64,000 bases of DNA from Vicinamibacterales bacterium (GCA_038319675.1 JBBQDM010000018.1:17839-81838), one strand, 5' to 3'; shown: positions 1 through 64,000, counted from the first letter of the stretch. Program-made: numbers and translations. Notes: generated by a model from the sequence alone, not told the origin.

Positions 1-6
1 GGTTCG

Positions 7-402
7 TTGACTGAGACGATGTCCATGAACTGCGCGCCGACGTCCGCGATGCGACAGCTCGGCCAGGCGATTTTCCCGGTCCTCGCTGCGCAGCAGCCAC
101 CTGCCACGCCGATTCGTGTGGGAGGCAACATTCGAGCACCGCAGAAGGTGAGAAACGTCAGGCCGGTCTGCCCGGCAGGTTTGCCACTCGGCGACACGAT
201 GGTGCAGCTCAGCGGCGTCGTCGGCATCGACGGCCTCATTCATGACATGGAGGCGGTGCCTGACGATGCGGGAACGCAGCCGCATGCAGCAGCAGCCGCA
301 GCCGCCCTCGACGCCGTGCGCCAGTGGACGTTCACACCGACACAGCTCAACGGGCAGCCCGTGGACGTCAACATCACCGTGACGGTCACGTTCTCGAAGT
401 AG
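7..402 (+). CDS. TonB C-terminal domain protein; probably the 3' part of a gene starting before the window
   Basis: IRVGGNIRAPQKVRNVRP and ALDAVRQWTFTPTQLNGQPVDVNITVTVTF match the TonB_C pattern; TTG start at the window edge is doubtful. Confidence 0.75.
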   Translation: MTETMSMNCAPTSAMRQLGQAIFPVLAAQQPPATPIRVGGNIRAPQKVRNVRPVCPAGLPLGDTMVQLSGVVGIDGLIHDMEAVPDDAGTQPHAAAAAAALDAVRQWTFTPTQLNGQPVDVNITVTVTFSK

Positions 403-505
403 ACGAAAAACCTTTCGGGTAGGTTTTTCGCGAAAATGGGACACGCGCAGTGACTGTCAACGCGTGTCCCATTTTTGCGAAAAACCTACCCGAAAGGTTT
501 TTCGT
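403..505. repeat. Long inverted repeat (45-bp arms, 1 mismatch, 13-nt loop) between convergent TonB gene and tRNA-Arg; REP-like, likely bidirectional terminator
   Basis: 403-447 ACGAAAAACCTTTCGGGTAGGTTTTTCGCGAAAATGGGACACGCG is the reverse complement of 461-505 except at one position. Confidence 0.85.
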
Positions 506-581
506 GGCGCGCCCGGCAGGACTCGAACCTGCGACCACCGGCTTAGAAGGCCGGTGCTCTATCCAACTGAGCTACGGGCGC
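505..581 (-). tRNA. tRNA-Arg (anticodon TCT)
   Basis: Reverse complement GCGCCCGTAGCTCAGTTGGATAGAGCACCGGCCTTCTAAGCCGGTGGTCGCAGGTTCGAGTCCTGCCGGGCGCGCCA folds as a cloverleaf with encoded CCA. Confidence 0.97.
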
Positions 582-606
582 GTGGGGTTCATTGTACAGT
601 CGGCGT

Positions 607-1482
607 ATGGTCCTCGCGATTCGAACCCTGGTGCTTCTCGGCGTCGCGGCGTGTGCTACGGCCCCGCCTCCGCCACCGCCGACCCTGACTGTCACGACGC
701 ACGCGCGTGGTCTGCACCAGGGCGAAGTGGTGGTGCTCGCCATTACCGCCGATGCGCCGCTGACAAGCGTCCGGGTGCAGGCGTTTGATCGCGCGGTGCC
801 GACTGTGCAGATCGGTGAGACATGGCGTGCGCTCGTCGGGATCGACTTGAACGTGGCACTGGGCACGTACACCGTGCAGATTGACGCCGACTCCCCAACA
901 GGTCCAGCGACAGCCACACACACACTGGTGCTCGCGCCAAAGGCATTTGAAACCCGCCGCCTCAACGTGGACCCGAACTTCGTCAACCCGCCCGCAACCG
1001 CCAGCGCGAGGATCACCGCTGAGGCGCGCGAGTTAAATGCCTTGTGGAGTGCACAGCCCACCGAGCCGCGCATCCCCGCCCTCACATTCGCGCCGCCGGT
1101 GCCCCACGCCGCGAACTCGGCATTCGGCAAACGCAGCGTCTTTAACGGCGAAGCGCGCGGTGCACACGGCGGTGCCGATTTTCTCAGCCCAACCGGCACG
1201 CCGGTACGAGCGCCCGCACCGGGCATCGTCGTGCTGTCCAAAGACCTCTACTACACGGGTGGCACCGTGATCCTCGATCACGGGCTTGGTCTCTACTCAC
1301 TGTTTGCGCACCTGTCCGCGATGACCGCCACGGTCGGCGACGTCGTCGACACTGGTGTGGTTGTGGGTCGCGTCGGGGCCACCGGTCGTGTGACAGGCGC
1401 TCATCTGCACTGGACGGTGCGGCTCAATGGCGCGCGTGTGGATCCACTGGCGTTGATGGAACTGCTCCCCGCCATCCCGTAG
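607..1482 (+). CDS. M23 family metallopeptidase, probable lipoprotein
   Basis: HGGADF (HxxxD) and AHLHW (HxH) motifs, LDHGLGLYSLFAHL; lipobox-like GVAAC; start moved to ATG 607 just after TACAGT. Confidence 0.9.
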   Translation: MVLAIRTLVLLGVAACATAPPPPPPTLTVTTHARGLHQGEVVVLAITADAPLTSVRVQAFDRAVPTVQIGETWRALVGIDLNVALGTYTVQIDADSPTGPATATHTLVLAPKAFETRRLNVDPNFVNPPATASARITAEARELNALWSAQPTEPRIPALTFAPPVPHAANSAFGKRSVFNGEARGAHGGADFLSPTGTPVRAPAPGIVVLSKDLYYTGGTVILDHGLGLYSLFAHLSAMTATVGDVVDTGVVVGRVGATGRVTGAHLHWTVRLNGARVDPLALMELLPAIP

Positions 1483-1503
1483 TAGAGCAGTTTCGACCAG
1501 CAT

Positions 1504-1577
1504 GTAGTACGGAGCAGACGGACTTTAGTCCGTCTGATGTCCGACGGGCTGAAGCCCGTCGGCTCCGAAAGCACTAC
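1504..1577. repeat. GTAG-type REP-like element with two inner hairpins
   Basis: GTAGT...GGAGC [CAGACGGAC-TTTA-GTCCGTCTG] [CGACGGGC-TGAA-GCCCGTCG] GCTCC...ACTAC. Confidence 0.7.
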
Positions 1578-1618
1578 GTCTAATCCGAGAACGCTGTAGA
1601 CAGTTACAATGGCCCCGC

Positions 1619-3298
1619 ATGCGACCTGCGTTCCTCGTCGCCCTGTGTGTGGCCGTGCTGGGCTCGCTGCCTGGCGCCGCGCCACTGCTGCGGGCGCAAG
1701 CCCCGACCACCCTCACGGTGGACCTCGTCGTGACCGACACCGACGGTCGCCCTGTCACGTCGCTGCGTCCTGACGAGCTCATCATCAGGCTCGACGGCCG
1801 GCCGCAGACAATCACCCATATCCGGGCGATGGGCGCCGGAGCTCCAGCGGTGCGGGCGGACCTTCCCGTTCCCTATGGCACCAATGACGGCCGCATCGGC
1901 CGCCCGACCGCCGTGCTGGTGGATGTGGCGAGATTGCATCCGACGCGGGTGTCCGCAATTTCCTCTGGACTCAGCTCGTTTGTGGCGGCCCTGCCCCCCA
2001 TCGATAGACTGGCACTCGTGCCGCTGAGCACCGACCTTCGGCCTGTCGACTTCACGACGACCCATCAGCGCGTGCTCGACGCGGCCGCCGCTCTGACGTT
2101 ACCGGATCGTGCGCCTCGCACGGCACGGCAGGATGAAACCGCGGTCACCGCAACGCTCGACGCCGTCGCGCGTGCGAGTGCGCTGCTGGCGCCTGAACCC
2201 GGCGTGAAGATGCTGGTGCTTGTGACCGAGCCGTTTGCTGTCACGTCGGACATCCGACGCACGATCCAGACGCTCGCCGACACGCTGGCGCGTCACCGGG
2301 TGACGTTGTCGATCGTGACGCCCGGCTCCGCGCCGCTGCCTCCTGACGACGGCGTGTATGCCCTGGCGAGCGGGACTGGTGGTTTTGTCGCTGCGGCCGA
2401 TTGGGCGACGATGGCGATACAGGAGCAGGGCCGAGTGGAAGTCACGGTCGCAGCCGACCCTCAGCTTCCCAGGGATGAGATTGTGCGGGCACTGCAGACG
2501 AGCACACGGCCCGGCGTGGTGGTGCGCGGCGGCCCGAGCGTGTATATCCCCGAAGCCACCACCGCAGGACTCGAGGCACTCTCTGACATGCTTCGGCAGT
2601 CGCGTCCCTTTACCGATCTGCCGTTACGGGTTGCGGCGTATCCCATTCAGCATGCGGATGGTGTCAGCATCCGCCTGTTAGTGGTGGCCGAGACGATCGA
2701 GCCGGACCGCGCGTTGGAGTGGTCCGAGTTCGCGCTGGTCACCGCCGATGGCCGCTTCGTCGCTCAATGGACCGACGACCGCGACGCGCTGGCACAACGG
2801 CCCCTGATCAGCGGCGTGCTCGCGTCGGAAGGCACCTACCGGCTGCGATGGGCGGCGTCGGAGTTGTCCGGACGTCGCGGCACCGTGGACGTCGAGGTGG
2901 ACGCACGGTTCACACCGGCCGGGCTGTTCAGGCTGAGCGCACTCATGCTCGGCCGACTCGTGACGGACACGTTCGTGCCCGTGCTGCAGCCACCAGCCGG
3001 AACGACAGCGATCGAGTGGTATGCCGAGGTCTATGGCGAGAGCGTGGCAGGCCAGCAGCTGAGCGCACGCATGGACGTGCTGGCCGCACCCGAGGGTCCA
3101 CCTGTTGCGACCGAGGCCGGTCGTGTCCTCACGTCGCCTGACCCGTCGCGTCGCGCGATGACCGGCCGCGTCAACGTGGGCACTTTGGCGGCCGGCGACT
3201 ACCTGCTACGCGCGACGCTGGTAGTGAACGGGCAGGATGCGGGGAGCGTGACACGAACGTTACGCCACCAGACGGCAGGCGCGGCGGGTCGGGAATAA
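1619..3298 (+). CDS. Secreted VWA-related (acidobacterial type) protein, degenerate MIDAS
   Basis: Signal peptide, TVDLVVTDTDGRPVTSL N-terminal motif, LASGTGG motif, C-terminal GDYLLRATL beta domain. Confidence 0.7.
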   Translation: MRPAFLVALCVAVLGSLPGAAPLLRAQAPTTLTVDLVVTDTDGRPVTSLRPDELIIRLDGRPQTITHIRAMGAGAPAVRADLPVPYGTNDGRIGRPTAVLVDVARLHPTRVSAISSGLSSFVAALPPIDRLALVPLSTDLRPVDFTTTHQRVLDAAAALTLPDRAPRTARQDETAVTATLDAVARASALLAPEPGVKMLVLVTEPFAVTSDIRRTIQTLADTLARHRVTLSIVTPGSAPLPPDDGVYALASGTGGFVAAADWATMAIQEQGRVEVTVAADPQLPRDEIVRALQTSTRPGVVVRGGPSVYIPEATTAGLEALSDMLRQSRPFTDLPLRVAAYPIQHADGVSIRLLVVAETIEPDRALEWSEFALVTADGRFVAQWTDDRDALAQRPLISGVLASEGTYRLRWAASELSGRRGTVDVEVDARFTPAGLFRLSALMLGRLVTDTFVPVLQPPAGTTAIEWYAEVYGESVAGQQLSARMDVLAAPEGPPVATEAGRVLTSPDPSRRAMTGRVNVGTLAAGDYLLRATLVVNGQDAGSVTRTLRHQTAGAAGRE

Positions 3299-3318
3299 CG
3301 GCCGGGTCCGCCGAGTCT
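3290..3318 (+). promoter_or_regulatory. Putative autoregulatory ECF promoter GGAAT-N17-AGTCT
   Basis: ECF-like -35/-10 pair ending 3 nt before the sigma factor ATG; similar motif at 21179-21207. Confidence 0.5.
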
Positions 3319-3321
3319 TAT

Positions 3322-3867
3322 ATGTCGGATGCGGATCAGGACCTTGTGGCGCAGGCCAAGACTGGCGATCTGGACGCCTTTGGCGCGCTGGTCGCCAAAC
3401 ATCAGGCGGGGCTTGTGCGGTATCTGACGCACGTGGTGTCACATCCGGCCGATGCCGAAGATGTGGCGCAGGAGGCCCTGCTGCGGGCGTATCGGGCGCT
3501 GAAGGACTTTCGAGGACAGAGCACCTTCCGGACGTGGCTTTACCAGATCGGCACCAATGCGGCACGAACGCACCTGGACAAACGGCGCACACGCCGTGAG
3601 GATCAGGAACACGAGACCGGCGGCATGGACATCGCCAGCGGCGAACACGTGGAGCGTCGTATCGTGGCGCACGACCTGCTGCGCCGGGCGCTGGCCGAGT
3701 TGCCCGACGACTGGCGCGAGGCCGTGGTGCTGCGTGACATTGAGGGGCTCGAGTATCGGGAAATTGCCGAGGCACTCAGCATTCCCATCGGCACGGTGGA
3801 GTCGCGGATTTTCCGCGGACGCCGACGGTTAAAAGAGATTGTGACCGGCAAGGAGAGCGCGACATGA
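3322..3867 (+). CDS. ECF (sigma-70 group 4) RNA polymerase sigma factor
   Basis: DAEDVAQE, FRTWLYQI (region 2); LRDIEGLEYREIAEALSIPIGTVESRIFRGR (region 4). Confidence 0.95.
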   Translation: MSDADQDLVAQAKTGDLDAFGALVAKHQAGLVRYLTHVVSHPADAEDVAQEALLRAYRALKDFRGQSTFRTWLYQIGTNAARTHLDKRRTRREDQEHETGGMDIASGEHVERRIVAHDLLRRALAELPDDWREAVVLRDIEGLEYREIAEALSIPIGTVESRIFRGRRRLKEIVTGKESAT

Positions 3868-4364
3868 CCCACCCCTGCGAGGACCTGACCCGCACGTTGC
3901 TGCACGCCGCCGACGGCACGCTGTCTGCCGGGGAGCGCGCCGCGCTCGACGCCCATCTGGCGACCTGTCCCGGATGCGCCGAGGCGCTGGCGGAGCAACA
4001 GTCGATGCGCCAGATGCTCACAGCGCTCGCGGCGGAGCCTGTGACGACCCATGTGGGCACGCGGGTGCTCGCCCAGCTGCGCGCGGCGCGTCCCGACGGC
4101 GCGGCGCCAGGTTGGCTCGACACGCTGGACTGGCGGCGATGGACCTGGCGCCTGGTGCCGGTCGCCGCCGCACTGGCGCTTGGGGTCGCCGGCGTCGCGC
4201 GAACCACGACGCCAGCGGAAGATACCTCGGAGGTCATGGCGGTTGAGCGCCCGGTGTCGTCTGCGCTGGTCACGGGTGACGTGGCCGGTGGCGATCTCCT
4301 CTCGCTGCTGCTGAATTCGAATGCGGACGCGACACTCACCACTACGACCGGCGGAGGCCAGTAA
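3864..4364 (+). CDS. Anti-sigma factor with zf-HC2 (ZAS) motif and one TM helix
   Basis: HLATCPGC (HxxxCxxC); hydrophobic LVPVAAALALGVAGV; ATGA overlap with sigma gene. Confidence 0.85.
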   Translation: MTHPCEDLTRTLLHAADGTLSAGERAALDAHLATCPGCAEALAEQQSMRQMLTALAAEPVTTHVGTRVLAQLRAARPDGAAPGWLDTLDWRRWTWRLVPVAAALALGVAGVARTTTPAEDTSEVMAVERPVSSALVTGDVAGGDLLSLLLNSNADATLTTTTGGGQ

Positions 4365-4861
4365 TGCAGAGTCCCTCACCCCGCATCTGGCTCGTCACAT
4401 TCGTGACGCTGGTGTTTACGATCGGTCTGCTCGCCGGCATCGTGCTCGAACGCACGGTGCTGCACCGCAGCGGCCCTGCCCTGCGCGGTGCAGGCGCTGT
4501 GGTCGGCGGCCCCGGAGGCCCGGGGGGACGAAGCGGTCAGGGCCGGGGTGGACCGGGCGGCCAGAGCGGCCGTGGGCAGGGCCGCGGCGGACCGATGTTT
4601 GGCCCGCCCCCCACGCAGTATGTCGACGACCTGAGCCGTGAGGTGCAACTGACCGACCAGCAGCGCACGGAGATTCTGGCCCTGCTGCGCACCCAGGAGG
4701 CACACCTGCAGGCGATGCAGGCGGACGCCCGACAGGTCTTCATCCGGGAGCAGGAGGGTCTCCACGATCGCATTGCGGCGGTGCTGACCGCCGAACAGGC
4801 CTCGGCATTCCGCACCTGGATCACCCGCCGCACCGGCCAACGCGGCAGCGGACCGAGATAG
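4364..4861 (+). CDS. Membrane-anchored Spy/CpxP-like (LTxxQ) periplasmic protein
   Basis: N-terminal TM, Gly-rich linker, LTDQQ and LTAEQ motifs; coupled to the anti-sigma gene. Confidence 0.65.
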   Translation: MQSPSPRIWLVTFVTLVFTIGLLAGIVLERTVLHRSGPALRGAGAVVGGPGGPGGRSGQGRGGPGGQSGRGQGRGGPMFGPPPTQYVDDLSREVQLTDQQRTEILALLRTQEAHLQAMQADARQVFIREQEGLHDRIAAVLTAEQASAFRTWITRRTGQRGSGPR

Positions 4862-4891
4862 ATTTGATAGACTATGCCTCTTGCCCGACGT

Positions 4892-4967
4892 GGTGGGTGT
4901 AGCTCAATGGCAGAGCACCGGTCTGTGGCACCGGTTGTTGCGGGTTCGATTCCCGTCATCCACCCCA
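4892..4967 (+). tRNA. tRNA-His (anticodon GTG) with encoded G-1
   Basis: G-GTGGGTG...CCGGT-CT-GTG-GC-ACCGG...GCGGG-TTCGATT-CCCGT-CATCCAC-C-CCA. Confidence 0.97.
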
Positions 4968-4995
4968 TTTTTCGCCCAACCCGTATAATCAACCC

Positions 4996-6360
4996 GTGCA
5001 ACCGCCTCTGACGCCGGCGGCGCCGGACGAACCGCTCTACGAAGCCTTTTACGGGCTCCGCGAGCAGCCGTTTGCGCTGACCACCGACCCACGGTTCCTG
5101 TTCATGGGTGATGCGCACCGGCGCGCCTACGAGGAACTGCTCACGGGCCTGCGTCGACGCGAAGGGGTGATGCTACTGACCGGTGACACCGGTATGGGCA
5201 AGACCACGCTCTGCCGCGCCGTGATTGAGGCCGTCGGCCCCCGCACGTTCTCGGCGCTCATTCTCAATCCCTACATGTCGGACGCCGAAGTGCTGCGGGT
5301 TATCCTGCGCGACTTCGGCCTGGTGACACGCGACGAGATTCGCAAGGGGGCCTTCGCCAAGGCCGATGTGCCGCAGCTGCTCGACACACTGGAAGGGTTC
5401 CTGCGCTCCCTGGTGGCGCTCAACTCCTACGCGGTCGTGATCATCGATGAAGCGCAGAGTCTGTCGACCAGAGTGCTCGACCAGATCCGTGTGCTCGGCG
5501 GCTACGAACATGAGGGGCAACGCCTGCTGCAGATCATCCTGGTCGGACACCCGGAACTGCTGACCACCATCCGAACGGATGCGATGCGTGCGCTCGACGC
5601 GCGGGTCACTCGTCGTGCGGTGCTCGGGCCGCTGCCGCCCTCCGATGTGGATGCCTACATCCAGCATCGCCTGACGGTGGCCGGCGGCAAGGATACGCTC
5701 GACTTCACGGCTGACAGCGTCAACCTCATTGCCGAACTGACGCATGGCGTGCCTCGGCGCATCAATCTGTTGTGTGACCGCACCCTGGAAGTAGGGCGGG
5801 TCGAGGGTACCAACACGATCACCACGTCGATTGTGCAGCGGGCGCACAAAGCGGCATCGGGCCACCCTTCACCCGCGACCGCGCTGCAGCGCGCGCCCGT
5901 GGTGCCACCGCTCGCGGCCACCGCAGCCCCCGACACGACACCCGCATCACGCGCGGCCGCGTTTGACGACATGGCGCTCGAGCTCGATGAGGGACTCTCG
6001 CTCAACGACACGCCGCATGACGACGAGCACGGCCAACCCAATGACACCAGGCTGATGTTCGGACAGACGGCACCCGAGGCGCCGACGCGGCCTAGCTCCG
6101 GTCTATGGCTGATGCTGGCGTGGGTGGTGCTGGCGGCCAGCATCGGCACGTCTGCGGCGTACCTCTCATGGGCATACATCGACAGCCGCACGGCGATCGT
6201 CATGCCCATGCTGCCACCCACGCCTCCACGCGACACAACCCCGCCGCTTGGCCCCTTCCCCATCCCGCCCAATGACGCCGATGAACGGTTCCTGATGAAC
6301 GAACTCCAGCGTCTCAACCCGGGGTGGACACCGCCCAGGGGTGGTGGGGGCGGCTACTGA
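4996..6360 (+). CDS. ExeA/GspA-like AAA ATPase with C-terminal TM segment
   Basis: YEAFYGLREQPFALTTDPRFLF N-terminus, Walker A GDTGMGKT, Walker B IIDEAQ, GVPRRINLLCD. Confidence 0.88.
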   Translation: MQPPLTPAAPDEPLYEAFYGLREQPFALTTDPRFLFMGDAHRRAYEELLTGLRRREGVMLLTGDTGMGKTTLCRAVIEAVGPRTFSALILNPYMSDAEVLRVILRDFGLVTRDEIRKGAFAKADVPQLLDTLEGFLRSLVALNSYAVVIIDEAQSLSTRVLDQIRVLGGYEHEGQRLLQIILVGHPELLTTIRTDAMRALDARVTRRAVLGPLPPSDVDAYIQHRLTVAGGKDTLDFTADSVNLIAELTHGVPRRINLLCDRTLEVGRVEGTNTITTSIVQRAHKAASGHPSPATALQRAPVVPPLAATAAPDTTPASRAAAFDDMALELDEGLSLNDTPHDDEHGQPNDTRLMFGQTAPEAPTRPSSGLWLMLAWVVLAASIGTSAAYLSWAYIDSRTAIVMPMLPPTPPRDTTPPLGPFPIPPNDADERFLMNELQRLNPGWTPPRGGGGGY

Positions 6361-8732
6361 GCCTGCCCCTGCGGCGCCCACACCAGCGCGACGAGATGGA
6401 CATGCACGCCGCCGCGCCGTGGCGGCAACGACATCGTCTCGAGCGTCTCCACCACTGACGCCTGCTCGGCCGTCACGATCGCGCGCTCGATCTCCTGTTC
6501 CAACTCGGTGAGGGCCTGGCGTGCAGCGATCAGATTTTGCTCGGCACGTTTTACGTCTTCGGCTTCCTTCGCGCCTCGGCTCCAACTGCGGGCGGCGGTG
6601 GACGCCTTGCCGATGTTGCCGGCGGTCACGCCTCCGCGGCGCCCGAAGATCGCCCCCAACACCGCCGACCCGAAGGCATTGGCGGTGGACAGTCCGGCCT
6701 GCACCTTGTGCTGTGACACATCCTGTTGCTCTTTGGCGAGTCTGAGTTCCAGACGCCGCACCTTCTCGGTTGCCGTATTCAGCTTTGAGGCGTACTTCGC
6801 ACGCAACCGGTCCACCGCTTCGTCGCGCTGCGCGCGCACGGCATCGGCCACACGAATACGGAAACTGCGCTCGTCCTCATCGGGCGCAGACACCAGGCCA
6901 CTGGCAACGTGCCGCCACAACGACAGTCGCTGCGTGCGCGCGAGCCACCGATCAAAATCCTTGGACCACTTCGCAAACGATTTCACCTGCAGCGCCTGCG
7001 CAGGCACGGCGGCAAACGTCCCCGCAGCCGGCGCCGCCGACACGAGGGCCTGAGGGGCAACACCCACGGCCCGGCTGGTGTCCCAGTCGAGCACGGACAT
7101 CGACGGATCCAGCGGCACGACCACCTGCACCGTGCGGTGAGACGCGATCCCGCGCTTCGCGTCAGCAAAATCCACATCGGCCGCGCCGTACAACACCGGC
7201 ATCCACACGCCCGTGCCCGTGCCGGGCATGAAGAACTGCGGAATCTCGGGCGGCACCAAGGGACGCGACTCGGCGACGGCAGGCGGCGCGTTGTCCGCGG
7301 GGCTAACGGCCGGAAGCTCCGTACGCTCACCCGACGGCGTGGGCTCAGGTGGCGCCATCTGGTCGCGCAACCGGCGCATGTCCTCGCGCGTGAGCGGGCC
7401 GCGCAGGTACGACAGACACCACCGGCTCTCGATCACCACCGGTGCTTTTGCGTGCACGTTATGGACGTAGAAGCGGCGTTTGCCAAGTCCGGCAATCGTT
7501 GTCTCCGCGTCGGCCCGATCAAACGTTCCACCGGCTGCGCCTTCCAACCCGTCGAGCAGTCGAGCGCGATCACGATCGGTCTGCAGTCGCCCGATCAGCC
7601 AGGTGCCGGCATTCGACAAGGCCTTGTAGTCGAGGTCCACAGGGTTCTGCGTGGCGAGACACACACCGACGCCGTAGGCGCGAGCCTGTTTCAGCAGCGT
7701 GAGCAGCGGCCCCTTCGAAGGTGGATTGGCCACCGGCGGCAGGTAGCCGAACACTTCGTCCATGTAGATCAACGCGCGCAAGCTGCTTGTGCCCGGCTGC
7801 GCTCGCATCCATGCCACGATCTCGCCCAGCAGCAGCGACACCACAAACATCCGCTCCGCATCGTCCAAATGCGCGATGGAGATCACACTGATGCGGGGTT
7901 TGCCTGCCGTGTCGTACAGCAGGCGCCCGACGTCGAGAGGGTCGCCTTCAAGCCACGCAGCGAATCCGGGCGAGGCCAGTAGGTTGTTCATGCGCATGGC
8001 GAGCGCGAACCGATCCTTCTGCGGATAAAACGCCTCGAGGTCCATCACGCCCACCCGATCGAGGCCCGGTGTCTGCACGGCGTGGATCAGGGTCTCAAGC
8101 GTCAGCGACGTGCCAGCCTGCCACGCGTCGTGCAGGATGCGCGACAGGAGGATGTGTTCACGACTCGTCAGGGGATCGGCCTCGATGCCGAGCAGACTCA
8201 ACAGACTGCCGACGGTGCTCGACACCCGATCACCAAGCGCTTCGACATCGTCAATCACAGCCTGCGGCGGTGCGGCCAGGCTGTTCAGGATGGACAAGGG
8301 ACGTGCGGCCTGCGAGCCTGGGGTGTAGAGCACCACGTCAGCAGCCTGGCGGAGTCGGGCGATGCGTGCGCCGTCCTGCCCCCAGTCCGCCAGCCCGGTG
8401 CGCCACCGGGTGGCTTCCTGCTCCGCGAACACCTCCGTACTCACACCGGCGCGCGCGGCGTCGTCGGTGTTCACCCAGGGGGCGAACGAAGCGGCATCAA
8501 GCGCGGGAAAGGTCAGCAACAGATTGCCGACGTCGCCTTTGGGGTCGATAGCAATCACCGGAATGCCATCGATGGCCGCCTCTTCGAGCAGGCCGAGACA
8601 CAGCCCCGTCTTGCCGCTGCCGGTCATGCCGACACAGATGGCGTGGGTGGTCAGGTCACGCGCGTCGAGCAGGAAAGGCTCGTCAGCCGTGCGACCGAGA
8701 TAGAACAATCCGAGTTTTTCGAAGTCAGCCAT
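6354..8732 (-). CDS. HerA/FtsK-superfamily P-loop ATPase (DUF853-like) with C-terminal coiled coil
   Basis: GMTGSGKT, IDPKGD, YMDEVFG, LKQARAYG, ATQNPVDLDYK. Confidence 0.85.
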   Translation of the reverse strand: MADFEKLGLFYLGRTADEPFLLDARDLTTHAICVGMTGSGKTGLCLGLLEEAAIDGIPVIAIDPKGDVGNLLLTFPALDAASFAPWVNTDDAARAGVSTEVFAEQEATRWRTGLADWGQDGARIARLRQAADVVLYTPGSQAARPLSILNSLAAPPQAVIDDVEALGDRVSSTVGSLLSLLGIEADPLTSREHILLSRILHDAWQAGTSLTLETLIHAVQTPGLDRVGVMDLEAFYPQKDRFALAMRMNNLLASPGFAAWLEGDPLDVGRLLYDTAGKPRISVISIAHLDDAERMFVVSLLLGEIVAWMRAQPGTSSLRALIYMDEVFGYLPPVANPPSKGPLLTLLKQARAYGVGVCLATQNPVDLDYKALSNAGTWLIGRLQTDRDRARLLDGLEGAAGGTFDRADAETTIAGLGKRRFYVHNVHAKAPVVIESRWCLSYLRGPLTREDMRRLRDQMAPPEPTPSGERTELPAVSPADNAPPAVAESRPLVPPEIPQFFMPGTGTGVWMPVLYGAADVDFADAKRGIASHRTVQVVVPLDPSMSVLDWDTSRAVGVAPQALVSAAPAAGTFAAVPAQALQVKSFAKWSKDFDRWLARTQRLSLWRHVASGLVSAPDEDERSFRIRVADAVRAQRDEAVDRLRAKYASKLNTATEKVRRLELRLAKEQQDVSQHKVQAGLSTANAFGSAVLGAIFGRRGGVTAGNIGKASTAARSWSRGAKEAEDVKRAEQNLIAARQALTELEQEIERAIVTAEQASVVETLETMSLPPRRGGVHVHLVALVWAPQGQAQ

Positions 8733-8747
8733 GGCTGATCTTCATCC

Positions 8748-8802
8748 TGACACACGTTTGTTGCCGCCGCGTCTTCGGTCTGTTGCATCGATGCGGCACG
8801 CT
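8748..8802 (+). promoter_or_regulatory. Pho-box-like array (four hexamers at 11-bp period) plus -10-like CACGCT upstream of btaA
   Basis: TGACAC 8748, TGTTGC 8759, CGTCTT 8770, TGTTGC 8781; 10 nt gap; CACGCT 8797-8802; ATG 8811. Confidence 0.45.
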
Positions 8803-8810
8803 CTTGCCCG

Positions 8811-10007
8811 ATGGGATTGCTGACACCGCTCTCACGCGCCGGCTTTAACCTCGTGCATCGGCACCGCCTGATCTACAACGCCTGCTGGGAGGACCCACGG
8901 CTTGACCGGGAGGCTCTCAACCTGGGACCGGACGATTCGATGGTCGCAATCACGTCCGCGGGCTGCAACGTGCTGGATTACGCCCTTGACGGCCCGGCGC
9001 ACATCCACGCCGTGGACCTCAACCCACGGCAGAACGCGCTTCTCGAACTCAAGCAGGCCGGTATTCGCAGCCTCCCGCATGCGGATTTCTTCGAGCTCTT
9101 CGGGAAGGGCCACCACCCCGGGTGGCATGACCTGTACAGGCCACAATTGCGGGAGCAACTCTCCCCATGGGCCGCGCGGTTCTGGGACATGCACGGGGAC
9201 TTCTTCAGTGGCGCCACACGCCGGGGCACCTTTTACTTTCACGGCACCACGGGCCTTGTGGCCTGGATGATTAAGGCCTATCTCGATCGCGTCATTCGTG
9301 TGCGTGAGGATGTGCGTGCGTTGCTCGAGGCCCAGTCGGTGGATGCCCAGCGCGACATCTACGATCGCCGCATCCGTGAGCGGCTCTTCCAGCCACTGGT
9401 GTCCTGGCTGCTCAACCGTGACGCCACACTCGCGTTGGTCGCGGTGCCGCGTGCGCAGCGTGAACACCTCGAGCGTGACTACCCTCGCGGCATCTCGCAG
9501 TTCATTGCTGAACGCATTGAACACGTCTTCACGCGACTGCCGCTGTCGGACAACTACTTCTGGCGCGTCTACCTGCAGGGGCACTACGACCCTACGTGTT
9601 GTCCGGCGTACCTTACACCGTCCGGGTTCGCCGACCTCAAGGCGGGACTCGTGGATCGCATCACAACACACACCACGTCGATCGAGCAATTCCTCCGCAC
9701 CCACGACTCCCCCATCTCGACATTTGTGCTGCTCGATCATATGGATTGGTTGTGCGGGGCCGACCTGCCGGCACTCGAGCGAGAATGGCAGGCCATTGTT
9801 GACAAAGCGGCGCCGGGCGCACGCATCATCTGGCGCAGTGGCGGCCGACACACCGACTTCGTCGACGCCTTGCCCGTCCGTGTGCGCGGCCGGCGGCGAC
9901 AGGTCGGGTCCCTGCTGCACTACTCACCCCATGTGACGGCCCGGCTGCACAATCTGGATCGCGTGCATACCTACGGCAGTTTTCATCTCGCCGAGCTCAC
10001 ATGTTGA
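8811..10007 (+). CDS. btaA: SAM:diacylglycerol 3-amino-3-carboxypropyl transferase (DUF3419), betaine lipid synthesis
   Basis: LIYNACWEDP, ITSAGCNVLDY, VDLNPRQNALLELK, DNYFW, LLDHMDW, DRVHTYGSF motifs of BtaA/BTA1. Confidence 0.9.
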   Translation: MGLLTPLSRAGFNLVHRHRLIYNACWEDPRLDREALNLGPDDSMVAITSAGCNVLDYALDGPAHIHAVDLNPRQNALLELKQAGIRSLPHADFFELFGKGHHPGWHDLYRPQLREQLSPWAARFWDMHGDFFSGATRRGTFYFHGTTGLVAWMIKAYLDRVIRVREDVRALLEAQSVDAQRDIYDRRIRERLFQPLVSWLLNRDATLALVAVPRAQREHLERDYPRGISQFIAERIEHVFTRLPLSDNYFWRVYLQGHYDPTCCPAYLTPSGFADLKAGLVDRITTHTTSIEQFLRTHDSPISTFVLLDHMDWLCGADLPALEREWQAIVDKAAPGARIIWRSGGRHTDFVDALPVRVRGRRRQVGSLLHYSPHVTARLHNLDRVHTYGSFHLAELTC

Positions 10008-10714
10008 CCATCCGCGTGTGGCGCGATGCACGCACACTCGCGCATCTCGTGCGGCCGAGCCGACGCCACGCCCAACACGCCGACCGACTCGAAGACTTCT
10101 ACCGGGGCCAGGCCGACGACTACGACGGATTCCGGGAGCAGCTGCTGCCCGGGCGACGCGAGTTGGTGCAGAGCCTGCCGTTGCGTCCGGGTGCGACGTG
10201 GATCGACCTGGGCGGCGGCACGGCGCGCAACCTCGAACATGCCGGGCCGGCCCTCGCCTCGCTGGCCGCCGTCCATGTTGTCGACCTCACGCCCTCGCTG
10301 CTCACCATCGCTGAACGCAGGTGCCGCACACGCGGATGGTCGAACGTCCACCTCATCAACGGCGACGCGACCGCCACAGGACTGCCGAGCGGTGTGGCCG
10401 ACGTGGTGACGTGTTCGTACGCGCTCACGATGATTCCGGACTGGCGTGCCGCGATTGAAGAAGCACGGCGATTGTTGAAGCCCGGCGGCACGTTTGGTGC
10501 CGTGGACTTCTACGTGGCACCGACTCACCCACCACTGACGCGCCGCGTCTGGCCGTGGTGGTTCCGGCACAGTCACGTGCTGTTGAACCCGGACCACCTG
10601 CCCTGCCTGCAGGAACGGTTCATGACCACCACGCTGGCGGAGCGGCGCACGTCGCTGCCGTACGTGCCCGTCGGACAAGTGCCGTACTACCGCTTCACCG
10701 GCCTCCGGCCCTGA
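10001..10714 (+). CDS. btaB: SAM-dependent N-methyltransferase of betaine lipid (DGTS) synthesis
   Basis: LEDFYRGQADDYD, WIDLGGGTARN, SYALTMIPDW, VDFYV; overlaps btaA stop. Confidence 0.85.
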   Translation: MLTIRVWRDARTLAHLVRPSRRHAQHADRLEDFYRGQADDYDGFREQLLPGRRELVQSLPLRPGATWIDLGGGTARNLEHAGPALASLAAVHVVDLTPSLLTIAERRCRTRGWSNVHLINGDATATGLPSGVADVVTCSYALTMIPDWRAAIEEARRLLKPGGTFGAVDFYVAPTHPPLTRRVWPWWFRHSHVLLNPDHLPCLQERFMTTTLAERRTSLPYVPVGQVPYYRFTGLRP

Positions 10715-10752
10715 GGACGCCAGTCAGAGGCATCAGTTCCTCAATGCAGTTT

Positions 10753-10871
10753 CACAGGGAGATACGGAGGCACGGAGCGTGCTGAAGTGTCACCATGGAG
10801 GACATGGAGCTCCATGGAGTTGCACGACGCGTTTGAAGAGCGGGGTTGAGCGCCCGGCGTGCCTCCCTGTG
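10753..10871. repeat. REP-like inverted element enclosing three CATGGAG 9-bp-period repeats, between convergent genes
   Basis: CACAGGGAG...GAGGCACG on the left pairs with CGTGCCTCCCTGTG on the right; inner CATGGAGGA-CATGGAGCT-C-CATGGAG. Confidence 0.5.
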
Positions 10872-10895
10872 CAACGAAGACCTGCCCAACCAGCC

Positions 10896-12113
10896 CTACT
10901 CCATCACCGGCGTCATGGGTGCCGCCTCTGGCGGTGGCCACGCCACCGACGTCGGTGCCCCCGTCGTCCGATCACGCCACTCAAGCACATGTGCCAGCGG
11001 CTTGCGGACGGGCTGCCAGGCCAGCAGTCGTACTGCCGACATCACCGACCGCAGCCAGAGTGGTCCTCCGTTGGGCCAATGACGCGACAGCGGCGTCATC
11101 CCCTGCGTCGTCTGGCACGACACACGATCGGTCCAGTGCTGCCATCCTTCCGGATAGTGCCGATAGGCTGACAACACATCGGCCACGGAGGCCACCGTGC
11201 GGCTGACGATGTGTTCGCGGTAGGCGGGCATGGTGATCACCGTGCTGATCCCTGCCTTGATTTCGTGGACGAAGCCGGTGAACGAACTGGCGTGGCTCAG
11301 ATTGATCAGCGCGTTGGGCGCACATGCGTGCCGGTCGCCGCCCGAAATGAGCGGGTGCCCACTCTCGCGCGCGAGCGCGACGGTCTCAAGGTTCTCGCCC
11401 CACGAGCGGTAGCCGTTCAGCTCCAGCGCGTGCATCAAGTGGCCGTGTTCTGCGAGGAATCGGGTCAGCAGTCGGCGGTGGGCCGCTGGCCCCACAGCAG
11501 CGAGGTCCCACATGGGATGGTTGAGCACCACCAGAATATCGTTAGTGGATGTCAGGTCCGAGAGCACTTCGGCGAGGGGTTCCGTGGTCGGGTCCGCCGT
11601 GAACGCGGCCAGGCGATCAAACCAGGCACACGCCGAGTCGGGAGGCAGATTGTGAACACCCAAGTGCAGGAAGCCCGCACCGTAGGGCGCCGTCCACTCG
11701 AACGAGACCGGGGCGCACCGCGGACTGAACGTCTGTTGCAGTTCGACGCCGGCGATGATGCTGTCGTGGTCGGTCACCGAGACAATGGCTGACAGGCCCA
11801 GTTTGGTGATCTGGCTGGCTTCCGAATCAAAGACCCCACGCGGGCTCACCGGAGGGTGCCACCATCCCTTGGCGAAGTCCACCTGACCGCCCATGTGCAC
11901 TTCCTGCTGATGCAGGTCGCGATCAAAGAGACTGCCGACCACGGGGATGCGCGCGACGTAGAGCGGCAGGTGGGCGAGACTCTCGCGCGAGTGGTGCGTG
12001 TGGGCATGCAGGGAGACGCCCGACAGAAACTCGCGACTGAGATCCTGTGTCTTTTTCGAGGCGCGTAGTTCAGTGGGAACCCAACGGCGTGAAACCGGTG
12101 TGCGTGCTGTCAT
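10896..12113 (-). CDS. PHP-fold metal-dependent phosphoesterase
   Basis: SLHAHTHHS, VTDHD, LHLGVHN, LNHP, ELNG, GGDRH motifs; start moved to ATG 12113. Confidence 0.8.
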   Translation of the reverse strand: MTARTPVSRRWVPTELRASKKTQDLSREFLSGVSLHAHTHHSRESLAHLPLYVARIPVVGSLFDRDLHQQEVHMGGQVDFAKGWWHPPVSPRGVFDSEASQITKLGLSAIVSVTDHDSIIAGVELQQTFSPRCAPVSFEWTAPYGAGFLHLGVHNLPPDSACAWFDRLAAFTADPTTEPLAEVLSDLTSTNDILVVLNHPMWDLAAVGPAAHRRLLTRFLAEHGHLMHALELNGYRSWGENLETVALARESGHPLISGGDRHACAPNALINLSHASSFTGFVHEIKAGISTVITMPAYREHIVSRTVASVADVLSAYRHYPEGWQHWTDRVSCQTTQGMTPLSRHWPNGGPLWLRSVMSAVRLLAWQPVRKPLAHVLEWRDRTTGAPTSVAWPPPEAAPMTPVME

Positions 12114-12120
12114 GGCACAG

Positions 12121-12175
12121 ACGGTAGTACGTGGACACGACAGCGAATCAACATTCGCGAGACAACAGCGTGACA
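12121..12175 (-). promoter_or_regulatory. Pho-box-like array (four hexamers at 11-bp period) plus -10 TACCGT for the PHP gene
   Basis: Minus-strand TGTCAC (12175-70), TGTCTC (12164-59), TGTTGA (12153-48), TGTCGT (12142-37); 10 nt gap; TACCGT (12126-21); ATG 7 nt later. Confidence 0.55.
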
Positions 12176-12202
12176 TTTCAATTTACGGACGTGTGTTCGA
12201 TT

Positions 12203-12235
12203 TGACATCTGAGCGTCATGTCCACGCGCGATGCT
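12203..12235 (+). promoter_or_regulatory. Pho-box-like pair plus -10-like GATGCT for the glycosyltransferase operon
   Basis: TGACAT 12203 and CGTCAT 12214 (11-bp period); 10 nt gap; GATGCT 12230-35. Confidence 0.4.
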
Positions 12236-12243
12236 GTCGGTGT

Positions 12244-12334
12244 TCGCGGCGGGGACTGCCCGGCCGGCAACGGAGACCCCAGGCGGATGTCCTGTGTTCC
12301 CCGCCTTCTGCCGAGTGCCGGGCAGCCGCCGCGA
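12244..12334 (+). other. Long interrupted stem-loop in the presumed 5' leader of the glycosyltransferase operon
   Basis: TCGCGGCGG/CCGCCGCGA, CTGCCCGGC/GCCGGGCAG, CGGCA/TGCCG and AGGCGG/CCGCCT nested pairings. Confidence 0.6.
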
Positions 12335-12357
12335 CCTCCATCACGAGAGAAGGTGTC

Positions 12358-13494
12358 GTGCCCACCATCGCGGTCATCACCGACAACGATTTCGACAAAG
12401 TGAATGGCGTCACCACTACCCTCAAGGCGGTGTTGCAGCATGCTCCCTCGGACGTGCGCGTGCGGGTGTACACGTCGGCCGACTTGTCCGTCGACACGCC
12501 GGACTACTGCGCCATGGCCTCCTGGGGTGTAGGACTGCCCTGGTACCCGGAGATGCGCATCTATTGGCCCCACGTCGAACGCTTGCGCCGACGATTGGTC
12601 GCTGATGGGGTGCAGTTGCTGCATCTGACGACGCCGGGGCCGATGGGACTGGCAGCGCGGTGGCTCTGTCGGCGGGCAGGCATCCCGATGGTCGGCAGTT
12701 ATCACACCCACCTGGGCGACTACGTCACGACCTTCAGTGGATCGAATGCACTCGGTGACGGACTCGAGCGCTACATGCGCTGGCTGTATGCCCCGTGCGA
12801 CACCGTGCTCGTTCCCTCGGCCGCCACACGCACACGTCTGCAGGCGTGCGGTTATCCCGGCGCCCAGTTACAGGTGTGGTCGCGTGGCGTGGACACCACA
12901 TGCTTTCGGCCGGACGCCCGGTCGGCCGCACTGCGGGAGTCCTGGCACGTCAGCGACCGTCGTCCGGCGATTCTGTACGCCGGACGCCTGTCATCCGAAA
13001 AAGGGCTCGCGATCATGGGACAGGTGCAGCAATACCTGCTGCGGCGCGGACTGGCACACCGGTTTGTGTTCGTCGGCGATGGCCCGATGCGCCAGGCCCT
13101 GGCCACCCAGTGTCCGGACGCGGTGTTTCTGGGCAGTGTGTCTCACCGACAGGTGGCCGCTGCGATGGCCTCCGCTGACCTCTTCCTGTTTCCCAGCGCC
13201 ACGGACTCACTCGGCAACGTGGTGCTTGAAGCACAGGCGTCAGGCCTGCCGGTGCTGGTGACCGATCAGGGAGGCCCGCAGGAACACATGGGGCATGGCA
13301 CCACGGGCTGGGTGTGTCCGGCCGGCGACGCTGCGGCCTTTGTCGATCGCATCGCGCCGCTTCTGGCGGACGTGGCACTCCGGCGCCGCATGAGTGAGTC
13401 CGCGGTCGCGTACGCCGCGACACGCAGTTGGCGGGTGGCGCTTGAACCCCTGTATACGGCATGGCGAATGGCCGCGGGACGGAAGGCGGCATGA
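12358..13494 (+). CDS. GT4 glycosyltransferase, Agt-like diacylglycerol glycosyltransferase candidate
   Basis: ITDNDFDKVNGVTTTL, TPGPMG, SYHT, WSRGVD, YAGRLSSEKG, DSLGNVVLEAQASGLPV. Confidence 0.85.
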   Translation: MPTIAVITDNDFDKVNGVTTTLKAVLQHAPSDVRVRVYTSADLSVDTPDYCAMASWGVGLPWYPEMRIYWPHVERLRRRLVADGVQLLHLTTPGPMGLAARWLCRRAGIPMVGSYHTHLGDYVTTFSGSNALGDGLERYMRWLYAPCDTVLVPSAATRTRLQACGYPGAQLQVWSRGVDTTCFRPDARSAALRESWHVSDRRPAILYAGRLSSEKGLAIMGQVQQYLLRRGLAHRFVFVGDGPMRQALATQCPDAVFLGSVSHRQVAAAMASADLFLFPSATDSLGNVVLEAQASGLPVLVTDQGGPQEHMGHGTTGWVCPAGDAAAFVDRIAPLLADVALRRRMSESAVAYAATRSWRVALEPLYTAWRMAAGRKAA

Positions 13495-13943
13495 CCTGGG
13501 CCTGGAACTGGAAGTCAGCGGTAGTCAGCGCCGTCTGTCGGGCGTCTATTTTTTTTGCGGTGAACCTGTCGGTCGGACTCGACGCGGCGCTTGCCGCGAT
13601 GCAGGTGGAGTTCCTCTACCGCATCGTGGCCGCTGGGTTCTACGGATCCCTCACGCAGTACTTTTCCCAATTGCCCTCTGAGCGTACCGCCACGATAGCC
13701 GCCATGTGTGTAGTGCCGGGTTTGGCACACCTCGTGGAGTTCGCGGTGCATGCATGGGCAGGCACGCCGGTGCTGGGCTGGAGCCTCGCCGGGTCGGTGG
13801 CGTTCAGCCTCGTCACCACCCGTTTCAATCTGTTTGCGATGCGGCGTGGAGTCCTCACCGTGGGCCACGGCAGCGCATCGTGGTGGCACGACATCAAAGC
13901 GATTCCCACTCTGGTCGTCGCCTTCGTCAGCAGGACCTCGTGA
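13491..13943 (+). CDS. Small integral membrane protein of unknown function
   Basis: About four hydrophobic segments; ATGA/GTGA overlaps with both neighbouring glycosyltransferases. Confidence 0.7.
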   Translation: MTWAWNWKSAVVSAVCRASIFFAVNLSVGLDAALAAMQVEFLYRIVAAGFYGSLTQYFSQLPSERTATIAAMCVVPGLAHLVEFAVHAWAGTPVLGWSLAGSVAFSLVTTRFNLFAMRRGVLTVGHGSASWWHDIKAIPTLVVAFVSRTS

Positions 13944-15229
13944 GCAAACGCAGCGTACACATCACCAACGCCTGGCACGGCACGTCCGGGGGGATCCGAA
14001 CCTTCTACGAAGCATTGCTGGCCGGTGCCGAGCGCCATCGACGTCATCTCGCTCTGATTGTGCCGGGGGAACGCACCACCTGCGAACAACGCGGTCCGTT
14101 CACTCGTGTCTATACCATTCGCGCGCCGCACAGCCCGGTGTTTGATCGCCGCTACCGGGTGCTGCTGCCGCACCGGTATCTGCACGGCACACGGTCACCG
14201 ATCTGGCGCATCCTCAACCGGGAACAACCGGACGTGGTGGAAACCTGCGACAAGTACCTGCTGCCGTTCCTCAACGGCGTACTCAAGTTCTACGCGGGCG
14301 ACGCGCCTCGCCCCACCCTGGTCGGGCTCAGTTGCGAACGCATGGACGACAACGTGCGCGTCTGGCTGGGCGGCGGACGGGCGACCCTGGCCGCCACACG
14401 GGCCTATCTGCGGCGCGTGTATCTGCCGCTGTTTGACGGCCACATCGCCAACTCGGAGTACACCGCGCAGGAACTGCGGTCGGTCCTCGCGCAACACGGC
14501 GACGCCGACTGGCGGTTGCGTCGCCTGCACGACAGGGTGCGTGTCGGCCACATGGGGGTGGACGTCGACGGATTCAGCCCTGACCGGCGCTCCGACGCGA
14601 TTCGGGAACGACTGTTGGCCAGCGTGGGCGGCAGCCGCACGTCCACACTGCTGCTCTATGCGGGCCGCGTGTCCCCCGAAAAACACGTGATGAGTCTGCC
14701 GACCATGGTGCGCACGCTCGTGCAGCGCGGGGTGGATGCGCGCCTGGTGATCTGTGGTGATGGGCCGCTGCGCGAAACACTGGAACGTACTGCCGCACTC
14801 GAGGCGCCGGGGCGCATTACGGTACTGGGCCATGTGTCGCGAACCGCGCTGGCCGCTGTGCTTGCCAGCGCTGACGTGTTCATCCATCCCAATCCCCACG
14901 AACCCTTCGGCATTGGGCCCCTGGAGGCGATGGCATCAGGGCTGCCAGTGGTGCTCCCCCGCGCGGGTGGTGTGCTCAGCTACGCCACCGATGACAATGC
15001 GTGGCTGACCGACGCGACAGCTGAAGGCCTGGCCGGCACGGTGTACGAGTTACTCGGCCGACAGCTGCTGGCAGAGTCTCGACGCGCCGCGGCCCTTGCG
15101 CACGTCCCGCACATGGCGTGGCCGGCCGCCGTGGACACCTACTTTGATCACTACGACGAGATTGACGAGACCCGGCGCCGGCAACTGGTGCGCCACGTCC
15201 CAGGCGAAGGTGTGCGCACTCCCGCATAA
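13940..15229 (+). CDS. GT4 glycosyltransferase (MgtA/PimB-like)
   Basis: SGGIRTFY N-terminal motif, YAGRVSPEK, EPFGIGPLEAMASGLPVV. Confidence 0.85.
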   Translation: MSKRSVHITNAWHGTSGGIRTFYEALLAGAERHRRHLALIVPGERTTCEQRGPFTRVYTIRAPHSPVFDRRYRVLLPHRYLHGTRSPIWRILNREQPDVVETCDKYLLPFLNGVLKFYAGDAPRPTLVGLSCERMDDNVRVWLGGGRATLAATRAYLRRVYLPLFDGHIANSEYTAQELRSVLAQHGDADWRLRRLHDRVRVGHMGVDVDGFSPDRRSDAIRERLLASVGGSRTSTLLLYAGRVSPEKHVMSLPTMVRTLVQRGVDARLVICGDGPLRETLERTAALEAPGRITVLGHVSRTALAAVLASADVFIHPNPHEPFGIGPLEAMASGLPVVLPRAGGVLSYATDDNAWLTDATAEGLAGTVYELLGRQLLAESRRAAALAHVPHMAWPAAVDTYFDHYDEIDETRRRQLVRHVPGEGVRTPA

Positions 15230-15260
15230 GCCACCGGCCAGCGGCCCGGTCGCTCCGCCC

Positions 15261-16115
15261 CTACCCCCGCGCGCGTTTGCGCGGAGCAGCCGCTTTGGTG
15301 GCACGTGCCGACACCACCTTGGCGGCCTTCTTCTTGTTGGCCGACACGCGCTCCAGGCTCTGGCGCAGCGCCTCCATCAGGTTCACCACCTTCGGCGGTG
15401 CCTCATCAATCGACGCCACGATCTCTTCGCCGGCGATCTTGGCGTCGATAATGCGCCGCAGTTCCTCCTGATACGCGTCCTTGTACTGCGTCAGATCCCC
15501 GTCGACCTCGAAGTTGCCGATCACCTGTCTGGCCAGCTTCAATTCGCCTGGATTGATCGTGGCCGGCACGGTCTTCAGTTCCTCGATCTCCTGCATCGCA
15601 CGCACTTCACTGGCGTGCCGCAGCGTGTACATCACAAGCCCGTTCTCGCGAGGCTGGATGGCCACCAGGTACTCCCGCCCGTACAGCGCCACCTTGCCGA
15701 CCGCCGCCTTGCCCTTCATGCTCTCGCGCATCACGGCAAACGCATCAGCCGCCACCTGTCCGTCAGGCGCCAGATAATACGGCCGCTCGACATAGACCGG
15801 GTCGATCACGGACGCGTCGGTGAACTGCACCACGTTGATCACGCGTGTGGATTCTGTCTTCACCTTCGCCATGTCCTCATCGTCCATGACGACGTATTTG
15901 CCTTTTTCGAATTCGTAGCCCTTCACCAGATCGGTGGTGGCCACTTCGGTCTGGCAGGTCGGACACCACTTCTTCTGCTGAATCCGTGTCTGACACTCAC
16001 GGTGCAACTGATTGAAGCTGATGGTGGCCGCCGCATCCGTGGCGGGAAACACCCGCACCGGAATGTTGACCAGACTGATTTTGAGATATCCCTTCCACGT
16101 CGCACGCGCGGCCAT
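15261..16115 (-). CDS. ku: Non-homologous end joining protein Ku
   Basis: ARATWKGYLKISLVNIPV, ISFNQLH, VKGYEFEKG, YYLAP, VVNLMEALRQSL and basic tail; GGAGG RBS. Confidence 0.95.
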   Translation of the reverse strand: MAARATWKGYLKISLVNIPVRVFPATDAAATISFNQLHRECQTRIQQKKWCPTCQTEVATTDLVKGYEFEKGKYVVMDDEDMAKVKTESTRVINVVQFTDASVIDPVYVERPYYLAPDGQVAADAFAVMRESMKGKAAVGKVALYGREYLVAIQPRENGLVMYTLRHASEVRAMQEIEELKTVPATINPGELKLARQVIGNFEVDGDLTQYKDAYQEELRRIIDAKIAGEEIVASIDEAPPKVVNLMEALRQSLERVSANKKKAAKVVSARATKAAAPRKRARG

Positions 16116-16229
16116 CTGAGCCTCCCTCGCAAGCACTTGTTGCTGAATCATGATTATCGGCCCGATCGGCCCAGGGATGCACCTGCACACAATTGCACAC
16201 CGGGGTCTATCCGGAGGTGAGTCCGGATT

Positions 16230-16487
16230 TTCACCATGGGGGTCATGGAGGGCCATGGAGAAGAAGACCGTTCGCCAGGTTACGGACGCCCGGGGAGCGG
16301 GTTGGGTGCCGCCAAGGGCGGCAGCTGCGGGTGGGGGATGGTCACGAACGAAAGCCCCGGGCGCAAACAAGCGGTGGATTAGTTCGTGTCCCACCCCCCC
16401 CCGCACGGCCACGCGTTGCCTGGCCCCCAACCCTCACGGATCACAGCACACGTATTCTCCATGGCCCCCCATGACCTTCATGGTGAA
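16230..16487. repeat. 258-nt nested inverted-repeat element (MITE-like or structured RNA) in the ku-ligD intergenic region
   Basis: 33-bp terminal arms 16230-16262 / 16455-16487 (3 mismatches); inner GGGTTGGG/CCCAACCC, TGCGGG/CCCGCA, CACGAAC/GTTCGTG pairings. Confidence 0.65.
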
Positions 16488-16540
16488 CAGCTCTATTGCT
16501 CGAAGATCACACCCTCCTCTCAGACCTGTAAAATCCAGAA

Positions 16541-18541
16541 GTGCCGAAGTGGCGGGACGACCCCGCGAAAGTACGTCCGATGCTGGCCTCGCTCGACCCG
16601 CCTCCTGTGGCACAGGCGGGGATGGTGTACGAGCCGAAGTACGACGGCATCCGCGCACTGATCGACCTGCGTCCTGCGACTGACACCGACCCGTTGCATG
16701 TGGAGATGTACTCCCGCAATGGCCACGCGAAGGGGCACCAGTTCCCGGCGCTGGTCACGGCCCTGAAGAAGCTGGCGCCCAAACTGGAGGGCCCTGTGCT
16801 GCTCGACGGCGAGATTGTCGCCACCGACGCCAAGGGACGCCCACTGCCCTTCGGACGCCTGCAAGGGCGCATTCATTTGACGGCTGCCTCCGACATTCTG
16901 CGCGCGCAAAAAGCCCAACCCGCCGCGCTCATCGTGTTTGACCTGCTGCGCGACGCCGACCGCGACATCCGAGGCCTCTCACTCGCCGCCCGTCGTCTAC
17001 GCCTGCAGGACGCGCTGCCGGTGAAGACCGGCGGCACGACCCTGATCCGCCTGAGTGAGATCGTGGCCGACGATGGCAGTGAGATGCTGGCGCGGGCCGA
17101 ACGCGAAGGGTGGGAAGGACTGATCGCCAAGGACGGCGGGTCGGTGTATCACAGTGGCCGGCGCTCGCCCTCCTGGCGCAAACTCAAACTCCTCAAACGC
17201 GACACATTTATCGTCGGCGGCTGGACCGACCCCCAGAACACGCGGCAACATTTCGGCGCGCTGGTGGTCGGCGTGCGGGAGGCCGGACGATTGCGGTGGG
17301 TCGGCAACGTCGGCACGGGATTTGACCAGGCGGAGCTGACGCGTGTCGCCGCACGACTGAAGGCACTCGCCTCGAAGGCGTGCCCGTTCGTGAATCCTCC
17401 GCGCGCGATCGCCAAGGCGCACTGGGTGGCGCCAACCATGGCTGTGGAGGTGCAGTTCACCGAGATGACCGAAGACGGCATGCTGCGTCATCCCGTCTAC
17501 ATGGGCGAGCGCGACGACGTGTCGGCGGCCGGGTCGGCGGGTGACCGCGCGATAACGTCGACGTCTGACGATCCGTTGACCGCGTTGGTCGCACAGCTGC
17601 ACGCCCTTGAAGAGAGCCGTCGCGACGGCGAGCTGTCACTGCCCAATGGCGACCGTCTCCGCGTCACGAACCTTGCCAAGGTGTTCTGGCCGAAGCTGAA
17701 GCTCACCAAGGGAGACCTGCTGCGTTACTACGTCGAGGTCTCGCCGTTTGCACTTCCGGTGATCGCAGACAGGCCGATGATCATGCGCCGGTTTCCGAAC
17801 GGCATCGAGCAGCACGCGTTTTACCAGCAGCGCCACCCGGACGTCGTCCCGAAAGGGGTACGGCGAGAGGTCCTCGACGAGGACGTGGATCCCATCGACG
17901 ACGATGGCGGCGGGCGCGAGCGCCTGATCGGTGGGTCGCTGACCACCCTGCTCTACATGGCACAACTCGGATCCATTTCGCTCGACCCGTGGTTTTCGCG
18001 TGTAACTGATCCGCTGCATCAGGACTTCGCGGCAATCGATCTTGACCCGACCGACGGCGTCCCGTTCACGCGTGTACTGGATGTCGCCCGATGGGTGAAG
18101 GATGCGCTGGACCGTCTCAATATTCCGGCGGTGGCCAAGACCTCCGGCGCAAGCGGCATGCACATCTACATCAAGCTGCCGAAGCAGACGACATATCAGA
18201 CAGGACAATTGTTGTGTCACCTGGTGGCCACGATGGTGTCGTCGGCGCATCCGCGTGTGGCGACCATCGAACGGATGGTCAAGAAGCGTCCCAAAGGCAC
18301 GGTATATGTCGACTATCTGCAGAACATCCTCGGCAAGTCGTTGGCGGCCGCGTACGCCGTGCGCGCGAGCGACTACGCTGGTGCGTCCACACCCCTGACG
18401 TGGAACGAGGTGGCTGAAGGGGTGGACCCACGCGACTTCACGTTACGCACGGCCCCCTCGCGATTCCGCGAGGCCGGCGACCTGTGGGCGCCGATTCGCA
18501 CCGGCAAGGCCGTGAATATCGCGAAGGTGTTGAAGGCCTGA
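16541..18541 (+). CDS. ligD: NHEJ DNA ligase D (ATP-dependent ligase + primase-polymerase domains; no phosphoesterase domain)
   Basis: EPKYDGIR, LDGEIV, EGLIAK, WRKLK; Pol domain TNLAKVFWP, IDLDP, KTSGASGMH, VDYLQN. Confidence 0.93.
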   Translation: MPKWRDDPAKVRPMLASLDPPPVAQAGMVYEPKYDGIRALIDLRPATDTDPLHVEMYSRNGHAKGHQFPALVTALKKLAPKLEGPVLLDGEIVATDAKGRPLPFGRLQGRIHLTAASDILRAQKAQPAALIVFDLLRDADRDIRGLSLAARRLRLQDALPVKTGGTTLIRLSEIVADDGSEMLARAEREGWEGLIAKDGGSVYHSGRRSPSWRKLKLLKRDTFIVGGWTDPQNTRQHFGALVVGVREAGRLRWVGNVGTGFDQAELTRVAARLKALASKACPFVNPPRAIAKAHWVAPTMAVEVQFTEMTEDGMLRHPVYMGERDDVSAAGSAGDRAITSTSDDPLTALVAQLHALEESRRDGELSLPNGDRLRVTNLAKVFWPKLKLTKGDLLRYYVEVSPFALPVIADRPMIMRRFPNGIEQHAFYQQRHPDVVPKGVRREVLDEDVDPIDDDGGGRERLIGGSLTTLLYMAQLGSISLDPWFSRVTDPLHQDFAAIDLDPTDGVPFTRVLDVARWVKDALDRLNIPAVAKTSGASGMHIYIKLPKQTTYQTGQLLCHLVATMVSSAHPRVATIERMVKKRPKGTVYVDYLQNILGKSLAAAYAVRASDYAGASTPLTWNEVAEGVDPRDFTLRTAPSRFREAGDLWAPIRTGKAVNIAKVLKA

Positions 18542-18544
18542 GGC

Positions 18545-19354
18545 ATGGTCACTCGTTTCGCTCCAGCGCCCACCGGCTACCTGCACCTCGGCCACGTCGC
18601 AAACGCGCTGTACGTGTGGAACGACGCACGCGCACGGGCTGGACACGTGCTGCTGCGCATCGAGGATCACGACAAGGAACGGTGCCGGCCTGAGCACGAA
18701 GTCGCGTTGCTTGAAGATCTGGAATGGCTCGGATTCCATGCCGACGCCCCGCTCGTCCGCCAAAGCGAGCGCGGAGCACTGTATGCCGAAGCGGCCGCCC
18801 AACTCGATCGGCAAGGCCTGCTGTACGGCTGCACCTGCTCAAGACGCATCCTTAATCCTCCATCCTCCATCCCCCATCCTCCATCCTCCCCATACCCTGG
18901 CACCTGCCGCGAGGCCGGTCACGGGCTGACCGACGATGTGGGCTGGCGCGTGCGACTGCCGGATGATGAGATTCGGTTTGACGACCAGTGGTGTGGCCCA
19001 CAGGTGCAGGTACCCGCGCAGCAATGTGGCGATCTGCTGATTCGTGATCGCAAGGGCAACTGGACGTATCAGTTCGTCGCGACGGTCGACGACCATCTGC
19101 AGGGTATCACCGACGTGATTCGTGGCCTGGACCTGCTCGACTCCACTGGTCGCCAGATTCTGCTCGGGCGCCTGATCGGCCGCCTGACGCCGGCGACATT
19201 TGCGCACCATCCACTCATCATGAAGTCAGCCACGCAGAAGCTCAGCAAGTCGGACGGCGACACCGGTATCAGGGATTTACGTGCGGCTGGCTGGACGCGC
19301 GACCGGGTGTTACGTGAGGCGGCGACCCGATCCGGGCAGCCGTTCCCGCTATAG
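18545..19354 (+). CDS. gluQ: Glutamyl-Q tRNA(Asp) synthetase (GluRS paralogue lacking anticodon domain)
   Basis: TRFAPAPTGYLHLGH, LRIED, CTCSR..YPGTC, VIRGLDLL, KLSK; 269 aa. Confidence 0.88.
   Translation: MVTRFAPAPTGYLHLGHVANALYVWNDARARAGHVLLRIEDHDKERCRPEHEVALLEDLEWLGFHADAPLVRQSERGALYAEAAAQLDRQGLLYGCTCSRRILNPPSSIPHPPSSPYPGTCREAGHGLTDDVGWRVRLPDDEIRFDDQWCGPQVQVPAQQCGDLLIRDRKGNWTYQFVATVDDHLQGITDVIRGLDLLDSTGRQILLGRLIGRLTPATFAHHPLIMKSATQKLSKSDGDTGIRDLRAAGWTRDRVLREAATRSGQPFPL
18847..18888 (+). repeat. Six tandem CATCCTC-type heptamers (42 nt) in frame inside gluQ
   Basis: CATCCTT AATCCTC CATCCTC CATCCCC CATCCTC CATCCTC encoding ILNPPSSIPHPPSS. Confidence 0.85.
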
Positions 19355-19364
19355 AATGCCCCGC

Positions 19365-20579
19365 ATGCGCACTGTCCTTGTTGCCTGCTGCCTCATGCTG
19401 GTCGTCGCGGCCACCCCATCAGCCCAGTCGGCTTCTGCCGATTCCTACACACGGTATGAGCTGCTCGACCCTGCGTCGTCGAGTTTCAAGATCATCTACG
19501 ACGTGTCGGCGACGACGGCGGGGGCGCGGTTTTATTTCAACGCCATCCGCCAGGGCAGCGAGGCCAGCGACGAATCCGTCATCGACCGGATGACGGGTCA
19601 GCCCCTGCGGTTCGAAGTGGTGAGCGGCGAGGTCGCGCAGAAGGACGGCATGCGTGGTGCGGATGTCACGGGCCACTACATCAAGGTGTATCTGGCGCGG
19701 CCGGTGCCCCAGGGCGGCGAAACCCGCCTGCGCATCATCAAGACCTACAAGGATCCCAAAACGTACTTCACGCAGGGCGACCTGATCGTGTTTGACCGGT
19801 CCCTCGGGATCAAGCGCAACGCCATCGTTCTGCCTGCGGGATACGAGATCGTCTCGTCGAACTTCCCGTCACAGGTGATTGAGGAAGCGGATGGGCGGCT
19901 GAACATCAGCCACTGGAACAACACGCCTGCGGCGGCCCCGGTGGTGATTCGTGCCCGCAAGCGGCCGGCGCCATCGACGGCGGCACAAGCGACTGCGGTC
20001 TCGTCTCCCGCAGTCGTGTCGCCGGGCACCCCGGCCACCAGTCCGCGCAATGCCCTCACCAACCTGCGTGTGAGCGAACGTGCGTTTCAGGATCGCGAGA
20101 TCGTGTACTTCCTGCAGCAGCCTGAGACCCACAGCTTCCGGCTGTATCACGACTACACCGAGACCCGCCCCGGCGTCGCGACGTATCGCAACGTGGTGCG
20201 GGGTGGCTCGTCGGTGTCCGACCCGGAGGCCGTGCTCCTCGATACGGGCGAGACGCTGAAGGTGGAGACCGTCAAGGAAGACGATGCGGTGGTGGTGATC
20301 ATCCACTTCCCTGCGGTGCAGGCCGGACACAGTTCGCGGCTGCGCATCACGGAGACGTACACCGATTCGGGCCGTTACGGCCTCGTCGAGGGGCAGCTCG
20401 TGTGGAATCGCAACTTCGGTCGTCCCGCCAACGATGTCGTGTTGCCCGAGGGCTGGTATCTCACCGACAGTGCGATTCCCGGCGTCATCACGACCGAGGC
20501 CGACGGCCGCACACGGATTGCGTTCATCAACCCGCGCCCCGACTCCATCGACGTCGTGCTCAAAGCCCGGCGTCGCTGA
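19365..20579 (+). CDS. Secreted protein of unknown function with an internally duplicated beta-rich domain
   Basis: Signal peptide; halves align by eye (RLRIIKTYKD/RLRITETYTD, NAIVLPAGY/NDVVLPEGW, EEADGR/TEADGR). Confidence 0.75.
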   Translation: MRTVLVACCLMLVVAATPSAQSASADSYTRYELLDPASSSFKIIYDVSATTAGARFYFNAIRQGSEASDESVIDRMTGQPLRFEVVSGEVAQKDGMRGADVTGHYIKVYLARPVPQGGETRLRIIKTYKDPKTYFTQGDLIVFDRSLGIKRNAIVLPAGYEIVSSNFPSQVIEEADGRLNISHWNNTPAAAPVVIRARKRPAPSTAAQATAVSSPAVVSPGTPATSPRNALTNLRVSERAFQDREIVYFLQQPETHSFRLYHDYTETRPGVATYRNVVRGGSSVSDPEAVLLDTGETLKVETVKEDDAVVVIIHFPAVQAGHSSRLRITETYTDSGRYGLVEGQLVWNRNFGRPANDVVLPEGWYLTDSAIPGVITTEADGRTRIAFINPRPDSIDVVLKARRR

Positions 20580-20602
20580 CACCGACGCTGCAGACGGTCA
20601 CG

Positions 20603-21106
20603 TCAGGCGACGGTCACCCGACGGAACCCGTACCCCGTCCACACGAACGCCACGAGCGGGCTCTCACACGAGGCGGCCGCAAATGTCGGGCCTGACAGAT
20701 AGTCCACCAGCATCGCGCCAGCCTCACTCACCACACGCCCTTGTGGCAGCACCACCAGGTGCGTGGCCCCGGGGATGGCCGACAGCGGACCGAGGTCGTG
20801 CACGATGGCTCCACCGATGACACGCGGCATCGCAATCACGACGTGCGGTTCGCCGCCGTTCGTACGCACGACCATCGCCACATCAGGGGACTGATCGAAG
20901 TCGATGTCTGCGACGGCCGGGTTGGACACACCCGCACACGTGGGAGCGCCAACGACCGCCCACTCCACGAACTGTTCATCCATCTGTTTGTGAATCGCCT
21001 TGCTGATGGCCTCCGGCTGATCCTGCGTGACCGCCGAGACACCCACAGCGGCACTGAGAAACACGCCAAGCACACCTGCCCACGCGGCAAGTCTTGAATA
21101 TGTCAT
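20603..21106 (-). CDS. Hypothetical secreted protein
   Basis: Signal peptide-like N-terminus; ADIDFDQSPDVA resembles one FG-GAP/EF-like Ca loop; fills the gap between flanking genes. Confidence 0.6.
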   Translation of the reverse strand: MTYSRLAAWAGVLGVFLSAAVGVSAVTQDQPEAISKAIHKQMDEQFVEWAVVGAPTCAGVSNPAVADIDFDQSPDVAMVVRTNGGEPHVVIAMPRVIGGAIVHDLGPLSAIPGATHLVVLPQGRVVSEAGAMLVDYLSGPTFAAASCESPLVAFVWTGYGFRRVTVA

Positions 21107-21178
21107 CGATTGTTAACCTCGCTCCCGATCCTGACACGCGGAGCCGAATCCTGCAATTGTGCGACGTACTGACATAGC

Positions 21179-21207
21179 CGGGAATATTCAGACGCCCTGG
21201 CAGGTCA
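21179..21207 (+). promoter_or_regulatory. Putative ECF promoter GGAAT-N17-GGTCA
   Basis: CGGGAATA...GTC layout shared with the promoter at 3290-3318. Confidence 0.45.
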
Positions 21208-21248
21208 ACAGAATCAGCAACAGTACGCATCACTCAATGGAGGTCACT

Positions 21249-21671
21249 ATGACACGCACACACGCACTCGTTGGACTCACCGCACTCGCTCTGGTCGGCA
21301 CCGCTGCGGTGCAGGCGCAACCCACCCAGGGCCCGCCCGATCAGCGTCCGCGCATCGAACAGCGCCAGCAGGGACAGGGGGCAATGCGCGGACCCGGCGT
21401 CCGCCAGGGCCAAGGTCAGGGTCAGGGTCAGGGCCAGGGCCTTCGACGTGGAGGTCCGGGACGCGGAGGCCCGGGACGTCCCGGCGGCCGTGGGATGGGC
21501 TTGCGCGGGCTCGATCTGACCGACGACCAGAAGGCGCAGGTCAAAGCCATCCACGACAAGGTCCGTGAAGACGTGGACGCCGTGCTCACACCCGAGCAGC
21601 GCGAGAAGCTGGCAGCACGGCGCGGCGGGCGCGGCGGCGGTGGTGAATATCCCGCACCACTCGACAAGTAA
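21249..21671 (+). CDS. Spy/CpxP family periplasmic chaperone-like protein
   Basis: Signal peptide, QG/RGGPG low-complexity linker, LDLTDDQK and VLTPEQR motifs; GGAGG RBS. Confidence 0.75.
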   Translation: MTRTHALVGLTALALVGTAAVQAQPTQGPPDQRPRIEQRQQGQGAMRGPGVRQGQGQGQGQGQGLRRGGPGRGGPGRPGGRGMGLRGLDLTDDQKAQVKAIHDKVREDVDAVLTPEQREKLAARRGGRGGGGEYPAPLDK

Positions 21672-21680
21672 CGCACAGAC

Positions 21681-21709
21681 AGGCCGGGAATCATCGTGAT
21701 TCCCGGCCT
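21681..21709 (+). terminator. Stem-loop after the Spy-like gene
   Basis: AGGCCGGGAATCA-TCG-TGATTCCCGGCCT perfect 13-bp stem; no clear U-tract. Confidence 0.55.
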
Positions 21710-21746
21710 GCGTATCAGGCACAGTTCATGCAATAGACTGGGAACG

Positions 21747-22223
21747 ATGATGCGTCGCTCCCTCACCATCGCGGGTATTGCCCTGGCGGTGTTCCACGTC
21801 TGGCTGTTTGCCGGACAGGTGTGGAGTGGAGCGATTGGTGATCCCGGACTGCTGGTGCGGTGGCTGGTGGCCGCGGGTCTCATCGTGGGACTCGCCGCAC
21901 TCAAACGTCAGGGCGAGTCGCTGGTGCGCGGTCGCAAGGCCGTGGCGATGTGGGTGCTGGCCGCGCTCCTGCACGGGCCGGCCCTGACCACACGGCTGCA
22001 CACCGACGTGCCGCCCATCCCCGAGGTCATCGTCACCCTGGCGCAGACCATCGTCACGCTCGGCAGCCTGATCGGCCTCGGCTGGTTCCTCGACGGACGC
22101 CGTGTCCGGCCTCGTCATCTCTTCGTGGTCCTTGGCCCAGTGGCTGATGGGCCGTTCGTGCCTGCGTGCCCCTCTGCCGCGGGCGTCGCCTTCACTCCAC
22201 GCCCCCCTCCCTCGACACACTGA
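21747..22223 (+). CDS. Membrane protein ending in RPPP, directly upstream of a TonB-dependent receptor
   Basis: About four TM segments; C-terminal FTPRPPPSTH; TAGACT 7 nt before ATG. Confidence 0.7.
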   Translation: MMRRSLTIAGIALAVFHVWLFAGQVWSGAIGDPGLLVRWLVAAGLIVGLAALKRQGESLVRGRKAVAMWVLAALLHGPALTTRLHTDVPPIPEVIVTLAQTIVTLGSLIGLGWFLDGRRVRPRHLFVVLGPVADGPFVPACPSAAGVAFTPRPPPSTH

Positions 22224-22283
22224 CACACGTTCGTCGTTCGTTTTTCACATCAGTGTTTCTGTTCGAAGAGTCAGGGGAGAGTT

Positions 22284-24956
22284 ATGCGTACGTTCAGAGT
22301 TGGAGTGTGTCTGGTGATGGCGCTGTTGTTGGCGACACCAGTGATGGCGACACCGGTCGCCGATCAGCTGACGCGTGCCGTCGTCAGCGGCACGATTTCG
22401 GATGCCACCGGCAGTGCGTTGCCGGGCGCGCGCATCGTGCTTCGCGACATGGCGACCGGTCGTGAAACGACCACCCAGTCGGGGAGCGATGGGAAATACA
22501 CAATCGCCGCGCCGGCCACCGGCACCTATCTTGTGATTGTCTCGCGGCAGGGATTCAGCGAAGCCGCGCGCACGGTGGTGGTGACCACAGCCGAGCAGCG
22601 CATCGACCTGCCGCTGCAGCTTGAACTGGGCACATGGTCCACCGAGGTCAGTGTGACCACCAGTCGCGGCGAGCGTGAAATTCGCCAGATTCCACTGCAC
22701 GTCGAGACGCTGTCTGGCGCGGCGGTCGCGCAAACCAATCCCCTCTCCACCGGCGATGCCCTTGCGCAGGTCGCCAACATCACGCCTGTCGGCGGTGGGC
22801 CCTTCGGTCTGCGCCCCCGACTGCGCGGCCTCGACTCCACACGACTGCTTGTGCTGGTCGATGGCGAGCGGATGAACACGGCGCGTCAGGCCACGGAGCG
22901 CACGGGCGCGGAAGTCGGTCTTATTGCGCCTGACTCCATTGCGCGGATCGAAATCGTGAACGGCGCCGGCACCCTGATGTACGGATCGGACGCACTGGCC
23001 GGCACGATCAATATCATCACCAACGAGCCGTCGTTCTCCGACCGCCGCCAGTTCCTGTACGGCGCCAACAGTTTTTACTCCAGTAACGAGAATGGCGGGC
23101 GCGCAACACTCACGCTCGGCATCACCGCCCCGCGGTATGCGCTGCGCGTGCAGGGTGGTGCGGAAGAGTTCGGCAACTACACGGCCGGACACTTCACGAC
23201 CGAAGACACCACCCCGTTTTTCACCAGCGGTCAGCTCCGTCGGGCCGACACGATTGACGACGGGTTCGGCTTTTCATTCAAGCGGTTTCCCGATCCGTTC
23301 AACGCGCCGTATGTGCGCACGAGTGGTGAAATTCTCAACTCCCAGGCCAAGGGTTATTTCGTCAATGCCTCGGGACTGATCAAGCTTGCCGAACGCCGTA
23401 CCCTGAAGCTGCGTTACCAGCAGCGGCGCATGGAGGACATCGGCTTTCCGGATTTTGCGAATCCCTACTTCTTCAACTCCACGTCGTTGCCCCACAGCCG
23501 CCTGGACCGTGCGTCGATCCGGTATGAGGCGCAGGCGGTCACACCCTGGCTGGCCAATCTGTCGGTCAACGCGTACTACCAGCGCACCGAGCGCCTGCTG
23601 CAGAATCTGCTCCCCGTGCAGTTCCCTGTGCCGACCCCGAGGACGTTTTTCCCCATCTCGGTCATGCGCCTCGACATTCTGTCGCAGACCGAGCAGCGCG
23701 TCTGGACGCCCGGTGTGGACGTGCAGGCGGTCTGGGTGCCGGCGAGTAATCACCTGTTGACGACGGGTGTGACGTTCTATCGTGACCGCAGCAGTGATCG
23801 GCGCACCACGTCCACCACCACGTCGATGGTGGGCCGTGTCGCGATGGGGCCGCGGGGACCGGCAGCCACGGTGTTTCCGTCGCCCATGGTGCTCGGGCCG
23901 CCGTCGCTGGCCACGCCAGTCCGTGTACCGGATGCCAGTCTGCAGAACATCGCGGTGTTTGCGCAGGATGAATGGCGCATCCGGCCGAACCTCTCCCTGG
24001 TGGCGGGACTCCGCACGGACTTCTACGATGTGAAGACCGATGCGACGCCCGGATACTCGGTGCAGCCGCTCGTGGCTGGTGCGGTACCGGCCATTGATCC
24101 GGCCACCCTGCCTGATCCGAACGGCGCGTCGTACAGCCGCACCGCCCTGACCGGCGACATTGGCCTGATGGCAAACACCATGGGCCGGGTCAGTCCCTTT
24201 GTGCGGTTTGGCCGCACCTATCGCCACCCGAACCTCGAAGAAATGCTCTTTGCCGGACCGGCGACAGTCGGCAACCTGGCGCCGAACGTGCTGGTGAAGC
24301 CGGAGATCGGCAACAACTTCGACGTCGGTGCCAAGTTCCGATTCGGCCGACTGTCAGGCGGCGCGTACGCATTCCTGAATCAGTACCAGGACTTCATCGC
24401 GCAGGACCTGGTGGTCGCCACCACACCGGCGGGCCCGCTGTCCCAGGCGATCAACTACGCAGATGTTCGGATCTCCGGCGTGGAACTGTCTGCGGACGCG
24501 CCGCTCTCGTTTGAGTACGGCGTGTTGACGCTGTCGGGCTCCGCGGCATTCACACGCGGCACGATCACGGCGGGCACCGATCCGCTGACCCGTCGCTCGC
24601 TCGCAAACACGCCGGCCGATAACATCACGCCCTCCAAGGTCGTCGGACACGCGCGGTTCACGCAGGCCAGTGGTCGCTGGTGGATGGAGTACGGCATCCG
24701 CGCCCAGGCCAAGGTCGACCGTGTGGCCCAGGCGGTGCGTGATTCGCCGTTCCTGATCGCGCAGGACCTGCTGGCACTCGACTCGCTGGCCATCCAGCGC
24801 GCCGCCGCCGGCATCGACCTGTCGCGTGGACGGGATCGCGTCACTCTGACCTTCGCGGTAGAGAACCTGACCAACCGGTACTACCGGGAACACTTCCAGT
24901 TTGCGCCCGCGCGCGGCCGGACGTTCACGGTCAGCCTCGGCCTCGGCGCGTTCTAA
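22284..24956 (+). CDS. TonB-dependent outer-membrane receptor with N-terminal carboxypeptidase-regulatory-like domain
   Basis: Plug motifs LRGLDSTRLLVLVDG, IARIEIVNGAGTLMYGSDALAGTINIIT; FAQDEW; ENLTNRYY; C-terminal F. Confidence 0.93.
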   Translation: MRTFRVGVCLVMALLLATPVMATPVADQLTRAVVSGTISDATGSALPGARIVLRDMATGRETTTQSGSDGKYTIAAPATGTYLVIVSRQGFSEAARTVVVTTAEQRIDLPLQLELGTWSTEVSVTTSRGEREIRQIPLHVETLSGAAVAQTNPLSTGDALAQVANITPVGGGPFGLRPRLRGLDSTRLLVLVDGERMNTARQATERTGAEVGLIAPDSIARIEIVNGAGTLMYGSDALAGTINIITNEPSFSDRRQFLYGANSFYSSNENGGRATLTLGITAPRYALRVQGGAEEFGNYTAGHFTTEDTTPFFTSGQLRRADTIDDGFGFSFKRFPDPFNAPYVRTSGEILNSQAKGYFVNASGLIKLAERRTLKLRYQQRRMEDIGFPDFANPYFFNSTSLPHSRLDRASIRYEAQAVTPWLANLSVNAYYQRTERLLQNLLPVQFPVPTPRTFFPISVMRLDILSQTEQRVWTPGVDVQAVWVPASNHLLTTGVTFYRDRSSDRRTTSTTTSMVGRVAMGPRGPAATVFPSPMVLGPPSLATPVRVPDASLQNIAVFAQDEWRIRPNLSLVAGLRTDFYDVKTDATPGYSVQPLVAGAVPAIDPATLPDPNGASYSRTALTGDIGLMANTMGRVSPFVRFGRTYRHPNLEEMLFAGPATVGNLAPNVLVKPEIGNNFDVGAKFRFGRLSGGAYAFLNQYQDFIAQDLVVATTPAGPLSQAINYADVRISGVELSADAPLSFEYGVLTLSGSAAFTRGTITAGTDPLTRRSLANTPADNITPSKVVGHARFTQASGRWWMEYGIRAQAKVDRVAQAVRDSPFLIAQDLLALDSLAIQRAAAGIDLSRGRDRVTLTFAVENLTNRYYREHFQFAPARGRTFTVSLGLGAF

Positions 24957-24960
24957 ATGT

Positions 24961-25004
24961 GATGGAGGATGGGCCTCATCGCCCATCCTCCATCCCCCAT
25001 CCAT
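24961..25004. repeat. CATCCTC-type heptamers in inverted arrangement (hairpin) after the TonB-dependent receptor
   Basis: GATGGAG GATGGGC then CATCGCC CATCCTC CATCCCC CATCCAT; same unit as in gluQ. Confidence 0.7.
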
Positions 25005-25016
25005 TATCTGGACTCC

Positions 25017-25691
25017 ATGAGCTCTTCCCCCATCCACTACATCCCCATCATCACCACGCTGCTGGCCATTCCGTTTGCCGTGATCATCGCGCGCCGGTTC
25101 AGCCAGCACCCTGATCGCCTCCATCTGTTGTGGTGGGCGATCGGTGTGGGCGCGTATGGCGCGGGCACCCTCACTGAATCGCTGACGGCACTGTTCGGCT
25201 GGCAGGAACCGGTATTCCGCCTGTGGTACATCACCGGTGCGTTGCTCGGCGGCGCGCCGCTGGCGCAGGGCACGGTCTACCTGATGCTGCGGAAGCGCAC
25301 GGCGCACCTGCTGACCGCCGCGCTCGTGCTCACGGTCGCGGTCGCGTCGGTGGCCGTCTGGTCTTCGCCCATTCAATACGAACTGGTGGAGTCGCACCGG
25401 CTGACCGGGCGGGTCTTCGAGTGGACGTGGGTGCGCAGGTTCAGTCCGTTCATCAACCTGTATGCGGTGATCTTTCTGGTGGGCGGGGCCATCCTGTCGG
25501 CGGTCAGATTCAGCCGAACCGAGGCCACCCGGCACCGCATGTGGGCCAACGTCTGGATCGCCACCGGCGCCATCCTGCCCGGCATCGGTGGCACCTTCAC
25601 ACGGTTTGGCTACACCGAAGTGCTGTACGTCATGGAACTGCTGGGCCTGCTCATGATGTGGCGCGGGTACGTCATCAGCGTCAGGCCGTAG
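25017..25691 (+). CDS. Conserved-looking 7-TM membrane protein of unknown function
   Basis: Seven hydrophobic segments; LWWAIG, WYITGALLG, LAQGTVYL. Confidence 0.75.
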   Translation: MSSSPIHYIPIITTLLAIPFAVIIARRFSQHPDRLHLLWWAIGVGAYGAGTLTESLTALFGWQEPVFRLWYITGALLGGAPLAQGTVYLMLRKRTAHLLTAALVLTVAVASVAVWSSPIQYELVESHRLTGRVFEWTWVRRFSPFINLYAVIFLVGGAILSAVRFSRTEATRHRMWANVWIATGAILPGIGGTFTRFGYTEVLYVMELLGLLMMWRGYVISVRP

Positions 25692-25733
25692 GTGACAGCC
25701 GTCATAGGAGGGCGCGGTCGCGTCGTGTAGGGT
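25692..25733 (+). promoter_or_regulatory. Crp/Fnr-type operator GTGAC-N4-GTCAT with -10 TAGGGT
   Basis: Box 25692-25705, centre 29.5 bp before TAGGGT at 25728 (class II activator spacing). Confidence 0.65.
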
Positions 25734-25737
25734 GCCC

Positions 25738-26274
25738 ATGAGGCGCCGCACGATGACCGACGGAGAACGACGACTCGATGAGCTGGTGGACATGATCGTC
25801 CTCACGCACCACAACTATGCGCGACGGGCGATTCCCGACATTGTCGGACGCCTGGAGGTTCTGGTGGCGCTCACGGCCGGCGGACAGCCGGAGCTGGCGC
25901 TCATCCTTCAGACATTCGAACATCTCGCGGCTTCACTCGCACATCACCTCGACAAGGAGGAGCATCTAATCTTTCCCTACATCCGTGACCTGGCACGGGC
26001 GGACGCCGCGAAGGCGTCCTTGCCACCAGGGCCGTTCGGGACGATCGCCAACCCTCTCCGCCTGATGGAACACGAACACCGGGACGTGCTGCGGACACTC
26101 GACTGTCTTCGCGCCCTGACTCATCACTACCGGCAGCCGTCAGTCGACCTTCCCGGACTCGCCGACTGTTATCACGCGCTGCGCCGATTCGACGCCGATC
26201 TCCGGGCACACGTCCTCATCGAGGAACATGAGTTGTATCCCCTTGGCCTCGAACTTGAAGCCCGGCTGACGTAG
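25738..26274 (+). CDS. Hemerythrin/RIC-like di-iron protein lacking the N-terminal DFCCGG domain
   Basis: THHNY, HLDKEEHLIFP, PLRLMEHEH, HVLIEEHELYP. Confidence 0.8.
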   Translation: MRRRTMTDGERRLDELVDMIVLTHHNYARRAIPDIVGRLEVLVALTAGGQPELALILQTFEHLAASLAHHLDKEEHLIFPYIRDLARADAAKASLPPGPFGTIANPLRLMEHEHRDVLRTLDCLRALTHHYRQPSVDLPGLADCYHALRRFDADLRAHVLIEEHELYPLGLELEARLT

Positions 26275-26368
26275 AGTCCAGAGCACCGGGCTCAGGGTGC
26301 CATCCCCACGTGATCGAGAACAGCCCGTCAACGCTGTGATCGCCGCCAGATGCGATAGAGTGCTCGCG

Positions 26369-27064
26369 ATGCAACGCCCGGATCCGGACCTGCTCGCCAA
26401 GATTCCGGTCTTCCGGCGGGTCCTGCCGGACGACCTCGCGCGGATTGCCGCGGTCTCATACCTGCGCGACTACGACCGAGGCGACCCACTCTTTGACGAA
26501 GGCGACTCCTCAGACTTCTTCTACATTGTCGTCACCGGGCGCGTGAAGGTGTTCAAGCGGGCGCCGGACGGCCACGAACGTATCCTTGAAATTTTTGGCG
26601 CGGGTGGACTGGTCGGCGCCGTAGCCGCGTACGAGTCCCGGCCGTACCCGGCCGCCGCCACAGCCATCGAAGCGGCGAGTTGCCTGCTCACCCCGTCCCC
26701 CGACTTTTTCGCCCTTCTGGAATCCCAGCCGACCCTGGTGCGCGGCCTGCTGGGCAGTCTGTCGATCCGTCTGATGGAGTTGACGTCGAGACTCGCCGAA
26801 CTGACGGGAGGCCGCGTGGACACCCGGTTCGCCCGCCTCTTTCTGAAGCTGGCGGACCAGATGGGCCGGCCGGAGCGCGGCGGAATCTTCGTGCCGATGG
26901 TGCTGTCGCGCCAGGAGCTCGCGGACCTGACGGGTACCACCATCGAGACCTGCATCCGCATCATGAGCCGGTGGAACAAGGACAACGTCCTGCACACGGG
27001 GAAGGACGGCTTTGTGATTCTCGACCGGACCGCGCTCGAAGAACTCGCCGCCCACGGACACTGA
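26369..27064 (+). CDS. Crp/Fnr family transcriptional regulator (DNR/NnrR-like, no FNR Fe-S cysteine motif)
   Basis: cNMP-binding fold (LFDEGD, VTGRVKVFK, YPAAA) and HTH SRQELADLTGTTIETCIR. Confidence 0.92.
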   Translation: MQRPDPDLLAKIPVFRRVLPDDLARIAAVSYLRDYDRGDPLFDEGDSSDFFYIVVTGRVKVFKRAPDGHERILEIFGAGGLVGAVAAYESRPYPAAATAIEAASCLLTPSPDFFALLESQPTLVRGLLGSLSIRLMELTSRLAELTGGRVDTRFARLFLKLADQMGRPERGGIFVPMVLSRQELADLTGTTIETCIRIMSRWNKDNVLHTGKDGFVILDRTALEELAAHGH

Positions 27065-27071
27065 CGCGGCG

Positions 27072-27923
27072 TCAGAGATCCGCGCGGCGGACGCGCACGG
27101 CGGCGATCGCGAGCGGCAGCACAATCCAGGCGACGACCGAGGCCACAAGTGTCAACGCCGCCCCCGTCGTCCCGCCTGTCATCCGCAGGAACGCGAGGGA
27201 TGCCGCACCGAAGGCTGTCGTGCCTTCAACCGTGAGCAGCGTGCCCGTTCTGACAGCGTCAACCGGATTCATGATCGCGGCCACCATCAGGAGGCGGGAC
27301 GCGGCGCCCGATCGCAGCAGTGACGCCGCTCCGAGTGCCGCCACGTCGAACAACACGACCGCGGCGAACCAGATCACGAGCGCGACCGCGAGGTGGTGGG
27401 CGCGCTGCAGGCTCGTGGAGCCGGCCGTGATGGCAGCCGCGACGGCCAGAAAGACCACGGTCAACACACACGAGCCGACCACGACGCCGAGGTAGCCAAA
27501 CACGCCGTCACTGCCGGCACGCTGAAAGATCAGGAGCCCGGCGGCGCCGAAGCCGACCGCCTGCGCCGCGAGCAACGCCAGGCACAGTCCCGCGAGCTGG
27601 CCGAACAACACGACGGTGCGCGGCACCGGCTGCGAATACAGCAACTGCGCGGCCCCCGGCTCCGGCGTCAGCGCCATCACACCAAACACAAGCGCTGTGA
27701 GCGGCACCAACAGCAGCACCAATTCGACCAACGACGCCGCCGTTCGGGAAAAATCCTGCGTCCCGCTGCCGCCGCTCAACACATACCCGGACGTCGCCAC
27801 GGCGAACGCCAACGCGGCAAACACCACCGTGAATGTCTGCGTCCACCGCGAACGAATCGAGAGCCGCAATTCCTGCTGCGCGCACAACGTGAAGGCCATC
27901 ACCGGTCCTGCCTGCTTCGCCAC
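27072..27923 (-). CDS. nosY: NosY ABC permease
   Basis: ASLVELVLLLVPL, LLYSQPV, MNPVDAVR; last gene of the nos operon. Confidence 0.85.
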   Translation of the reverse strand: MAKQAGPVMAFTLCAQQELRLSIRSRWTQTFTVVFAALAFAVATSGYVLSGGSGTQDFSRTAASLVELVLLLVPLTALVFGVMALTPEPGAAQLLYSQPVPRTVVLFGQLAGLCLALLAAQAVGFGAAGLLIFQRAGSDGVFGYLGVVVGSCVLTVVFLAVAAAITAGSTSLQRAHHLAVALVIWFAAVVLFDVAALGAASLLRSGAASRLLMVAAIMNPVDAVRTGTLLTVEGTTAFGAASLAFLRMTGGTTGAALTLVASVVAWIVLPLAIAAVRVRRADL

Positions 27924-28375
27924 CGCGTCGGCACCACCGCGTCGATCGGCACGGACAGGGTGTCTGTCAGAGCGGTGTCAGCATCCCGTGATTCCGTCGT
28001 CGCGTGTGCCACCAGATGCGACGCCATGGGCGTGGCGAGCGCCAGCGCGCGGGTGTACACCGCCGCGTCGGCCCGCACCCACTCACGCGTTCGATGGTCC
28101 GTGACAAAGATGACGCCGCCCTCCGGCCCAGGCGTGGTGGACGTGAGATACGAATGCAGACATCCGAGGTCGTCGAAGAACGTCGGCAGTTCGCCAGACA
28201 CCAGCAGTTGCGACGCGAACTCCGGCTGCGACACGGTCATGCGGCAGAACGCGCAGGACTCCTGCCCCACTGCGAGCGGCGCCGGTTCGACATCGCCACG
28301 GCTGCACGCAGCACCCAGCACGACCACCCAGAGCACCAGCGCACCCGCGCACCCGCGCACCCGGCCACTATTCAT
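27899..28375 (-). CDS. nosL: NosL copper chaperone lipoprotein
   Basis: Lipobox LGAAC, CAFCRM, FDDLGCL, TPMASH. Confidence 0.88.
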   Translation of the reverse strand: MNSGRVRGCAGALVLWVVVLGAACSRGDVEPAPLAVGQESCAFCRMTVSQPEFASQLLVSGELPTFFDDLGCLHSYLTSTTPGPEGGVIFVTDHRTREWVRADAAVYTRALALATPMASHLVAHATTESRDADTALTDTLSVPIDAVVPTRWRSRQDR

Positions 28376-29270
28376 GCTGCCCCCCCACAAGTTCCCGATA
28401 GAACGCATCGAGCCGGCCTTCTTCTGCGGACCACCCGCGAATGGTCACGCCGTCATTCCGCAACGCATCAAGCACTGCCAGACGGACAGCAGCGGAGCCG
28501 GGCACGATGACCTGATCCGCCGAGGTCACGACGCCCGGTGCGAGCGCTCGCACTCGCGCCAGCACCTCATCGCTGATCGCACCGACAGTGACCTTCATCA
28601 CGCCACGATTGGCCAATTCAGTTGTCAGTTCACGTTCGGTGAACGACGCGACAAGCCGACCGCCCACCATGACGAGGAAGCGGTCGGCGAGGCGTTCGAC
28701 ATCACCCATCTGGTGCGAGCTGAAGAACACCGTCTGCCCTTCGCTGCGGCGCGCCTCGATGACCGCGTAGAACGCAGCCGTGCCGTCTGGATCGAGCGCA
28801 GCTGTCGGTTCGTCGAGCAGCAGGATTGGCGCCTGCGCGGCCATCGCCACGGCCAGGCCGAGCCGCTGCGTCATCCCGCCGGAGTACGTGCCGACCGTGC
28901 GGCGGCTCGAACCATTCAGGCCGGTGAGCACCAGCACGTCATGGAGACGGTCGGCACTGCGGCCCCGGAGCTTGCAATAGAACTCCGCCACTTCGCGGCC
29001 CGTCAGCGACTCGGGAAACGTCACACGCTGAGGCAGAAAGGAACAGACGTGCCGCGCGTCGGCCTCGAGTGACGACCGTCCCGGATTCCCGAGCAGCACC
29101 CGACCCGAGGTCGGACGGATGAGCCCGGCCGCCGCCTTGATGCTCGTCGTCTTGCCCGATCCGTTGGGCCCCAACAGCGCGACGACTTCTCCGGCCGCAA
29201 TAGTGACGCTGCAGTCGCACACCGCCTTGACCGCGCCGTAGGTCTTGGTGAACCCGTCGTAGGTGATCAT
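28368..29270 (-). CDS. nosF: NosF ABC ATPase
   Basis: GPNGSGKT, YSGGMTQR, LLDEPT; between nosD and nosL. Confidence 0.88.
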   Translation of the reverse strand: MITYDGFTKTYGAVKAVCDCSVTIAAGEVVALLGPNGSGKTTSIKAAAGLIRPTSGRVLLGNPGRSSLEADARHVCSFLPQRVTFPESLTGREVAEFYCKLRGRSADRLHDVLVLTGLNGSSRRTVGTYSGGMTQRLGLAVAMAAQAPILLLDEPTAALDPDGTAAFYAVIEARRSEGQTVFFSSHQMGDVERLADRFLVMVGGRLVASFTERELTTELANRGVMKVTVGAISDEVLARVRALAPGVVTSADQVIVPGSAAVRLAVLDALRNDGVTIRGWSAEEGRLDAFYRELVGGQHE

Positions 29271-30631
29271 CGGCGCCTCCCGGCGTGAAACACCGCCAGG
29301 CCTGCGATCACGCCAAGCGCCGAGAGCGCGAGTCCCGCCAGGGTCGTGGCCCGCTCGGGCGACGGCATCGACGGAATCGCGCCACGGTCGGGCGCGTGCC
29401 TGAGCGGACGGGCATCCACCACCTCAATCCGCCGGAGCACCGGAAACGTGGTCTCGGCTCTGGCCAACACCCGCGCGCCGATCCCCTGCGCGAACAGGTC
29501 GGCGGCCACCAGATTCCCACGCAGGTGATCGAATACGTTCGACAGGCGATAGGGCCGATCGCGGACGCCGTCGCCGTCCAGATCCGGCTCGTTGAATTCC
29601 GACCAGTAGTTGCCGTCGAAGACCGTATCGGTCCGGCGGCCGACCAGCAGCAACGGGGCCAGATTGCCGACAAACGTGTTGCCTTCGAACCGGCTCGTCT
29701 GCGACGACGCGTAGACGACGACGGCGACGTCGGAGGCGGCTACGAGGTTGCGGCGAAAGACATGCCGGACCGCGCCGTCGATGAACAATCCGCGCTCGTT
29801 ATCCGCCACCAGATTGTCTTCGGCGAGCACGTCTTCGCAGTCCTTGAGCAGCAGGCCGACGGACGCAAAGCCACGATTGTGCAGGAACCGGTTTCTCGCG
29901 AACGACACCCGGCGCGAGTACATCAGCGCGGCACCGGCCGCCCCGTGGGCAAAAGTGTTGTCCTCGAACCGGTTGTCGTTCGAGTTCATATAGTGCAGCC
30001 CGTATCGGACATCCCGGACATCGTTGCCCCTGATCACGCCGTGGTGGGACGACTGGATGTAGAAGCCGTCACGGGAAAACCGCACGCGGATGTTCTGCAG
30101 CGTGAAGCGCTGCGTGTTCCAGACGTGCACTCCTGAGCCTTGCTCGCCGGGCAGCCGCCCCTCGATCCCCGTGATTTCGCATCCCTCCACACGCGCATCG
30201 TCGGCCTCGCGCAGGTAGATGCCGAACAGGGACCGGACAATTGTGCAGTCACGGATCACGACATGTGTCGCCGCGACATGGATGCCGGACGTATCCCGCG
30301 CCAGGTTGCCACCCAGCCGGCCGTCGATGGCGAATCCTTCAATCGTCACGTGGTCCGCCCGGACCCGAATCACGCTGCCATTCCCCGAACCGACCAGCCG
30401 CGGGCGGCCATGGCCGACGAGGTGCACGGACGTGTGGATGAACAGATCACCCGTGTAGGTGCCGGCCTCCACATCGATGCGATCGCCGGGCCGCGCTGCG
30501 TCGATTCTGGCCTGCAGCGGCGACCGGTCGGACGGGGGCGGGTGCCCCTCCAGCGTGCCGACCGTGACGACCATGTCCGGGACGGTCGGCTGCTGGATCG
30601 CCAGCGCCACCACCAGAAGCAGGGTCGTCAT
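29267..30631 (-). CDS. nosD: NosD periplasmic beta-helix maturation protein
   Basis: RYGLHYMNS, GAALMYS, GNYWS..DLDGDGVRDRPY; signal peptide from ATG 30631. Confidence 0.92.
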   Translation of the reverse strand: MTTLLLVVALAIQQPTVPDMVVTVGTLEGHPPPSDRSPLQARIDAARPGDRIDVEAGTYTGDLFIHTSVHLVGHGRPRLVGSGNGSVIRVRADHVTIEGFAIDGRLGGNLARDTSGIHVAATHVVIRDCTIVRSLFGIYLREADDARVEGCEITGIEGRLPGEQGSGVHVWNTQRFTLQNIRVRFSRDGFYIQSSHHGVIRGNDVRDVRYGLHYMNSNDNRFEDNTFAHGAAGAALMYSRRVSFARNRFLHNRGFASVGLLLKDCEDVLAEDNLVADNERGLFIDGAVRHVFRRNLVAASDVAVVVYASSQTSRFEGNTFVGNLAPLLLVGRRTDTVFDGNYWSEFNEPDLDGDGVRDRPYRLSNVFDHLRGNLVAADLFAQGIGARVLARAETTFPVLRRIEVVDARPLRHAPDRGAIPSMPSPERATTLAGLALSALGVIAGLAVFHAGRRR

Positions 30632-31266
30632 GTCACTGACTCGGACCCGGACTCGGGCTGGCTGCGCCACGCCAGCACCAGCGCGACAAGCACCAGCAGC
30701 CCGGCACCGGCCATCAAATACGTGCCCATCTGCGGATACGAATACACGTCGAAGTTCGCGATCGCCTTGTGCCCGAACATCGGGGGCGTGAAGCCCGGTA
30801 CTTTCACCGCGGCCGTCGGTGCGAGGTCATGGCCGTACCGATACAGTTTGTAGCCGAACGACCACATCGAGAAGCCGCCGAAGTAGAAGAACATCACCGC
30901 ACCGTCCACGAACTCCTTCATCGTGCCGAACACCACCGCGCGCAGAAACAGCAGCGCCAGTCCGCCGATCGCAAATGGCATCCACTTGAACTCGGTGAAG
31001 TCCTCGACGGCCAGGTCACGCATGCCGATGTAGTGGTTGAGGAGGTTGATCTCCTTCAGGTCCTGCCCGTTGTTGCCCCCCACGAGAGCGTCGGCGTAGA
31101 TGTCGAGCCGCAGCGCATCCGGATACTGCGGCGCGAACATCGTCAAATTCCAGAGCGGAAACATCAAGGCGACAACGACGAACACGGCCGCGAGCAGGAA
31201 GCAGGCGCGCGGCGCCGCGCCGACGGGTTGATGGAGACGACGGGCGGTGCGTTCAAGGTGGGTCAT
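30628..31266 (-). CDS. NosB-like membrane protein typical of clade II nos clusters
   Basis: PLWNLTMFAPQYP, INLLNHYIGM, YRYGHDL, PPMFGHK; four TM segments; follows nosZ. Confidence 0.75.
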   Translation of the reverse strand: MTHLERTARRLHQPVGAAPRACFLLAAVFVVVALMFPLWNLTMFAPQYPDALRLDIYADALVGGNNGQDLKEINLLNHYIGMRDLAVEDFTEFKWMPFAIGGLALLFLRAVVFGTMKEFVDGAVMFFYFGGFSMWSFGYKLYRYGHDLAPTAAVKVPGFTPPMFGHKAIANFDVYSYPQMGTYLMAGAGLLVLVALVLAWRSQPESGSESVT

Positions 31267-31278
31267 GGTTCACCCAAC

Positions 31279-31317
31279 GAGCTCGGAGGCGATTGTCACA
31301 CAATCGCCTCCGAGCTC
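31279..31317 (-). terminator. Perfect 18-bp stem-loop immediately after nosZ (partial terminator or mRNA stabiliser)
   Basis: GAGCTCGGAGGCGATTGT-CAC-ACAATCGCCTCCGAGCTC; no U-tract on the minus strand. Confidence 0.7.
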
Positions 31318-31322
31318 ATTTG

Positions 31323-33197
31323 TTAACGAGGTTTCACGATCAGGTAGCTCTGCATCTCCTGATGGAGGGCCGAGCAGAAGTTCGTGCAGTAGTACGGGAA
31401 CACGCCCCGTTTCGCCGTGAAGGTCACGGTCTTGGTTTCACCCGGGTCGACCACGATGTTGATGTTGTAGTCGAGCAGGCCGAACCCGTGCAGTTCATCC
31501 GTGGTCTGTTCAATGTTGGTGATCGCCACCGTCACGATGTCCCCTTCCTGAAGCTCGAAGTTCATGGGTGTGAACGTCGACCGGACGGCCACCATCTTGA
31601 CAGTGACACGGTTGCCCTGGCGGGTGACGCCGGCATCGGCCACATCCCAGATCGCCAGCGGATGTTTGTTCTCCTCCTTCGGGTACACCTCAATCGGTTT
31701 GAGCTTGTCGGCCTTGATGATCTGCGCGTAGTGCGGCTCCGGTTCCGTAAAGGCGTCGTACAGCAGCTTCATCTTTTCCTCGCCGATGTCGATCAACTGC
31801 ATGGACTCTGGTTGCGACGGACCAACACTCAGATGCCGTCCGTGGGACAGCTTGTTCAACGACACCAGGTACCCGCCATCCGGGCTTACCGTGTCGCCCT
31901 CCGCCGTTGACAGGTGGCCCACCGCGTAGGACACCGGCACCTTGTCGATGACCTTCCACTCGCCGATACGCCACGATGCGATCGCGCTGTCAACAAAAAG
32001 CGACGTGTAGGCCATACCGTCCGGCCCGAACTGCGTGTGGAGCGGCCCGAGGCCGACCTCGACTTCAGCGTCCATGATCGATTCGTATTTGAGGACCGGG
32101 ATGCCGTCTTCCTCACCCTCGAAGTCCTTGTTGCGGATGGCCGTCTGCACCTTCTCGAAGTTGAAGGCCGTGGTGACGCCCTGCAGCTTGCCTGATCCGA
32201 TGATGTACTTGCCGTCAGGAGAGACGTCGACGCCATGGGGCGACTTGCCGCACGGCATCAGATACACGAGACCGGGGATCTTCTTCGGATCGAGCACGCG
32301 GACGCCTCCGATCATGTCGCCCTGGCCGGCCGCCGCGGCCTTGGCCGCCGCGCGCCAGTCCACCGCAGCGATGTAGTCACGGTCGCGCTGGCTGGCGGTG
32401 ACCTCGAGATTGCCGATCGCCCGTTCCGCGTTGTAGGCCGTCAGGAACATCCAGCCATCGGACGCCAGTTTGCCGGCGTCGCCGATGTCGTAATCGAAAG
32501 GCGGCATCAGGATCTGGAAGCCCATGTCCATGGTGCCGGTCTTTGGATCGACGGCCAGCGCGCCAATCACGCCCTTGTAGTCGCTGGCGTATTTATCGAT
32601 GGGCACGTAGGAGCCCTTCGGAATCGGAATCGAAAACCGCGAGGCATACATCACGTACTCGCTGTTGGGCGTGATGAACGACGACCCGTGGTTGCCTGAC
32701 ACGTTCGGGATCGGCCCGTAGATCTGCTTCGTCTTGAAGTCGCGCAGGTCAATCCGGGCCACCCGTCCGTTCATCTCGTTGATGAACAGCCAGCGGCCGT
32801 CATAGTCACCGTTGGTCTCCGACAGCGCGGGGTGGTGCGCATCACCCCAGGTCAGACCGCCGAGCATCTCCTTCGACTCGTCGTCGAACCCGTACCCGGT
32901 CGCGGGGTACGGCGTGAAGACGGGAATGGTCGACAAGTGGCGCATCGACGGCGCGCCGTAGACGTAGACGTTGCCGGAATGCCCCCCCGACGCAAAGAGG
33001 TAGTACTCGTCCAGGTCTCCTGGCGCGACGTACGTCTTCTGCGCCGCGATGGCGATGTCGGACGAACCCGCCGCCGACCGGCGGCCCGTGTCCGGCGTGC
33101 TCGGGGCACATGCGCTGTAGGCAATCATCAGGAAGGCGCCGGCGCCCAGCGCCAGTCCCTTGCCTGCTCGTGTCAGTGAACTCCTGCTCATGGTCAT
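31323..33197 (-). CDS. nosZ: Nitrous-oxide reductase, clade II (Sec-type signal)
   Basis: CuZ histidines in DAHH, GNHG, SPHG, PLHT, VGHL, EPHY; CuA HGF...CTNFCSALHQEM; no twin-arginine; lipobox-like YSAC. Confidence 0.97.
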   Translation of the reverse strand: MTMSRSSLTRAGKGLALGAGAFLMIAYSACAPSTPDTGRRSAAGSSDIAIAAQKTYVAPGDLDEYYLFASGGHSGNVYVYGAPSMRHLSTIPVFTPYPATGYGFDDESKEMLGGLTWGDAHHPALSETNGDYDGRWLFINEMNGRVARIDLRDFKTKQIYGPIPNVSGNHGSSFITPNSEYVMYASRFSIPIPKGSYVPIDKYASDYKGVIGALAVDPKTGTMDMGFQILMPPFDYDIGDAGKLASDGWMFLTAYNAERAIGNLEVTASQRDRDYIAAVDWRAAAKAAAAGQGDMIGGVRVLDPKKIPGLVYLMPCGKSPHGVDVSPDGKYIIGSGKLQGVTTAFNFEKVQTAIRNKDFEGEEDGIPVLKYESIMDAEVEVGLGPLHTQFGPDGMAYTSLFVDSAIASWRIGEWKVIDKVPVSYAVGHLSTAEGDTVSPDGGYLVSLNKLSHGRHLSVGPSQPESMQLIDIGEEKMKLLYDAFTEPEPHYAQIIKADKLKPIEVYPKEENKHPLAIWDVADAGVTRQGNRVTVKMVAVRSTFTPMNFELQEGDIVTVAITNIEQTTDELHGFGLLDYNINIVVDPGETKTVTFTAKRGVFPYYCTNFCSALHQEMQSYLIVKPR

Positions 33198-34405
33198 CGC
33201 TCCTTCTCCGCCTGCTGCTTCAAATAGATCTCGAACGCTTCACGCAATTTCTGCACCGCGATGGCTTTTTGTTCGTCGGTGAGAATGATCTGGCGCGACA
33301 ACACCACCGACATCGTGCCGGTCGGCTCGCGCAGGAAGTCGTCGATGGTGCGACCGAACCGCGACTGCACGTCCTCAACCGCGTTCGACAGGTCGGGACC
33401 GATCTGGGCCGGGGCCCTCACGCCGTAGACCTGGATCGAGTGGCACGTCGCGCAGCCGGTTTCCACGAACCACGCACCAGGACCGGTGCGCATCCGTTCC
33501 TCCTCAGCCGCCTGCTCTGGCGTCGGCACGTCGGTGCGCGGCGCGCCCGCCAGATAGGCGGCGGGAATGTGCGACGGCTTCCACGACAACACCAGCATGG
33601 CCAGCGCCTGCGCCTGTTCGGTGTTGAACCCGAAGGTCGGCATGGTCGAGTCGGTGGACACTTCCTTGGGGTTCTTGAAGTGCGCGACATGCCACGCGAA
33701 CGCAGTCTTCTGGCCGGAGAGCCGCGAATAGTCGTACTGCTCGGGCGCCTTTTCGCCGACGCGTGTCAGGTCGGGTCCGATCCGGCCCCCCCGGTTGTTG
33801 ATTACGTGACAGGCGCGGCATCCCTTCTCGTCCACCAACCGCTTGGCGAGGTTGATCGCGTCGGCGCCCCTGGTCTCGCGGTCATACCGATGACAGCTGT
33901 TGCAGTTCATCTGGATGAGCGCGCCCTTGTTGCCTGAAAGGGAGTAATCCTCACCCAGCGCGCGACTGAGCAGCGGCTCCTCCCAATGCGCAATCTCGCC
34001 GTGCGCTTCGAGCACGTCCACCGCCCACCCCTGGCCGCCGTGGCACGCCGTGCACCCGAACTTCTCGATCGGATGTCCCTTCAACGGCTCAAGTGGATGC
34101 GTGCGGAAGGGTTCCTCGCCGTTCTCGAACCCCTTCCACGACACCGCCTGGTGGCAGGTGATGCACCGGTCGGCACGGCCAAGATCCGCCACCCAGATCT
34201 GCTGCAGGCCCGTCGTCACCGCGGCGGCGCGTTCTTCCCCGAACTTCTGCGCGACCTCGGTCTTGAAGGCCGCCTGGTAATACCGCCAGTCGTGATCCCG
34301 ATCGCTCGCGAAGAACAGGACACACGACAACACCAGGAACACGCCGATGATGGCCAGCGTGGGACGGTCGATGCGGGGGTAGGGAGAATTCGTGCGTTGT
34401 TCCAT
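33194..34405 (-). CDS. Membrane-anchored pentaheme cytochrome c
   Basis: Five CxxCH (CITCH, CTACH, CNSCH, CRACH, CATCH); N-terminal TM; ATGA overlap with nosZ. Confidence 0.9.
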   Translation of the reverse strand: MEQRTNSPYPRIDRPTLAIIGVFLVLSCVLFFASDRDHDWRYYQAAFKTEVAQKFGEERAAAVTTGLQQIWVADLGRADRCITCHQAVSWKGFENGEEPFRTHPLEPLKGHPIEKFGCTACHGGQGWAVDVLEAHGEIAHWEEPLLSRALGEDYSLSGNKGALIQMNCNSCHRYDRETRGADAINLAKRLVDEKGCRACHVINNRGGRIGPDLTRVGEKAPEQYDYSRLSGQKTAFAWHVAHFKNPKEVSTDSTMPTFGFNTEQAQALAMLVLSWKPSHIPAAYLAGAPRTDVPTPEQAAEEERMRTGPGAWFVETGCATCHSIQVYGVRAPAQIGPDLSNAVEDVQSRFGRTIDDFLREPTGTMSVVLSRQIILTDEQKAIAVQKLREAFEIYLKQQAEKER

Positions 34406-34408
34406 GGC

Positions 34409-35743
34409 TCAAATCCTCGATGGCAGGCTCGGCCAGGTTTCCCACGGCCAGAAGAACTCCCAGTACGGCCCGCGCATCTCCATGCCGATGTAGGTCAGCA
34501 ACAGAATCGCGACCATCACCACAATGAACACGATGTTCTGGGTGCGGCGCGCGGGCGAGAACCACTCGCCCGCGGCCTGCCGCGGGCTGCGATCGAGCCA
34601 CGGCCACACGGTCAGCACGCCAATGAGCACCCCCGGCAGAATCACGCCGCCAATAAACGCCCCGTTGATGGTGAAGCTGCCGAGGTGAATCGTCGTGTCG
34701 GTGACGATTTCCTGCAGCCAGAGGAAGTACCAAGGCGCCTTGGCCGGATTCGGCGTGATGAGCGGGTTCGCCGGTTCCTCGAGCGGAGACGCAATGAACA
34801 CCGACAGAATGCTGATCACTGCGATGGTGCCAAGCGTGGCGATCATCGCCCGCCGGGCCAGATCGGGCACGGCATTCACCGTCGTATTGGCAGCCGTGAG
34901 CGTCTTCGCCGTCACGGTCGGCGCGGTGCCTCGCGCGACCCCGAGCAGCGTGTACGTCTTGGTCGGTGTCGGCGCCACGTCCCGCGGCGTCTCCAGCAGT
35001 TCCTCGCGATCGGCGCGCGCCAGGCCGCCGTCCTTCCGCACCCGCCACATGTGATACCCGAACAGCGCGGCCACGGCGCCGGGCAACACGACAATGTGCA
35101 GGACGTAGAACCGGATCAGCGTCGCCTGTTCGATCTCCCGGCCGCCGATCAGCAGTTCGCGCACCGACGGCCCGACCCAGGGGATCGCCGACGCGATGTT
35201 GGTGCCGACCGTCACGGCCCAGAACGCCAGCTGGTCCCACGGCAGCAGATACCCCGTGAACGACAGGAACAGCGTCAGCAGCAGCAGCACGACGCCGATC
35301 ACCCAGTTCCACTCCCGGTGCTGGTTACGGCCGACGCCATTTTTGTACGCGCCGGTGAAGAACACACGCGCCAGATGCAACACGACCGTGATGACCATCC
35401 CGTGTGCCGCCACACGGTGCACGGAGCGCAGCCATCGGCCGTACGAGACCACGTACTCGATGTCCTTGACGGACTGATACGCCCGTTCCACCGACGGCAC
35501 ATAAAGGAACAGCAACGGCAGACCCGACAACACCAGCAGCAGAAACAATGCCGCGGTGATCGTGCCGAGCCAGAAGGAATACGTCCACGCCATCGAAGCC
35601 TTCGAGACCTTCGCCGGCATGGCGTGCAGGAGGAAGTTCGACGTGATCGCGTCACCCGCGTCGCGGTCGGAGCGGGGACGGAGGCTCCAGAACCGGCGGG
35701 GCCGCACACCGGGCGCTTCAGGATGCTGCTGAGCCATGGCCAT
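34409..35743 (-). CDS. Cytochrome b of a Rieske/cyt b complex (b6-like domain fused to subunit-IV-like domain)
   Basis: RSVHRVAAHGMVITVVLHLARVFFTGAY, FTGYLLPWDQLAFWA, FYVLH...YHM, PAKAPWYF in place of PEWY. Confidence 0.93.
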   Translation of the reverse strand: MAMAQQHPEAPGVRPRRFWSLRPRSDRDAGDAITSNFLLHAMPAKVSKASMAWTYSFWLGTITAALFLLLVLSGLPLLFLYVPSVERAYQSVKDIEYVVSYGRWLRSVHRVAAHGMVITVVLHLARVFFTGAYKNGVGRNQHREWNWVIGVVLLLLTLFLSFTGYLLPWDQLAFWAVTVGTNIASAIPWVGPSVRELLIGGREIEQATLIRFYVLHIVVLPGAVAALFGYHMWRVRKDGGLARADREELLETPRDVAPTPTKTYTLLGVARGTAPTVTAKTLTAANTTVNAVPDLARRAMIATLGTIAVISILSVFIASPLEEPANPLITPNPAKAPWYFLWLQEIVTDTTIHLGSFTINGAFIGGVILPGVLIGVLTVWPWLDRSPRQAAGEWFSPARRTQNIVFIVVMVAILLLTYIGMEMRGPYWEFFWPWETWPSLPSRI

Positions 35744-35746
35744 GTC

Positions 35747-36244
35747 TCACAACGTCAATCGAAAATCACGGCCGACTTCCTCGGCCAGGTCCACCACGAG
35801 TTGCCCGTCATCGGCCGCCACCGACAGCCGGTACCAGGAAAGCGGCTTCGGCGCAGGGCCCGAGGTGTTGGTGCCGTCACCGGCGTAGTGCGACCCGTGA
35901 CACGGGCAGCTGAACTGATGGGTCAGGCGCAGCGGCTCACCGCCCACCGTCACGGTCTCCGGCTTGGACAGCGCTTCGGCACGCACGGTGCAGCCCAGAT
36001 GCGTGCAGACCGCCGACACGGCGTGGAACGTGTTGCCGTTGCGGAAGATGAACAGCCGCTCGTCGGCGAGAAACTTCAGGCCGTCCGGAAACTCCGCCGG
36101 GGGGCCCAGCTTCACCGTCGTCGGCGCGTCGTAGGAGACGTTGGGCGCCAGCGACCGCAGCGACGCCACGCCTTGCGCGCCCAGCGCACAGACACCGGCG
36201 CCGGTGCCCAGCTTGATCAGGAACTCGCGACGATCGCTACTCAT
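35747..36244 (-). CDS. Rieske [2Fe-2S] protein with Tat signal
   Basis: RREFL; CTHLGC and CPCHGSHY; GPAPKPL. Confidence 0.95.
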   Translation of the reverse strand: MSSDRREFLIKLGTGAGVCALGAQGVASLRSLAPNVSYDAPTTVKLGPPAEFPDGLKFLADERLFIFRNGNTFHAVSAVCTHLGCTVRAEALSKPETVTVGGEPLRLTHQFSCPCHGSHYAGDGTNTSGPAPKPLSWYRLSVAADDGQLVVDLAEEVGRDFRLTL

Positions 36245-38166
36245 GACACCTCCGCCCAACTGTCAGTAATCGAAAACTTCTCCATCGTCATCGCCCCAGT
36301 GGGGCACCGGATGGCGCACAAGCCGCACCGGATGCATCGCTCGTCGTCCTTGATCAACGCGGTGAGCGGTAGAGGCGTCTCCCCCGCCCGCGCAGCAACG
36401 GCCTCGCGCTCACTCTCGGGGAACGCGACTTCGTCCATCGGCACAAAGGCCAGGCAGAACTCCGGGCAGATGTCGACGCAGCGATTGCACAACACGCAGA
36501 GCTCGGGGTCGTAAATGGTCTGCACGTGGCAGACGAGGCAGCGCGCGGCCTGCGCCTTCGCGGCCTCCGGGCCGTACCCGGTCTCGACTTCGGCGATCCC
36601 TGTGCGACGACCGACGTCGAGCGTCGGCGCGGCCACGCGATCGAGGTACTCAAAGCCGGCGGCCATCTGATAGGTCGAGGTCGGCAGGGCCTCGATCGCG
36701 AGGTGCGTCTCGATGCGCGCCCGATGCGCGGTCAGGAACTGATGCATCGACCGCGCGGCCAGCTTGCCGTTGGCGACTGCCTGGATGAGATTTCGGGGAC
36801 CAAACGCCACATCGCCGCCCGCGAATACTCCGGGAGCGCTGGTGGCCAGCGTGACCGGATCGACGCGAATGGTCCCCGAAGGTTGAAGATCGACACCGTC
36901 GGCCGGCGTCAGGAATGCGAGGTCCGGCTGCTGGCCGATGGCCAGGATGCAGGCGTCAGCCTCGACAACGACGACATCCTCGTCGTCATAGATCGGAGCA
37001 AAGCGACCGCCCTCGTCAAACACCGATCGGACCGCGCGCAATTCGACGGAGGTCAGGTGGCCATCGGCCCCGACGAAGCGGCGCGGACCGCGGCGGGTCA
37101 GGAAGAGCACGCCTTCCTTCTGCGCCTCCTCAAACTCGTCGTGACCCTGCATCGTGCGCAACACCGGCATCTCGTCGAAGTGCTCGAGCGACACCATCGT
37201 CACCTCAGCCGCGCCTCCCCGAAGCGCAGCGCGGGCGGAGTCAATGGCCTCCTTGGCCCGGGCATCGGCGGCACCCTCGAGCGCGTCAAGCTCGTCTTCC
37301 CGGCCCACGCGCAATGCGGTACGGGCGGCGTCGAACGCGACAAAACCGCCGCCAATGACGACGACCCGGCGCCCGAGGTCCATCCGGAAGCCGCGGTTCA
37401 CGTTCAGCAGGTAGTCCACGGCTTTGACGACGCCGTCGAGTTCCACGCCAGGCACCTGCAAGTCGCGGCCGCGCGAGACACCGACCGAAAGGAAGACGGA
37501 CACAAAGCCTTCCGCCTTGAGGTGCGAGAGACCGAAACCAGCCGACAAGGGCGTGTGGAGTTTGAGCGTGACACCGAGCGCGAGAATCTTGTCGATCTCA
37601 GCGCGCAGGAGGCTGCGGGAGAGCCGGTACTCCGGAATGCCGTAGCGCATCATGCCGCCGGGCTCATCACCGGCCTCGAACACCGTGACCTGATGGCCAA
37701 GCAACGCCAGATCATGCGCCGCAGAGAGGCCAGCGGGTCCGGCGCCGATGACGGCCACCTTCCGCCCGGGCACCGGCCCGGCCGCGTGGATCTGTGACCC
37801 CAGCGGCAACTGATCGATATAGCGATTGCCGTCACGCACACCGTATGGCCGCAGTTCATCCTGCGTGTCCGGGCGGACAGACTCGGCGCCGTACTGTTCC
37901 GTCACATACCGTTTCAGCGCACGAATCGACACCGGCGCGTCAATCGACCCGCGTCGGCATGCGTCTTCACACGGGGCGGCGCAGACTCGTCCGCAGACGG
38001 ACGCAAAGGGGTTCGGGGCCCGCGCCACCAAATAGGCCTCGCGATCGTGACCCTCAGCGATGAGCTGTACGTAGCGACCCGCGTCCGTCTGGACGGGGCA
38101 GCCCGTCTGACACTTGACCTGTCCCTTCCAGTGCGCGAGATCCGGGAGCCGGACGTGAACCGCCAT
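36241..38166 (-). CDS. Cytoplasmic FAD/NAD(P)H Fe-S oxidoreductase (GltD/NfnB/DsrL-like) with C-terminal 2x[4Fe-4S] ferredoxin domain
   Basis: CQTGCP, NPFASVCGRVCAAPCEDAC, GAGPAG, GMMRYGIPEYRL, GGGFVAFD, FAGGD, RCLVC, CVLCNRCVDICP, CIRCGLCAIRCP; no signal peptide. Confidence 0.9.
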   Translation of the reverse strand: MAVHVRLPDLAHWKGQVKCQTGCPVQTDAGRYVQLIAEGHDREAYLVARAPNPFASVCGRVCAAPCEDACRRGSIDAPVSIRALKRYVTEQYGAESVRPDTQDELRPYGVRDGNRYIDQLPLGSQIHAAGPVPGRKVAVIGAGPAGLSAAHDLALLGHQVTVFEAGDEPGGMMRYGIPEYRLSRSLLRAEIDKILALGVTLKLHTPLSAGFGLSHLKAEGFVSVFLSVGVSRGRDLQVPGVELDGVVKAVDYLLNVNRGFRMDLGRRVVVIGGGFVAFDAARTALRVGREDELDALEGAADARAKEAIDSARAALRGGAAEVTMVSLEHFDEMPVLRTMQGHDEFEEAQKEGVLFLTRRGPRRFVGADGHLTSVELRAVRSVFDEGGRFAPIYDDEDVVVVEADACILAIGQQPDLAFLTPADGVDLQPSGTIRVDPVTLATSAPGVFAGGDVAFGPRNLIQAVANGKLAARSMHQFLTAHRARIETHLAIEALPTSTYQMAAGFEYLDRVAAPTLDVGRRTGIAEVETGYGPEAAKAQAARCLVCHVQTIYDPELCVLCNRCVDICPEFCLAFVPMDEVAFPESEREAVAARAGETPLPLTALIKDDERCIRCGLCAIRCPTGAMTMEKFSITDSWAEVS

Positions 38167-38175
38167 GACGAGTGC

Positions 38176-38218
38176 ACGGTACGCGCCGCGAGGGTAGGCC
38201 CGTTATGACGCCGGTCAT
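38176..38218 (-). promoter_or_regulatory. Operator ATGAC-N4-GTCAT with -10 TACCGT heading the oxidoreductase-bc-nos operon
   Basis: Perfect palindrome ATGACGCCGGTCAT 38205-38218, centre 30.5 bp before minus-strand TACCGT (38181-38176). Confidence 0.7.
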
Positions 38219-38330
38219 ACGCAAACAGCTGATGTCAGGCGAGCGCAATCATCAGGCCACGCACCACAATCGCCCACCAGCGATGCACCCAGTGCACGGT
38301 GAGCGGAGCGGTGTCAGAGGTCGGCGCGGT

Positions 38331-39377
38331 TCATTCGAGATTCCGGACACCCGCAGCCATGTTCGGGCCGATCGTCTCGTCAGCCGGCAGACGGACCACA
38401 GCGGTTGTCCCCCCCTGGGCCGGGAACTCAAAGGTGAGCGTTCCGCCGTATGGCGCCAGCAACCGGCGAGCGGTCGCAATGCCGAGGCCCGGCCCTTGAG
38501 CCTTGGTTGTGAAAAATGCCTCGCCGACCCTCGAGCGCTGGTCGAGTGGAATGCCGGGGCCGCTGTCCGTGATTGAGATGACGCACATCGTGTGCTCGTG
38601 CCTCGCCCGTACGGCGATGTGACCGCCGTCCGGCATGACTTGAGCGGCGTTGCGCAGCAGGCTCGCCAGGACCAGCGACAGTTGCGTCGGGTCGACGACC
38701 ACAATCGTGTCGTCGCACTCACGCGTGCATTCGATACCCGTAAACTCCGAGTCTTGCGACGCCAGCTCGCACGCATCGTCGACCAGGTCGCAGACGCGAA
38801 CAGGCGACCGTCGCGGCTCAACGGGTTGCGCGTACCGGAGCAGACGCTCGACGATCTCGCTGAGACGATCGAGCCTGGCGATCATCTCGTCGACGATCGT
38901 CGCGTTGGGAAAGTCGGCGACACGACGGCCCAGCACCTGGAGGCCCGCGCGCACACCGGCCAGCGGATTGCGTATCTCATGGGCCATCACGCCCGCCATC
39001 CGGCCCACGTGGGCCATCGCCGCCTCTGCACGCCACTCGGCCTCCAGCGAACGGTGTCGCCGGACACCCCACACCACCAGCCAAATCGCGGCCAGGACGA
39101 GTCCCCGGTTGAACAGACCGGCCCTCAGGTCGCCTCCTTGAGCGTTTACCGCGATCTCCACGACCGTCCACGCCGTGGCCGCTGAGGCCACGGCAATCAC
39201 CAGGTCGCGGGCCGAAGTCGCCTGCTGTCTACCAGCGGCGAGGAAGACAAGAGGAATAAACAGCAGCGGGACGGCAAACCCGGGCGGAAACCACAGATCC
39301 AGCGCGGCAATGACAACCACGCCAGCCCAGATCAACGCGTCAGGGGCTCGATCCTGTGGGCGTACGGGGGAAGACAC
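38331..39377 (-). CDS. Membrane sensor histidine kinase (no response regulator in window)
   Basis: MAHEIRNPL H-box, LLRNAAQ N-box, DSGPGI, FFTTK, GLGIA; N-terminal TM helices. Confidence 0.92.
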   Translation of the reverse strand: MSSPVRPQDRAPDALIWAGVVVIAALDLWFPPGFAVPLLFIPLVFLAAGRQQATSARDLVIAVASAATAWTVVEIAVNAQGGDLRAGLFNRGLVLAAIWLVVWGVRRHRSLEAEWRAEAAMAHVGRMAGVMAHEIRNPLAGVRAGLQVLGRRVADFPNATIVDEMIARLDRLSEIVERLLRYAQPVEPRRSPVRVCDLVDDACELASQDSEFTGIECTRECDDTIVVVDPTQLSLVLASLLRNAAQVMPDGGHIAVRARHEHTMCVISITDSGPGIPLDQRSRVGEAFFTTKAQGPGLGIATARRLLAPYGGTLTFEFPAQGGTTAVVRLPADETIGPNMAAGVRNLE

Positions 39378-39401
39378 TCGGCGTGAGCTTACACAATCCT
39401 G

Positions 39402-39457
39402 ATGACGCCGACCATATGACGACGGTCATAGTCCCGGCGAGGCGCCGACGATAGGGT
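39402..39457 (+). promoter_or_regulatory. Operator ATGAC-N4-GTCAT (plus adjacent degenerate copy) with -10 TAGGGT
   Basis: ATGACGACGGTCAT 39416-39429, centre 29.5 bp before TAGGGT 39452; ATGACGCCGACCAT 39402-39415. Confidence 0.7.
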
Positions 39458-39475
39458 TACCCAGGAGTTCCCGGC

Positions 39476-40732
39476 ATGTTGTCTCTGTCCGCAGTTCGAG
39501 ATCGTCCATCCCTCCTCAAGCTCGACCTGTACTGCCGGGGACTCCTCGTTGACGACTCGTGCCTGGTCGGTGACGACGGTGGCCGTCAAATCATGCGTAC
39601 ACGCGCCGGCCTGGGCAGCGGTCTTGAGCTCATTCTGCCGGGTGGTCTCTGGACCAATGTGCCAGTCCTTGAGTCATTCGCGGCACGCTCACCGTATCGG
39701 TTGGTGCGCGAGGAGGGGACGTATCTGCTCTACCGCGAGGCGGATGTGGTCGGGCCGGTCAGCCTTTCCCCTCGACCGTCCTGGTACGAGGCCCGCACAT
39801 CCTCCGGCACACCGATGACTCGCGTGGGGACCCTGCAGGGCACCTACCTCGGGATCTACCCTGCCCGCGTGTGTGACTTCTGGGTGCCGCAGCCCGAGCG
39901 CAGCAACTGCGGATTCTGCTCGGTTGGTCTCAATCTCGGCGTCGACGAAGCGACCGAAAAATCCCTCGACGATGTCATGGATGTGGTCGCCGCGGCGCGT
40001 CACCTCTCCGGCATCACCTACGTCGACTTCAACACCGGCCACTACGCCGGCGACACCTACCTCGACATCGTCGAACCGTACGTCCGCGCGGTCAAGGAAC
40101 GTTTTGGCCTGTTGGTCGGTGTGCAGACGCCGCCGCACCACGACTTGTCGCGGTATGACGCGCTGCGCGCCATGGGGGTGAACCGTGTCTCGTTCTGCTT
40201 CGAGGTCTGGGACCGTGCGCGCTTCGTCGAGATCTGCCCCGGCAAGGCCGCGACCTACGGCCACGACCGATATCTCGACGCGATCCGCTACTGCGCCCAA
40301 CTCGGCGCGCGCGGACCCAGGACGGAACCGTGGGTGACCAACGGCGAAATTATTGCCGGGCTGGAGCCGCCCGAGTCGTCCATCGCCGCGATCGACTGGA
40401 TGACGTCGGTCGGTGCCATTCCGACGGTGTGCGTCTTCCGGCCGCTGCGGGGCACCGACTACGAACACCTTCCGCCGCCAGACGCCGAGCCGCTCGTCCC
40501 GGTGTTTCGCCGACTCTACGAAGCATGCATGGAGCGTGGTCTGCCGATTGGATGCGCACCCAACGTTCATGTCTCGCTGGTCCTTCTGCCGGAGGAATGC
40601 CACGACCTCTCGGATCGCTCCTTCCGCTGGCAGCGCGCCAAACTCTCGCTGCAGAAGCAGATCTTCGCGTCAGTGTTCTCCCGACGACTGCGTCGCGTGA
40701 GGGATACGCCATTCCAGGCTGCACATGCGTGA
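39476..40732 (+). CDS. Radical SAM protein with extended CX11CX2C motif
   Basis: CDFWVPQPERSNCGFC; TIM-barrel-like motifs VDFNTG, VSFCFE, IIAGLE, CVFRP. Confidence 0.8.
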   Translation: MLSLSAVRDRPSLLKLDLYCRGLLVDDSCLVGDDGGRQIMRTRAGLGSGLELILPGGLWTNVPVLESFAARSPYRLVREEGTYLLYREADVVGPVSLSPRPSWYEARTSSGTPMTRVGTLQGTYLGIYPARVCDFWVPQPERSNCGFCSVGLNLGVDEATEKSLDDVMDVVAAARHLSGITYVDFNTGHYAGDTYLDIVEPYVRAVKERFGLLVGVQTPPHHDLSRYDALRAMGVNRVSFCFEVWDRARFVEICPGKAATYGHDRYLDAIRYCAQLGARGPRTEPWVTNGEIIAGLEPPESSIAAIDWMTSVGAIPTVCVFRPLRGTDYEHLPPPDAEPLVPVFRRLYEACMERGLPIGCAPNVHVSLVLLPEECHDLSDRSFRWQRAKLSLQKQIFASVFSRRLRRVRDTPFQAAHA

Positions 40733-41138
40733 GATGCTCGTGGCAATCCACCTCACCGCGGCAGCCGCCTGGGTGGGCAGCATGATCTGTTTCGTCGCGT
40801 TGTTGATGCCGTGGGTGCGCGAACACGACGACGCCAGTCGCCGGGAGCACCTGCGGGCCTTCGGCCACCGATTTCGCCGCTACACATGGGTGTGCCTCGC
40901 GATCGTCGCCGCCACCGGACCGGTGCTCACCTGGATGCGATGGGGCGGAGTGCCCTCTCTCACGACCACATCGGGCCGACTGCTCCTGGCCAAGCTCACA
41001 CTGTTCGCGCTTGCGGTCGCCTTCAATCGTTGCGACAGCGGTCGCGTCTCCAGAGCGACCGCGCGCTGGACCGGCCGCCTGAGCCTGGGTGTGGGAGTCA
41101 TGGCCATGATCGTCGCCACGTGGCTGGTACGGTGGTGA
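40725..41138 (+). CDS. CopD/DUF4149-like four-TM membrane protein
   Basis: IHLTAAAAWVGSM, IVAATG, GRLLLAKL pattern; overlaps radical SAM stop. Confidence 0.65.
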   Translation: MREMLVAIHLTAAAAWVGSMICFVALLMPWVREHDDASRREHLRAFGHRFRRYTWVCLAIVAATGPVLTWMRWGGVPSLTTTSGRLLLAKLTLFALAVAFNRCDSGRVSRATARWTGRLSLGVGVMAMIVATWLVRW

Positions 41139-41140
41139 CA

Positions 41141-41184
41141 TTGCGCTGGCGTAAAGACATACCGGTCGAGGGCCTCCATACGAT
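41141..41184 (+). promoter_or_regulatory. NnrR-like box TTGCG-N4-CGTAA with -10 TACGAT upstream of ric
   Basis: TTGCGCTGGCGTAA 41141-41154, centre 31.5 bp before TACGAT 41179. Confidence 0.55.
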
Positions 41185-41218
41185 GTGGCCGTCGGAACTG
41201 TGAGCGGGAGGAGTGACC

Positions 41219-41917
41219 ATGGAATTTACGAAAGACATGCACGTCTCGGAGGCCGCGTCGTCTGCTCCGGCAACCATCAAGGTGTTTCAACAGCACGGGA
41301 TCGACTTCTGCTGCGGAGGACATCGGCCGATCTCGGAAGCCTGCGCGGAACACGGCCTCGATGTCGATCGCGTCATGGCGGAGCTGGCGCAGTCCGCAAC
41401 CAGCACCACGGACGAACGGAATTGGCAGCAGGCCTCAATGGCCGATCTCGTGGCCCACATCCAAGCGCGATTCCACCAACCCCTGCGCGAGGAACTGCCC
41501 CGCCTGTCGGCCATGGTTGACAGAGTCGTGGAGCGGCATGGCGAACACTATCCGGACATGCTTCTACCGCTCCAACGGGAGTTTCGGAGCCTGATGACCG
41601 AACTGCTCGACCACATGGCCAAAGAGGACCAGGTGCTGTTTCCAGCCATCGTCGCCATTGACCGGGGCCAGGCGCTGGGGGGCGGCAGCTGGATTGCCGG
41701 TCCGGTCGAGGTGATGGAGCACGAACACGTGCAGGCAGACGCGGCCCTCGCGGCCATGCGGCAGGTTACCGGGGACTATCAGTTGCCTCCGGATGCATGC
41801 CCCACATTTCAAGGATTGTTCTATGGTCTCGAACAACTCGAGCGCGACATGCACGTGCATATCCACCTGGAGAACAACATTCTGTTTCCACGCGCCATTG
41901 AGAGAGGCCAAGCCTGA
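41219..41917 (+). CDS. ric: Iron-sulfur cluster repair di-iron protein (RIC/YtfE/ScdA)
   Basis: GIDFCCGG, HMAKEDQVLFP, VMEHEH, HIHLENNILFP. Confidence 0.93.
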   Translation: MEFTKDMHVSEAASSAPATIKVFQQHGIDFCCGGHRPISEACAEHGLDVDRVMAELAQSATSTTDERNWQQASMADLVAHIQARFHQPLREELPRLSAMVDRVVERHGEHYPDMLLPLQREFRSLMTELLDHMAKEDQVLFPAIVAIDRGQALGGGSWIAGPVEVMEHEHVQADAALAAMRQVTGDYQLPPDACPTFQGLFYGLEQLERDMHVHIHLENNILFPRAIERGQA

Positions 41918-42050
41918 TCACTGATCCGTCGTCCGGCTCCCCGAGGCGACACACGACACCATCATCACGTCCGTCGCGAAGACGAGGCCGCGTGTGCCTC
42001 CAGCTTCGAGCGGCGACTCAAGCCCTGAGCTCATGTGCTCACCCCTTGAC

Positions 42051-42365
42051 TCATTTCACCATCATGAGCAGCATCAGGGAGCGCACGGGCGCGTCCACGG
42101 CGTGTGGCACATTGGCGGGCAGGCGCACGATCGATCCTTCCGGGGCCCGACACTCCACCCCACCGATCACGAGGACAAATTCCCCCTCGAGCACGAGGAC
42201 CATCGCGTCGTACGGCGACGTATGTTCTGTAAGCCCCTGACCGGCGTCGAAGACAAACAACGTGATCGTGCCGCCGGGGGCCTTGCTCAGCACCCGGCTG
42301 CCGATGCCGCCTTCAATGGGGGTCACGAGTGACGCGAGCGCCAGTACTTCTGCGGTGGGAATCAT
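42051..42365 (-). CDS. Cupin domain protein
   Basis: LFVFDAGQGLTEHTSP, VLEGE, PANVPHAV; start moved to ATG 42365 after GGAGG. Confidence 0.88.
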   Translation of the reverse strand: MIPTAEVLALASLVTPIEGGIGSRVLSKAPGGTITLFVFDAGQGLTEHTSPYDAMVLVLEGEFVLVIGGVECRAPEGSIVRLPANVPHAVDAPVRSLMLLMMVK

Positions 42366-42427
42366 GACTGAGCCTCCGGACGGCCTGCCCACGCAAGCGC
42401 ACGCGGAAAAGGAATGTCCATGTGGCA

Positions 42428-42469
42428 ACACTATCCGGTTGTTGGGGTGGCCGCTTTGCGCCAGCGCAA
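42428..42469 (-). promoter_or_regulatory. NnrR-like box TTGCG-N4-CGCAA with -10 TAGTGT upstream of the cupin gene
   Basis: Perfect TTGCGCCAGCGCAA 42456-42469, centre 29.5 bp before minus-strand TAGTGT (42433-42428). Confidence 0.65.
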
Positions 42470-42547
42470 CACTCAGGCGGCAACACGACCCGAAGGTCTT
42501 ACACAACACTTACACTCGGCCGCGTCAGCCCCCCATAAGCTGAGCAC

Positions 42548-43969
42548 ATGAACTCGGCACCTCGTATCATCCAGGGCGGCATGGGCGTCGGCATCTCGGA
42601 CTGGCGGCTCGCACAGGCCGTATCGACCGAGGGCCAACTCGGCGTGGTCAGCGGCACCGCGCTGGATCAGGTGCTGGCGCGACGTCTGCAACTGGGCGAC
42701 CCCGGTGGACACATGCGCCGGGCGTTCGACCACTTTCCCGTACCCCGTCTGGCTGCGCAGGTGTGGCAGCAGTACTACATTCCCGGAGGCAAGGACGACA
42801 CGGCGGCGTTCCGACTGCCACCGATGGCCACGGTCGAACCGGATCACGAATGGTTGACGTTGTGCGTCGTGGCCAACTTCGTCGAGGTCTTTCTCGCGCG
42901 TGAGGGACACACCAACCCGGTCGGCATCAACTACCTGGAGAAGATCCAGATCCCCCATCTGCCGTCGATCTACGGCGCCATGCTGGCGGGAGTCAGCTAC
43001 GTCCTGATGGGCGCGGGCATCCCGCTGAAGATTCCTGGCGTCCTCGATCGGTTTGCCCGACACGAATCGGCCAGCTATCCGCTGCACGTCACAGGCGGAG
43101 AGGCTGACGCACACATCCTGACCTTTGACCCGCAGGCCGTGATTGGCCTCGGGCCTGAGGCACCGCCGCTCGTCCGTCCGCAGTTCCTCGCCATCATCGC
43201 GTCGGACGTGCTCGCGCTCACGCTGCAGCGGCGCGCCAACGGACGCGTCGACGGATTCATCGTGGAGGCGCCCACGGCGGGAGGACACAACGCGCCTCCG
43301 CGTGGGACGCTGCAACTGAACGCCGAGGGCGAACCCATCTACGGCCCGCGCGACATCGTGAACCTCGAGAAACTGCGCGCATTGGGACTGCCGTTCTGGC
43401 TGGCCGGCGGCGCAGCGGCCGAGCACCGGTTGCAGGAGGCACTCGATGCCGGGGCCATGGGCATTCAGGTGGGCACGGCGTTTGCCCTCTGCGAGGAGTC
43501 CGGCCTCCATCAGGCCTATCGTCACACTCTGCTCGATCAGGCCCGCACCGGGGAGGTCCGCGTCTTCACCAGCCCCGTGGCATCGCCCGCCGGATTTCCC
43601 TTCAAGGTGGCCGACCTGCCGGGCACCTTGTCGGATCCCGAGATCCTGTCGACGCGACCACGCATCTGCGATCTCGGGTACCTGCGCGAGGCCTTTCAGA
43701 TGGACGACGGCGCGGTGGGATTCCGATGTCCGGCCGAACCCGTCAATGTGTATGCGTCAAAGGGCGGTGACGAGGCGGCCACCCACGGGCGGGTGTGCGT
43801 CTGCAACGGACTGCTTGCCACCGCCGGGTTCCCGCAAGTGCGCGCCGGACGCCACATCGAACCGGCCATCGTCACGATGGGTGACGACGTGCGAGGTGTG
43901 GTGCGTTTTCTGCCTCCGGGCGCCGACAGATACCGCGCGCGGGATGTGGTGCGCACGCTGCTGTCGTAG
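42548..43969 (+). CDS. Nitronate monooxygenase / 2-nitropropane dioxygenase-like FMN enzyme
   Basis: IIQGGMGVGIS, MGAGIP, VEAPTAGGH, LAGG, GIQVGTAF; Cys-containing C-terminus. Confidence 0.85.
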   Translation: MNSAPRIIQGGMGVGISDWRLAQAVSTEGQLGVVSGTALDQVLARRLQLGDPGGHMRRAFDHFPVPRLAAQVWQQYYIPGGKDDTAAFRLPPMATVEPDHEWLTLCVVANFVEVFLAREGHTNPVGINYLEKIQIPHLPSIYGAMLAGVSYVLMGAGIPLKIPGVLDRFARHESASYPLHVTGGEADAHILTFDPQAVIGLGPEAPPLVRPQFLAIIASDVLALTLQRRANGRVDGFIVEAPTAGGHNAPPRGTLQLNAEGEPIYGPRDIVNLEKLRALGLPFWLAGGAAAEHRLQEALDAGAMGIQVGTAFALCEESGLHQAYRHTLLDQARTGEVRVFTSPVASPAGFPFKVADLPGTLSDPEILSTRPRICDLGYLREAFQMDDGAVGFRCPAEPVNVYASKGGDEAATHGRVCVCNGLLATAGFPQVRAGRHIEPAIVTMGDDVRGVVRFLPPGADRYRARDVVRTLLS

Positions 43970-43987
43970 CGAGAGCGTATCGGACGG

Positions 43988-45259
43988 CTACTCGTAGCGG
44001 AGCGATTCGACAGGATCGAGGAGCGACGCACGCCGGGCAGGCAGATACCCGGCGATAACGCCCACACCGACGGCACTGCACACGCCGGCGACCACCGCCC
44101 AGAGCGGAGGCAGGGCAGGAAACGCCGGGGCCAGCGCGGCAGCCGCGGCACCAAGCAGCAGCGCAATCGTGACCCCCACCACTCCACCGATACCGGCCAG
44201 GATGGCCGACTCCAGCAGAAACTGCAGTCGCACGTCCTGCCGGCGTGCGCCGATCGCGAGGCGCAACCCAATCTCGCGCGTGCGCTCGGTCACACTGATC
44301 ACCATCACATTGGCGATACCGATCCCGCCAATGAGCAGCGATACACCGGCCAACCCGAGCGTGGCCAGAAAAATTTGCGCGCCGACCTGGTCGAACTGCG
44401 CGATGATTTGATCGGACGTGGAGAGCGTAAAGTCGTTCTCCGCATCGGGTGCCACCTGTCGAGTGAGACGCAGCACCGTCTCGGTCTCCGACCGCGCCAT
44501 GGCGCGAAGGCCTTCGCGGGCCTGCGCGTAAATCACCACCTGTTCCGCGTCCGGAAACCGTTGACGCACCGTGCCGAGCGGAATGGACACCACGCGGTCG
44601 TTCCGGTTCTCACCGAAGAAGGTGCCTTGCCTCGGTGCGGCCACGCCGACCACAAAATACCGATCGCCGCCGAGCAGGAACGACTGCCCCACCGGAGGCG
44701 TCTCGCCGAACAACGCCCGTGCGATGTTGGCCCCGAGCACGGCCACCGGGGCCGCGACGAGGCTTTCAGTCTCGGTGAACGGTCGCCCGGCCGAGAAGAT
44801 GGTATCGGTCACTTCAAAAAAATTCGGGGACGCGCCTTCGAGCAAGACCGTGTCGGACTCATTGCCGCCGGCCCGCGCGGTGATGACACGCGTACTCGTC
44901 GCGGTGGGGACCAGCACCTGAATGCCGACTGCGCCGACCGACGGGGCGAGACGCGCGATCGCCTCGGCATCCGCCACCGTCAACACGCGACGATTGGCAT
45001 CCGCATCCGATCCCGGTGTGTACGGATCGCCGCCGCGATGAAACGCAAAGATGTTGTCCGACCCCAGTTCACGAAACAGCGCCGCCACCGAATTGCGCAG
45101 GCCCGTGAGCGTCGACGCCACCAACACCACGGTCACAATCCCGATCACCAGACCAATGATCGCGAGCAGGGACCGCGCTTTGTGCGTACGAATCGAGTCG
45201 AGCGCGAGCACACCCGCTTCCTGAAGCGCGGAGTACCACCGATGCTGCGTGGTGGCCAT
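43988..45259 (-). CDS. MacB/FtsX-type ABC permease
   Basis: RSLLAIIGLVIGI, IGGIGIANVMVISVTERTREIGLRLAIGA, PARRASLLDPVESLRYE. Confidence 0.92.
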   Translation of the reverse strand: MATTQHRWYSALQEAGVLALDSIRTHKARSLLAIIGLVIGIVTVVLVASTLTGLRNSVAALFRELGSDNIFAFHRGGDPYTPGSDADANRRVLTVADAEAIARLAPSVGAVGIQVLVPTATSTRVITARAGGNESDTVLLEGASPNFFEVTDTIFSAGRPFTETESLVAAPVAVLGANIARALFGETPPVGQSFLLGGDRYFVVGVAAPRQGTFFGENRNDRVVSIPLGTVRQRFPDAEQVVIYAQAREGLRAMARSETETVLRLTRQVAPDAENDFTLSTSDQIIAQFDQVGAQIFLATLGLAGVSLLIGGIGIANVMVISVTERTREIGLRLAIGARRQDVRLQFLLESAILAGIGGVVGVTIALLLGAAAAALAPAFPALPPLWAVVAGVCSAVGVGVIAGYLPARRASLLDPVESLRYE

Positions 45260-45261
45260 GC

Positions 45262-46485
45262 CTACTCCGTCCTCAACGCGTCCACGATCACCAACCGCGT
45301 GGCGCGCCGTGCCGGATACCACCCGGCCACAATCCCACTCACCGCCGAGGCCACCAGGCTTGTCACCACGGTGGCCGTACTCACGGCCACCGGAAGCTCG
45401 GCCACCCCCGCCAACAGTGACACAACGCCCACCGCAAGCCCCAGTCCCACCAGACCACCAATCATGGCCGTGAGCGCTGATTCCGCCAGCACTTCGCGAA
45501 GGACGGACTGCCGCGTCGCACCAAGCGCGCGGCGCACGCCAATCTCCCGCGTCCGCTGCGTCACCGACACCAGCACCGTGTTGGTCACGACCACGATCGC
45601 CGCCAGGAGTGCCATCAGGGAGATGGGCCCGGCCGCCACGCCCACGCGACTCGAGAGACTGGCCACAAACCCGCGGGCCGCGTCCGGTGTCAACACATCG
45701 AACGCATCGGCCTCCCCGGGGGATTGGTTCCGTCGCGCCCGCATCGAGACGCGCGCACGCTCCTCGGCCACAGCGGCCGGCACGCCGGGCGCGGCACTCG
45801 CAAAAATCGGGAGCGTGGTCGGGGTCCCGAACGCGCGCTCCCACGCCGCCAGCGGCATCCACACAAAACGATCCAGCGACGTGCCGCCCGAACTGCCCTG
45901 TCGTACCTGCACGCCGACGACGTCGAAGCGCCGGCCGGCGATACGGACCGCCTGCCCGAGGGGATCGGTTGTGGGAAACAGCTGATCGGCGACATCAGCT
46001 CCGAGGACCACGACGGCGGCGCCGGTGCGGTCATCCTCCGGCACCAGGAATCGACCTGTGGCAATCGCCAGGTCGCGCATGCCGGCCAAGATCGATGTGG
46101 TGCCCGACACGGCGGCGGTCTCATACGTCCGTGACCCGACGGTCACTTCTGCGACCGTCTGCACGTTCGGCGCGTACTCCACCAGACCACCGGAGACCGA
46201 CTCCAGAAACCGCCAGTCCGACCGACGAATCGGCTGATTCCGCAGCAACTGGTCCTGGAACTCACGTCGGGACACCCGCCCAGGTGCCGCCACCTGACCG
46301 AGCAGAAACGTTTCCGACCCGAACGCCCGCGCGGTGGTCGCTTCGGCCGACGCCGCCACCCCATCAAGCGCCGCCACCACGATGACCTGCGTGAAGACGG
46401 CGACCGCAATCGCCAACGCCCCGAGCGCGGACCTGAGTCGATTGGCCCGCAGCGTGGCTGCGGCTTGGCGGAGGGACTCGATCAT
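45262..46485 (-). CDS. MacB/FtsX-type ABC permease
   Basis: NRLRSALG, VSVTQRTREIGVRRALGA, YPARRA. Confidence 0.92.
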   Translation of the reverse strand: MIESLRQAAATLRANRLRSALGALAIAVAVFTQVIVVAALDGVAASAEATTARAFGSETFLLGQVAAPGRVSRREFQDQLLRNQPIRRSDWRFLESVSGGLVEYAPNVQTVAEVTVGSRTYETAAVSGTTSILAGMRDLAIATGRFLVPEDDRTGAAVVVLGADVADQLFPTTDPLGQAVRIAGRRFDVVGVQVRQGSSGGTSLDRFVWMPLAAWERAFGTPTTLPIFASAAPGVPAAVAEERARVSMRARRNQSPGEADAFDVLTPDAARGFVASLSSRVGVAAGPISLMALLAAIVVVTNTVLVSVTQRTREIGVRRALGATRQSVLREVLAESALTAMIGGLVGLGLAVGVVSLLAGVAELPVAVSTATVVTSLVASAVSGIVAGWYPARRATRLVIVDALRTE

Positions 46486-46532
46486 GAACCTGTTCGATGC
46501 CGGACCATGCCAGTATAGAAGGTATCGTGCGA

Positions 46533-47762
46533 ATGTCTCGGAGTCTCGTGGTGGTAGTGCTGGTCGTAGTCGCGGCCAGTGTGTGGTGGTGGATGGGGCG
46601 GTCCTCCGGGGGGACCGATGTCAGTGTCACTACGGTGGAGCGGGTCGCCGAGTTGCGGTCGTACGTCACGGCCTCGGGCGAGATCGTGGCGACGCGGTAC
46701 GCCAACCTCGGCTCATCAACCATGGGACGCATCGTCAGCCTGACGGTGCGAGAGGGGGATCGGGTATCGGCGGGTCAGGTACTGGCACGCATCGACCCCG
46801 TGCAGGCGGAAAGTGGTGTGGCTGCGAGTGTGGCCGCCGTCCAGGCACTGCAAGCCGACGCAGGCGGCACCCAGGACGGTGTGCGCGCGGCACAGGCCGA
46901 GATCGATGCCGCCGTGGCACGGCAGGCGCAGGCCGATCAGGCTCTGCAACGGGCGAAGGAATTGGCCGCGGCCGGCCTCACATCGAGAGCAGAACTGGAT
47001 GCGGCTACGGCGGCAGCCGATACCGCCGCCGCGCAAGTGGCCGCCGCACGCGCCGCCTTCGCGCGAGCGACACAGGCACAAGGGGCATCGTCGCAGCGCG
47101 TGGCGCAGGGCCGGGCCGAGTTGGCGCGTGTGCGCGATCAATTGGCCAAGACCGCCATTACGGCGCCCATCGACGGGGTGGTCACGCGCCTGTCGGTCGA
47201 GGAAGGCGAGATGGTGGTGATGGGTGTGCAGAACCAGCCCGGCACCACATTGATGACGATCTCGGATCTCAGCGCGCTCAACGCGGAAGTGAAGGTGGCC
47301 GAGGCGGATGTACTTCGTCTGCTGCTGGATCAGCCGGCGCGCATCTCACTTGATGCACTCAGCGGCACCTCATTCGCAGGACGAGTGGTTGAGATCGGCG
47401 CCAGTGCACTTAGCCAGGTCGGTGCGCAGGCCGCAGCACGTGAGTTCCGGATCAAGGTGCGCATGGAGGGCGACACGTCGGCACTGCGGCCCGGCCTGAC
47501 CTGCGACACCGAGATTCTTGTGGCCGAGCGACGGAACGTCCTCGCCGTGCCGCTGCAAGCCGTCGTGCAGCGGAATGGCCGGAGTGGTGTGTTTATTGTG
47601 GAGAACGGAAGTGCCACATTCACGCCGGTCACCACCGGCATCATCGGCGGCCTGCAGATCGAAGTGGACGGCTTGACCGAAGGGGCCTCCATCGTGACCG
47701 GGCCCTTCCAGACATTGCGCGACCTGCCGGACGGCGCCGCCGTCCGGCAGATCGCCCAGTAG
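46533..47762 (+). CDS. Periplasmic adaptor (MacA/HlyD-type membrane fusion protein)
   Basis: N-terminal TM, VREGDRVSAGQVLARID, helical hairpin, ITAPIDGVV, LRPGLT. Confidence 0.92.
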   Translation: MSRSLVVVVLVVVAASVWWWMGRSSGGTDVSVTTVERVAELRSYVTASGEIVATRYANLGSSTMGRIVSLTVREGDRVSAGQVLARIDPVQAESGVAASVAAVQALQADAGGTQDGVRAAQAEIDAAVARQAQADQALQRAKELAAAGLTSRAELDAATAAADTAAAQVAAARAAFARATQAQGASSQRVAQGRAELARVRDQLAKTAITAPIDGVVTRLSVEEGEMVVMGVQNQPGTTLMTISDLSALNAEVKVAEADVLRLLLDQPARISLDALSGTSFAGRVVEIGASALSQVGAQAAAREFRIKVRMEGDTSALRPGLTCDTEILVAERRNVLAVPLQAVVQRNGRSGVFIVENGSATFTPVTTGIIGGLQIEVDGLTEGASIVTGPFQTLRDLPDGAAVRQIAQ

Positions 47763-47770
47763 CTCGGAGC

Positions 47771-48385
47771 TCAGTCGTCGCAGTCGCAGGCGTCGCAGTC
47801 CCGCTCTTCAGGCCGCGGGGTGTAGGACGTGATCCCGCCGCGGCGATCGAGTTCGACGCGGCAACATGCGTCGACAGCCTCGCGCAGCCGATGGCGGGCG
47901 CGTTGCACGCGGCTCTTCATGCCCGAGACCGAGACGCCCAGTTGTCGCGCCGCATCCACCTGCGACACGCCGTCGAATTCGACCAGCGCGAGCGCCTGCT
48001 GATCCACCTCGGCCAACTCGGACATCAGCGGGCGCAGACACGTGGACAGCTCGGACAACGCCGTGGGTTCATCGGCCTCCGGAGCCGCCACGGCCCCTTC
48101 GCCCTCGTCATACACATCCTCAGCGTCACCCATGGCGAGTTCGCGACGATGGGCTGGTGTGCGGTAGAAATCGATAATGGCGCGGCGGGTCATCTGGTAG
48201 AGCCAGGCCGGCAGCCGCTCAGTGTCGCGCAGCTGAGGCAACGCACGGTGCACCTGCAGGAACACCCGCTGCACCACGTCCTCCGCATCGGCAGGATTGC
48301 GTACACGCCTGGTGACGAACCGCAGAAGGTTCGCGTGAAACTCGACCCAAATCGCCTCAGTCGTGAGCGCCATACTCGCCGCCAT
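47771..48385 (-). CDS. ECF sigma factor, SigZ-like
   Basis: IWVEFHANL, DAEDVVQ, GVSVSGMKSRVQRAR, CCRVELDRRG, Cys-rich tail. Confidence 0.88.
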   Translation of the reverse strand: MAASMALTTEAIWVEFHANLLRFVTRRVRNPADAEDVVQRVFLQVHRALPQLRDTERLPAWLYQMTRRAIIDFYRTPAHRRELAMGDAEDVYDEGEGAVAAPEADEPTALSELSTCLRPLMSELAEVDQQALALVEFDGVSQVDAARQLGVSVSGMKSRVQRARHRLREAVDACCRVELDRRGGITSYTPRPEERDCDACDCDD

Positions 48386-48445
48386 GTTCCCACAGACGGC
48401 AGGACTTCCAAAAAGGGCGCAGCAAGCGCGCGTCGGTGCCGGTGG

Positions 48446-48733
48446 TCAGGCCCGCGGGATGACCCCTGTCACACCAAGGCGCTCAAGCGCCCGATCGAGC
48501 GACGCTTCAAGCCTGGGCACCGTCAGCGCGTCTGCCCACAGGATGATGGCCTGCCGCGAGGGCTGCTCTGTCTCGCGCGGAGACCGAAACGTCGGCGCTC
48601 CGTCGAGCGGGTTGAACTCGATCCAGCCATGCCAGGCCCCTTTGGGGGTCGCCAGCGCACACGCCTTCGCCTTGCACGCCACCCCATTCAGGCCCGTCAC
48701 GGGTTGTTGATACTCAGCGACAATTACGGCCAT
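48446..48733 (-). CDS. Small hypothetical protein
   Basis: 95 aa with AGG RBS; WHGWIEF and RETEQP look like conserved motifs; fills intergenic gap. Confidence 0.6.
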   Translation of the reverse strand: MAVIVAEYQQPVTGLNGVACKAKACALATPKGAWHGWIEFNPLDGAPTFRSPRETEQPSRQAIILWADALTVPRLEASLDRALERLGVTGVIPRA

Positions 48734-48775
48734 ACCTGTCAGTCCTCGATAGACGCCACTGCAAGATCGCGGCCA

Positions 48776-48811
48776 GGGTTTCGTGTAGGCCGAAAACCCT
48801 ACCCGAAACCC
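48776..48811. terminator. Stem-loop after the VPS10-like gene, sharing a core with the repeat at 403-505
   Basis: GGGTTTCGTGTAGG / CCTACCCGAAACCC; shared AAAAC(C)CTACCCGAAA. Confidence 0.55.
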
Positions 48812-48813
48812 CC

Positions 48814-51594
48814 TTACTGCACGCGGGAAGCTCCTGGGTCAGGCCGCACCACGATCACGGAATTGACGACGCGATCGCCAATCGTGAGCTTCACGCGATA
48901 CCTGCCTGGGCCCGCCGCAGCCCCCGCACCACCGCCACGGCCCCCGCCACGCCCCCCGCCTTCACCACCGCGGGCACCACCGCGCGCTCCACCACCCTGC
49001 GCGGCAAACGTGAGCGGCCAGAAGTAGCGGTTGATGCCCTGTTGCACCGGAATGTCAGTGGTGAACGTCCGATCCTCTCCGCCCGTGATTTCGATCTGCG
49101 CGCTCGTTACCGACGAGTTGCCGACGTAAAAACTCACCGTCGCCGAGTTGCGGAGTTCCGACGGGGAGTTGGCTGGCGCGCTCTGCGCGATGGTCAGGGG
49201 ATTACGTCCCTGAAACAGCAGGTGCCCACGCGTGGCACCTCGGCTGACCGCCTTCCAGATCGTGGCAACACGGTTGCTGAATGCATGGACCTGGGACGAG
49301 AGCACGGCCGGCGTCAACTGCTGCAGCGGCGTGATGTCGTCGAGAATCCACAGGCTGCGGCCATGGGTGCCGGCCACCAGATCGTTATCGCGGGGATGAA
49401 TCACCAGATCATGCACGGCCACAGTGGGCATGCCGGTCATCATCTTGTGCCACGCGCCCCCGCCATCGATGGTGGCGTAGACGCCGAACTCGGTGCCGAC
49501 AAACAGCAGGCTCGGGTTCTTGAGGTCTTCCTTGATGACATACACCGGGTCCCGCTGCGGGATGTTGGATGTGATGTTCGTCCACGTCGCGCCGAAGTCG
49601 GTGGTCTTGAACACGTACGGTTTGAAGTTGCCCGTGCGATGTGCGTCAAAGCTGACGTACGCCGTGCCGGCGTCGTATCGCGAGGGCTCCACCCGGCTCA
49701 CCCACGTGCGCACGGGCACCTGGCTGGCCGGCAGGTTGTCCCTCACATTCGTCCACGTCGTGCCGCCATCCCTCGTCACCTGCACATTCCCATCGTCAGT
49801 CCCAGCCCAAATAACGCCGGGGAGGATGGGCGACTCGACGACGGTGACCAGGGTCGCGTGCCGCTCGGCCCCGCCACGTTCCCCGAGGAACGGCCCAGGG
49901 GCGGGTGTGGTGTAGTCGGGGTCGTTGGTGGAGAGATCAGGACTGATGATCGACCAGCTCTCCCCACGATCCGTGCTGCGGAACAGGTAATTGCTGCCCA
50001 GATACACCACCTTGGAATCGTGCGGCGACAGAATCAGCGGGGAACTCCAGTTGTACCGGAAGCTCGGCGCGGCCCCTTCACGCGCGGTCACCTCCTCGAG
50101 GTTGAGGATGGTGGGATTCCGAGGCGTCACCGTCGTGCCCGTCTGCCTGAAGTCGGCATCCAGACGACGGACGTTGCCGTTCTGCGTTTCCGTGAAGACC
50201 GTGGTCCAGTCCTCAGGGTCCACCGTGGTGTGGAAGCCGTCGCCTGAGTGGAACTTCCACCAATGGTCGGTCAGGATCCCGTTGTAGTCGCGGCTGTTGC
50301 TGGGGCCGCCCCAGTTGCCGCTGTCCTGCAGACCACCATAGATGTAATACGGATCACGATTGTCGAGCGTGATGGCGTAATACTGCGCGATGTCCATGTT
50401 GTCGAACATGATGAACTGTTCACCGCGGTTGTAGGTGACAGAGGCCCCCTTGTCGTTACCGATGTAGAACCTGTCGCTGTTGTTCGGATCGATCCACATC
50501 GCGTGGAAGTCGCCCTCAATCCCGTTGAGTCGCCGATCGAACGTGCGGCCGCCATCCTCGGACACCTGCGCCTGCACCACCATGTAGTACAGGCGGTTGG
50601 CATCATTCGGATCGAGCTGGATGTGGCTGTAATAAAACGGCCGGCTGTTGCTGTTGTTGACGTACGTCCACGTCGCGCCGGCATCTTCAGATCGATATAT
50701 ACCTGACCCCGGCGTAGTCAGATCCTCGCTGGGGACCGCCTCGACGATGGCGGAGAGGATGCGCGGGTCTTTTCTGAAAATTGTCAGACCCACCTTGCCG
50801 ATGTTGCCGGTCGGCAGACCGACGGTCAGCTTCGTCCAGCTCTGGCCGCCGTTGGTGGACTTGTAGATGCCGCCGTTGGGGCCGCCGCTCTCGAAGACGT
50901 AGGCGCGTCGCAGCCGCTCCCACATACCGGCGTAGAGGATCTCCGGATTGGTCGGGTCCATGAGGATGTCGCTGGCGCCCGTGCGTCCGTCCTGCGGCAG
51001 CCCGTTGGTGAGCCACTGCCATGTCTTGCCGCCGTCGGTCGTCTTGTAGATGCCGCGTTCGGGGTTGTGATCCCAGAGGTGGCCCTGTGCGGCGACGTAG
51101 GCGATGTCGGGATTGGTCGGGTGGGTCAGCACCTTGCCGATGTGGTGCGACTCGGGGAGACCGACGTTCACAAACGTTTTGCCACCGTCGGTGGACTTGT
51201 AGACGCCGTCACCCCACGCCACGCTGTTGCGCACACAATCTTCGCCGGTGCCCACCCAGATGATGTCGGGGTTCGGCTGGAAAATCGCGACGTCACCAAT
51301 CGAGGCGACCGGGTAGTTCTCGAAGATGGGCGTAAAGGTTGTGCCGGCATTCACCGACTTCCACACACCGCCCGATGCCGACGCGATGTAGACAATCGCC
51401 GGATTCGCCTCGACGGCCTCAATGTCGGAGATGCGGCCCGACATGTTGGCCGGACCGATGTTGCGCCACTCCAGCTGGCCGAACAACGCCTCCGACGTCG
51501 GCGCCGTCGGCGTCTGGGCAAAGGGATTCGAGGCGAGCGCGGTGGCACAGAGGGCCACCAGGCCAACAGCGAGAGACAGCTTGATCCGGAACAT
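48814..51594 (-). CDS. Secreted VPS10/sortilin-like BNR (Asp-box) beta-propeller protein, glycosyl hydrolase-like
   Basis: WRNIGPANMSGRI, many SxDGGxTW Asp-boxes, GGLQDSG, RYNWSSP, GTHGRSLWILDD. Confidence 0.88.
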   Translation of the reverse strand: MFRIKLSLAVGLVALCATALASNPFAQTPTAPTSEALFGQLEWRNIGPANMSGRISDIEAVEANPAIVYIASASGGVWKSVNAGTTFTPIFENYPVASIGDVAIFQPNPDIIWVGTGEDCVRNSVAWGDGVYKSTDGGKTFVNVGLPESHHIGKVLTHPTNPDIAYVAAQGHLWDHNPERGIYKTTDGGKTWQWLTNGLPQDGRTGASDILMDPTNPEILYAGMWERLRRAYVFESGGPNGGIYKSTNGGQSWTKLTVGLPTGNIGKVGLTIFRKDPRILSAIVEAVPSEDLTTPGSGIYRSEDAGATWTYVNNSNSRPFYYSHIQLDPNDANRLYYMVVQAQVSEDGGRTFDRRLNGIEGDFHAMWIDPNNSDRFYIGNDKGASVTYNRGEQFIMFDNMDIAQYYAITLDNRDPYYIYGGLQDSGNWGGPSNSRDYNGILTDHWWKFHSGDGFHTTVDPEDWTTVFTETQNGNVRRLDADFRQTGTTVTPRNPTILNLEEVTAREGAAPSFRYNWSSPLILSPHDSKVVYLGSNYLFRSTDRGESWSIISPDLSTNDPDYTTPAPGPFLGERGGAERHATLVTVVESPILPGVIWAGTDDGNVQVTRDGGTTWTNVRDNLPASQVPVRTWVSRVEPSRYDAGTAYVSFDAHRTGNFKPYVFKTTDFGATWTNITSNIPQRDPVYVIKEDLKNPSLLFVGTEFGVYATIDGGGAWHKMMTGMPTVAVHDLVIHPRDNDLVAGTHGRSLWILDDITPLQQLTPAVLSSQVHAFSNRVATIWKAVSRGATRGHLLFQGRNPLTIAQSAPANSPSELRNSATVSFYVGNSSVTSAQIEITGGEDRTFTTDIPVQQGINRYFWPLTFAAQGGGARGGARGGEGGGRGGGRGGGAGAAAGPGRYRVKLTIGDRVVNSVIVVRPDPGASRVQ

Positions 51595-51618
51595 GCGGGG
51601 ACGATAACACGGGACGAC

Positions 51619-51676
51619 AAAAACGTCGGGTGCCTTTCGCTAGCGCTCAGAGCAGAAAAGGCACCCGACGTCTTTT
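51619..51676 (-). terminator. Intrinsic terminator-like inverted repeat
   Basis: ACGTCGGGTGCCTTT / AAAGGCACCCGACGT 15-bp arms flanked by A and T tracts. Confidence 0.65.
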
Positions 51677-52265
51677 ACTTCACAACGTTCAACGTGAGCT
51701 CGATCTTCGTCACATCGCCGGTCATCCTGTCGGTGGCCAGCGAGTGCTGCACGGTCTGGCCGTCGCGAAGAATCGGCTGCGCCGTCGCCCGGAAGGACTG
51801 ATTCGCCGTCCTGGGACCAATAAATTCCGGGTCGGTAACCGCAGGCACGACCTGCGAATCCTCAATCAGCACCTCCAGTCTGTAGCGGCCTTCCCCGTGG
51901 TCTTGCGCGTTCACCGTAACAGACGTCCCAATGGATCGGTAGGTGAACGACGCCACCGGCGTGGACTTCTTGTCTGCCCCCTCGCCCTGCGCGATGATAA
52001 TCGTCGGAACCGGTACTTCCGATCCGAAGCGAATGGTTGCGGAACTCCCGGTGTTCACCCACAACTCAAACGGCAATCGCGACACCACAGTCTGTGCTTT
52101 GTCGCTCTTGTAGCGCGTCATGACGACAGTCACCTTGAGGGGAACGACCGCCGCTTCCGCTTTCTGTTGCGCCGCGGGCCCCTGAGCGTGTCCCAGTCCT
52201 GAGGCCATCACCATGCCCACCATCACGGCCATCACCCAACGCGTGTGTCTCATCTGCAGTGTCAT
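51675..52265 (-). CDS. Secreted hypothetical protein with secretin-like beta motifs
   Basis: Signal peptide; YRSIGTSV, YRLEVLIEDS, ILRDGQT; ATGA-coupled to upstream gene. Confidence 0.65.
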   Translation of the reverse strand: MTLQMRHTRWVMAVMVGMVMASGLGHAQGPAAQQKAEAAVVPLKVTVVMTRYKSDKAQTVVSRLPFELWVNTGSSATIRFGSEVPVPTIIIAQGEGADKKSTPVASFTYRSIGTSVTVNAQDHGEGRYRLEVLIEDSQVVPAVTDPEFIGPRTANQSFRATAQPILRDGQTVQHSLATDRMTGDVTKIELTLNVVK

Positions 52266-52852
52266 TTCGTCTCCAGTGCCGCAACGGCGCGGCGAATAAT
52301 GGGAAGTCCTTCAATCGGCGCGCGGTTGCCGACCACCACGACCGGCAGCACACGCACCGGTTCAATCACCACCGGCGTTGTCTCGATTGTCGTCACCTCG
52401 ACAGGAGGCGTCTCGGTCTCGCCTGCCGTCACTCGATGCCCCGCCCAGATGGCCTGCAACACCGCCATCTGGTTCGTGACGACGAGGAGCGGGTCCGGTT
52501 CGGTCACCGGTGCCACCTGGTTGGCCCGTCGAGGCTGCGGTGCCGCTGCGATGGGCTCGACTTCCGCTCGTACCGTGGGCGTCGCAGCGAACGACGTGGC
52601 AGTGTTGGCCGCCACTGCAGAAGGCACGATGAGGGGTGCTGTGGCTGTCATTGCCACGGGTTCGGCAGGCTCGGGCCACTGGGTGACCACAACAAGCAAC
52701 AGACTCGCAGCAATCGCAAGACCAGACATCGTCGTGCGCATCACCAGACGGCGTCGCGCAATCCGCGACCGTACGCCATCGGCAAAATTACGCGATGGCG
52801 CCACGTCGAGGGTGCGGCCCAGTTCCTGGAACAGGTCGTCGTGCTGGCTCAT
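52262..52852 (-). CDS. Putative anti-sigma factor (single TM, Pro/Thr-rich periplasmic part)
   Basis: PSRNFADGVRSRI then LAIAASLLLVVV; ATGA-coupled to ECF sigma gene. Confidence 0.65.
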   Translation of the reverse strand: MSQHDDLFQELGRTLDVAPSRNFADGVRSRIARRRLVMRTTMSGLAIAASLLLVVVTQWPEPAEPVAMTATAPLIVPSAVAANTATSFAATPTVRAEVEPIAAAPQPRRANQVAPVTEPDPLLVVTNQMAVLQAIWAGHRVTAGETETPPVEVTTIETTPVVIEPVRVLPVVVVGNRAPIEGLPIIRRAVAALETK

Positions 52853-53385
52853 GACAGCAAGTCCTTTAGCCGCTGACGGGCATCAAAGAGTCGTGATTTT
52901 ACGGTGCCTTCTGCAACCCCGGTGAGTTCGGCGACTTCCTTCAGCGTGTGCTCCTGCAGCGAGGCCAGCACCACGGTCAGGCGCAACGGGTCTGGCAGCT
53001 GGTCCACGGCGTCCCACAGTCGACGCGCGCGATCTGCTTCTACAAGCGTCTGCTCAGACGACGGCACGATCGGGTCGGCGACGATCGCCTGTTCCCGGGT
53101 GGTGCGCCGCCGTTCGCCGCGGCGGCGGTCGAGCGCGAGCCGCCAGGTCATGCGCACCAGCCACGCCCGGAAGGCCTCGCGGTCGCGGAGCTGATGGAAA
53201 CTTCGATAGGCCCGGGCGAAGGCGTCCTGCGCCACGTCCTCGGCGTCTTCCCGATGCCGCAGGACGCCGAAGGCCACGCGAAAGGCCAGGGAAGACGACT
53301 CCCCCAGCCGTGATTCGAACTCACGGTCAACATCACTCACTGGGGTCACCAGGAATCCGGGCAGGGGCTGGACAAGGTCGTTCAT
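52849..53385 (-). CDS. ECF sigma factor
   Basis: DAEDVAQD, FRAWLVR, EVAELTGVAEGTVKSRLFDAR; upstream CGAAC-N17-CGTCT ECF-like promoter. Confidence 0.92.
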   Translation of the reverse strand: MNDLVQPLPGFLVTPVSDVDREFESRLGESSSLAFRVAFGVLRHREDAEDVAQDAFARAYRSFHQLRDREAFRAWLVRMTWRLALDRRRGERRRTTREQAIVADPIVPSSEQTLVEADRARRLWDAVDQLPDPLRLTVVLASLQEHTLKEVAELTGVAEGTVKSRLFDARQRLKDLLS

Positions 53386-53480
53386 TCGGGCCTGTAAACA
53401 AGACGCCGCCGACTCGCCGACGGTTCGCCTCAAAAGAGGAGCTCGGCGCCGAGCTCATTTTGGAGGCATTCTACATACGC

Positions 53481-54584
53481 GTGCTCGACCTGAACATCTT
53501 CATCAGCGGTCTGCTCGACGACCTCGCCGCCGTGCAAACGTCGATGTATCCGCGTCGGGCCTACGAACGGGCGGCGCGGAGGATCGCGCTGCTTCCGGAG
53601 CAGCTGTCGTCATCAACCACCCTGCCCGATGTCGGCAAGACGGCCACAACTGTGGTGCGTCAGGTGCTTGCGACGGGGACCTCGGCGACGGTGACCGCAG
53701 CGATCGAGCGCAGCGGCCGCATGGCCGATGCGGAACAGCGCCGCGCACGCCAGGACGGATTCATGAGCTTGGCGGTCGCGCGGCTTGTGCTGCAGGACGA
53801 CAGTCTTGATGCCGTCGGTCTGGGCGACTATCGCGGCGACTTCCAGATGCACTCGCAATGGAGCGACGGTCAGCGCTCAATTGCCGAGATGGCGATCGCC
53901 TGCGCAGACCGTGGCTACACACACATGGCGATCACCGATCACACCGACGGTCTTTCGATCGCGAGAGGCCTCTCGGCTGCGTCGCTCAAGGCCCAGCATC
54001 GCGAGATCGACGCGATCAACGAGGCCACGGCCGGGAAGTTTCGCGTGCTGAAGGGCGTAGAAGCCAACATCCGAGCCGACGGCTCAGTTGATTTGCCCAG
54101 GACTGCGGACCGCGGACTGCGGACCCGCCTGCGCCAAGGCTCCGGCGGGCAAGCCGCGGACTGCGAAGTGGTCCTCGCCGCCCCGCATTCCAAGCTCGAC
54201 AGCGACGCCGACCAGACGTCGCGCCTGCTGCGTGCGATAGGCACCCCGGGCGTGCACATCCTGGCCCACCCGAGCGGTCGCAAGTTTGGCAAACGCGACG
54301 GCCTGCGCGTGGACTGGCCCCGCATCTTCAAGGCCGCAGCCGACGCGAACGTGGCCATCGAGATCGATGGCGACCCGTCGCGACAGGATGTGCCGTACGC
54401 CCTCGCCCGCCAAGCCTTCGACGCGGGCTGCCTGCTCGCGATCGACAGTGACGCCCACAACACCGACGAACTGGTGTTTGCCGAAATAGCCCTGGCGCAC
54501 GCCCGACTGGCCGCGATTCCGGCCGCGCGAATCATCAATACCTGGACCACCAGGAAGTTGCTCGCCTGGCTGCGTCGGTGCTAG
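53481..54584 (+). CDS. PolX-associated PHP domain protein (N-terminal helical domain + PHP, no polymerase core)
   Basis: RRAYERAA, GDFQMHSQWSDG, ITDH, GVEANI, ILAHPSGR, IDSDAH. Confidence 0.85.
   Translation: MLDLNIFISGLLDDLAAVQTSMYPRRAYERAARRIALLPEQLSSSTTLPDVGKTATTVVRQVLATGTSATVTAAIERSGRMADAEQRRARQDGFMSLAVARLVLQDDSLDAVGLGDYRGDFQMHSQWSDGQRSIAEMAIACADRGYTHMAITDHTDGLSIARGLSAASLKAQHREIDAINEATAGKFRVLKGVEANIRADGSVDLPRTADRGLRTRLRQGSGGQAADCEVVLAAPHSKLDSDADQTSRLLRAIGTPGVHILAHPSGRKFGKRDGLRVDWPRIFKAAADANVAIEIDGDPSRQDVPYALARQAFDAGCLLAIDSDAHNTDELVFAEIALAHARLAAIPAARIINTWTTRKLLAWLRRC
54100..54164 (+). repeat. GGACTGC heptamers enclosing a small palindrome, within the PHP gene reading frame
   Basis: GGACTGC GGACCGC GGACTGC GGA[CCCGCC...GGCGGG]CAAGCCGC GGACTGC encoding RTADRGLRTRLRQGSGGQAADC. 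Confidence 0.7.
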
Positions 54585-54613
54585 TCTCCTAGCACTTCAC
54601 CAGAGGAGGCCTC

Positions 54614-56398
54614 ATGCGCGCACCCGTCGTTTGCAGCGTCGTGTTCGGATTGGTCACGCTCACCCTGTCGGCGCAGTCCCCCCCACAGCGGACGCCCGCA
54701 GGCGCACCGGCCCCCCCAGGCACGGGCGTCATCGCCGGTGTGTTGACCGCCGCCGACAAGGGCACACCGGTGCGCAAGGCCTCACTCCGGCTCACACGGA
54801 TTGCGCCGGGCGTCTCGCGGGTGGCCACCACGGACGAGGAGGGCCGTTTTGTGTTCGATGCACTGCCCACCGGTGACTATCGCCTCACGGCTACCCGACC
54901 GGGGTTTCTCGACACCGTCTACGGCGCACGTCAGCCCGGGCCGTCGAGCGCGGGCACACCCATCACGCTGGCAGACGGCCAGCGTGTCGAGAAATTGTCG
55001 ATTGTGATGCCTCGTGGCGGCGTGATTTCTGGAACGCTCACGGATGAATACGGCGACGCCGCGTTTAATGTACCCGTGCGCGCGCTGCTCTATCGTTATG
55101 CCAACGGTGAGCGGGTCGTGACCGCCGCCGGCAATGCCGTGACCGACGACCGTGGTGCCTACCGGATGGCGGGCCTGTTGCCGGGAGAGTATCTCATCAG
55201 TGCGCTGCCACGGGACAGCGTGTCAGCGCTGTCCGCTCAGGCCAACGCGGGTCAGCAGCGGATGCAACAGATGATGGCGCAGGCAATCGCCACGGGCGAC
55301 GAACGCATGATGGCCACCGCAAAGGCCGATGCGGCACGCATGCCTCCTCCACCACCGCCGCCTCCATCACAAGGCTATGTACCTGTGTATCACCCGGGCG
55401 TGGCGCAGCCGTCCACCGCCCGCGCCGTCCGGGTGGGCGTGAGTGAAGAGGTCTGGAACATCGACTTTGCGCTTCAGATAATTGAGACCGCTGCAGTCTC
55501 CGGCGTGGTCATCAACAGCGAGGGGGCCCTGCCGCTCGACACTCGCGTACAACTGATTGACCCCGCGCTGCCCGTGGCCAGCATCGGGGTGTGGTTCCGG
55601 AATACCAACAGCGCCGGCCGGTTCGACTTCCACGGCGTGGTGCCTGGCACATACGTGCTGCGCGCACATGCTTCGCTGCCTCCGCAACAGGGTGGAGGCT
55701 TTCTCGACGCCGAAACGATGGTGACCATCGCGCCTGGCGACAAGACCGAAGCGACACTGACGCTGCGACCAGGCATCACCGTGACCGGTCGTGTGGCGCT
55801 GGGCTCTCTGCCGGAGACGTTCGACCGCTCCAAGCTGATGTTCCAAATGCGACGAATCACGACGTCCGCTGACTGGGAGTCACCTGTGATGCGCGGTCCG
55901 GTCGCCGCCGATGGCACATTCTCGATCCCTCACGTGGCGCCAGGACGATACACGCCAGTGCTGAGTGGACTGCCCGACGGATGGGCGATCGATACAGCCA
56001 CCTTCGGACAGGTGGATGCAGCCGACCAACACATCACGATCGAGCACGACCGTCAGTACGTCGCAGATATCACGCTGACCAATCGGTCCGCCGGCGTCCA
56101 GGGCACGCTCACTAATGCGGATGGTGATCCGGTCTCGTCACACACCGTCATACTCTTCCCTGAGGATCGCGCGATGTGGTTGCCGCTGTCTCGACGCATC
56201 CGCGTTACCCAACCCGGCCAGGACGGCACCTACGCACTGACCCTCCTCCCACCCGGCGACTACCGCATCGTCACACTCCTGGATCCCGAAGCCGGGCGCG
56301 AGTTTGATCCGCAGTGGCTCGGCGAACTGTATCCACTGTCGGAGCGCCTCACGCTCGGCCCCGGCGAAACACGCACGTTGCCTCTGCGCGTGCGGTGA
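54614..56398 (+). CDS. Secreted protein with repeated carboxypeptidase-regulatory-like (Cna-B-type) domains
   Basis: Signal peptide; repeated TDxxGxF/Y..LxPGxY units; YVPVYHPG. Confidence 0.85.
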   Translation: MRAPVVCSVVFGLVTLTLSAQSPPQRTPAGAPAPPGTGVIAGVLTAADKGTPVRKASLRLTRIAPGVSRVATTDEEGRFVFDALPTGDYRLTATRPGFLDTVYGARQPGPSSAGTPITLADGQRVEKLSIVMPRGGVISGTLTDEYGDAAFNVPVRALLYRYANGERVVTAAGNAVTDDRGAYRMAGLLPGEYLISALPRDSVSALSAQANAGQQRMQQMMAQAIATGDERMMATAKADAARMPPPPPPPPSQGYVPVYHPGVAQPSTARAVRVGVSEEVWNIDFALQIIETAAVSGVVINSEGALPLDTRVQLIDPALPVASIGVWFRNTNSAGRFDFHGVVPGTYVLRAHASLPPQQGGGFLDAETMVTIAPGDKTEATLTLRPGITVTGRVALGSLPETFDRSKLMFQMRRITTSADWESPVMRGPVAADGTFSIPHVAPGRYTPVLSGLPDGWAIDTATFGQVDAADQHITIEHDRQYVADITLTNRSAGVQGTLTNADGDPVSSHTVILFPEDRAMWLPLSRRIRVTQPGQDGTYALTLLPPGDYRIVTLLDPEAGREFDPQWLGELYPLSERLTLGPGETRTLPLRVR

Positions 56399-56410
56399 CT
56401 TCGACCCTAC

Positions 56411-57121
56411 TCACCGCCAGCGCCGATCACGCGATCGATCGTTGAAATCCACGTATTCAGCCAGCACCGCCATGATGTCGTCTGGCCCGAATCCGTAGGG
56501 CACACGACGGTCGAACCGGATGTTGAACCGTGACCCGCCGTGCATCCGCTGCACTGCCACGCGCTCTTCCTTGTAGACCGAGAGCCGCTCGCGTTCGAAC
56601 ATGATGCGGTGGTTCTCCATCTCGCGCCAGCGGCGGAGCTCTGACAGTTCACGCTCGAGTTGACGACGCCGGCCGCGATCGTCTTCGTTGCGAATGCGCC
56701 GCTCCAGTGACCGCTCTCGGTCGGTCTTGCCCATCAGCGGGATGTCGACCGTCGTGCTCGTGTCGTCAAAGAAGGTGCCGAACCCGCCGCCGTCGAGTTG
56801 AAACTCGATCAGATCATCCTTCACTTTCACGAGAGTGACGATGGCGGAGTCACCGGCACGAAGAGCGACACCATGACGACGGAGGTCGTTGCGATAGCGG
56901 TGCACATCGAGGTCGCGCCGGTTCTGTGGGTAGACGTTCACGCCGTCTTTGGTGCCGGGCATGTCGATGCGCACCGTGACGCGGCGCCCTTCGAACACAT
57001 CCTTCAGCAACGCTTCGGTGAACGAGCGGTCAGGTGCCGCCGCCGGGGCGGCCGGCGTCAGAACAACAAGACCAAGAACAAGTGCGATTACGGACAATGA
57101 AACGTACGGTTTGCGTGCCAT
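56411..57121 (-). CDS. Secreted hypothetical protein with Arg/Glu-rich coiled coil
   Basis: Signal peptide; IDMPGTKDG, IEFQLDGGGFG, GSRFNIRF; GGAGG RBS. Confidence 0.7.
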   Translation of the reverse strand: MARKPYVSLSVIALVLGLVVLTPAAPAAAPDRSFTEALLKDVFEGRRVTVRIDMPGTKDGVNVYPQNRRDLDVHRYRNDLRRHGVALRAGDSAIVTLVKVKDDLIEFQLDGGGFGTFFDDTSTTVDIPLMGKTDRERSLERRIRNEDDRGRRRQLERELSELRRWREMENHRIMFERERLSVYKEERVAVQRMHGGSRFNIRFDRRVPYGFGPDDIMAVLAEYVDFNDRSRDRRWR

Positions 57122-57261
57122 ACACGGCCTCCGACCTGCCTCATTGCAAGCGAAATGCCAACGGCCCTTCAGAGGGAGAACCGCCTCACACCCAAGGCCG
57201 ATGTCACCGAATCAGTACAGAGCCCGCCTGCTCCATACGTTGTATAGTCCTCCTCTCGAAC

Positions 57262-59352
57262 ATGTCCAAGACCCGATTCGGCCCTGCGGTGGCGATGGCT
57301 TGCTTGGCCGCGGCCGTCGTCGTCTCTGCCCAGCAGAGGCCCGTGTTTCGTACGGGTGTGCAATACGTCGTGGTGGACGTGGTGGTCACCGACAGCAACG
57401 ATGTGCCCATCACCGACCTGGAAGTGTTCGATTTCGAGATCTACGACCGCGGCGTGCGTGAGCGTGTGGCGGACTTCCGGTTTGTGTCGATTCCCGTGTC
57501 CACGATGCCGGTGGAGGAGCTGCGCGCGGCGCCACCCGCGTCGGACGTCATCTCGAATGCGAGGCCGTCCCCCGACAGCCGCCTGTTCGTGATGATCGTG
57601 GACAACCTGCACACCCTCGAATCCGAGATCGTGTATGTGAAGCGAGTGATGACCGAGTTCATCACCGCACTCTCGCCCGACGACGAAGTGGCCATCGTGT
57701 TTGTGGGTCGCTCGGACATTGGGGTGAACTTCACCACCGACCGCGCACGGTTACTGCAGGCAGTGGACCGCGTACGCGACGCATCGGGATTTGCGATTGA
57801 TGCCATGGGACGCACGACCAGCCGCCCCCCGATGACCCAGGAAGGCGGAGGCCTGCGCGCGATCTTGAACACCACAATGTCGTACGGGCGGTCGTTGGCC
57901 GCCACCCTTCGAACGGCAGCGATTGCGTTGGAAGGATCTGACCATGCCCGCCGCGCCATCGTGTACGTGGGCGCCGGCTCGCCTCTCGATCCAAACACGA
58001 GCCTGGGTGCCGACGAAAAGCCCCTCGCCGACATGGTCTACGACGAACTGAAAATGGCATTCGACCGCGCCCGCCGCGCGAACGCGCCGATCTATACGCT
58101 CGATCCACGCGGTATGGTGCAGCCGGCGGATGCGGTCCGCGGCGGCATCAGCTCCATTGGTGGAGAGGCCGGCTCCCTTGGTGGACGCGGAGACATGGGC
58201 GCCGCATTGTCTGGTTCCGTCGGGTATCGACTTGCGATGCAGCAGGACATGCTCGCGACCGTGGCCGTCAACACAGGCGGCCGCGCCTTCACGAATCAGT
58301 CCGACCTGAGTCGCGCCGTCAAAGCCATCGCGACAGAAAATGGCAACTTCTATGTGCTGGGGTTCTACCCGCAGCGGCATACACGGCTGGGCACATTCAA
58401 CGACCTCGAGGTGAAGGTCTCGCGACCGGGCGCGAAGGTGCGCGCGCGGCTGGGGTATGTGCCGACCTCGGCCATCGCCACCGACGCGGCTCTGGATGAA
58501 CGACTGTCGACCGCCATGACTTCAGGTGTGGACGTGCGCGGCCTGGCCCTGAGTGCGGTAGCTGCGCCGCTCCTGCCGACCGGCAACGTCATGCGCACGG
58601 CGGTGACCATTCACGTGACGTATCCGACCGGCATCTCCGGTGATGCGCCCTTCGACACCATCGCGTACCAGATTCTGGCGCTTGATGGCGACGCGAGGGT
58701 CAAGGCGACCACCGACCGCACATACACCGTACGTCCGCCCCGCTCCGAACGCGAAAGCGTGGCACTCGTCATCAACGACGTGATCGATCTTCCGTCACAA
58801 CCGCTCACACTGCGCATCGGCATCGCCAGCAAGGCGCTTGGTCGCGCGGGCACGTTGCAGGTGCCCGTGCATGTGCCGAAACCCTCCGAGTCCCGGATTC
58901 AGATGGGCGGCGTAGTCATCGGCGCGTCAGGCGACGCCGGCCCCGCCACGCTGGGCGCGGACTTCATCAAAGCCATCCTGCCGTTCCAGCCCACGACGGT
59001 ACGGAAGTTCACGCACGAGCAGACGCTTCGAGTCTTCGTGCCAGTGTTTTGGCGCGGCCGCGAAACTGACGCCACCGTGACGCTCACCCTTCACGGCGCA
59101 GGCGTCACCCTCCGGCGCGAGGAGATACTCACGGTCGCGGAGCCCGTTGACGGGCGACGTGTGACTGCGCTCGACACACTCATCCCGCTGGACCAGCTCT
59201 CGGGCGACTTCACACTCACCCTCGAAGCGCGTGTGAAGGCGGGCCAGTCCGCAACACGGACGATGACGTTTGCGGTCACTCAGCGATCGATACCGGGCAC
59301 CGCTGCCTTGCTCTCCGGCGTCCGGTACTTTTCGAACCACGCCATCAGGTAG
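57262..59352 (+). CDS. Secreted VWA-related (acidobacterial type) protein
   Basis: PVFRTGVQYVVVDVVVTD, IVDNLH, IYTLDPRG, NTGGRAF, YVLGFYP, VRARLGY. Confidence 0.85.
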   Translation: MSKTRFGPAVAMACLAAAVVVSAQQRPVFRTGVQYVVVDVVVTDSNDVPITDLEVFDFEIYDRGVRERVADFRFVSIPVSTMPVEELRAAPPASDVISNARPSPDSRLFVMIVDNLHTLESEIVYVKRVMTEFITALSPDDEVAIVFVGRSDIGVNFTTDRARLLQAVDRVRDASGFAIDAMGRTTSRPPMTQEGGGLRAILNTTMSYGRSLAATLRTAAIALEGSDHARRAIVYVGAGSPLDPNTSLGADEKPLADMVYDELKMAFDRARRANAPIYTLDPRGMVQPADAVRGGISSIGGEAGSLGGRGDMGAALSGSVGYRLAMQQDMLATVAVNTGGRAFTNQSDLSRAVKAIATENGNFYVLGFYPQRHTRLGTFNDLEVKVSRPGAKVRARLGYVPTSAIATDAALDERLSTAMTSGVDVRGLALSAVAAPLLPTGNVMRTAVTIHVTYPTGISGDAPFDTIAYQILALDGDARVKATTDRTYTVRPPRSERESVALVINDVIDLPSQPLTLRIGIASKALGRAGTLQVPVHVPKPSESRIQMGGVVIGASGDAGPATLGADFIKAILPFQPTTVRKFTHEQTLRVFVPVFWRGRETDATVTLTLHGAGVTLRREEILTVAEPVDGRRVTALDTLIPLDQLSGDFTLTLEARVKAGQSATRTMTFAVTQRSIPGTAALLSGVRYFSNHAIR

Positions 59353-61343
59353 AGCTGCTGCAACAACTGCCGTGAGGGTCGGCGCCAGCCGTGAAACTCC
59401 TCGGGCATGCGCACGAGCAGGGTGTCGGCCTTCCGCAATACCGTAAGCGCACGGTAATACTCCTCACTCTGCGCCATCGGTGTGCGCAGGTCCGCCTCCC
59501 CCGTCATCACCATCGTCGGCGTCGTGACATTGGCAACGTAGTGCAGGGGCGAACGCACGGCGTACTCCATCGGGTCTTCCCACGGATACTTCTGGAACTG
59601 GTTGTACCAGCTGGTGCCGTCAGTGGTCCCGACGAACGAATGCCAGTTGATGACAGGTCGCATCGAGGCGGCCGCGCGGAAGCGATCGGTGTGGCCGACA
59701 ATCCACGCCGTCAGCACGCCGCCGCCTGACCCGCCGGTCACAAACAGATTCGATTCATCGATCCAGCCCTTCGCCACAGCCGCATCCACGCTGGCCATCA
59801 AGTCGTCGTAGTCCTTGCCGGGATAACTGTGCTGGATGCCGTTGACGAAGTCCTGCCCGTAGCCGGTGGACCCGCGCGGGTTGGTCCACAACACCGCGTA
59901 TCCGTTGGCGGCAAAGTTCTGATACGCCCAGTTCCAGTTGACGGAGTACATGCTCCACGGGCCACCGTGAATCCACAGCAGCATCGGATACTTCTTCGCG
60001 GGGTCGAAGTTCGCGGGCTTCATCAGCCAGCCCTGCACCTTCAGGCCATCCGCCGACGTCGCCCAGATTTCCTCGGCATCAGATACCGCACGATCACCAA
60101 GGATGTCGTTGTTGACGTCAACAAGCACCTTCATGTCCGCGGGCTTCGACATTGGGAACGAGACGAGTACACCGGGCTGCGTGAAGTGCCCGCGCACGGC
60201 TGCGGCCGTGCCGTTCTTCGCAATGGACACGGACGTCAGCACGTGTTTGCCGGTGGTGATCCTCGTCGGCGGTACGCCGATGTCTGCCGCGACAAAGTAC
60301 ATGTTCTCTTCGCCGAGTTCCTGCATCGAGTAATAGACGCCGGAGCCGTCAGGTGCCCACTGGATGTTTGACGGCGAACTCGGCAGGTTGCCGGACCACA
60401 GGCGCTGCCGCTTGCCGGTGGTGTCCATGATGTAGAGGCTGGAGAGGTGGCTCGTGAAGTTCTGCTGGTCGTAGCCGGTGTAGGCGACCCATGTGCCGTC
60501 GGGCGATGCGAGGGGTGAGCCGTCCGGTCCACGGCGATCGGTCAACTGTGTGACCTCGCGCGTCGCAAGGTTGATCGCGTAGACCTCAGAATCACCTCGC
60601 AGGAACGCGGCATCGGGCTTCCGAATCCCCGACACAAACATCGTCTTTCCATCCGCCGACCACGAGGGGCCGTTGTGGCTGTAGTCGCCCGATGTGACCT
60701 GACGTGGTGTGCCGCCGACGGTGGCATCGACGGTGAAGACGTGTGTGTAGCCCTTCTGCGTGGGTCCTGTGCCGTCGGAGGCCCAGGAGGGACGATCCAC
60801 CACGGTGGCCCCACGGGCGAGCTGCGCGCCGCGCGGCACCGGCGGGAGGCGCACGGGCAGCACGGGTGTGTCGTCCGGGAGGAACGCGGTGAAGGCAATC
60901 TGCGAACTGTCGGGGGACCACTGCACGCCGCCCGGTGCGCGATCAAAGCGCGTCAACTGCAGCGTCTCGCGCGAATCGGCCCACATCACGTGCAACTGCG
61001 TGGAGCCGGAGCGATTTGAGAGGAACGCGATACGTTTACCATCCGGCGACCAGACGGGGGCTGAGTCATTAAACGCGCCGTCGGTCAGTTGACGCAGGCG
61101 CGAGCCGTCCACCCCCACGACCCACAGGTTGGACGCGCCCTGGTCGCGCATGATGTCCACAAACCCGCGCGAGAACAGCACCGTGGTGCCGTCCGGCGAG
61201 ATGCGCGGATTGGAGACCGACTCCATGTCGAAGAACGTGGACTTGTCGAGCAGCTTTTTCGCGGGGGCCTGAGCGGCGTTGGGGACAGTCGCGAAGGACG
61301 CGGCAAGGACGCAGACAGCAACGACGAGACGGAGCAGACGCAT
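59280..61343 (-). CDS. S9 family peptidase (acylaminoacyl/dipeptidyl peptidase-like) with PD40 propeller
   Basis: WSPDG repeats, IHGGP, NPRGSTGYG, GGSGGG nucleophile elbow, DLRTP, EFHG. Confidence 0.93.
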   Translation of the reverse strand: MRLLRLVVAVCVLAASFATVPNAAQAPAKKLLDKSTFFDMESVSNPRISPDGTTVLFSRGFVDIMRDQGASNLWVVGVDGSRLRQLTDGAFNDSAPVWSPDGKRIAFLSNRSGSTQLHVMWADSRETLQLTRFDRAPGGVQWSPDSSQIAFTAFLPDDTPVLPVRLPPVPRGAQLARGATVVDRPSWASDGTGPTQKGYTHVFTVDATVGGTPRQVTSGDYSHNGPSWSADGKTMFVSGIRKPDAAFLRGDSEVYAINLATREVTQLTDRRGPDGSPLASPDGTWVAYTGYDQQNFTSHLSSLYIMDTTGKRQRLWSGNLPSSPSNIQWAPDGSGVYYSMQELGEENMYFVAADIGVPPTRITTGKHVLTSVSIAKNGTAAAVRGHFTQPGVLVSFPMSKPADMKVLVDVNNDILGDRAVSDAEEIWATSADGLKVQGWLMKPANFDPAKKYPMLLWIHGGPWSMYSVNWNWAYQNFAANGYAVLWTNPRGSTGYGQDFVNGIQHSYPGKDYDDLMASVDAAVAKGWIDESNLFVTGGSGGGVLTAWIVGHTDRFRAAASMRPVINWHSFVGTTDGTSWYNQFQKYPWEDPMEYAVRSPLHYVANVTTPTMVMTGEADLRTPMAQSEEYYRALTVLRKADTLLVRMPEEFHGWRRPSRQLLQQLYLMAWFEKYRTPESKAAVPGIDR

Positions 61344-61369
61344 GAGGGACCTCCTGGGGCACGGAGAGT

Positions 61370-62452
61370 CTACCCGGTCCGGGGGCCTCCAGGGCGGATC
61401 AGTATCACCACAAGGGTGACGACCGTCAGGGGCACCACGAACCCCATCATGACACCCGAGAAAGCGGGCAGCAGGGTGTGTTGCTGCGTGGCCAGGATCA
61501 GGTAGGTCACGTACGCGACGTAATATCCGAGAAACACGCCGCCCTCCCACCGCGCGATCTCCCGGCCGGTCATGAACACAGGCAGGCAGGCCAGCGCCAC
61601 CGCCAGCATCACCCAGATGTCGAAGGCCAGCACCGATGGTGCCACCGCCAGGCCGAGGTTGCCCGACACCAGGCCGGACAGGCCCAGGCAGCCAAGAATA
61701 TTGAAGGTGTTGCTGCCGACCACGTTCCCCACCGCAATGTCGCGCTCGCCTTTGATGGCGGCGGCGACGCTGGTGGCCACCTCGGGCATGCTGGTGCCGG
61801 CGGCGACGATGGTCAGGCCGATGACAAGGTCGCTCACGCCAATCGCCTTGGCGACGCTGATTGAGGCCTGCACCAAATAGTCCGACCCCAGCACCAGCGC
61901 GGCCAGGCCGACGGCGATCAGACCGACCTGCGCCGCCCAGTGACTGTCCCAGGCGCCGGGATCGGCCGGCTGTATCGCTTCGGCAAACTCGGCGTTGGCC
62001 GCCTGGGTTTCGCGGCGTGACTGCACCACCAGAAACACCGTATAGGCCACGAGCAGCGCGAACAATATGGCGCCGTCCAGGAGCGAGAGCGTGCCGTCAG
62101 CGGTGAAGACCAGCAACAGCAGGCTGGCGCCCAGCATGATCGGCACCTCCTGCCGGATCAGCTGAATGTTCACTACCAGGGGCACGATCAGCGCGCTGAT
62201 GCCGAGGATGAACAACACGTTGAAGATGTTGCTGCCCACCACGTTGCCGATGGCGATGTCGGAGGTGCCGTCGAGCACCGCACCGACGCTGACGGCCACT
62301 TCTGGCGCGCTCGTGCCGAAGGAGACGATGGTCAGCCCGATCACCAGGGGGCTGATGCCGAACGAGAGCGCGAGTTTGGACGCACCCCGCACCAGCGCAT
62401 TGGCGCCGACGACCAGCAAGCTCAGCCCCGCGAGAAATAATAGAAGATTCAT
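61370..62452 (-). CDS. Calcium/sodium antiporter (YrbG family)
   Basis: Two alpha repeats GTSAPE / GTSMPE, each followed by GNVVGSN. Confidence 0.93.
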
Positions 62453-62499
62453 GGTGCCCGAACGCGAACGAATTGTGTCAGATTTGCGTCAATCACACC

Positions 62500-62820
62500 A
62501 TGATCATCACCACCACTCCAAGTGTTGAAGGCAAGTCGATCACCCGTTACGCCGGCGTCGTGGCCGGTGAAGCGATTCTGGGCGCGAACATCTTCAAGGA
62601 TCTGTTTGCCGGCATCCGCGACCTGGTGGGCGGCCGGTCCGCGACGTACGAGCGCGAACTGCAACGCGCCCGCGACATGGCGATGAACGAGATGGCCGAC
62701 CGTGCCAAAGAACTCGGCGCCAACGCCGTCGTCGGCGTCGACCTCGACTACGAAGTGCTCGGCTCGGGCAACGGCATGTTGATGGTGTCGGCCAGCGGCA
62801 CGGCGGTGGTGGTGGAGTAA
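62500..62820 (+). CDS. YbjQ/UPF0145 family protein
   Basis: [40 protein letters not shown]. Confidence 0.92.
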
Positions 62821-62863
62821 GGGATCGCCGTGGGCTCTCGGTTCGGGCCCGGGGGGTTCGATC

Positions 62864-62912
62864 TGGCTCGCCAGCCGGAGCTGCGAGCGTAGCGAGCGTT
62901 TAGCGAAGGATG
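62864..62912 (-). repeat. Imperfect palindromic element abutting the tRNA-Lys 3' end
   Basis: Minus strand TCCTTCGCTAAACGCTCGCTACGCTCGCAGCTCCGGCTGGCGAGCCA; TTAGCGAAG also abuts tRNA-Arg(CCG) at 63050-63058. Confidence 0.4.
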
Positions 62913-62986
62913 GTGAGCCCGGGAGGAATCGAACCTCCAACCAACAGATTAAGAGTCTGCTGCTCTGCCAATTGAGCTACGGGCCC
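62911..62986 (-). tRNA. tRNA-Lys (anticodon CTT)
   Basis: GGGCCCGTAGCTCAATTGGCAGAGCAGCAGACTCTTAATCTGTTGGTTGGAGGTTCGATTCCTCCCGGGCTCACCA. Confidence 0.97.
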
Positions 62987-63020
62987 ACAAAAAAACGAAA
63001 AGACGATCTATCTACCGAAC

Positions 63021-63048
63021 CTCTGCCCTGTGCCCCATGCCCTTTGCC
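63021..63048. repeat. Four CnnTGCC heptamers downstream of tRNA-Arg(CCG)
   Basis: CTCTGCC CTGTGCC CCATGCC CTTTGCC. Confidence 0.75.
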
Positions 63049-63063
63049 CTTAGCGAAGCGGCA

Positions 63064-63140
63064 TGGTGCGCCCGGCAGGAGTCGAACCTGCGACCTACGG
63101 CTCCGGAGGCCGTCGCTCTATCCAGCTGAGCTACGGGCGC
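63064..63140 (-). tRNA. tRNA-Arg (anticodon CCG)
   Basis: GCGCCCGTAGCTCAGCTGGATAGAGCGACGGCCTCCGGAGCCGTAGGTCGCAGGTTCGACTCCTGCCGGGCGCACCA. Confidence 0.97.
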
Positions 63141-63188
63141 GAATTCGTATTTCAGAAGGAAAGTGGGGAGCGTCAGCGCGTTCCTGAC

Positions 63189-63216
63189 CTATGCCCCGTG
63201 CCCTATGCCCTCTGCC
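63189..63216. repeat. Four CnnTGCC heptamers downstream of tRNA-Arg(TCG)
   Basis: CTATGCC CCGTGCC CTATGCC CTCTGCC. Confidence 0.75.
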
Positions 63217-63226
63217 CTGCATTAAC

Positions 63227-63303
63227 TGGTGCGCCCGGGAGGATTCGAACCTCCGACCTACGGGTTCGAAGCCCGGCGCTCTATCCAGCTGAGCTACGGG
63301 CGC
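63227..63303 (-). tRNA. tRNA-Arg (anticodon TCG)
   Basis: GCGCCCGTAGCTCAGCTGGATAGAGCGCCGGGCTTCGAACCCGTAGGTCGGAGGTTCGAATCCTCCCGGGCGCACCA; C27:U43 mismatch. Confidence 0.93.
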
Positions 63304-63443
63304 ACAAGACGACTATCGTAACGTACGCCATTCACCGTTGGCTAGCCCTCTCACCAACCGAAAATCATTCCGACTCCTGTCCCCATCTGTGGAAAACCTG
63401 TGGAAAGGGGGACTGACCCCCTCCCTTTTCCCTTTACCTTTAC

Positions 63444-63459
63444 TTTAGTTGTAACTAAA
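63444..63459. promoter_or_regulatory. Putative ArsR autoregulatory operator
   Basis: AT-rich palindrome TTTAGTT-GT-AACTAAA 10 nt before the ATG, overlapping TAAATT. Confidence 0.6.
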
Positions 63460-63469
63460 TTAGCTTGGC

Positions 63470-63814
63470 ATGCTGCTGAACGCCCTTGCATCGCCCCGAC
63501 GCCGGGAAATCCTCCGGCTCATCTGGGACGAAGAACGCTCCGCCGGCGACATCCGACGCGCCATGCCCGACGTGACCTTTGGCGCCGTGTCACTCCAACT
63601 CAAAACTCTGGCCCAGGCGGGACTCGTCGAGACTCGACGCGACAGACAGTTCCGCTACTATCGCGCTCGACGCGCCGCCCTCGGACCGATGGCCCAACAC
63701 CTCGAAGCGATGTGGGCCGACGCACTCTGGAAATTGAAACTCGCCGCCGAACTCGAAGAATCCCGCCGCGGCCCGCGCCCCGAACGCCGGCGCCGCGGCA
63801 AGAGGAAGGACTGA
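63470..63814 (+). CDS. ArsR/SmtB family transcriptional regulator
   Basis: ALASPRRREILRL, AVSLQLKTLAQAGLV, RYYR. Confidence 0.9.
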   Translation: MLLNALASPRRREILRLIWDEERSAGDIRRAMPDVTFGAVSLQLKTLAQAGLVETRRDRQFRYYRARRAALGPMAQHLEAMWADALWKLKLAAELEESRRGPRPERRRRGKRKD

Positions 63815-63820
63815 CCACCC

Positions 63821-64000
63821 ATGCCCGCAGAGACACACCGACTCGACCGCTCCGTCTTCATCCACGCAAAGCCCGACACCGTCTTCGGCTTCTTCCAGGA
63901 CACCGCCCGCTGGGCCTCGTGGTGGGGCGCCGGATCCACCATCGATCCGAAAGTCGGTGGGAGAGTCTACGTGCGCTATCCAGGCAACGTCGAAGCCTCC
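63821..64000 (+). CDS. SRPBCC/AHA1-like domain protein, truncated at window end
   Basis: MPAETHRLDRSVFIHAKPDTVFGFFQD..RWASWWG..IDPKVGG; usual partner of ArsR. Confidence 0.8.
   Translation, partial: MPAETHRLDRSVFIHAKPDTVFGFFQDTARWASWWGAGSTIDPKVGGRVYVRYPGNVEAS

What the first reader, a model, noticed from the sequence alone, without database searches (positions are those of the whole stretch)
27072..38218. Clade II nosZ operon headed by its own NAD(P)H flavo-Fe-S oxidoreductase, Rieske protein, cytochrome b and pentaheme cytochrome c
Seen: ten co-oriented genes with tight coupling (ATGA overlaps at 36241, 33194, 30628 and 29267; 3-nt gaps around cyt b) and one operator-bearing promoter. The first gene has no signal peptide and carries GltD/NfnB-type Fe-S, FAD and nucleotide-binding motifs plus a 2x[4Fe-4S] ferredoxin tail. 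No nosR, nosX/apbE, nosG or nosH is in the window. Known: clade I uses NosR, and Wolinella-type clade II uses NosGH/C1/C2 together with the Rieske/cyt bc complex. Rieske/cyt b complexes co-encoded with NAD(P)H oxidoreductases are best known from anammox bacteria, where electron bifurcation to NAD(P) was proposed. Inference: a dedicated N2O-respiratory complex in which quinol oxidation sends one electron via Rieske and pentaheme cyt c to NosZ, while the cyt b branch exchanges electrons with cytoplasmic NAD(P)(H) through the ferredoxin tail. That would mean either N2O-driven reverse electron transport or a direct NADH-to-N2O wire. Cyt b/c and Fe-S genes have been noted in clade II clusters before; the flavoenzyme coupling is what I do not recall being characterised.
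Basis: partly seen in the sequence, partly recalled or inferred. Interest (0 to 1): 0.88.

Follow-up and report, generated by a model that had tools for sequence, protein, structure and literature searches.

The report
NADH-linked bc complex feeding N2O reductase
A ten-gene nitrous-oxide-reduction operon starts with a cytoplasmic NAD(H)-binding flavo-iron-sulfur protein placed directly before its own Rieske/cytochrome b complex; many soil bacteria share this layout, and it resembles the unproven NAD(P)H-making complexes of anammox bacteria.

Summary
Ten tightly coupled minus-strand genes (27072-38166) encode an NfnB/GltD-like flavo-Fe-S protein with a 2x[4Fe-4S] tail ("oxr"), a Rieske protein, a fused cytochrome b6/subunit IV, a membrane-anchored pentahaem cytochrome c, Sec-type (clade II) NosZ and NosB-like/D/F/L/Y. 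A conserved Crp/Fnr-type operator lies in front. The order is kept in every related locus with enough DNA (nosZ 29/29 and 36/36 in two sets). By record titles these come from Acidobacteriota, Anaeromyxobacter and a Longimicrobiales MAG. The nos-linked oxr forms one well-supported group. Sister cassettes (oxr-Rieske-cyt b-multihaem c) stand alone or precede a periplasmic NXR-type molybdoenzyme. The Rieske protein is closest, among all PDB chains, to the two anammox Rieske proteins of NAD(P)-oxidoreductase-bearing complexes. It carries the Ser/Tyr pair that raises the potential; the genome's second, housekeeping Rieske has Gly/Phe there. The genome makes menaquinone, has two NuoD-bearing loci, and gave no NosR/NosH-type match. 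Best reading: a NosZ-dedicated Rieske/cyt b complex with a cytoplasmic NAD(H) module, probably splitting menaquinol electrons between N2O and NAD+. Binding and direction are inferred, not shown. The gene appears in print only as a generic "Fe-S" gene, and cyt b/NAD(P)-oxidoreductase co-occurrence has been noted in general terms. I rate it a new variant of a known kind.

The parts
38204..38219 (-). Crp/Fnr-type operator TATGAC-N4-GTCATA, 52 nt before the oxr start codon
   Evidence: this extended palindrome occurs only 2 times in the genome (ATGAC-N4-GTCAT 8 times, 1.4 expected); a relaxed site lies upstream of oxr in 42 of 47 orthologous loci, mostly at -45 to -65.
36241..38166 (-). oxr: cytoplasmic NfnB/GltD-like FAD/NAD(H) protein with four predicted [4Fe-4S]-type clusters (two in the Fer4_20 part, completed by C543/C546, and two in the C-terminal ferredoxin domain)
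   Evidence: Invariant Cys 19, 23, 58, 62, 66, 70, 543, 546, 557, 560, 563, 567, 611, 614, 617, 621. Residues 509-549 align with the N-terminal segment of NfnB (5jca_L 7-48). Single copy in the genome.
35747..36244 (-). Rieske [2Fe-2S] protein with a Tat signal; box I CTHLGC, box II CPCHGSHY
   Evidence: ATG at 36244 overlaps the oxr stop (ATGA). The ORF list gives an upstream TTG at 36259.
34409..35743 (-). Cytochrome b, a fused b6-like and subunit IV-like protein. It has four haem His (109, 123, 216, 231), W58 in place of the haem cn Cys, Qo motif APWY, and an n-side insert at 241-290
33194..34405 (-). Membrane-anchored pentahaem cytochrome c
31323..33197 (-). Sec-type (clade II) nitrous oxide reductase NosZ
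31276..31320 (-). Perfect 21-bp RNA hairpin in the nosZ-nosB spacer
   Evidence: -40.8 kcal/mol, z -7.5, 0 of 200 shuffles as stable; 38 of 60 orthologous spacers fold at -25 kcal/mol or lower.
30628..31266 (-). NosB-like membrane protein (no family match; three KD19 segments at or above 1.6, a fourth seen by eye)
   Evidence: Conserved in the same position in 29/29 and 34/34 loci.
29267..30631 (-). nosD
   Evidence: ATG at 30631 gives an ATGA overlap with nosB.
28368..29270 (-). nosF (ABC ATPase)
27899..28375 (-). nosL (copper chaperone lipoprotein)
27072..27899 (-). nosY (ABC-2 permease)
26297..27064 (+). Crp/Fnr-family regulator without an Fnr-type Cys cluster; candidate reader of the operator
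   Evidence: The assignment to the operator is an inference.
39415..39430 (.). Second copy of the operator, between the histidine kinase gene (38331-39377, -) and a radical-SAM/CopD-like/ScdA-like gene set (39476-41917, +)

Best explanation
The operon encodes a NosZ-dedicated Rieske/cytochrome b complex that carries a cytoplasmic NAD(H)-binding flavo-Fe-S subunit (oxr).

Proposed mechanism:
1. Menaquinol is oxidised at the Qo site.
2. One electron goes to a high-potential Rieske cluster, then through the membrane-anchored pentahaem cytochrome c to periplasmic NosZ.
3. The other electron crosses the membrane through the two b haems and leaves on the cytoplasmic side through four Fe-S clusters to FAD, reducing NAD+.
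4. The very exergonic N2O branch pays for the uphill NAD+ branch, as proposed for the anammox complexes Kuste4569-74 and Kustd1480-85.

Shown here: gene content, cofactor motifs, tight coupling, the operator, conservation, and the type of Rieske protein.

Inferred: that oxr docks on cytochrome b, that the nucleotide is NADH, and the direction of flow.
For: 1. Coupling and conservation.
- oxr overlaps the Rieske gene by ATGA.
- In loci with enough DNA downstream of oxr the order is always kept. Set 1 (L001-L056): Rieske 44/44, cyt b 39/39, cyt c 34/34, nosZ 29/29, nosY 26/26. Set 2 (L125-L175 plus L178): 49/49, 43/43, 41/41, 36/36, 27/27.
- In a sample of 401 genomes of the window's phylum, 17 of the 41 other nosZ-bearing genomes have oxr about 5 kb upstream on the same contig. 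These are exactly the genomes whose NosZ is 63-81% identical to the window's (coordinates compared by eye).
- In a second phylum, 13 of 47 nosZ-bearing genomes have it, again exactly those with NosZ at 76-78% identity.

2. The nos-linked oxr is one side of a branch with support 100 and length 0.99 (23 of 42 rows).

3. oxr is as conserved as the core subunits. Example L039: oxr 68%, Rieske 71%, cyt b 67%, cyt c 67%, NosZ 78%, against NosD/F/L/Y at 48-59%.

4. Rieske protein.
- The best PDB hits are the anammox proteins 9rk4 (3e-18) and 9rk3 (1.5e-17), against 5e-9 for b6f PetC. Their identity as Kuste4569 and Kustd1480 comes from PMC12954380.
- Box II is CPCHGS-x-Y in 45 of 45 nos-linked Rieske proteins. 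The same genome's second Rieske has CPCHGGIF.
- PMC12954380 (passages) reports +303 and +335 mV for the anammox proteins. It also cites losses of about 130 and 65 mV when Ser and Tyr are mutated in yeast.

5. Quinone and alternatives.
- The genome has MqnA/D (menaquinone by the futalosine route).
- It has two NuoD-bearing loci, taken as complex I.
- It has a separate housekeeping Rieske/cyt b.
- A wasteful NADH-to-quinone entry is therefore not needed.

6. oxr has the cofactor set needed for a wire from the membrane to NAD. There are 16 invariant Cys and FAD and nucleotide Rossmann motifs. This is the same count of four clusters that PMC12954380 models in Kuste4570.

7. oxr-linked cyt b proteins share an n-side insert with invariant K262-T263-Y264, L266 and G272. 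It is absent from the housekeeping cyt b.

8. The same cassette also precedes a periplasmic NXR-type enzyme, another high-potential N-oxide couple, in all 62 loci with at least 7 kb downstream (64 of 80 loci overall).
Against: - No experiment and no structural model ties oxr to cytochrome b.
- The anammox mechanism itself is a proposal without biochemical proof (PMC12954380, abstract and discussion passages).
- The window's cyt b differs from the anammox ones. It lacks the haem cn cysteine (W58) and is fused rather than split.
- The invariant His40, which I considered as ligand of an extra inter-monomer haem, also has a His counterpart in the housekeeping cyt b. It is therefore not specific.
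- The Ser/Tyr rule predicts Rieske potential only roughly. Kustd1480 lacks the Tyr yet has the higher potential.
- oxr-like proteins also occur without Rieske/cyt b (L109, L117, L121 and L120). The family can therefore work with other partners.
- The RNA data are weak. Contigs 95-97% alike from one study's metatranscriptomes cover oxr, cyt b, cyt c and nosZ. They bridge cyt b/cyt c and cyt c/nosZ but not oxr/Rieske.
Confidence: 0.5

Rival explanations
1. Same complex, opposite direction. oxr is an NADH input module. NADH reduces FAD, the Fe-S chain and the b haems. Electrons then reach menaquinone at an n-side site or otherwise feed the Rieske/cytochrome c/NosZ branch. The result is a self-contained NADH:N2O oxidoreductase, or a route for low-potential electrons to keep NosZ active, as is suggested for NosR in clade I.
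For: The genome gave no NosR/NosH-type match, so some other low-potential input to NosZ could be needed. The GltD/NfnB-type modules among the closest solved relatives bind pyridine nucleotides. That they take electrons from the nucleotide in several enzymes is recalled knowledge. All steps from NADH to N2O are downhill.
Against: The genome has two NuoD-bearing loci (taken as complex I) that would conserve the NADH-to-menaquinone energy. The Rieske protein is of the high-potential type while the housekeeping one is not, which a simple input module does not explain. The same cassette serves an NXR-type enzyme and stand-alone cytochromes, so a NosZ-specific activation role is unlikely to be its general function. 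No route from haem bP to the Rieske cluster is known other than through the quinol site (established Q-cycle knowledge).
Confidence: 0.22
2. oxr is co-regulated but is not a subunit of the bc complex. It would be a soluble NADH:ferredoxin-type or redox-balancing enzyme that is useful under N2O-respiring conditions, encoded in the operon for regulatory convenience.
For: oxr has no membrane segment. Members of the family occur without Rieske/cyt b (L109, L117, L121, L120). More distant relatives at 30-36% identity in Actinomycetota- and Desulfobacterota-labelled records have no bc or nos neighbours (0 of 24; 0 of 27).
Against: The position directly before the Rieske gene is invariant, with an ATGA overlap. 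The oxr-Rieske-cyt b-multihaem c order is kept across three different downstream contexts. The oxr tree splits by context. In Kuenenia the homologous-type subunit is reported to co-migrate with its Rieske/cyt b complex (stated in PMC12954380 and PMC5600118 citing de Almeida 2016; the original was not seen).
Confidence: 0.15
3. The complex is an ordinary Q-cycle bc complex for NosZ, and oxr only tunes or protects it. For example, it could drain over-reduced b haems to NAD+ as a safety valve, without a role in energy conservation.
For: All four b-haem ligands and a Qo-type motif are present. Nothing here excludes an n-side quinone site.
Against: The haem cn cysteine of b6-type complexes is missing. 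The strict conservation and high sequence constraint of a 641-aa five-cofactor protein is more than a safety valve would be expected to need; this is a weak argument.
Confidence: 0.08

Closest known systems
Anammox Rieske/cytochrome b complexes with an NAD(P) oxidoreductase subunit (Kuenenia Kuste4569-74 and Kustd1480-85; PMC12954380)
   Same: A cytoplasmic FAD/NAD(P) Fe-S protein is encoded inside a Rieske/cyt b operon together with a multihaem cytochrome c. The window's Rieske protein is closest to these two among all PDB chains and has the same Ser(/Tyr) pair. The oxr fold class is NfnABC-like with four clusters. The organism uses menaquinone.
   Different: The cytochrome b is fused and has no haem cn cysteine. 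The cytochrome c is pentahaem rather than hexa- or octahaem. The terminal enzyme is NosZ, encoded in the same operon. NADH rather than NADPH is predicted. The hosts are soil heterotroph lineages. I could not compare oxr or cyt b with the Kuenenia sequences directly, because none was in reach of the tools.
Wolinella-type clade II nos cluster (NosGH, NosC1/C2, NosB plus the housekeeping Rieske/cyt bc complex; Hein et al. 2017, seen only as a cited reference)
   Same: Sec-type NosZ, nosB after nosZ, nosDFYL, and dependence on a Rieske/cyt b complex for electron supply.
   Different: No NosG/NosH-type match was found anywhere in the genome. The Rieske/cyt b complex is encoded in the operon itself and carries the flavoenzyme.
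Clade II nos clusters drawn with 'Fe-S', Rieske ('S' or 'Rs'), 'cy-b' and 'cy-c' genes (legends of PMC11096178 Fig. 5, PMC11237620 Fig. 4, PMC13122619 Fig. 2)
   Same: The same classes of genes precede nosZ. Named Anaeromyxobacter records carry the identical ten-gene order (L127, L138).
   Different: In the passages I read, these papers call the gene only an iron-sulfur protein. I found no text on FAD, NAD(H), or a link to anammox-type complexes. Figures and supplements could not be seen, so I cannot confirm that their 'Fe-S' arrow is this gene.
NfnB / NfnABC / StnC NADPH modules (PDB 5jca, 4ylf, 9bov/9bp5, 8oh5, 9n5u)
   Same: The Fer4_20 two-cluster domain and the FAD and nucleotide Rossmann domains match (E 2.5e-73 to 1.4e-59). 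The following 2x[4Fe-4S] domain matches as in 9bov_A 609-671.
   Different: The N-terminal 'RCLxC' segment is moved behind the flavin domains. The Tyr-Arg-Arg of the NADPH site is Ser-Leu-Glu. No NfnA- or HydB-type partner is encoded; instead the gene sits in a membrane bc operon.
NosR of clade I (recalled as a membrane flavo-Fe-S protein that links the cytoplasmic side to NosZ)
   Same: A flavin-plus-Fe-S route associated with NosZ, which may connect cytoplasmic redox chemistry to the periplasmic enzyme.
   Different: There is no homology. The Fer4_5-type membrane Fe-S domain is not found in the genome. The flavin here is cytoplasmic FAD in a soluble protein.
Sister cluster found here: oxr-Rieske-cyt b-multihaem c followed by a periplasmic NXR-type molybdoenzyme
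   Same: The same four-gene cassette in the same order, with oxr 39-45% identical to the window's.
   Different: The terminal enzyme is NxrABC-like (alpha subunit against 7b04_B E 1.8e-246). The Rieske box II ends in Phe rather than Tyr (13 of 14 group-B loci).

Membership tests
Clade II (Sec-dependent) NosZ | Scores above the curated cut-off of the Sec-type NosZ model and higher than on the Tat-type model | tested here: met
   TIGR04246 884.5 bits (cut-off 625) against TIGR04244 435.4 bits.
Clade II (Sec-dependent) NosZ | No twin-arginine signal; CuZ and CuA ligand motifs present | tested here: met
   The N-terminus MTMSRSSLTRAGKG...YSAC has no RRxF motif. DAHH at 119 and C604-x3-C608-x3-H612-x2-M615 are present.
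Clade II nos cluster | nosB membrane protein gene directly after nosZ | tested here: inconclusive
   A 212-aa multi-pass membrane protein sits there and is conserved in 29/29 and 34/34 loci. It matches no Pfam or NCBIfam model, so identity with NosB rests on position and topology.
Rieske/cytochrome b complex | Rieske boxes CxHxGC and CxCHxS, and four bis-His haem ligands in cyt b | tested here: met
   CTHLGC and CPCHGSHY. H109, H123, H216 and H231 are invariant and align with the b6 ligands.
Rieske/cytochrome b complex | Canonical PEWY Qo motif | tested here: not met
   The motif is APWY, invariant in 31 sequences. The housekeeping cyt b of the same genome has PEWY. Variant Qo motifs are known in other lineages (recalled; PMC4122944 seen only in search listings).
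b6f-type cytochrome b | Cys that binds haem cn covalently (CxGG) | tested here: not met
   Cys35 of b6 aligns with W58. No Cys is present in that column in any of the 31 sequences.
NfnB/GltD-like flavo-Fe-S oxidoreductases | Fer4_20 domain plus FAD and pyridine-nucleotide Rossmann domains | tested here: met
   PF14691 66.7 bits and PF07992 106 bits, both above cut-off. PDB hits to NfnB-type chains at E 1e-59 or better.
NfnB/GltD-like flavo-Fe-S oxidoreductases | NADPH site with the Tyr-Arg-Arg motif after the second Rossmann strand | tested here: not met
   9bov, 8oh5, 9n5u and 4ylf show YRR where oxr has SLE. L327 and E328 are invariant. That this motif binds the 2'-phosphate is recalled knowledge.
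Anammox-type NAD(P)-linked Rieske/cyt b complex | NAD(P)-binding Fe-S flavoprotein gene inside the Rieske/cyt b/multihaem c operon | tested here: met
Anammox-type NAD(P)-linked Rieske/cyt b complex | Subunits related to the anammox ones | tested here: inconclusive
   For the Rieske protein this is met. oxr and cyt b could not be compared with Kuste4570/4571, because no anammox sequence of these was reachable. One 2.7-kb contig labelled Brocadiaceae carries a group-B oxr (L262), but that label is unverified.
Anammox-type NAD(P)-linked Rieske/cyt b complex | The oxidoreductase co-migrates with the membrane complex | not testable with these tools
   This needs complexome profiling or purification.
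NosR/NosH-type electron input | Membrane protein with a Fer4_5 (NapH/NosH/NosR) domain | tested here: not met
   PF12801: 0 matches in the own genome (48 candidates scored; genome listed as 100% complete).

The most novel reading that the evidence does not exclude
The complex replaces the Q cycle by quinol-based electron bifurcation. For every N2O reduced, two menaquinols are oxidised: two electrons go to NosZ and two make NADH. Complex I then re-oxidises the NADH.

By my own bookkeeping, which is inference and not a measurement, this would give about 8 H+ per 2 electrons delivered to N2O, against 4 for a Q cycle. It would let the cell harvest part of the roughly 1.4 V between menaquinol and N2O that a periplasmic, non-pumping NosZ otherwise wastes.

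The same module in front of NXR-type enzymes would make this a general way, found in many phyla, to couple high-potential periplasmic N-oxide reductases to low-potential cytoplasmic reductant. It could also explain higher growth yields in N2O reducers of the Anaeromyxobacter type.
Probability: 0.3. Interest if true: 0.85.

Novelty: new variant of a known kind. Interest (0 to 1): 0.68.

Why it matters
[quoted passage not shown] This operon type offers a concrete, testable mechanism for part of clade II.

It also moves the unproven anammox idea of an NAD(P)H-producing Rieske/cyt b complex into bacteria that have cultured representatives carrying the same ten genes: Anaeromyxobacter sp. PSR-1 and A. 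soli SG29 by record title. Deletion, membrane assays and purification should be far easier there than in anammox enrichments.

The operon type is common:
- 17 of 41 other nosZ-bearing genomes in the sampled phylum and 13 of 47 in a second phylum carry it.
- All 120 clusters listed for the oxr protein search are at least 72% identical to it, although only the best 120 were shown.

How these cells wire N2O reduction therefore bears on soil N2O budgets.

Tried and rejected
- **Complex prediction.** I submitted two copies of cyt b 36-444 plus oxr 486-641, each with its own alignment. The result was "no answer" (scores 0.02 and 0.00; mark 0.32). This is neither support nor evidence against binding. 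The job differs from the tool's calibration: only the ferredoxin tail was given and no cofactors.
- **Structure prediction of oxr.** No model and no fold search were obtained.
- **ESM Atlas.** It did not hold the window's oxr. With the stored homologue P0006, the nearest clusters were FAD/Fe-S oxidoreductases, mostly of Acidobacteriota, Pseudomonadota and Actinomycetota. This added nothing on anammox.
- **His40 of cyt b.** I considered it as ligand of an extra inter-monomer haem, like His43 of Kuste4571. I rejected it as a specific marker because the housekeeping cyt b also has a His there.
- **RNA evidence.** There were three metatranscriptome runs from one study, with shares of 0.08-0.17.
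  - The laid contigs are 95-97% alike, so they come from a relative and not this strain.
  - They bridge cyt b/cyt c and cyt c/nosZ and cover parts of oxr. Nothing lies over Rieske or the oxr/Rieske junction.
  - DNA carry-over cannot be excluded.
  - I do not count this as proof of co-transcription, and parts without cover say nothing.
- **Direct comparison with anammox sequences.** I looked for an anammox locus to compare oxr and cyt b directly. The search for related loci with single proteins reaches only close relatives. The alignment query returned 80 loci at 67% identity or more, with only one short Brocadiaceae-labelled contig.
- **Distant oxr relatives.** Loci L057-L080, L176, L177 and L179-L203 (30-36% identity) have no bc or nos neighbours. 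I left them out of the synteny counts.
- **Literature.** The ten full-text searches found no paper that describes the flavoenzyme at the head of a nos cluster or links nos clusters to NAD(P)-coupled bc complexes. Subscription papers (Sanford 2012, Hein 2017, Hein and Simon 2019, Dibrova 2013, Kartal 2013, de Almeida 2016) and all figures and supplements were out of reach and may bear on this.

Full report
**1. What is there**

Ten minus-strand genes fill 27072-38166.

- The first gene (36241-38166, 641 aa, here called oxr) has a Fer4_20 domain (residues 17-92), a Pyr_redox_2 FAD/nucleotide part (136-467) and two classical CxxCxxCxxxCP motifs (557-567 and 611-621). It has no hydrophobic segment and no signal peptide.
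- Next comes a Rieske protein with a Tat motif, then a fused cytochrome b6/subunit IV-like protein with seven hydrophobic segments.
- Then come a pentahaem cytochrome c with one N-terminal anchor and NosZ.
- NosZ is followed by a multi-pass membrane protein without family match in the nosB position, then nosD, nosF, nosL and nosY.
- NosZ scores 884.5 bits on the Sec-type model (cut-off 625) and has the DAHH and CuA motifs.

Read base by base, oxr/Rieske, cyt c/nosZ, nosB/nosD and nosD/nosF overlap by ATGA. Cyt b is flanked by 3-nt gaps. nosF/nosL and nosL/nosY also overlap. The only spacer is 56 nt after nosZ.

**2. Regulation**

- The palindrome TATGAC-N4-GTCATA lies 52 nt before the oxr ATG.
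- It occurs twice in the 4.13-Mb genome, both times here. The second copy is between the histidine kinase gene and a divergent radical-SAM/CopD-like/ScdA-like set.
- A relaxed form is found within 300 nt upstream of oxr in 42 of 47 orthologous loci, mostly at -45 to -65.
- A Crp/Fnr-family gene without an Fnr-type cysteine cluster lies just past nosY.
- oxr is therefore the first gene behind the conserved control site. That this regulator reads the site is inference.

**3. Conservation**

Set 1 (query: the window's oxr):
- The search returned 80 loci. 56 were at 64-93% identity, with titles almost all Acidobacteriota. 24 were at 30-34%.
- Among the 56, every locus with enough DNA downstream keeps the order: Rieske 44/44, cyt b 39/39, cyt c 34/34, nosZ 29/29, nosB 29/29, nosD 28/28, nosF 27/27, nosL 26/26, nosY 26/26.
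- None of the 24 distant loci has bc or nos neighbours.

Set 2 (query: an orthologue from a second phylum):
- Counts are 49/49, 43/43, 41/41, 36/36, 34/34, 32/32, 29/29, nosL 26/28 and nosY 27/27.
- By title this set includes Anaeromyxobacter sp. PSR-1, Anaeromyxobacter soli SG29, Anaeromyxobacteraceae MAGs and a Longimicrobiales MAG.

Genome samples:
- In an even sample of 401 genomes of the window's phylum, nosZ is in 42 and an oxr-family protein (E at most 1e-60) is in 89.
- Comparing coordinates by eye, 17 of the 41 other nosZ genomes have oxr about 5 kb upstream on the same contig. These are exactly the genomes whose NosZ is 63-81% identical to the window's.
- The three with 59-61% identity and the 21 with at most 52% lack it.
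- One of those three is the only other sampled genome of the window's family. There nosZ is preceded directly by an azurin-family cupredoxin gene. This matches the Luteitalea layout described in PMC13122619 (passages).
- In the second phylum, 13 of 47 nosZ genomes (of 251 sampled; the 47 include the unpublished G596) have NosZ at 76-78% identity. All 13 have oxr upstream; the other 34 do not.

The cassette-plus-nos unit is thus a discrete, widely spread nos cluster type.

**4. The cassette is a module**

I fetched 20 places in nosZ-less contexts where the oxr family scores 35-53% identity by the genome search.
- 15 have oxr-Rieske-cyt b-multihaem c in the same order, one has only a Rieske-like hit, and four have neither.
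- In five of the 15, the cassette is followed by a periplasmic type II molybdoenzyme. Its alpha subunit matches Kuenenia NXR subunit A full-length (7b04_B, E 1.8e-246). A Fer4_11 beta subunit, an EB_dh gamma subunit and a NarJ-like chaperone follow.
Titles span Acidobacteriota, Ca. Methylomirabilis, several Planctomycetota orders, Binatia and Verrucomicrobiae.
- In these 80 loci Rieske is found in 78, cyt b in 74, multihaem c in 67 and NxrA in 64. All 62 loci with at least 7 kb downstream have NxrA.
- In a quick maximum-likelihood tree of 42 oxr proteins, the 23 nos-linked ones are one side of a branch with SH-aLRT 100 and length 0.99. The careful tree search did not finish.

**5. What the subunits say**

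*oxr*
- Its best solved relatives are the NfnB-type NADPH modules: 9bov/9bp5, 9n5u, 8oh5, 5jca and 4ylf (E 2.5e-73 to 1.4e-59).
- Residues 509-549, including RCLVC, align with the N-terminal segment of NfnB. C543 and C546 therefore probably complete the two clusters of the Fer4_20 part.
- Together with the C-terminal ferredoxin domain this gives four clusters and 16 invariant cysteines.
- Where the NADPH modules have Tyr-Arg-Arg, oxr has Ser-Leu-Glu, with Leu-Glu invariant. An acidic residue at that place usually means NAD rather than NADP (recalled rule).

*Rieske*
- Its best PDB hits are 9rk4 and 9rk3 (3e-18 and 1.5e-17; b6f PetC 5e-9).
- PMC12954380 identifies these as Kuste4569 and Kustd1480, with potentials of +303 and +335 mV. 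It attributes high potential in part to a Ser/Tyr pair.
- All 45 of 45 nos-linked Rieske proteins have CPCHGS-x-Y. 13 of 14 group-B ones have CPCHGS-x-F.
- The same genome's second Rieske, next to a cyt b fused to a dihaem c, has CPCHGGIF and a PEWY Qo motif.

*Cytochrome b*
- It has the four haem histidines.
- Trp replaces the haem cn cysteine.
- The Qo motif APWY is invariant.
- An n-side insert of about 50 aa, with invariant KTY-x-L, is missing from the housekeeping protein.

**6. Genome background**

- The genome is listed as 100% complete and 4.14% contaminated.
- It has MqnA/D (the futalosine route to menaquinone), two NuoD-bearing loci and three haem-copper oxidase family genes.
- It has a weak NirK-like match below cut-off and only a weak partial Cytochrom_D1 (nirS-type) match of 30.7 bits, which I do not read as nirS.
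- It gave no Fer4_5 (NosR/NosH-type) match. Two ApbE genes lie elsewhere.

**7. Mechanism**

The best-supported reading is a NosZ-dedicated Rieske/cyt b complex with a cytoplasmic NAD(H) module. I favour the bifurcating direction: menaquinol gives one electron to Rieske, pentahaem c and NosZ, and one to the b haems, four Fe-S clusters, FAD and NAD+. My reasons are these:
- The Rieske protein is of the high-potential type in a menaquinone organism, while the housekeeping Rieske is not.
- The genome's two NuoD-bearing loci suggest complex I is available to take NADH to menaquinone, so a separate NADH entry is not needed.
- The same cassette also serves another high-potential periplasmic N-oxide enzyme.

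These are the arguments PMC12954380 uses for anammox. That mechanism is itself unproven.

Contact between oxr and cyt b, the nucleotide and the direction all remain inferences. I give the whole statement 0.5, the reverse (NADH input) 0.22, a non-subunit role 0.15 and a safety-valve role 0.08.

**8. What is known**

- Clade II nos clusters with Rieske, cyt b, cyt c and a generic 'Fe-S' gene are standard in published cluster comparisons (legends read).
- Dependence of clade II N2O respiration on a Rieske/cyt bc complex is known from Wolinella (Hein 2017; seen only as a reference).
- Dibrova et al. state that cyt b of their subfamily G co-occurs with large NAD(P)-binding, cysteine-rich oxidoreductases "in many other cases". 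They also state that a clade of long cyt b lies in large conserved operons of unknown function (PMC5600118, passages).
- In ten full-text searches I did not find the identification of the nos-cluster gene as an NfnB-like NAD(H) flavoprotein, its link to the anammox-type complexes, the contrast between the two Rieske types in one genome, or the sister NXR cluster as such.
- Figures, supplements and subscription papers were out of reach.

I therefore rate it a new variant of a known kind.

**9. Limits**

- The complex prediction gave no answer.
- The structure job did not finish.
- The RNA contigs come from a relative, from one study only, and do not cross the oxr/Rieske junction.
- Organism names come from record titles, many of them MAG labels.
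- Unnamed handles are cited as such.

Noticed in passing
L119:2998-15717 (also L112, L113, L118, L124, L204-L283): There is a widespread conserved cluster: oxr-Rieske-cyt b-heptahaem c followed by a periplasmic NXR-type molybdoenzyme. The alpha subunit matches Kuenenia NXR 7b04_B at E 1.8e-246, and beta, EB_dh gamma and NarJ-like genes follow. Record titles span Acidobacteriota, Ca. Methylomirabilis, Planctomycetota, Binatia and Verrucomicrobiae. NxrA is present in all 62 loci with at least 7 kb downstream.
   Followed up: partly
window 31276-31320 (- strand): A perfect 21-bp hairpin lies in the 56-nt nosZ-nosB spacer (-40.8 kcal/mol, z -7.5), with no U-run after it. 38 of 60 orthologous spacers also fold strongly. 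It may set apart the mRNA for the respiratory genes from that for the maturation genes.
   Followed up: partly
window 39415-39430 and 39476-41917: The second copy of the operator stands before a divergent set of genes: radical SAM (39476-40732), CopD-like (40725-41138) and ScdA/hemerythrin di-iron repair protein (41213-41917). This is probably the same regulon.
   Followed up: no
G000:C19:4695-6715: A housekeeping Rieske/cyt b lies elsewhere in the genome. Its Rieske has CPCHGGIF (no Ser, no Tyr). Its cyt b is 520 aa, has a PEWY motif and a fused C-terminal dihaem cytochrome c, and is 30% identical to the nos-linked one.
   Followed up: partly
L121:7923-14830, L109, L117: oxr-like genes (42-43% identity by tblastn) occur without Rieske/cyt b. 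In L121 the neighbours are DsbD_2, a FixG/CcoG-like Fe-S protein and a copper P-type ATPase, which looks like a cbb3-oxidase assembly context.
   Followed up: no
L284:7156-9624 (G028:C46): In the only other sampled genome of the window's family, nosZ (61% identical) is preceded directly by an azurin/plastocyanin-family gene instead of the cassette. Two different electron inputs to NosZ therefore exist within one family.
   Followed up: partly
window 22284-26274: A TonB-dependent receptor (22284-24956), a 240-aa protein without family match (24969-25691) and a hemerythrin-domain protein (25732-26274) lie beside the Crp/Fnr regulator gene.
   Followed up: no
G357:C2:1089625-1091540; G043:C8:38631-39803; L050, L053, L056: In a few genomes the nos-linked oxr or its neighbours appear split or interrupted: two pieces in G357, one TAA in G043, and fragmentary matches in three long-read MAG loci. 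These may be decaying copies or assembly errors.
   Followed up: no
G000:C31:3678-4601: A NirK-like multicopper protein scores 162 bits, below the 296-bit cut-off. PF02239 (nirS-type) gave only a weak partial match (30.7 bits). Whether the organism makes N2O itself is left open.
   Followed up: no
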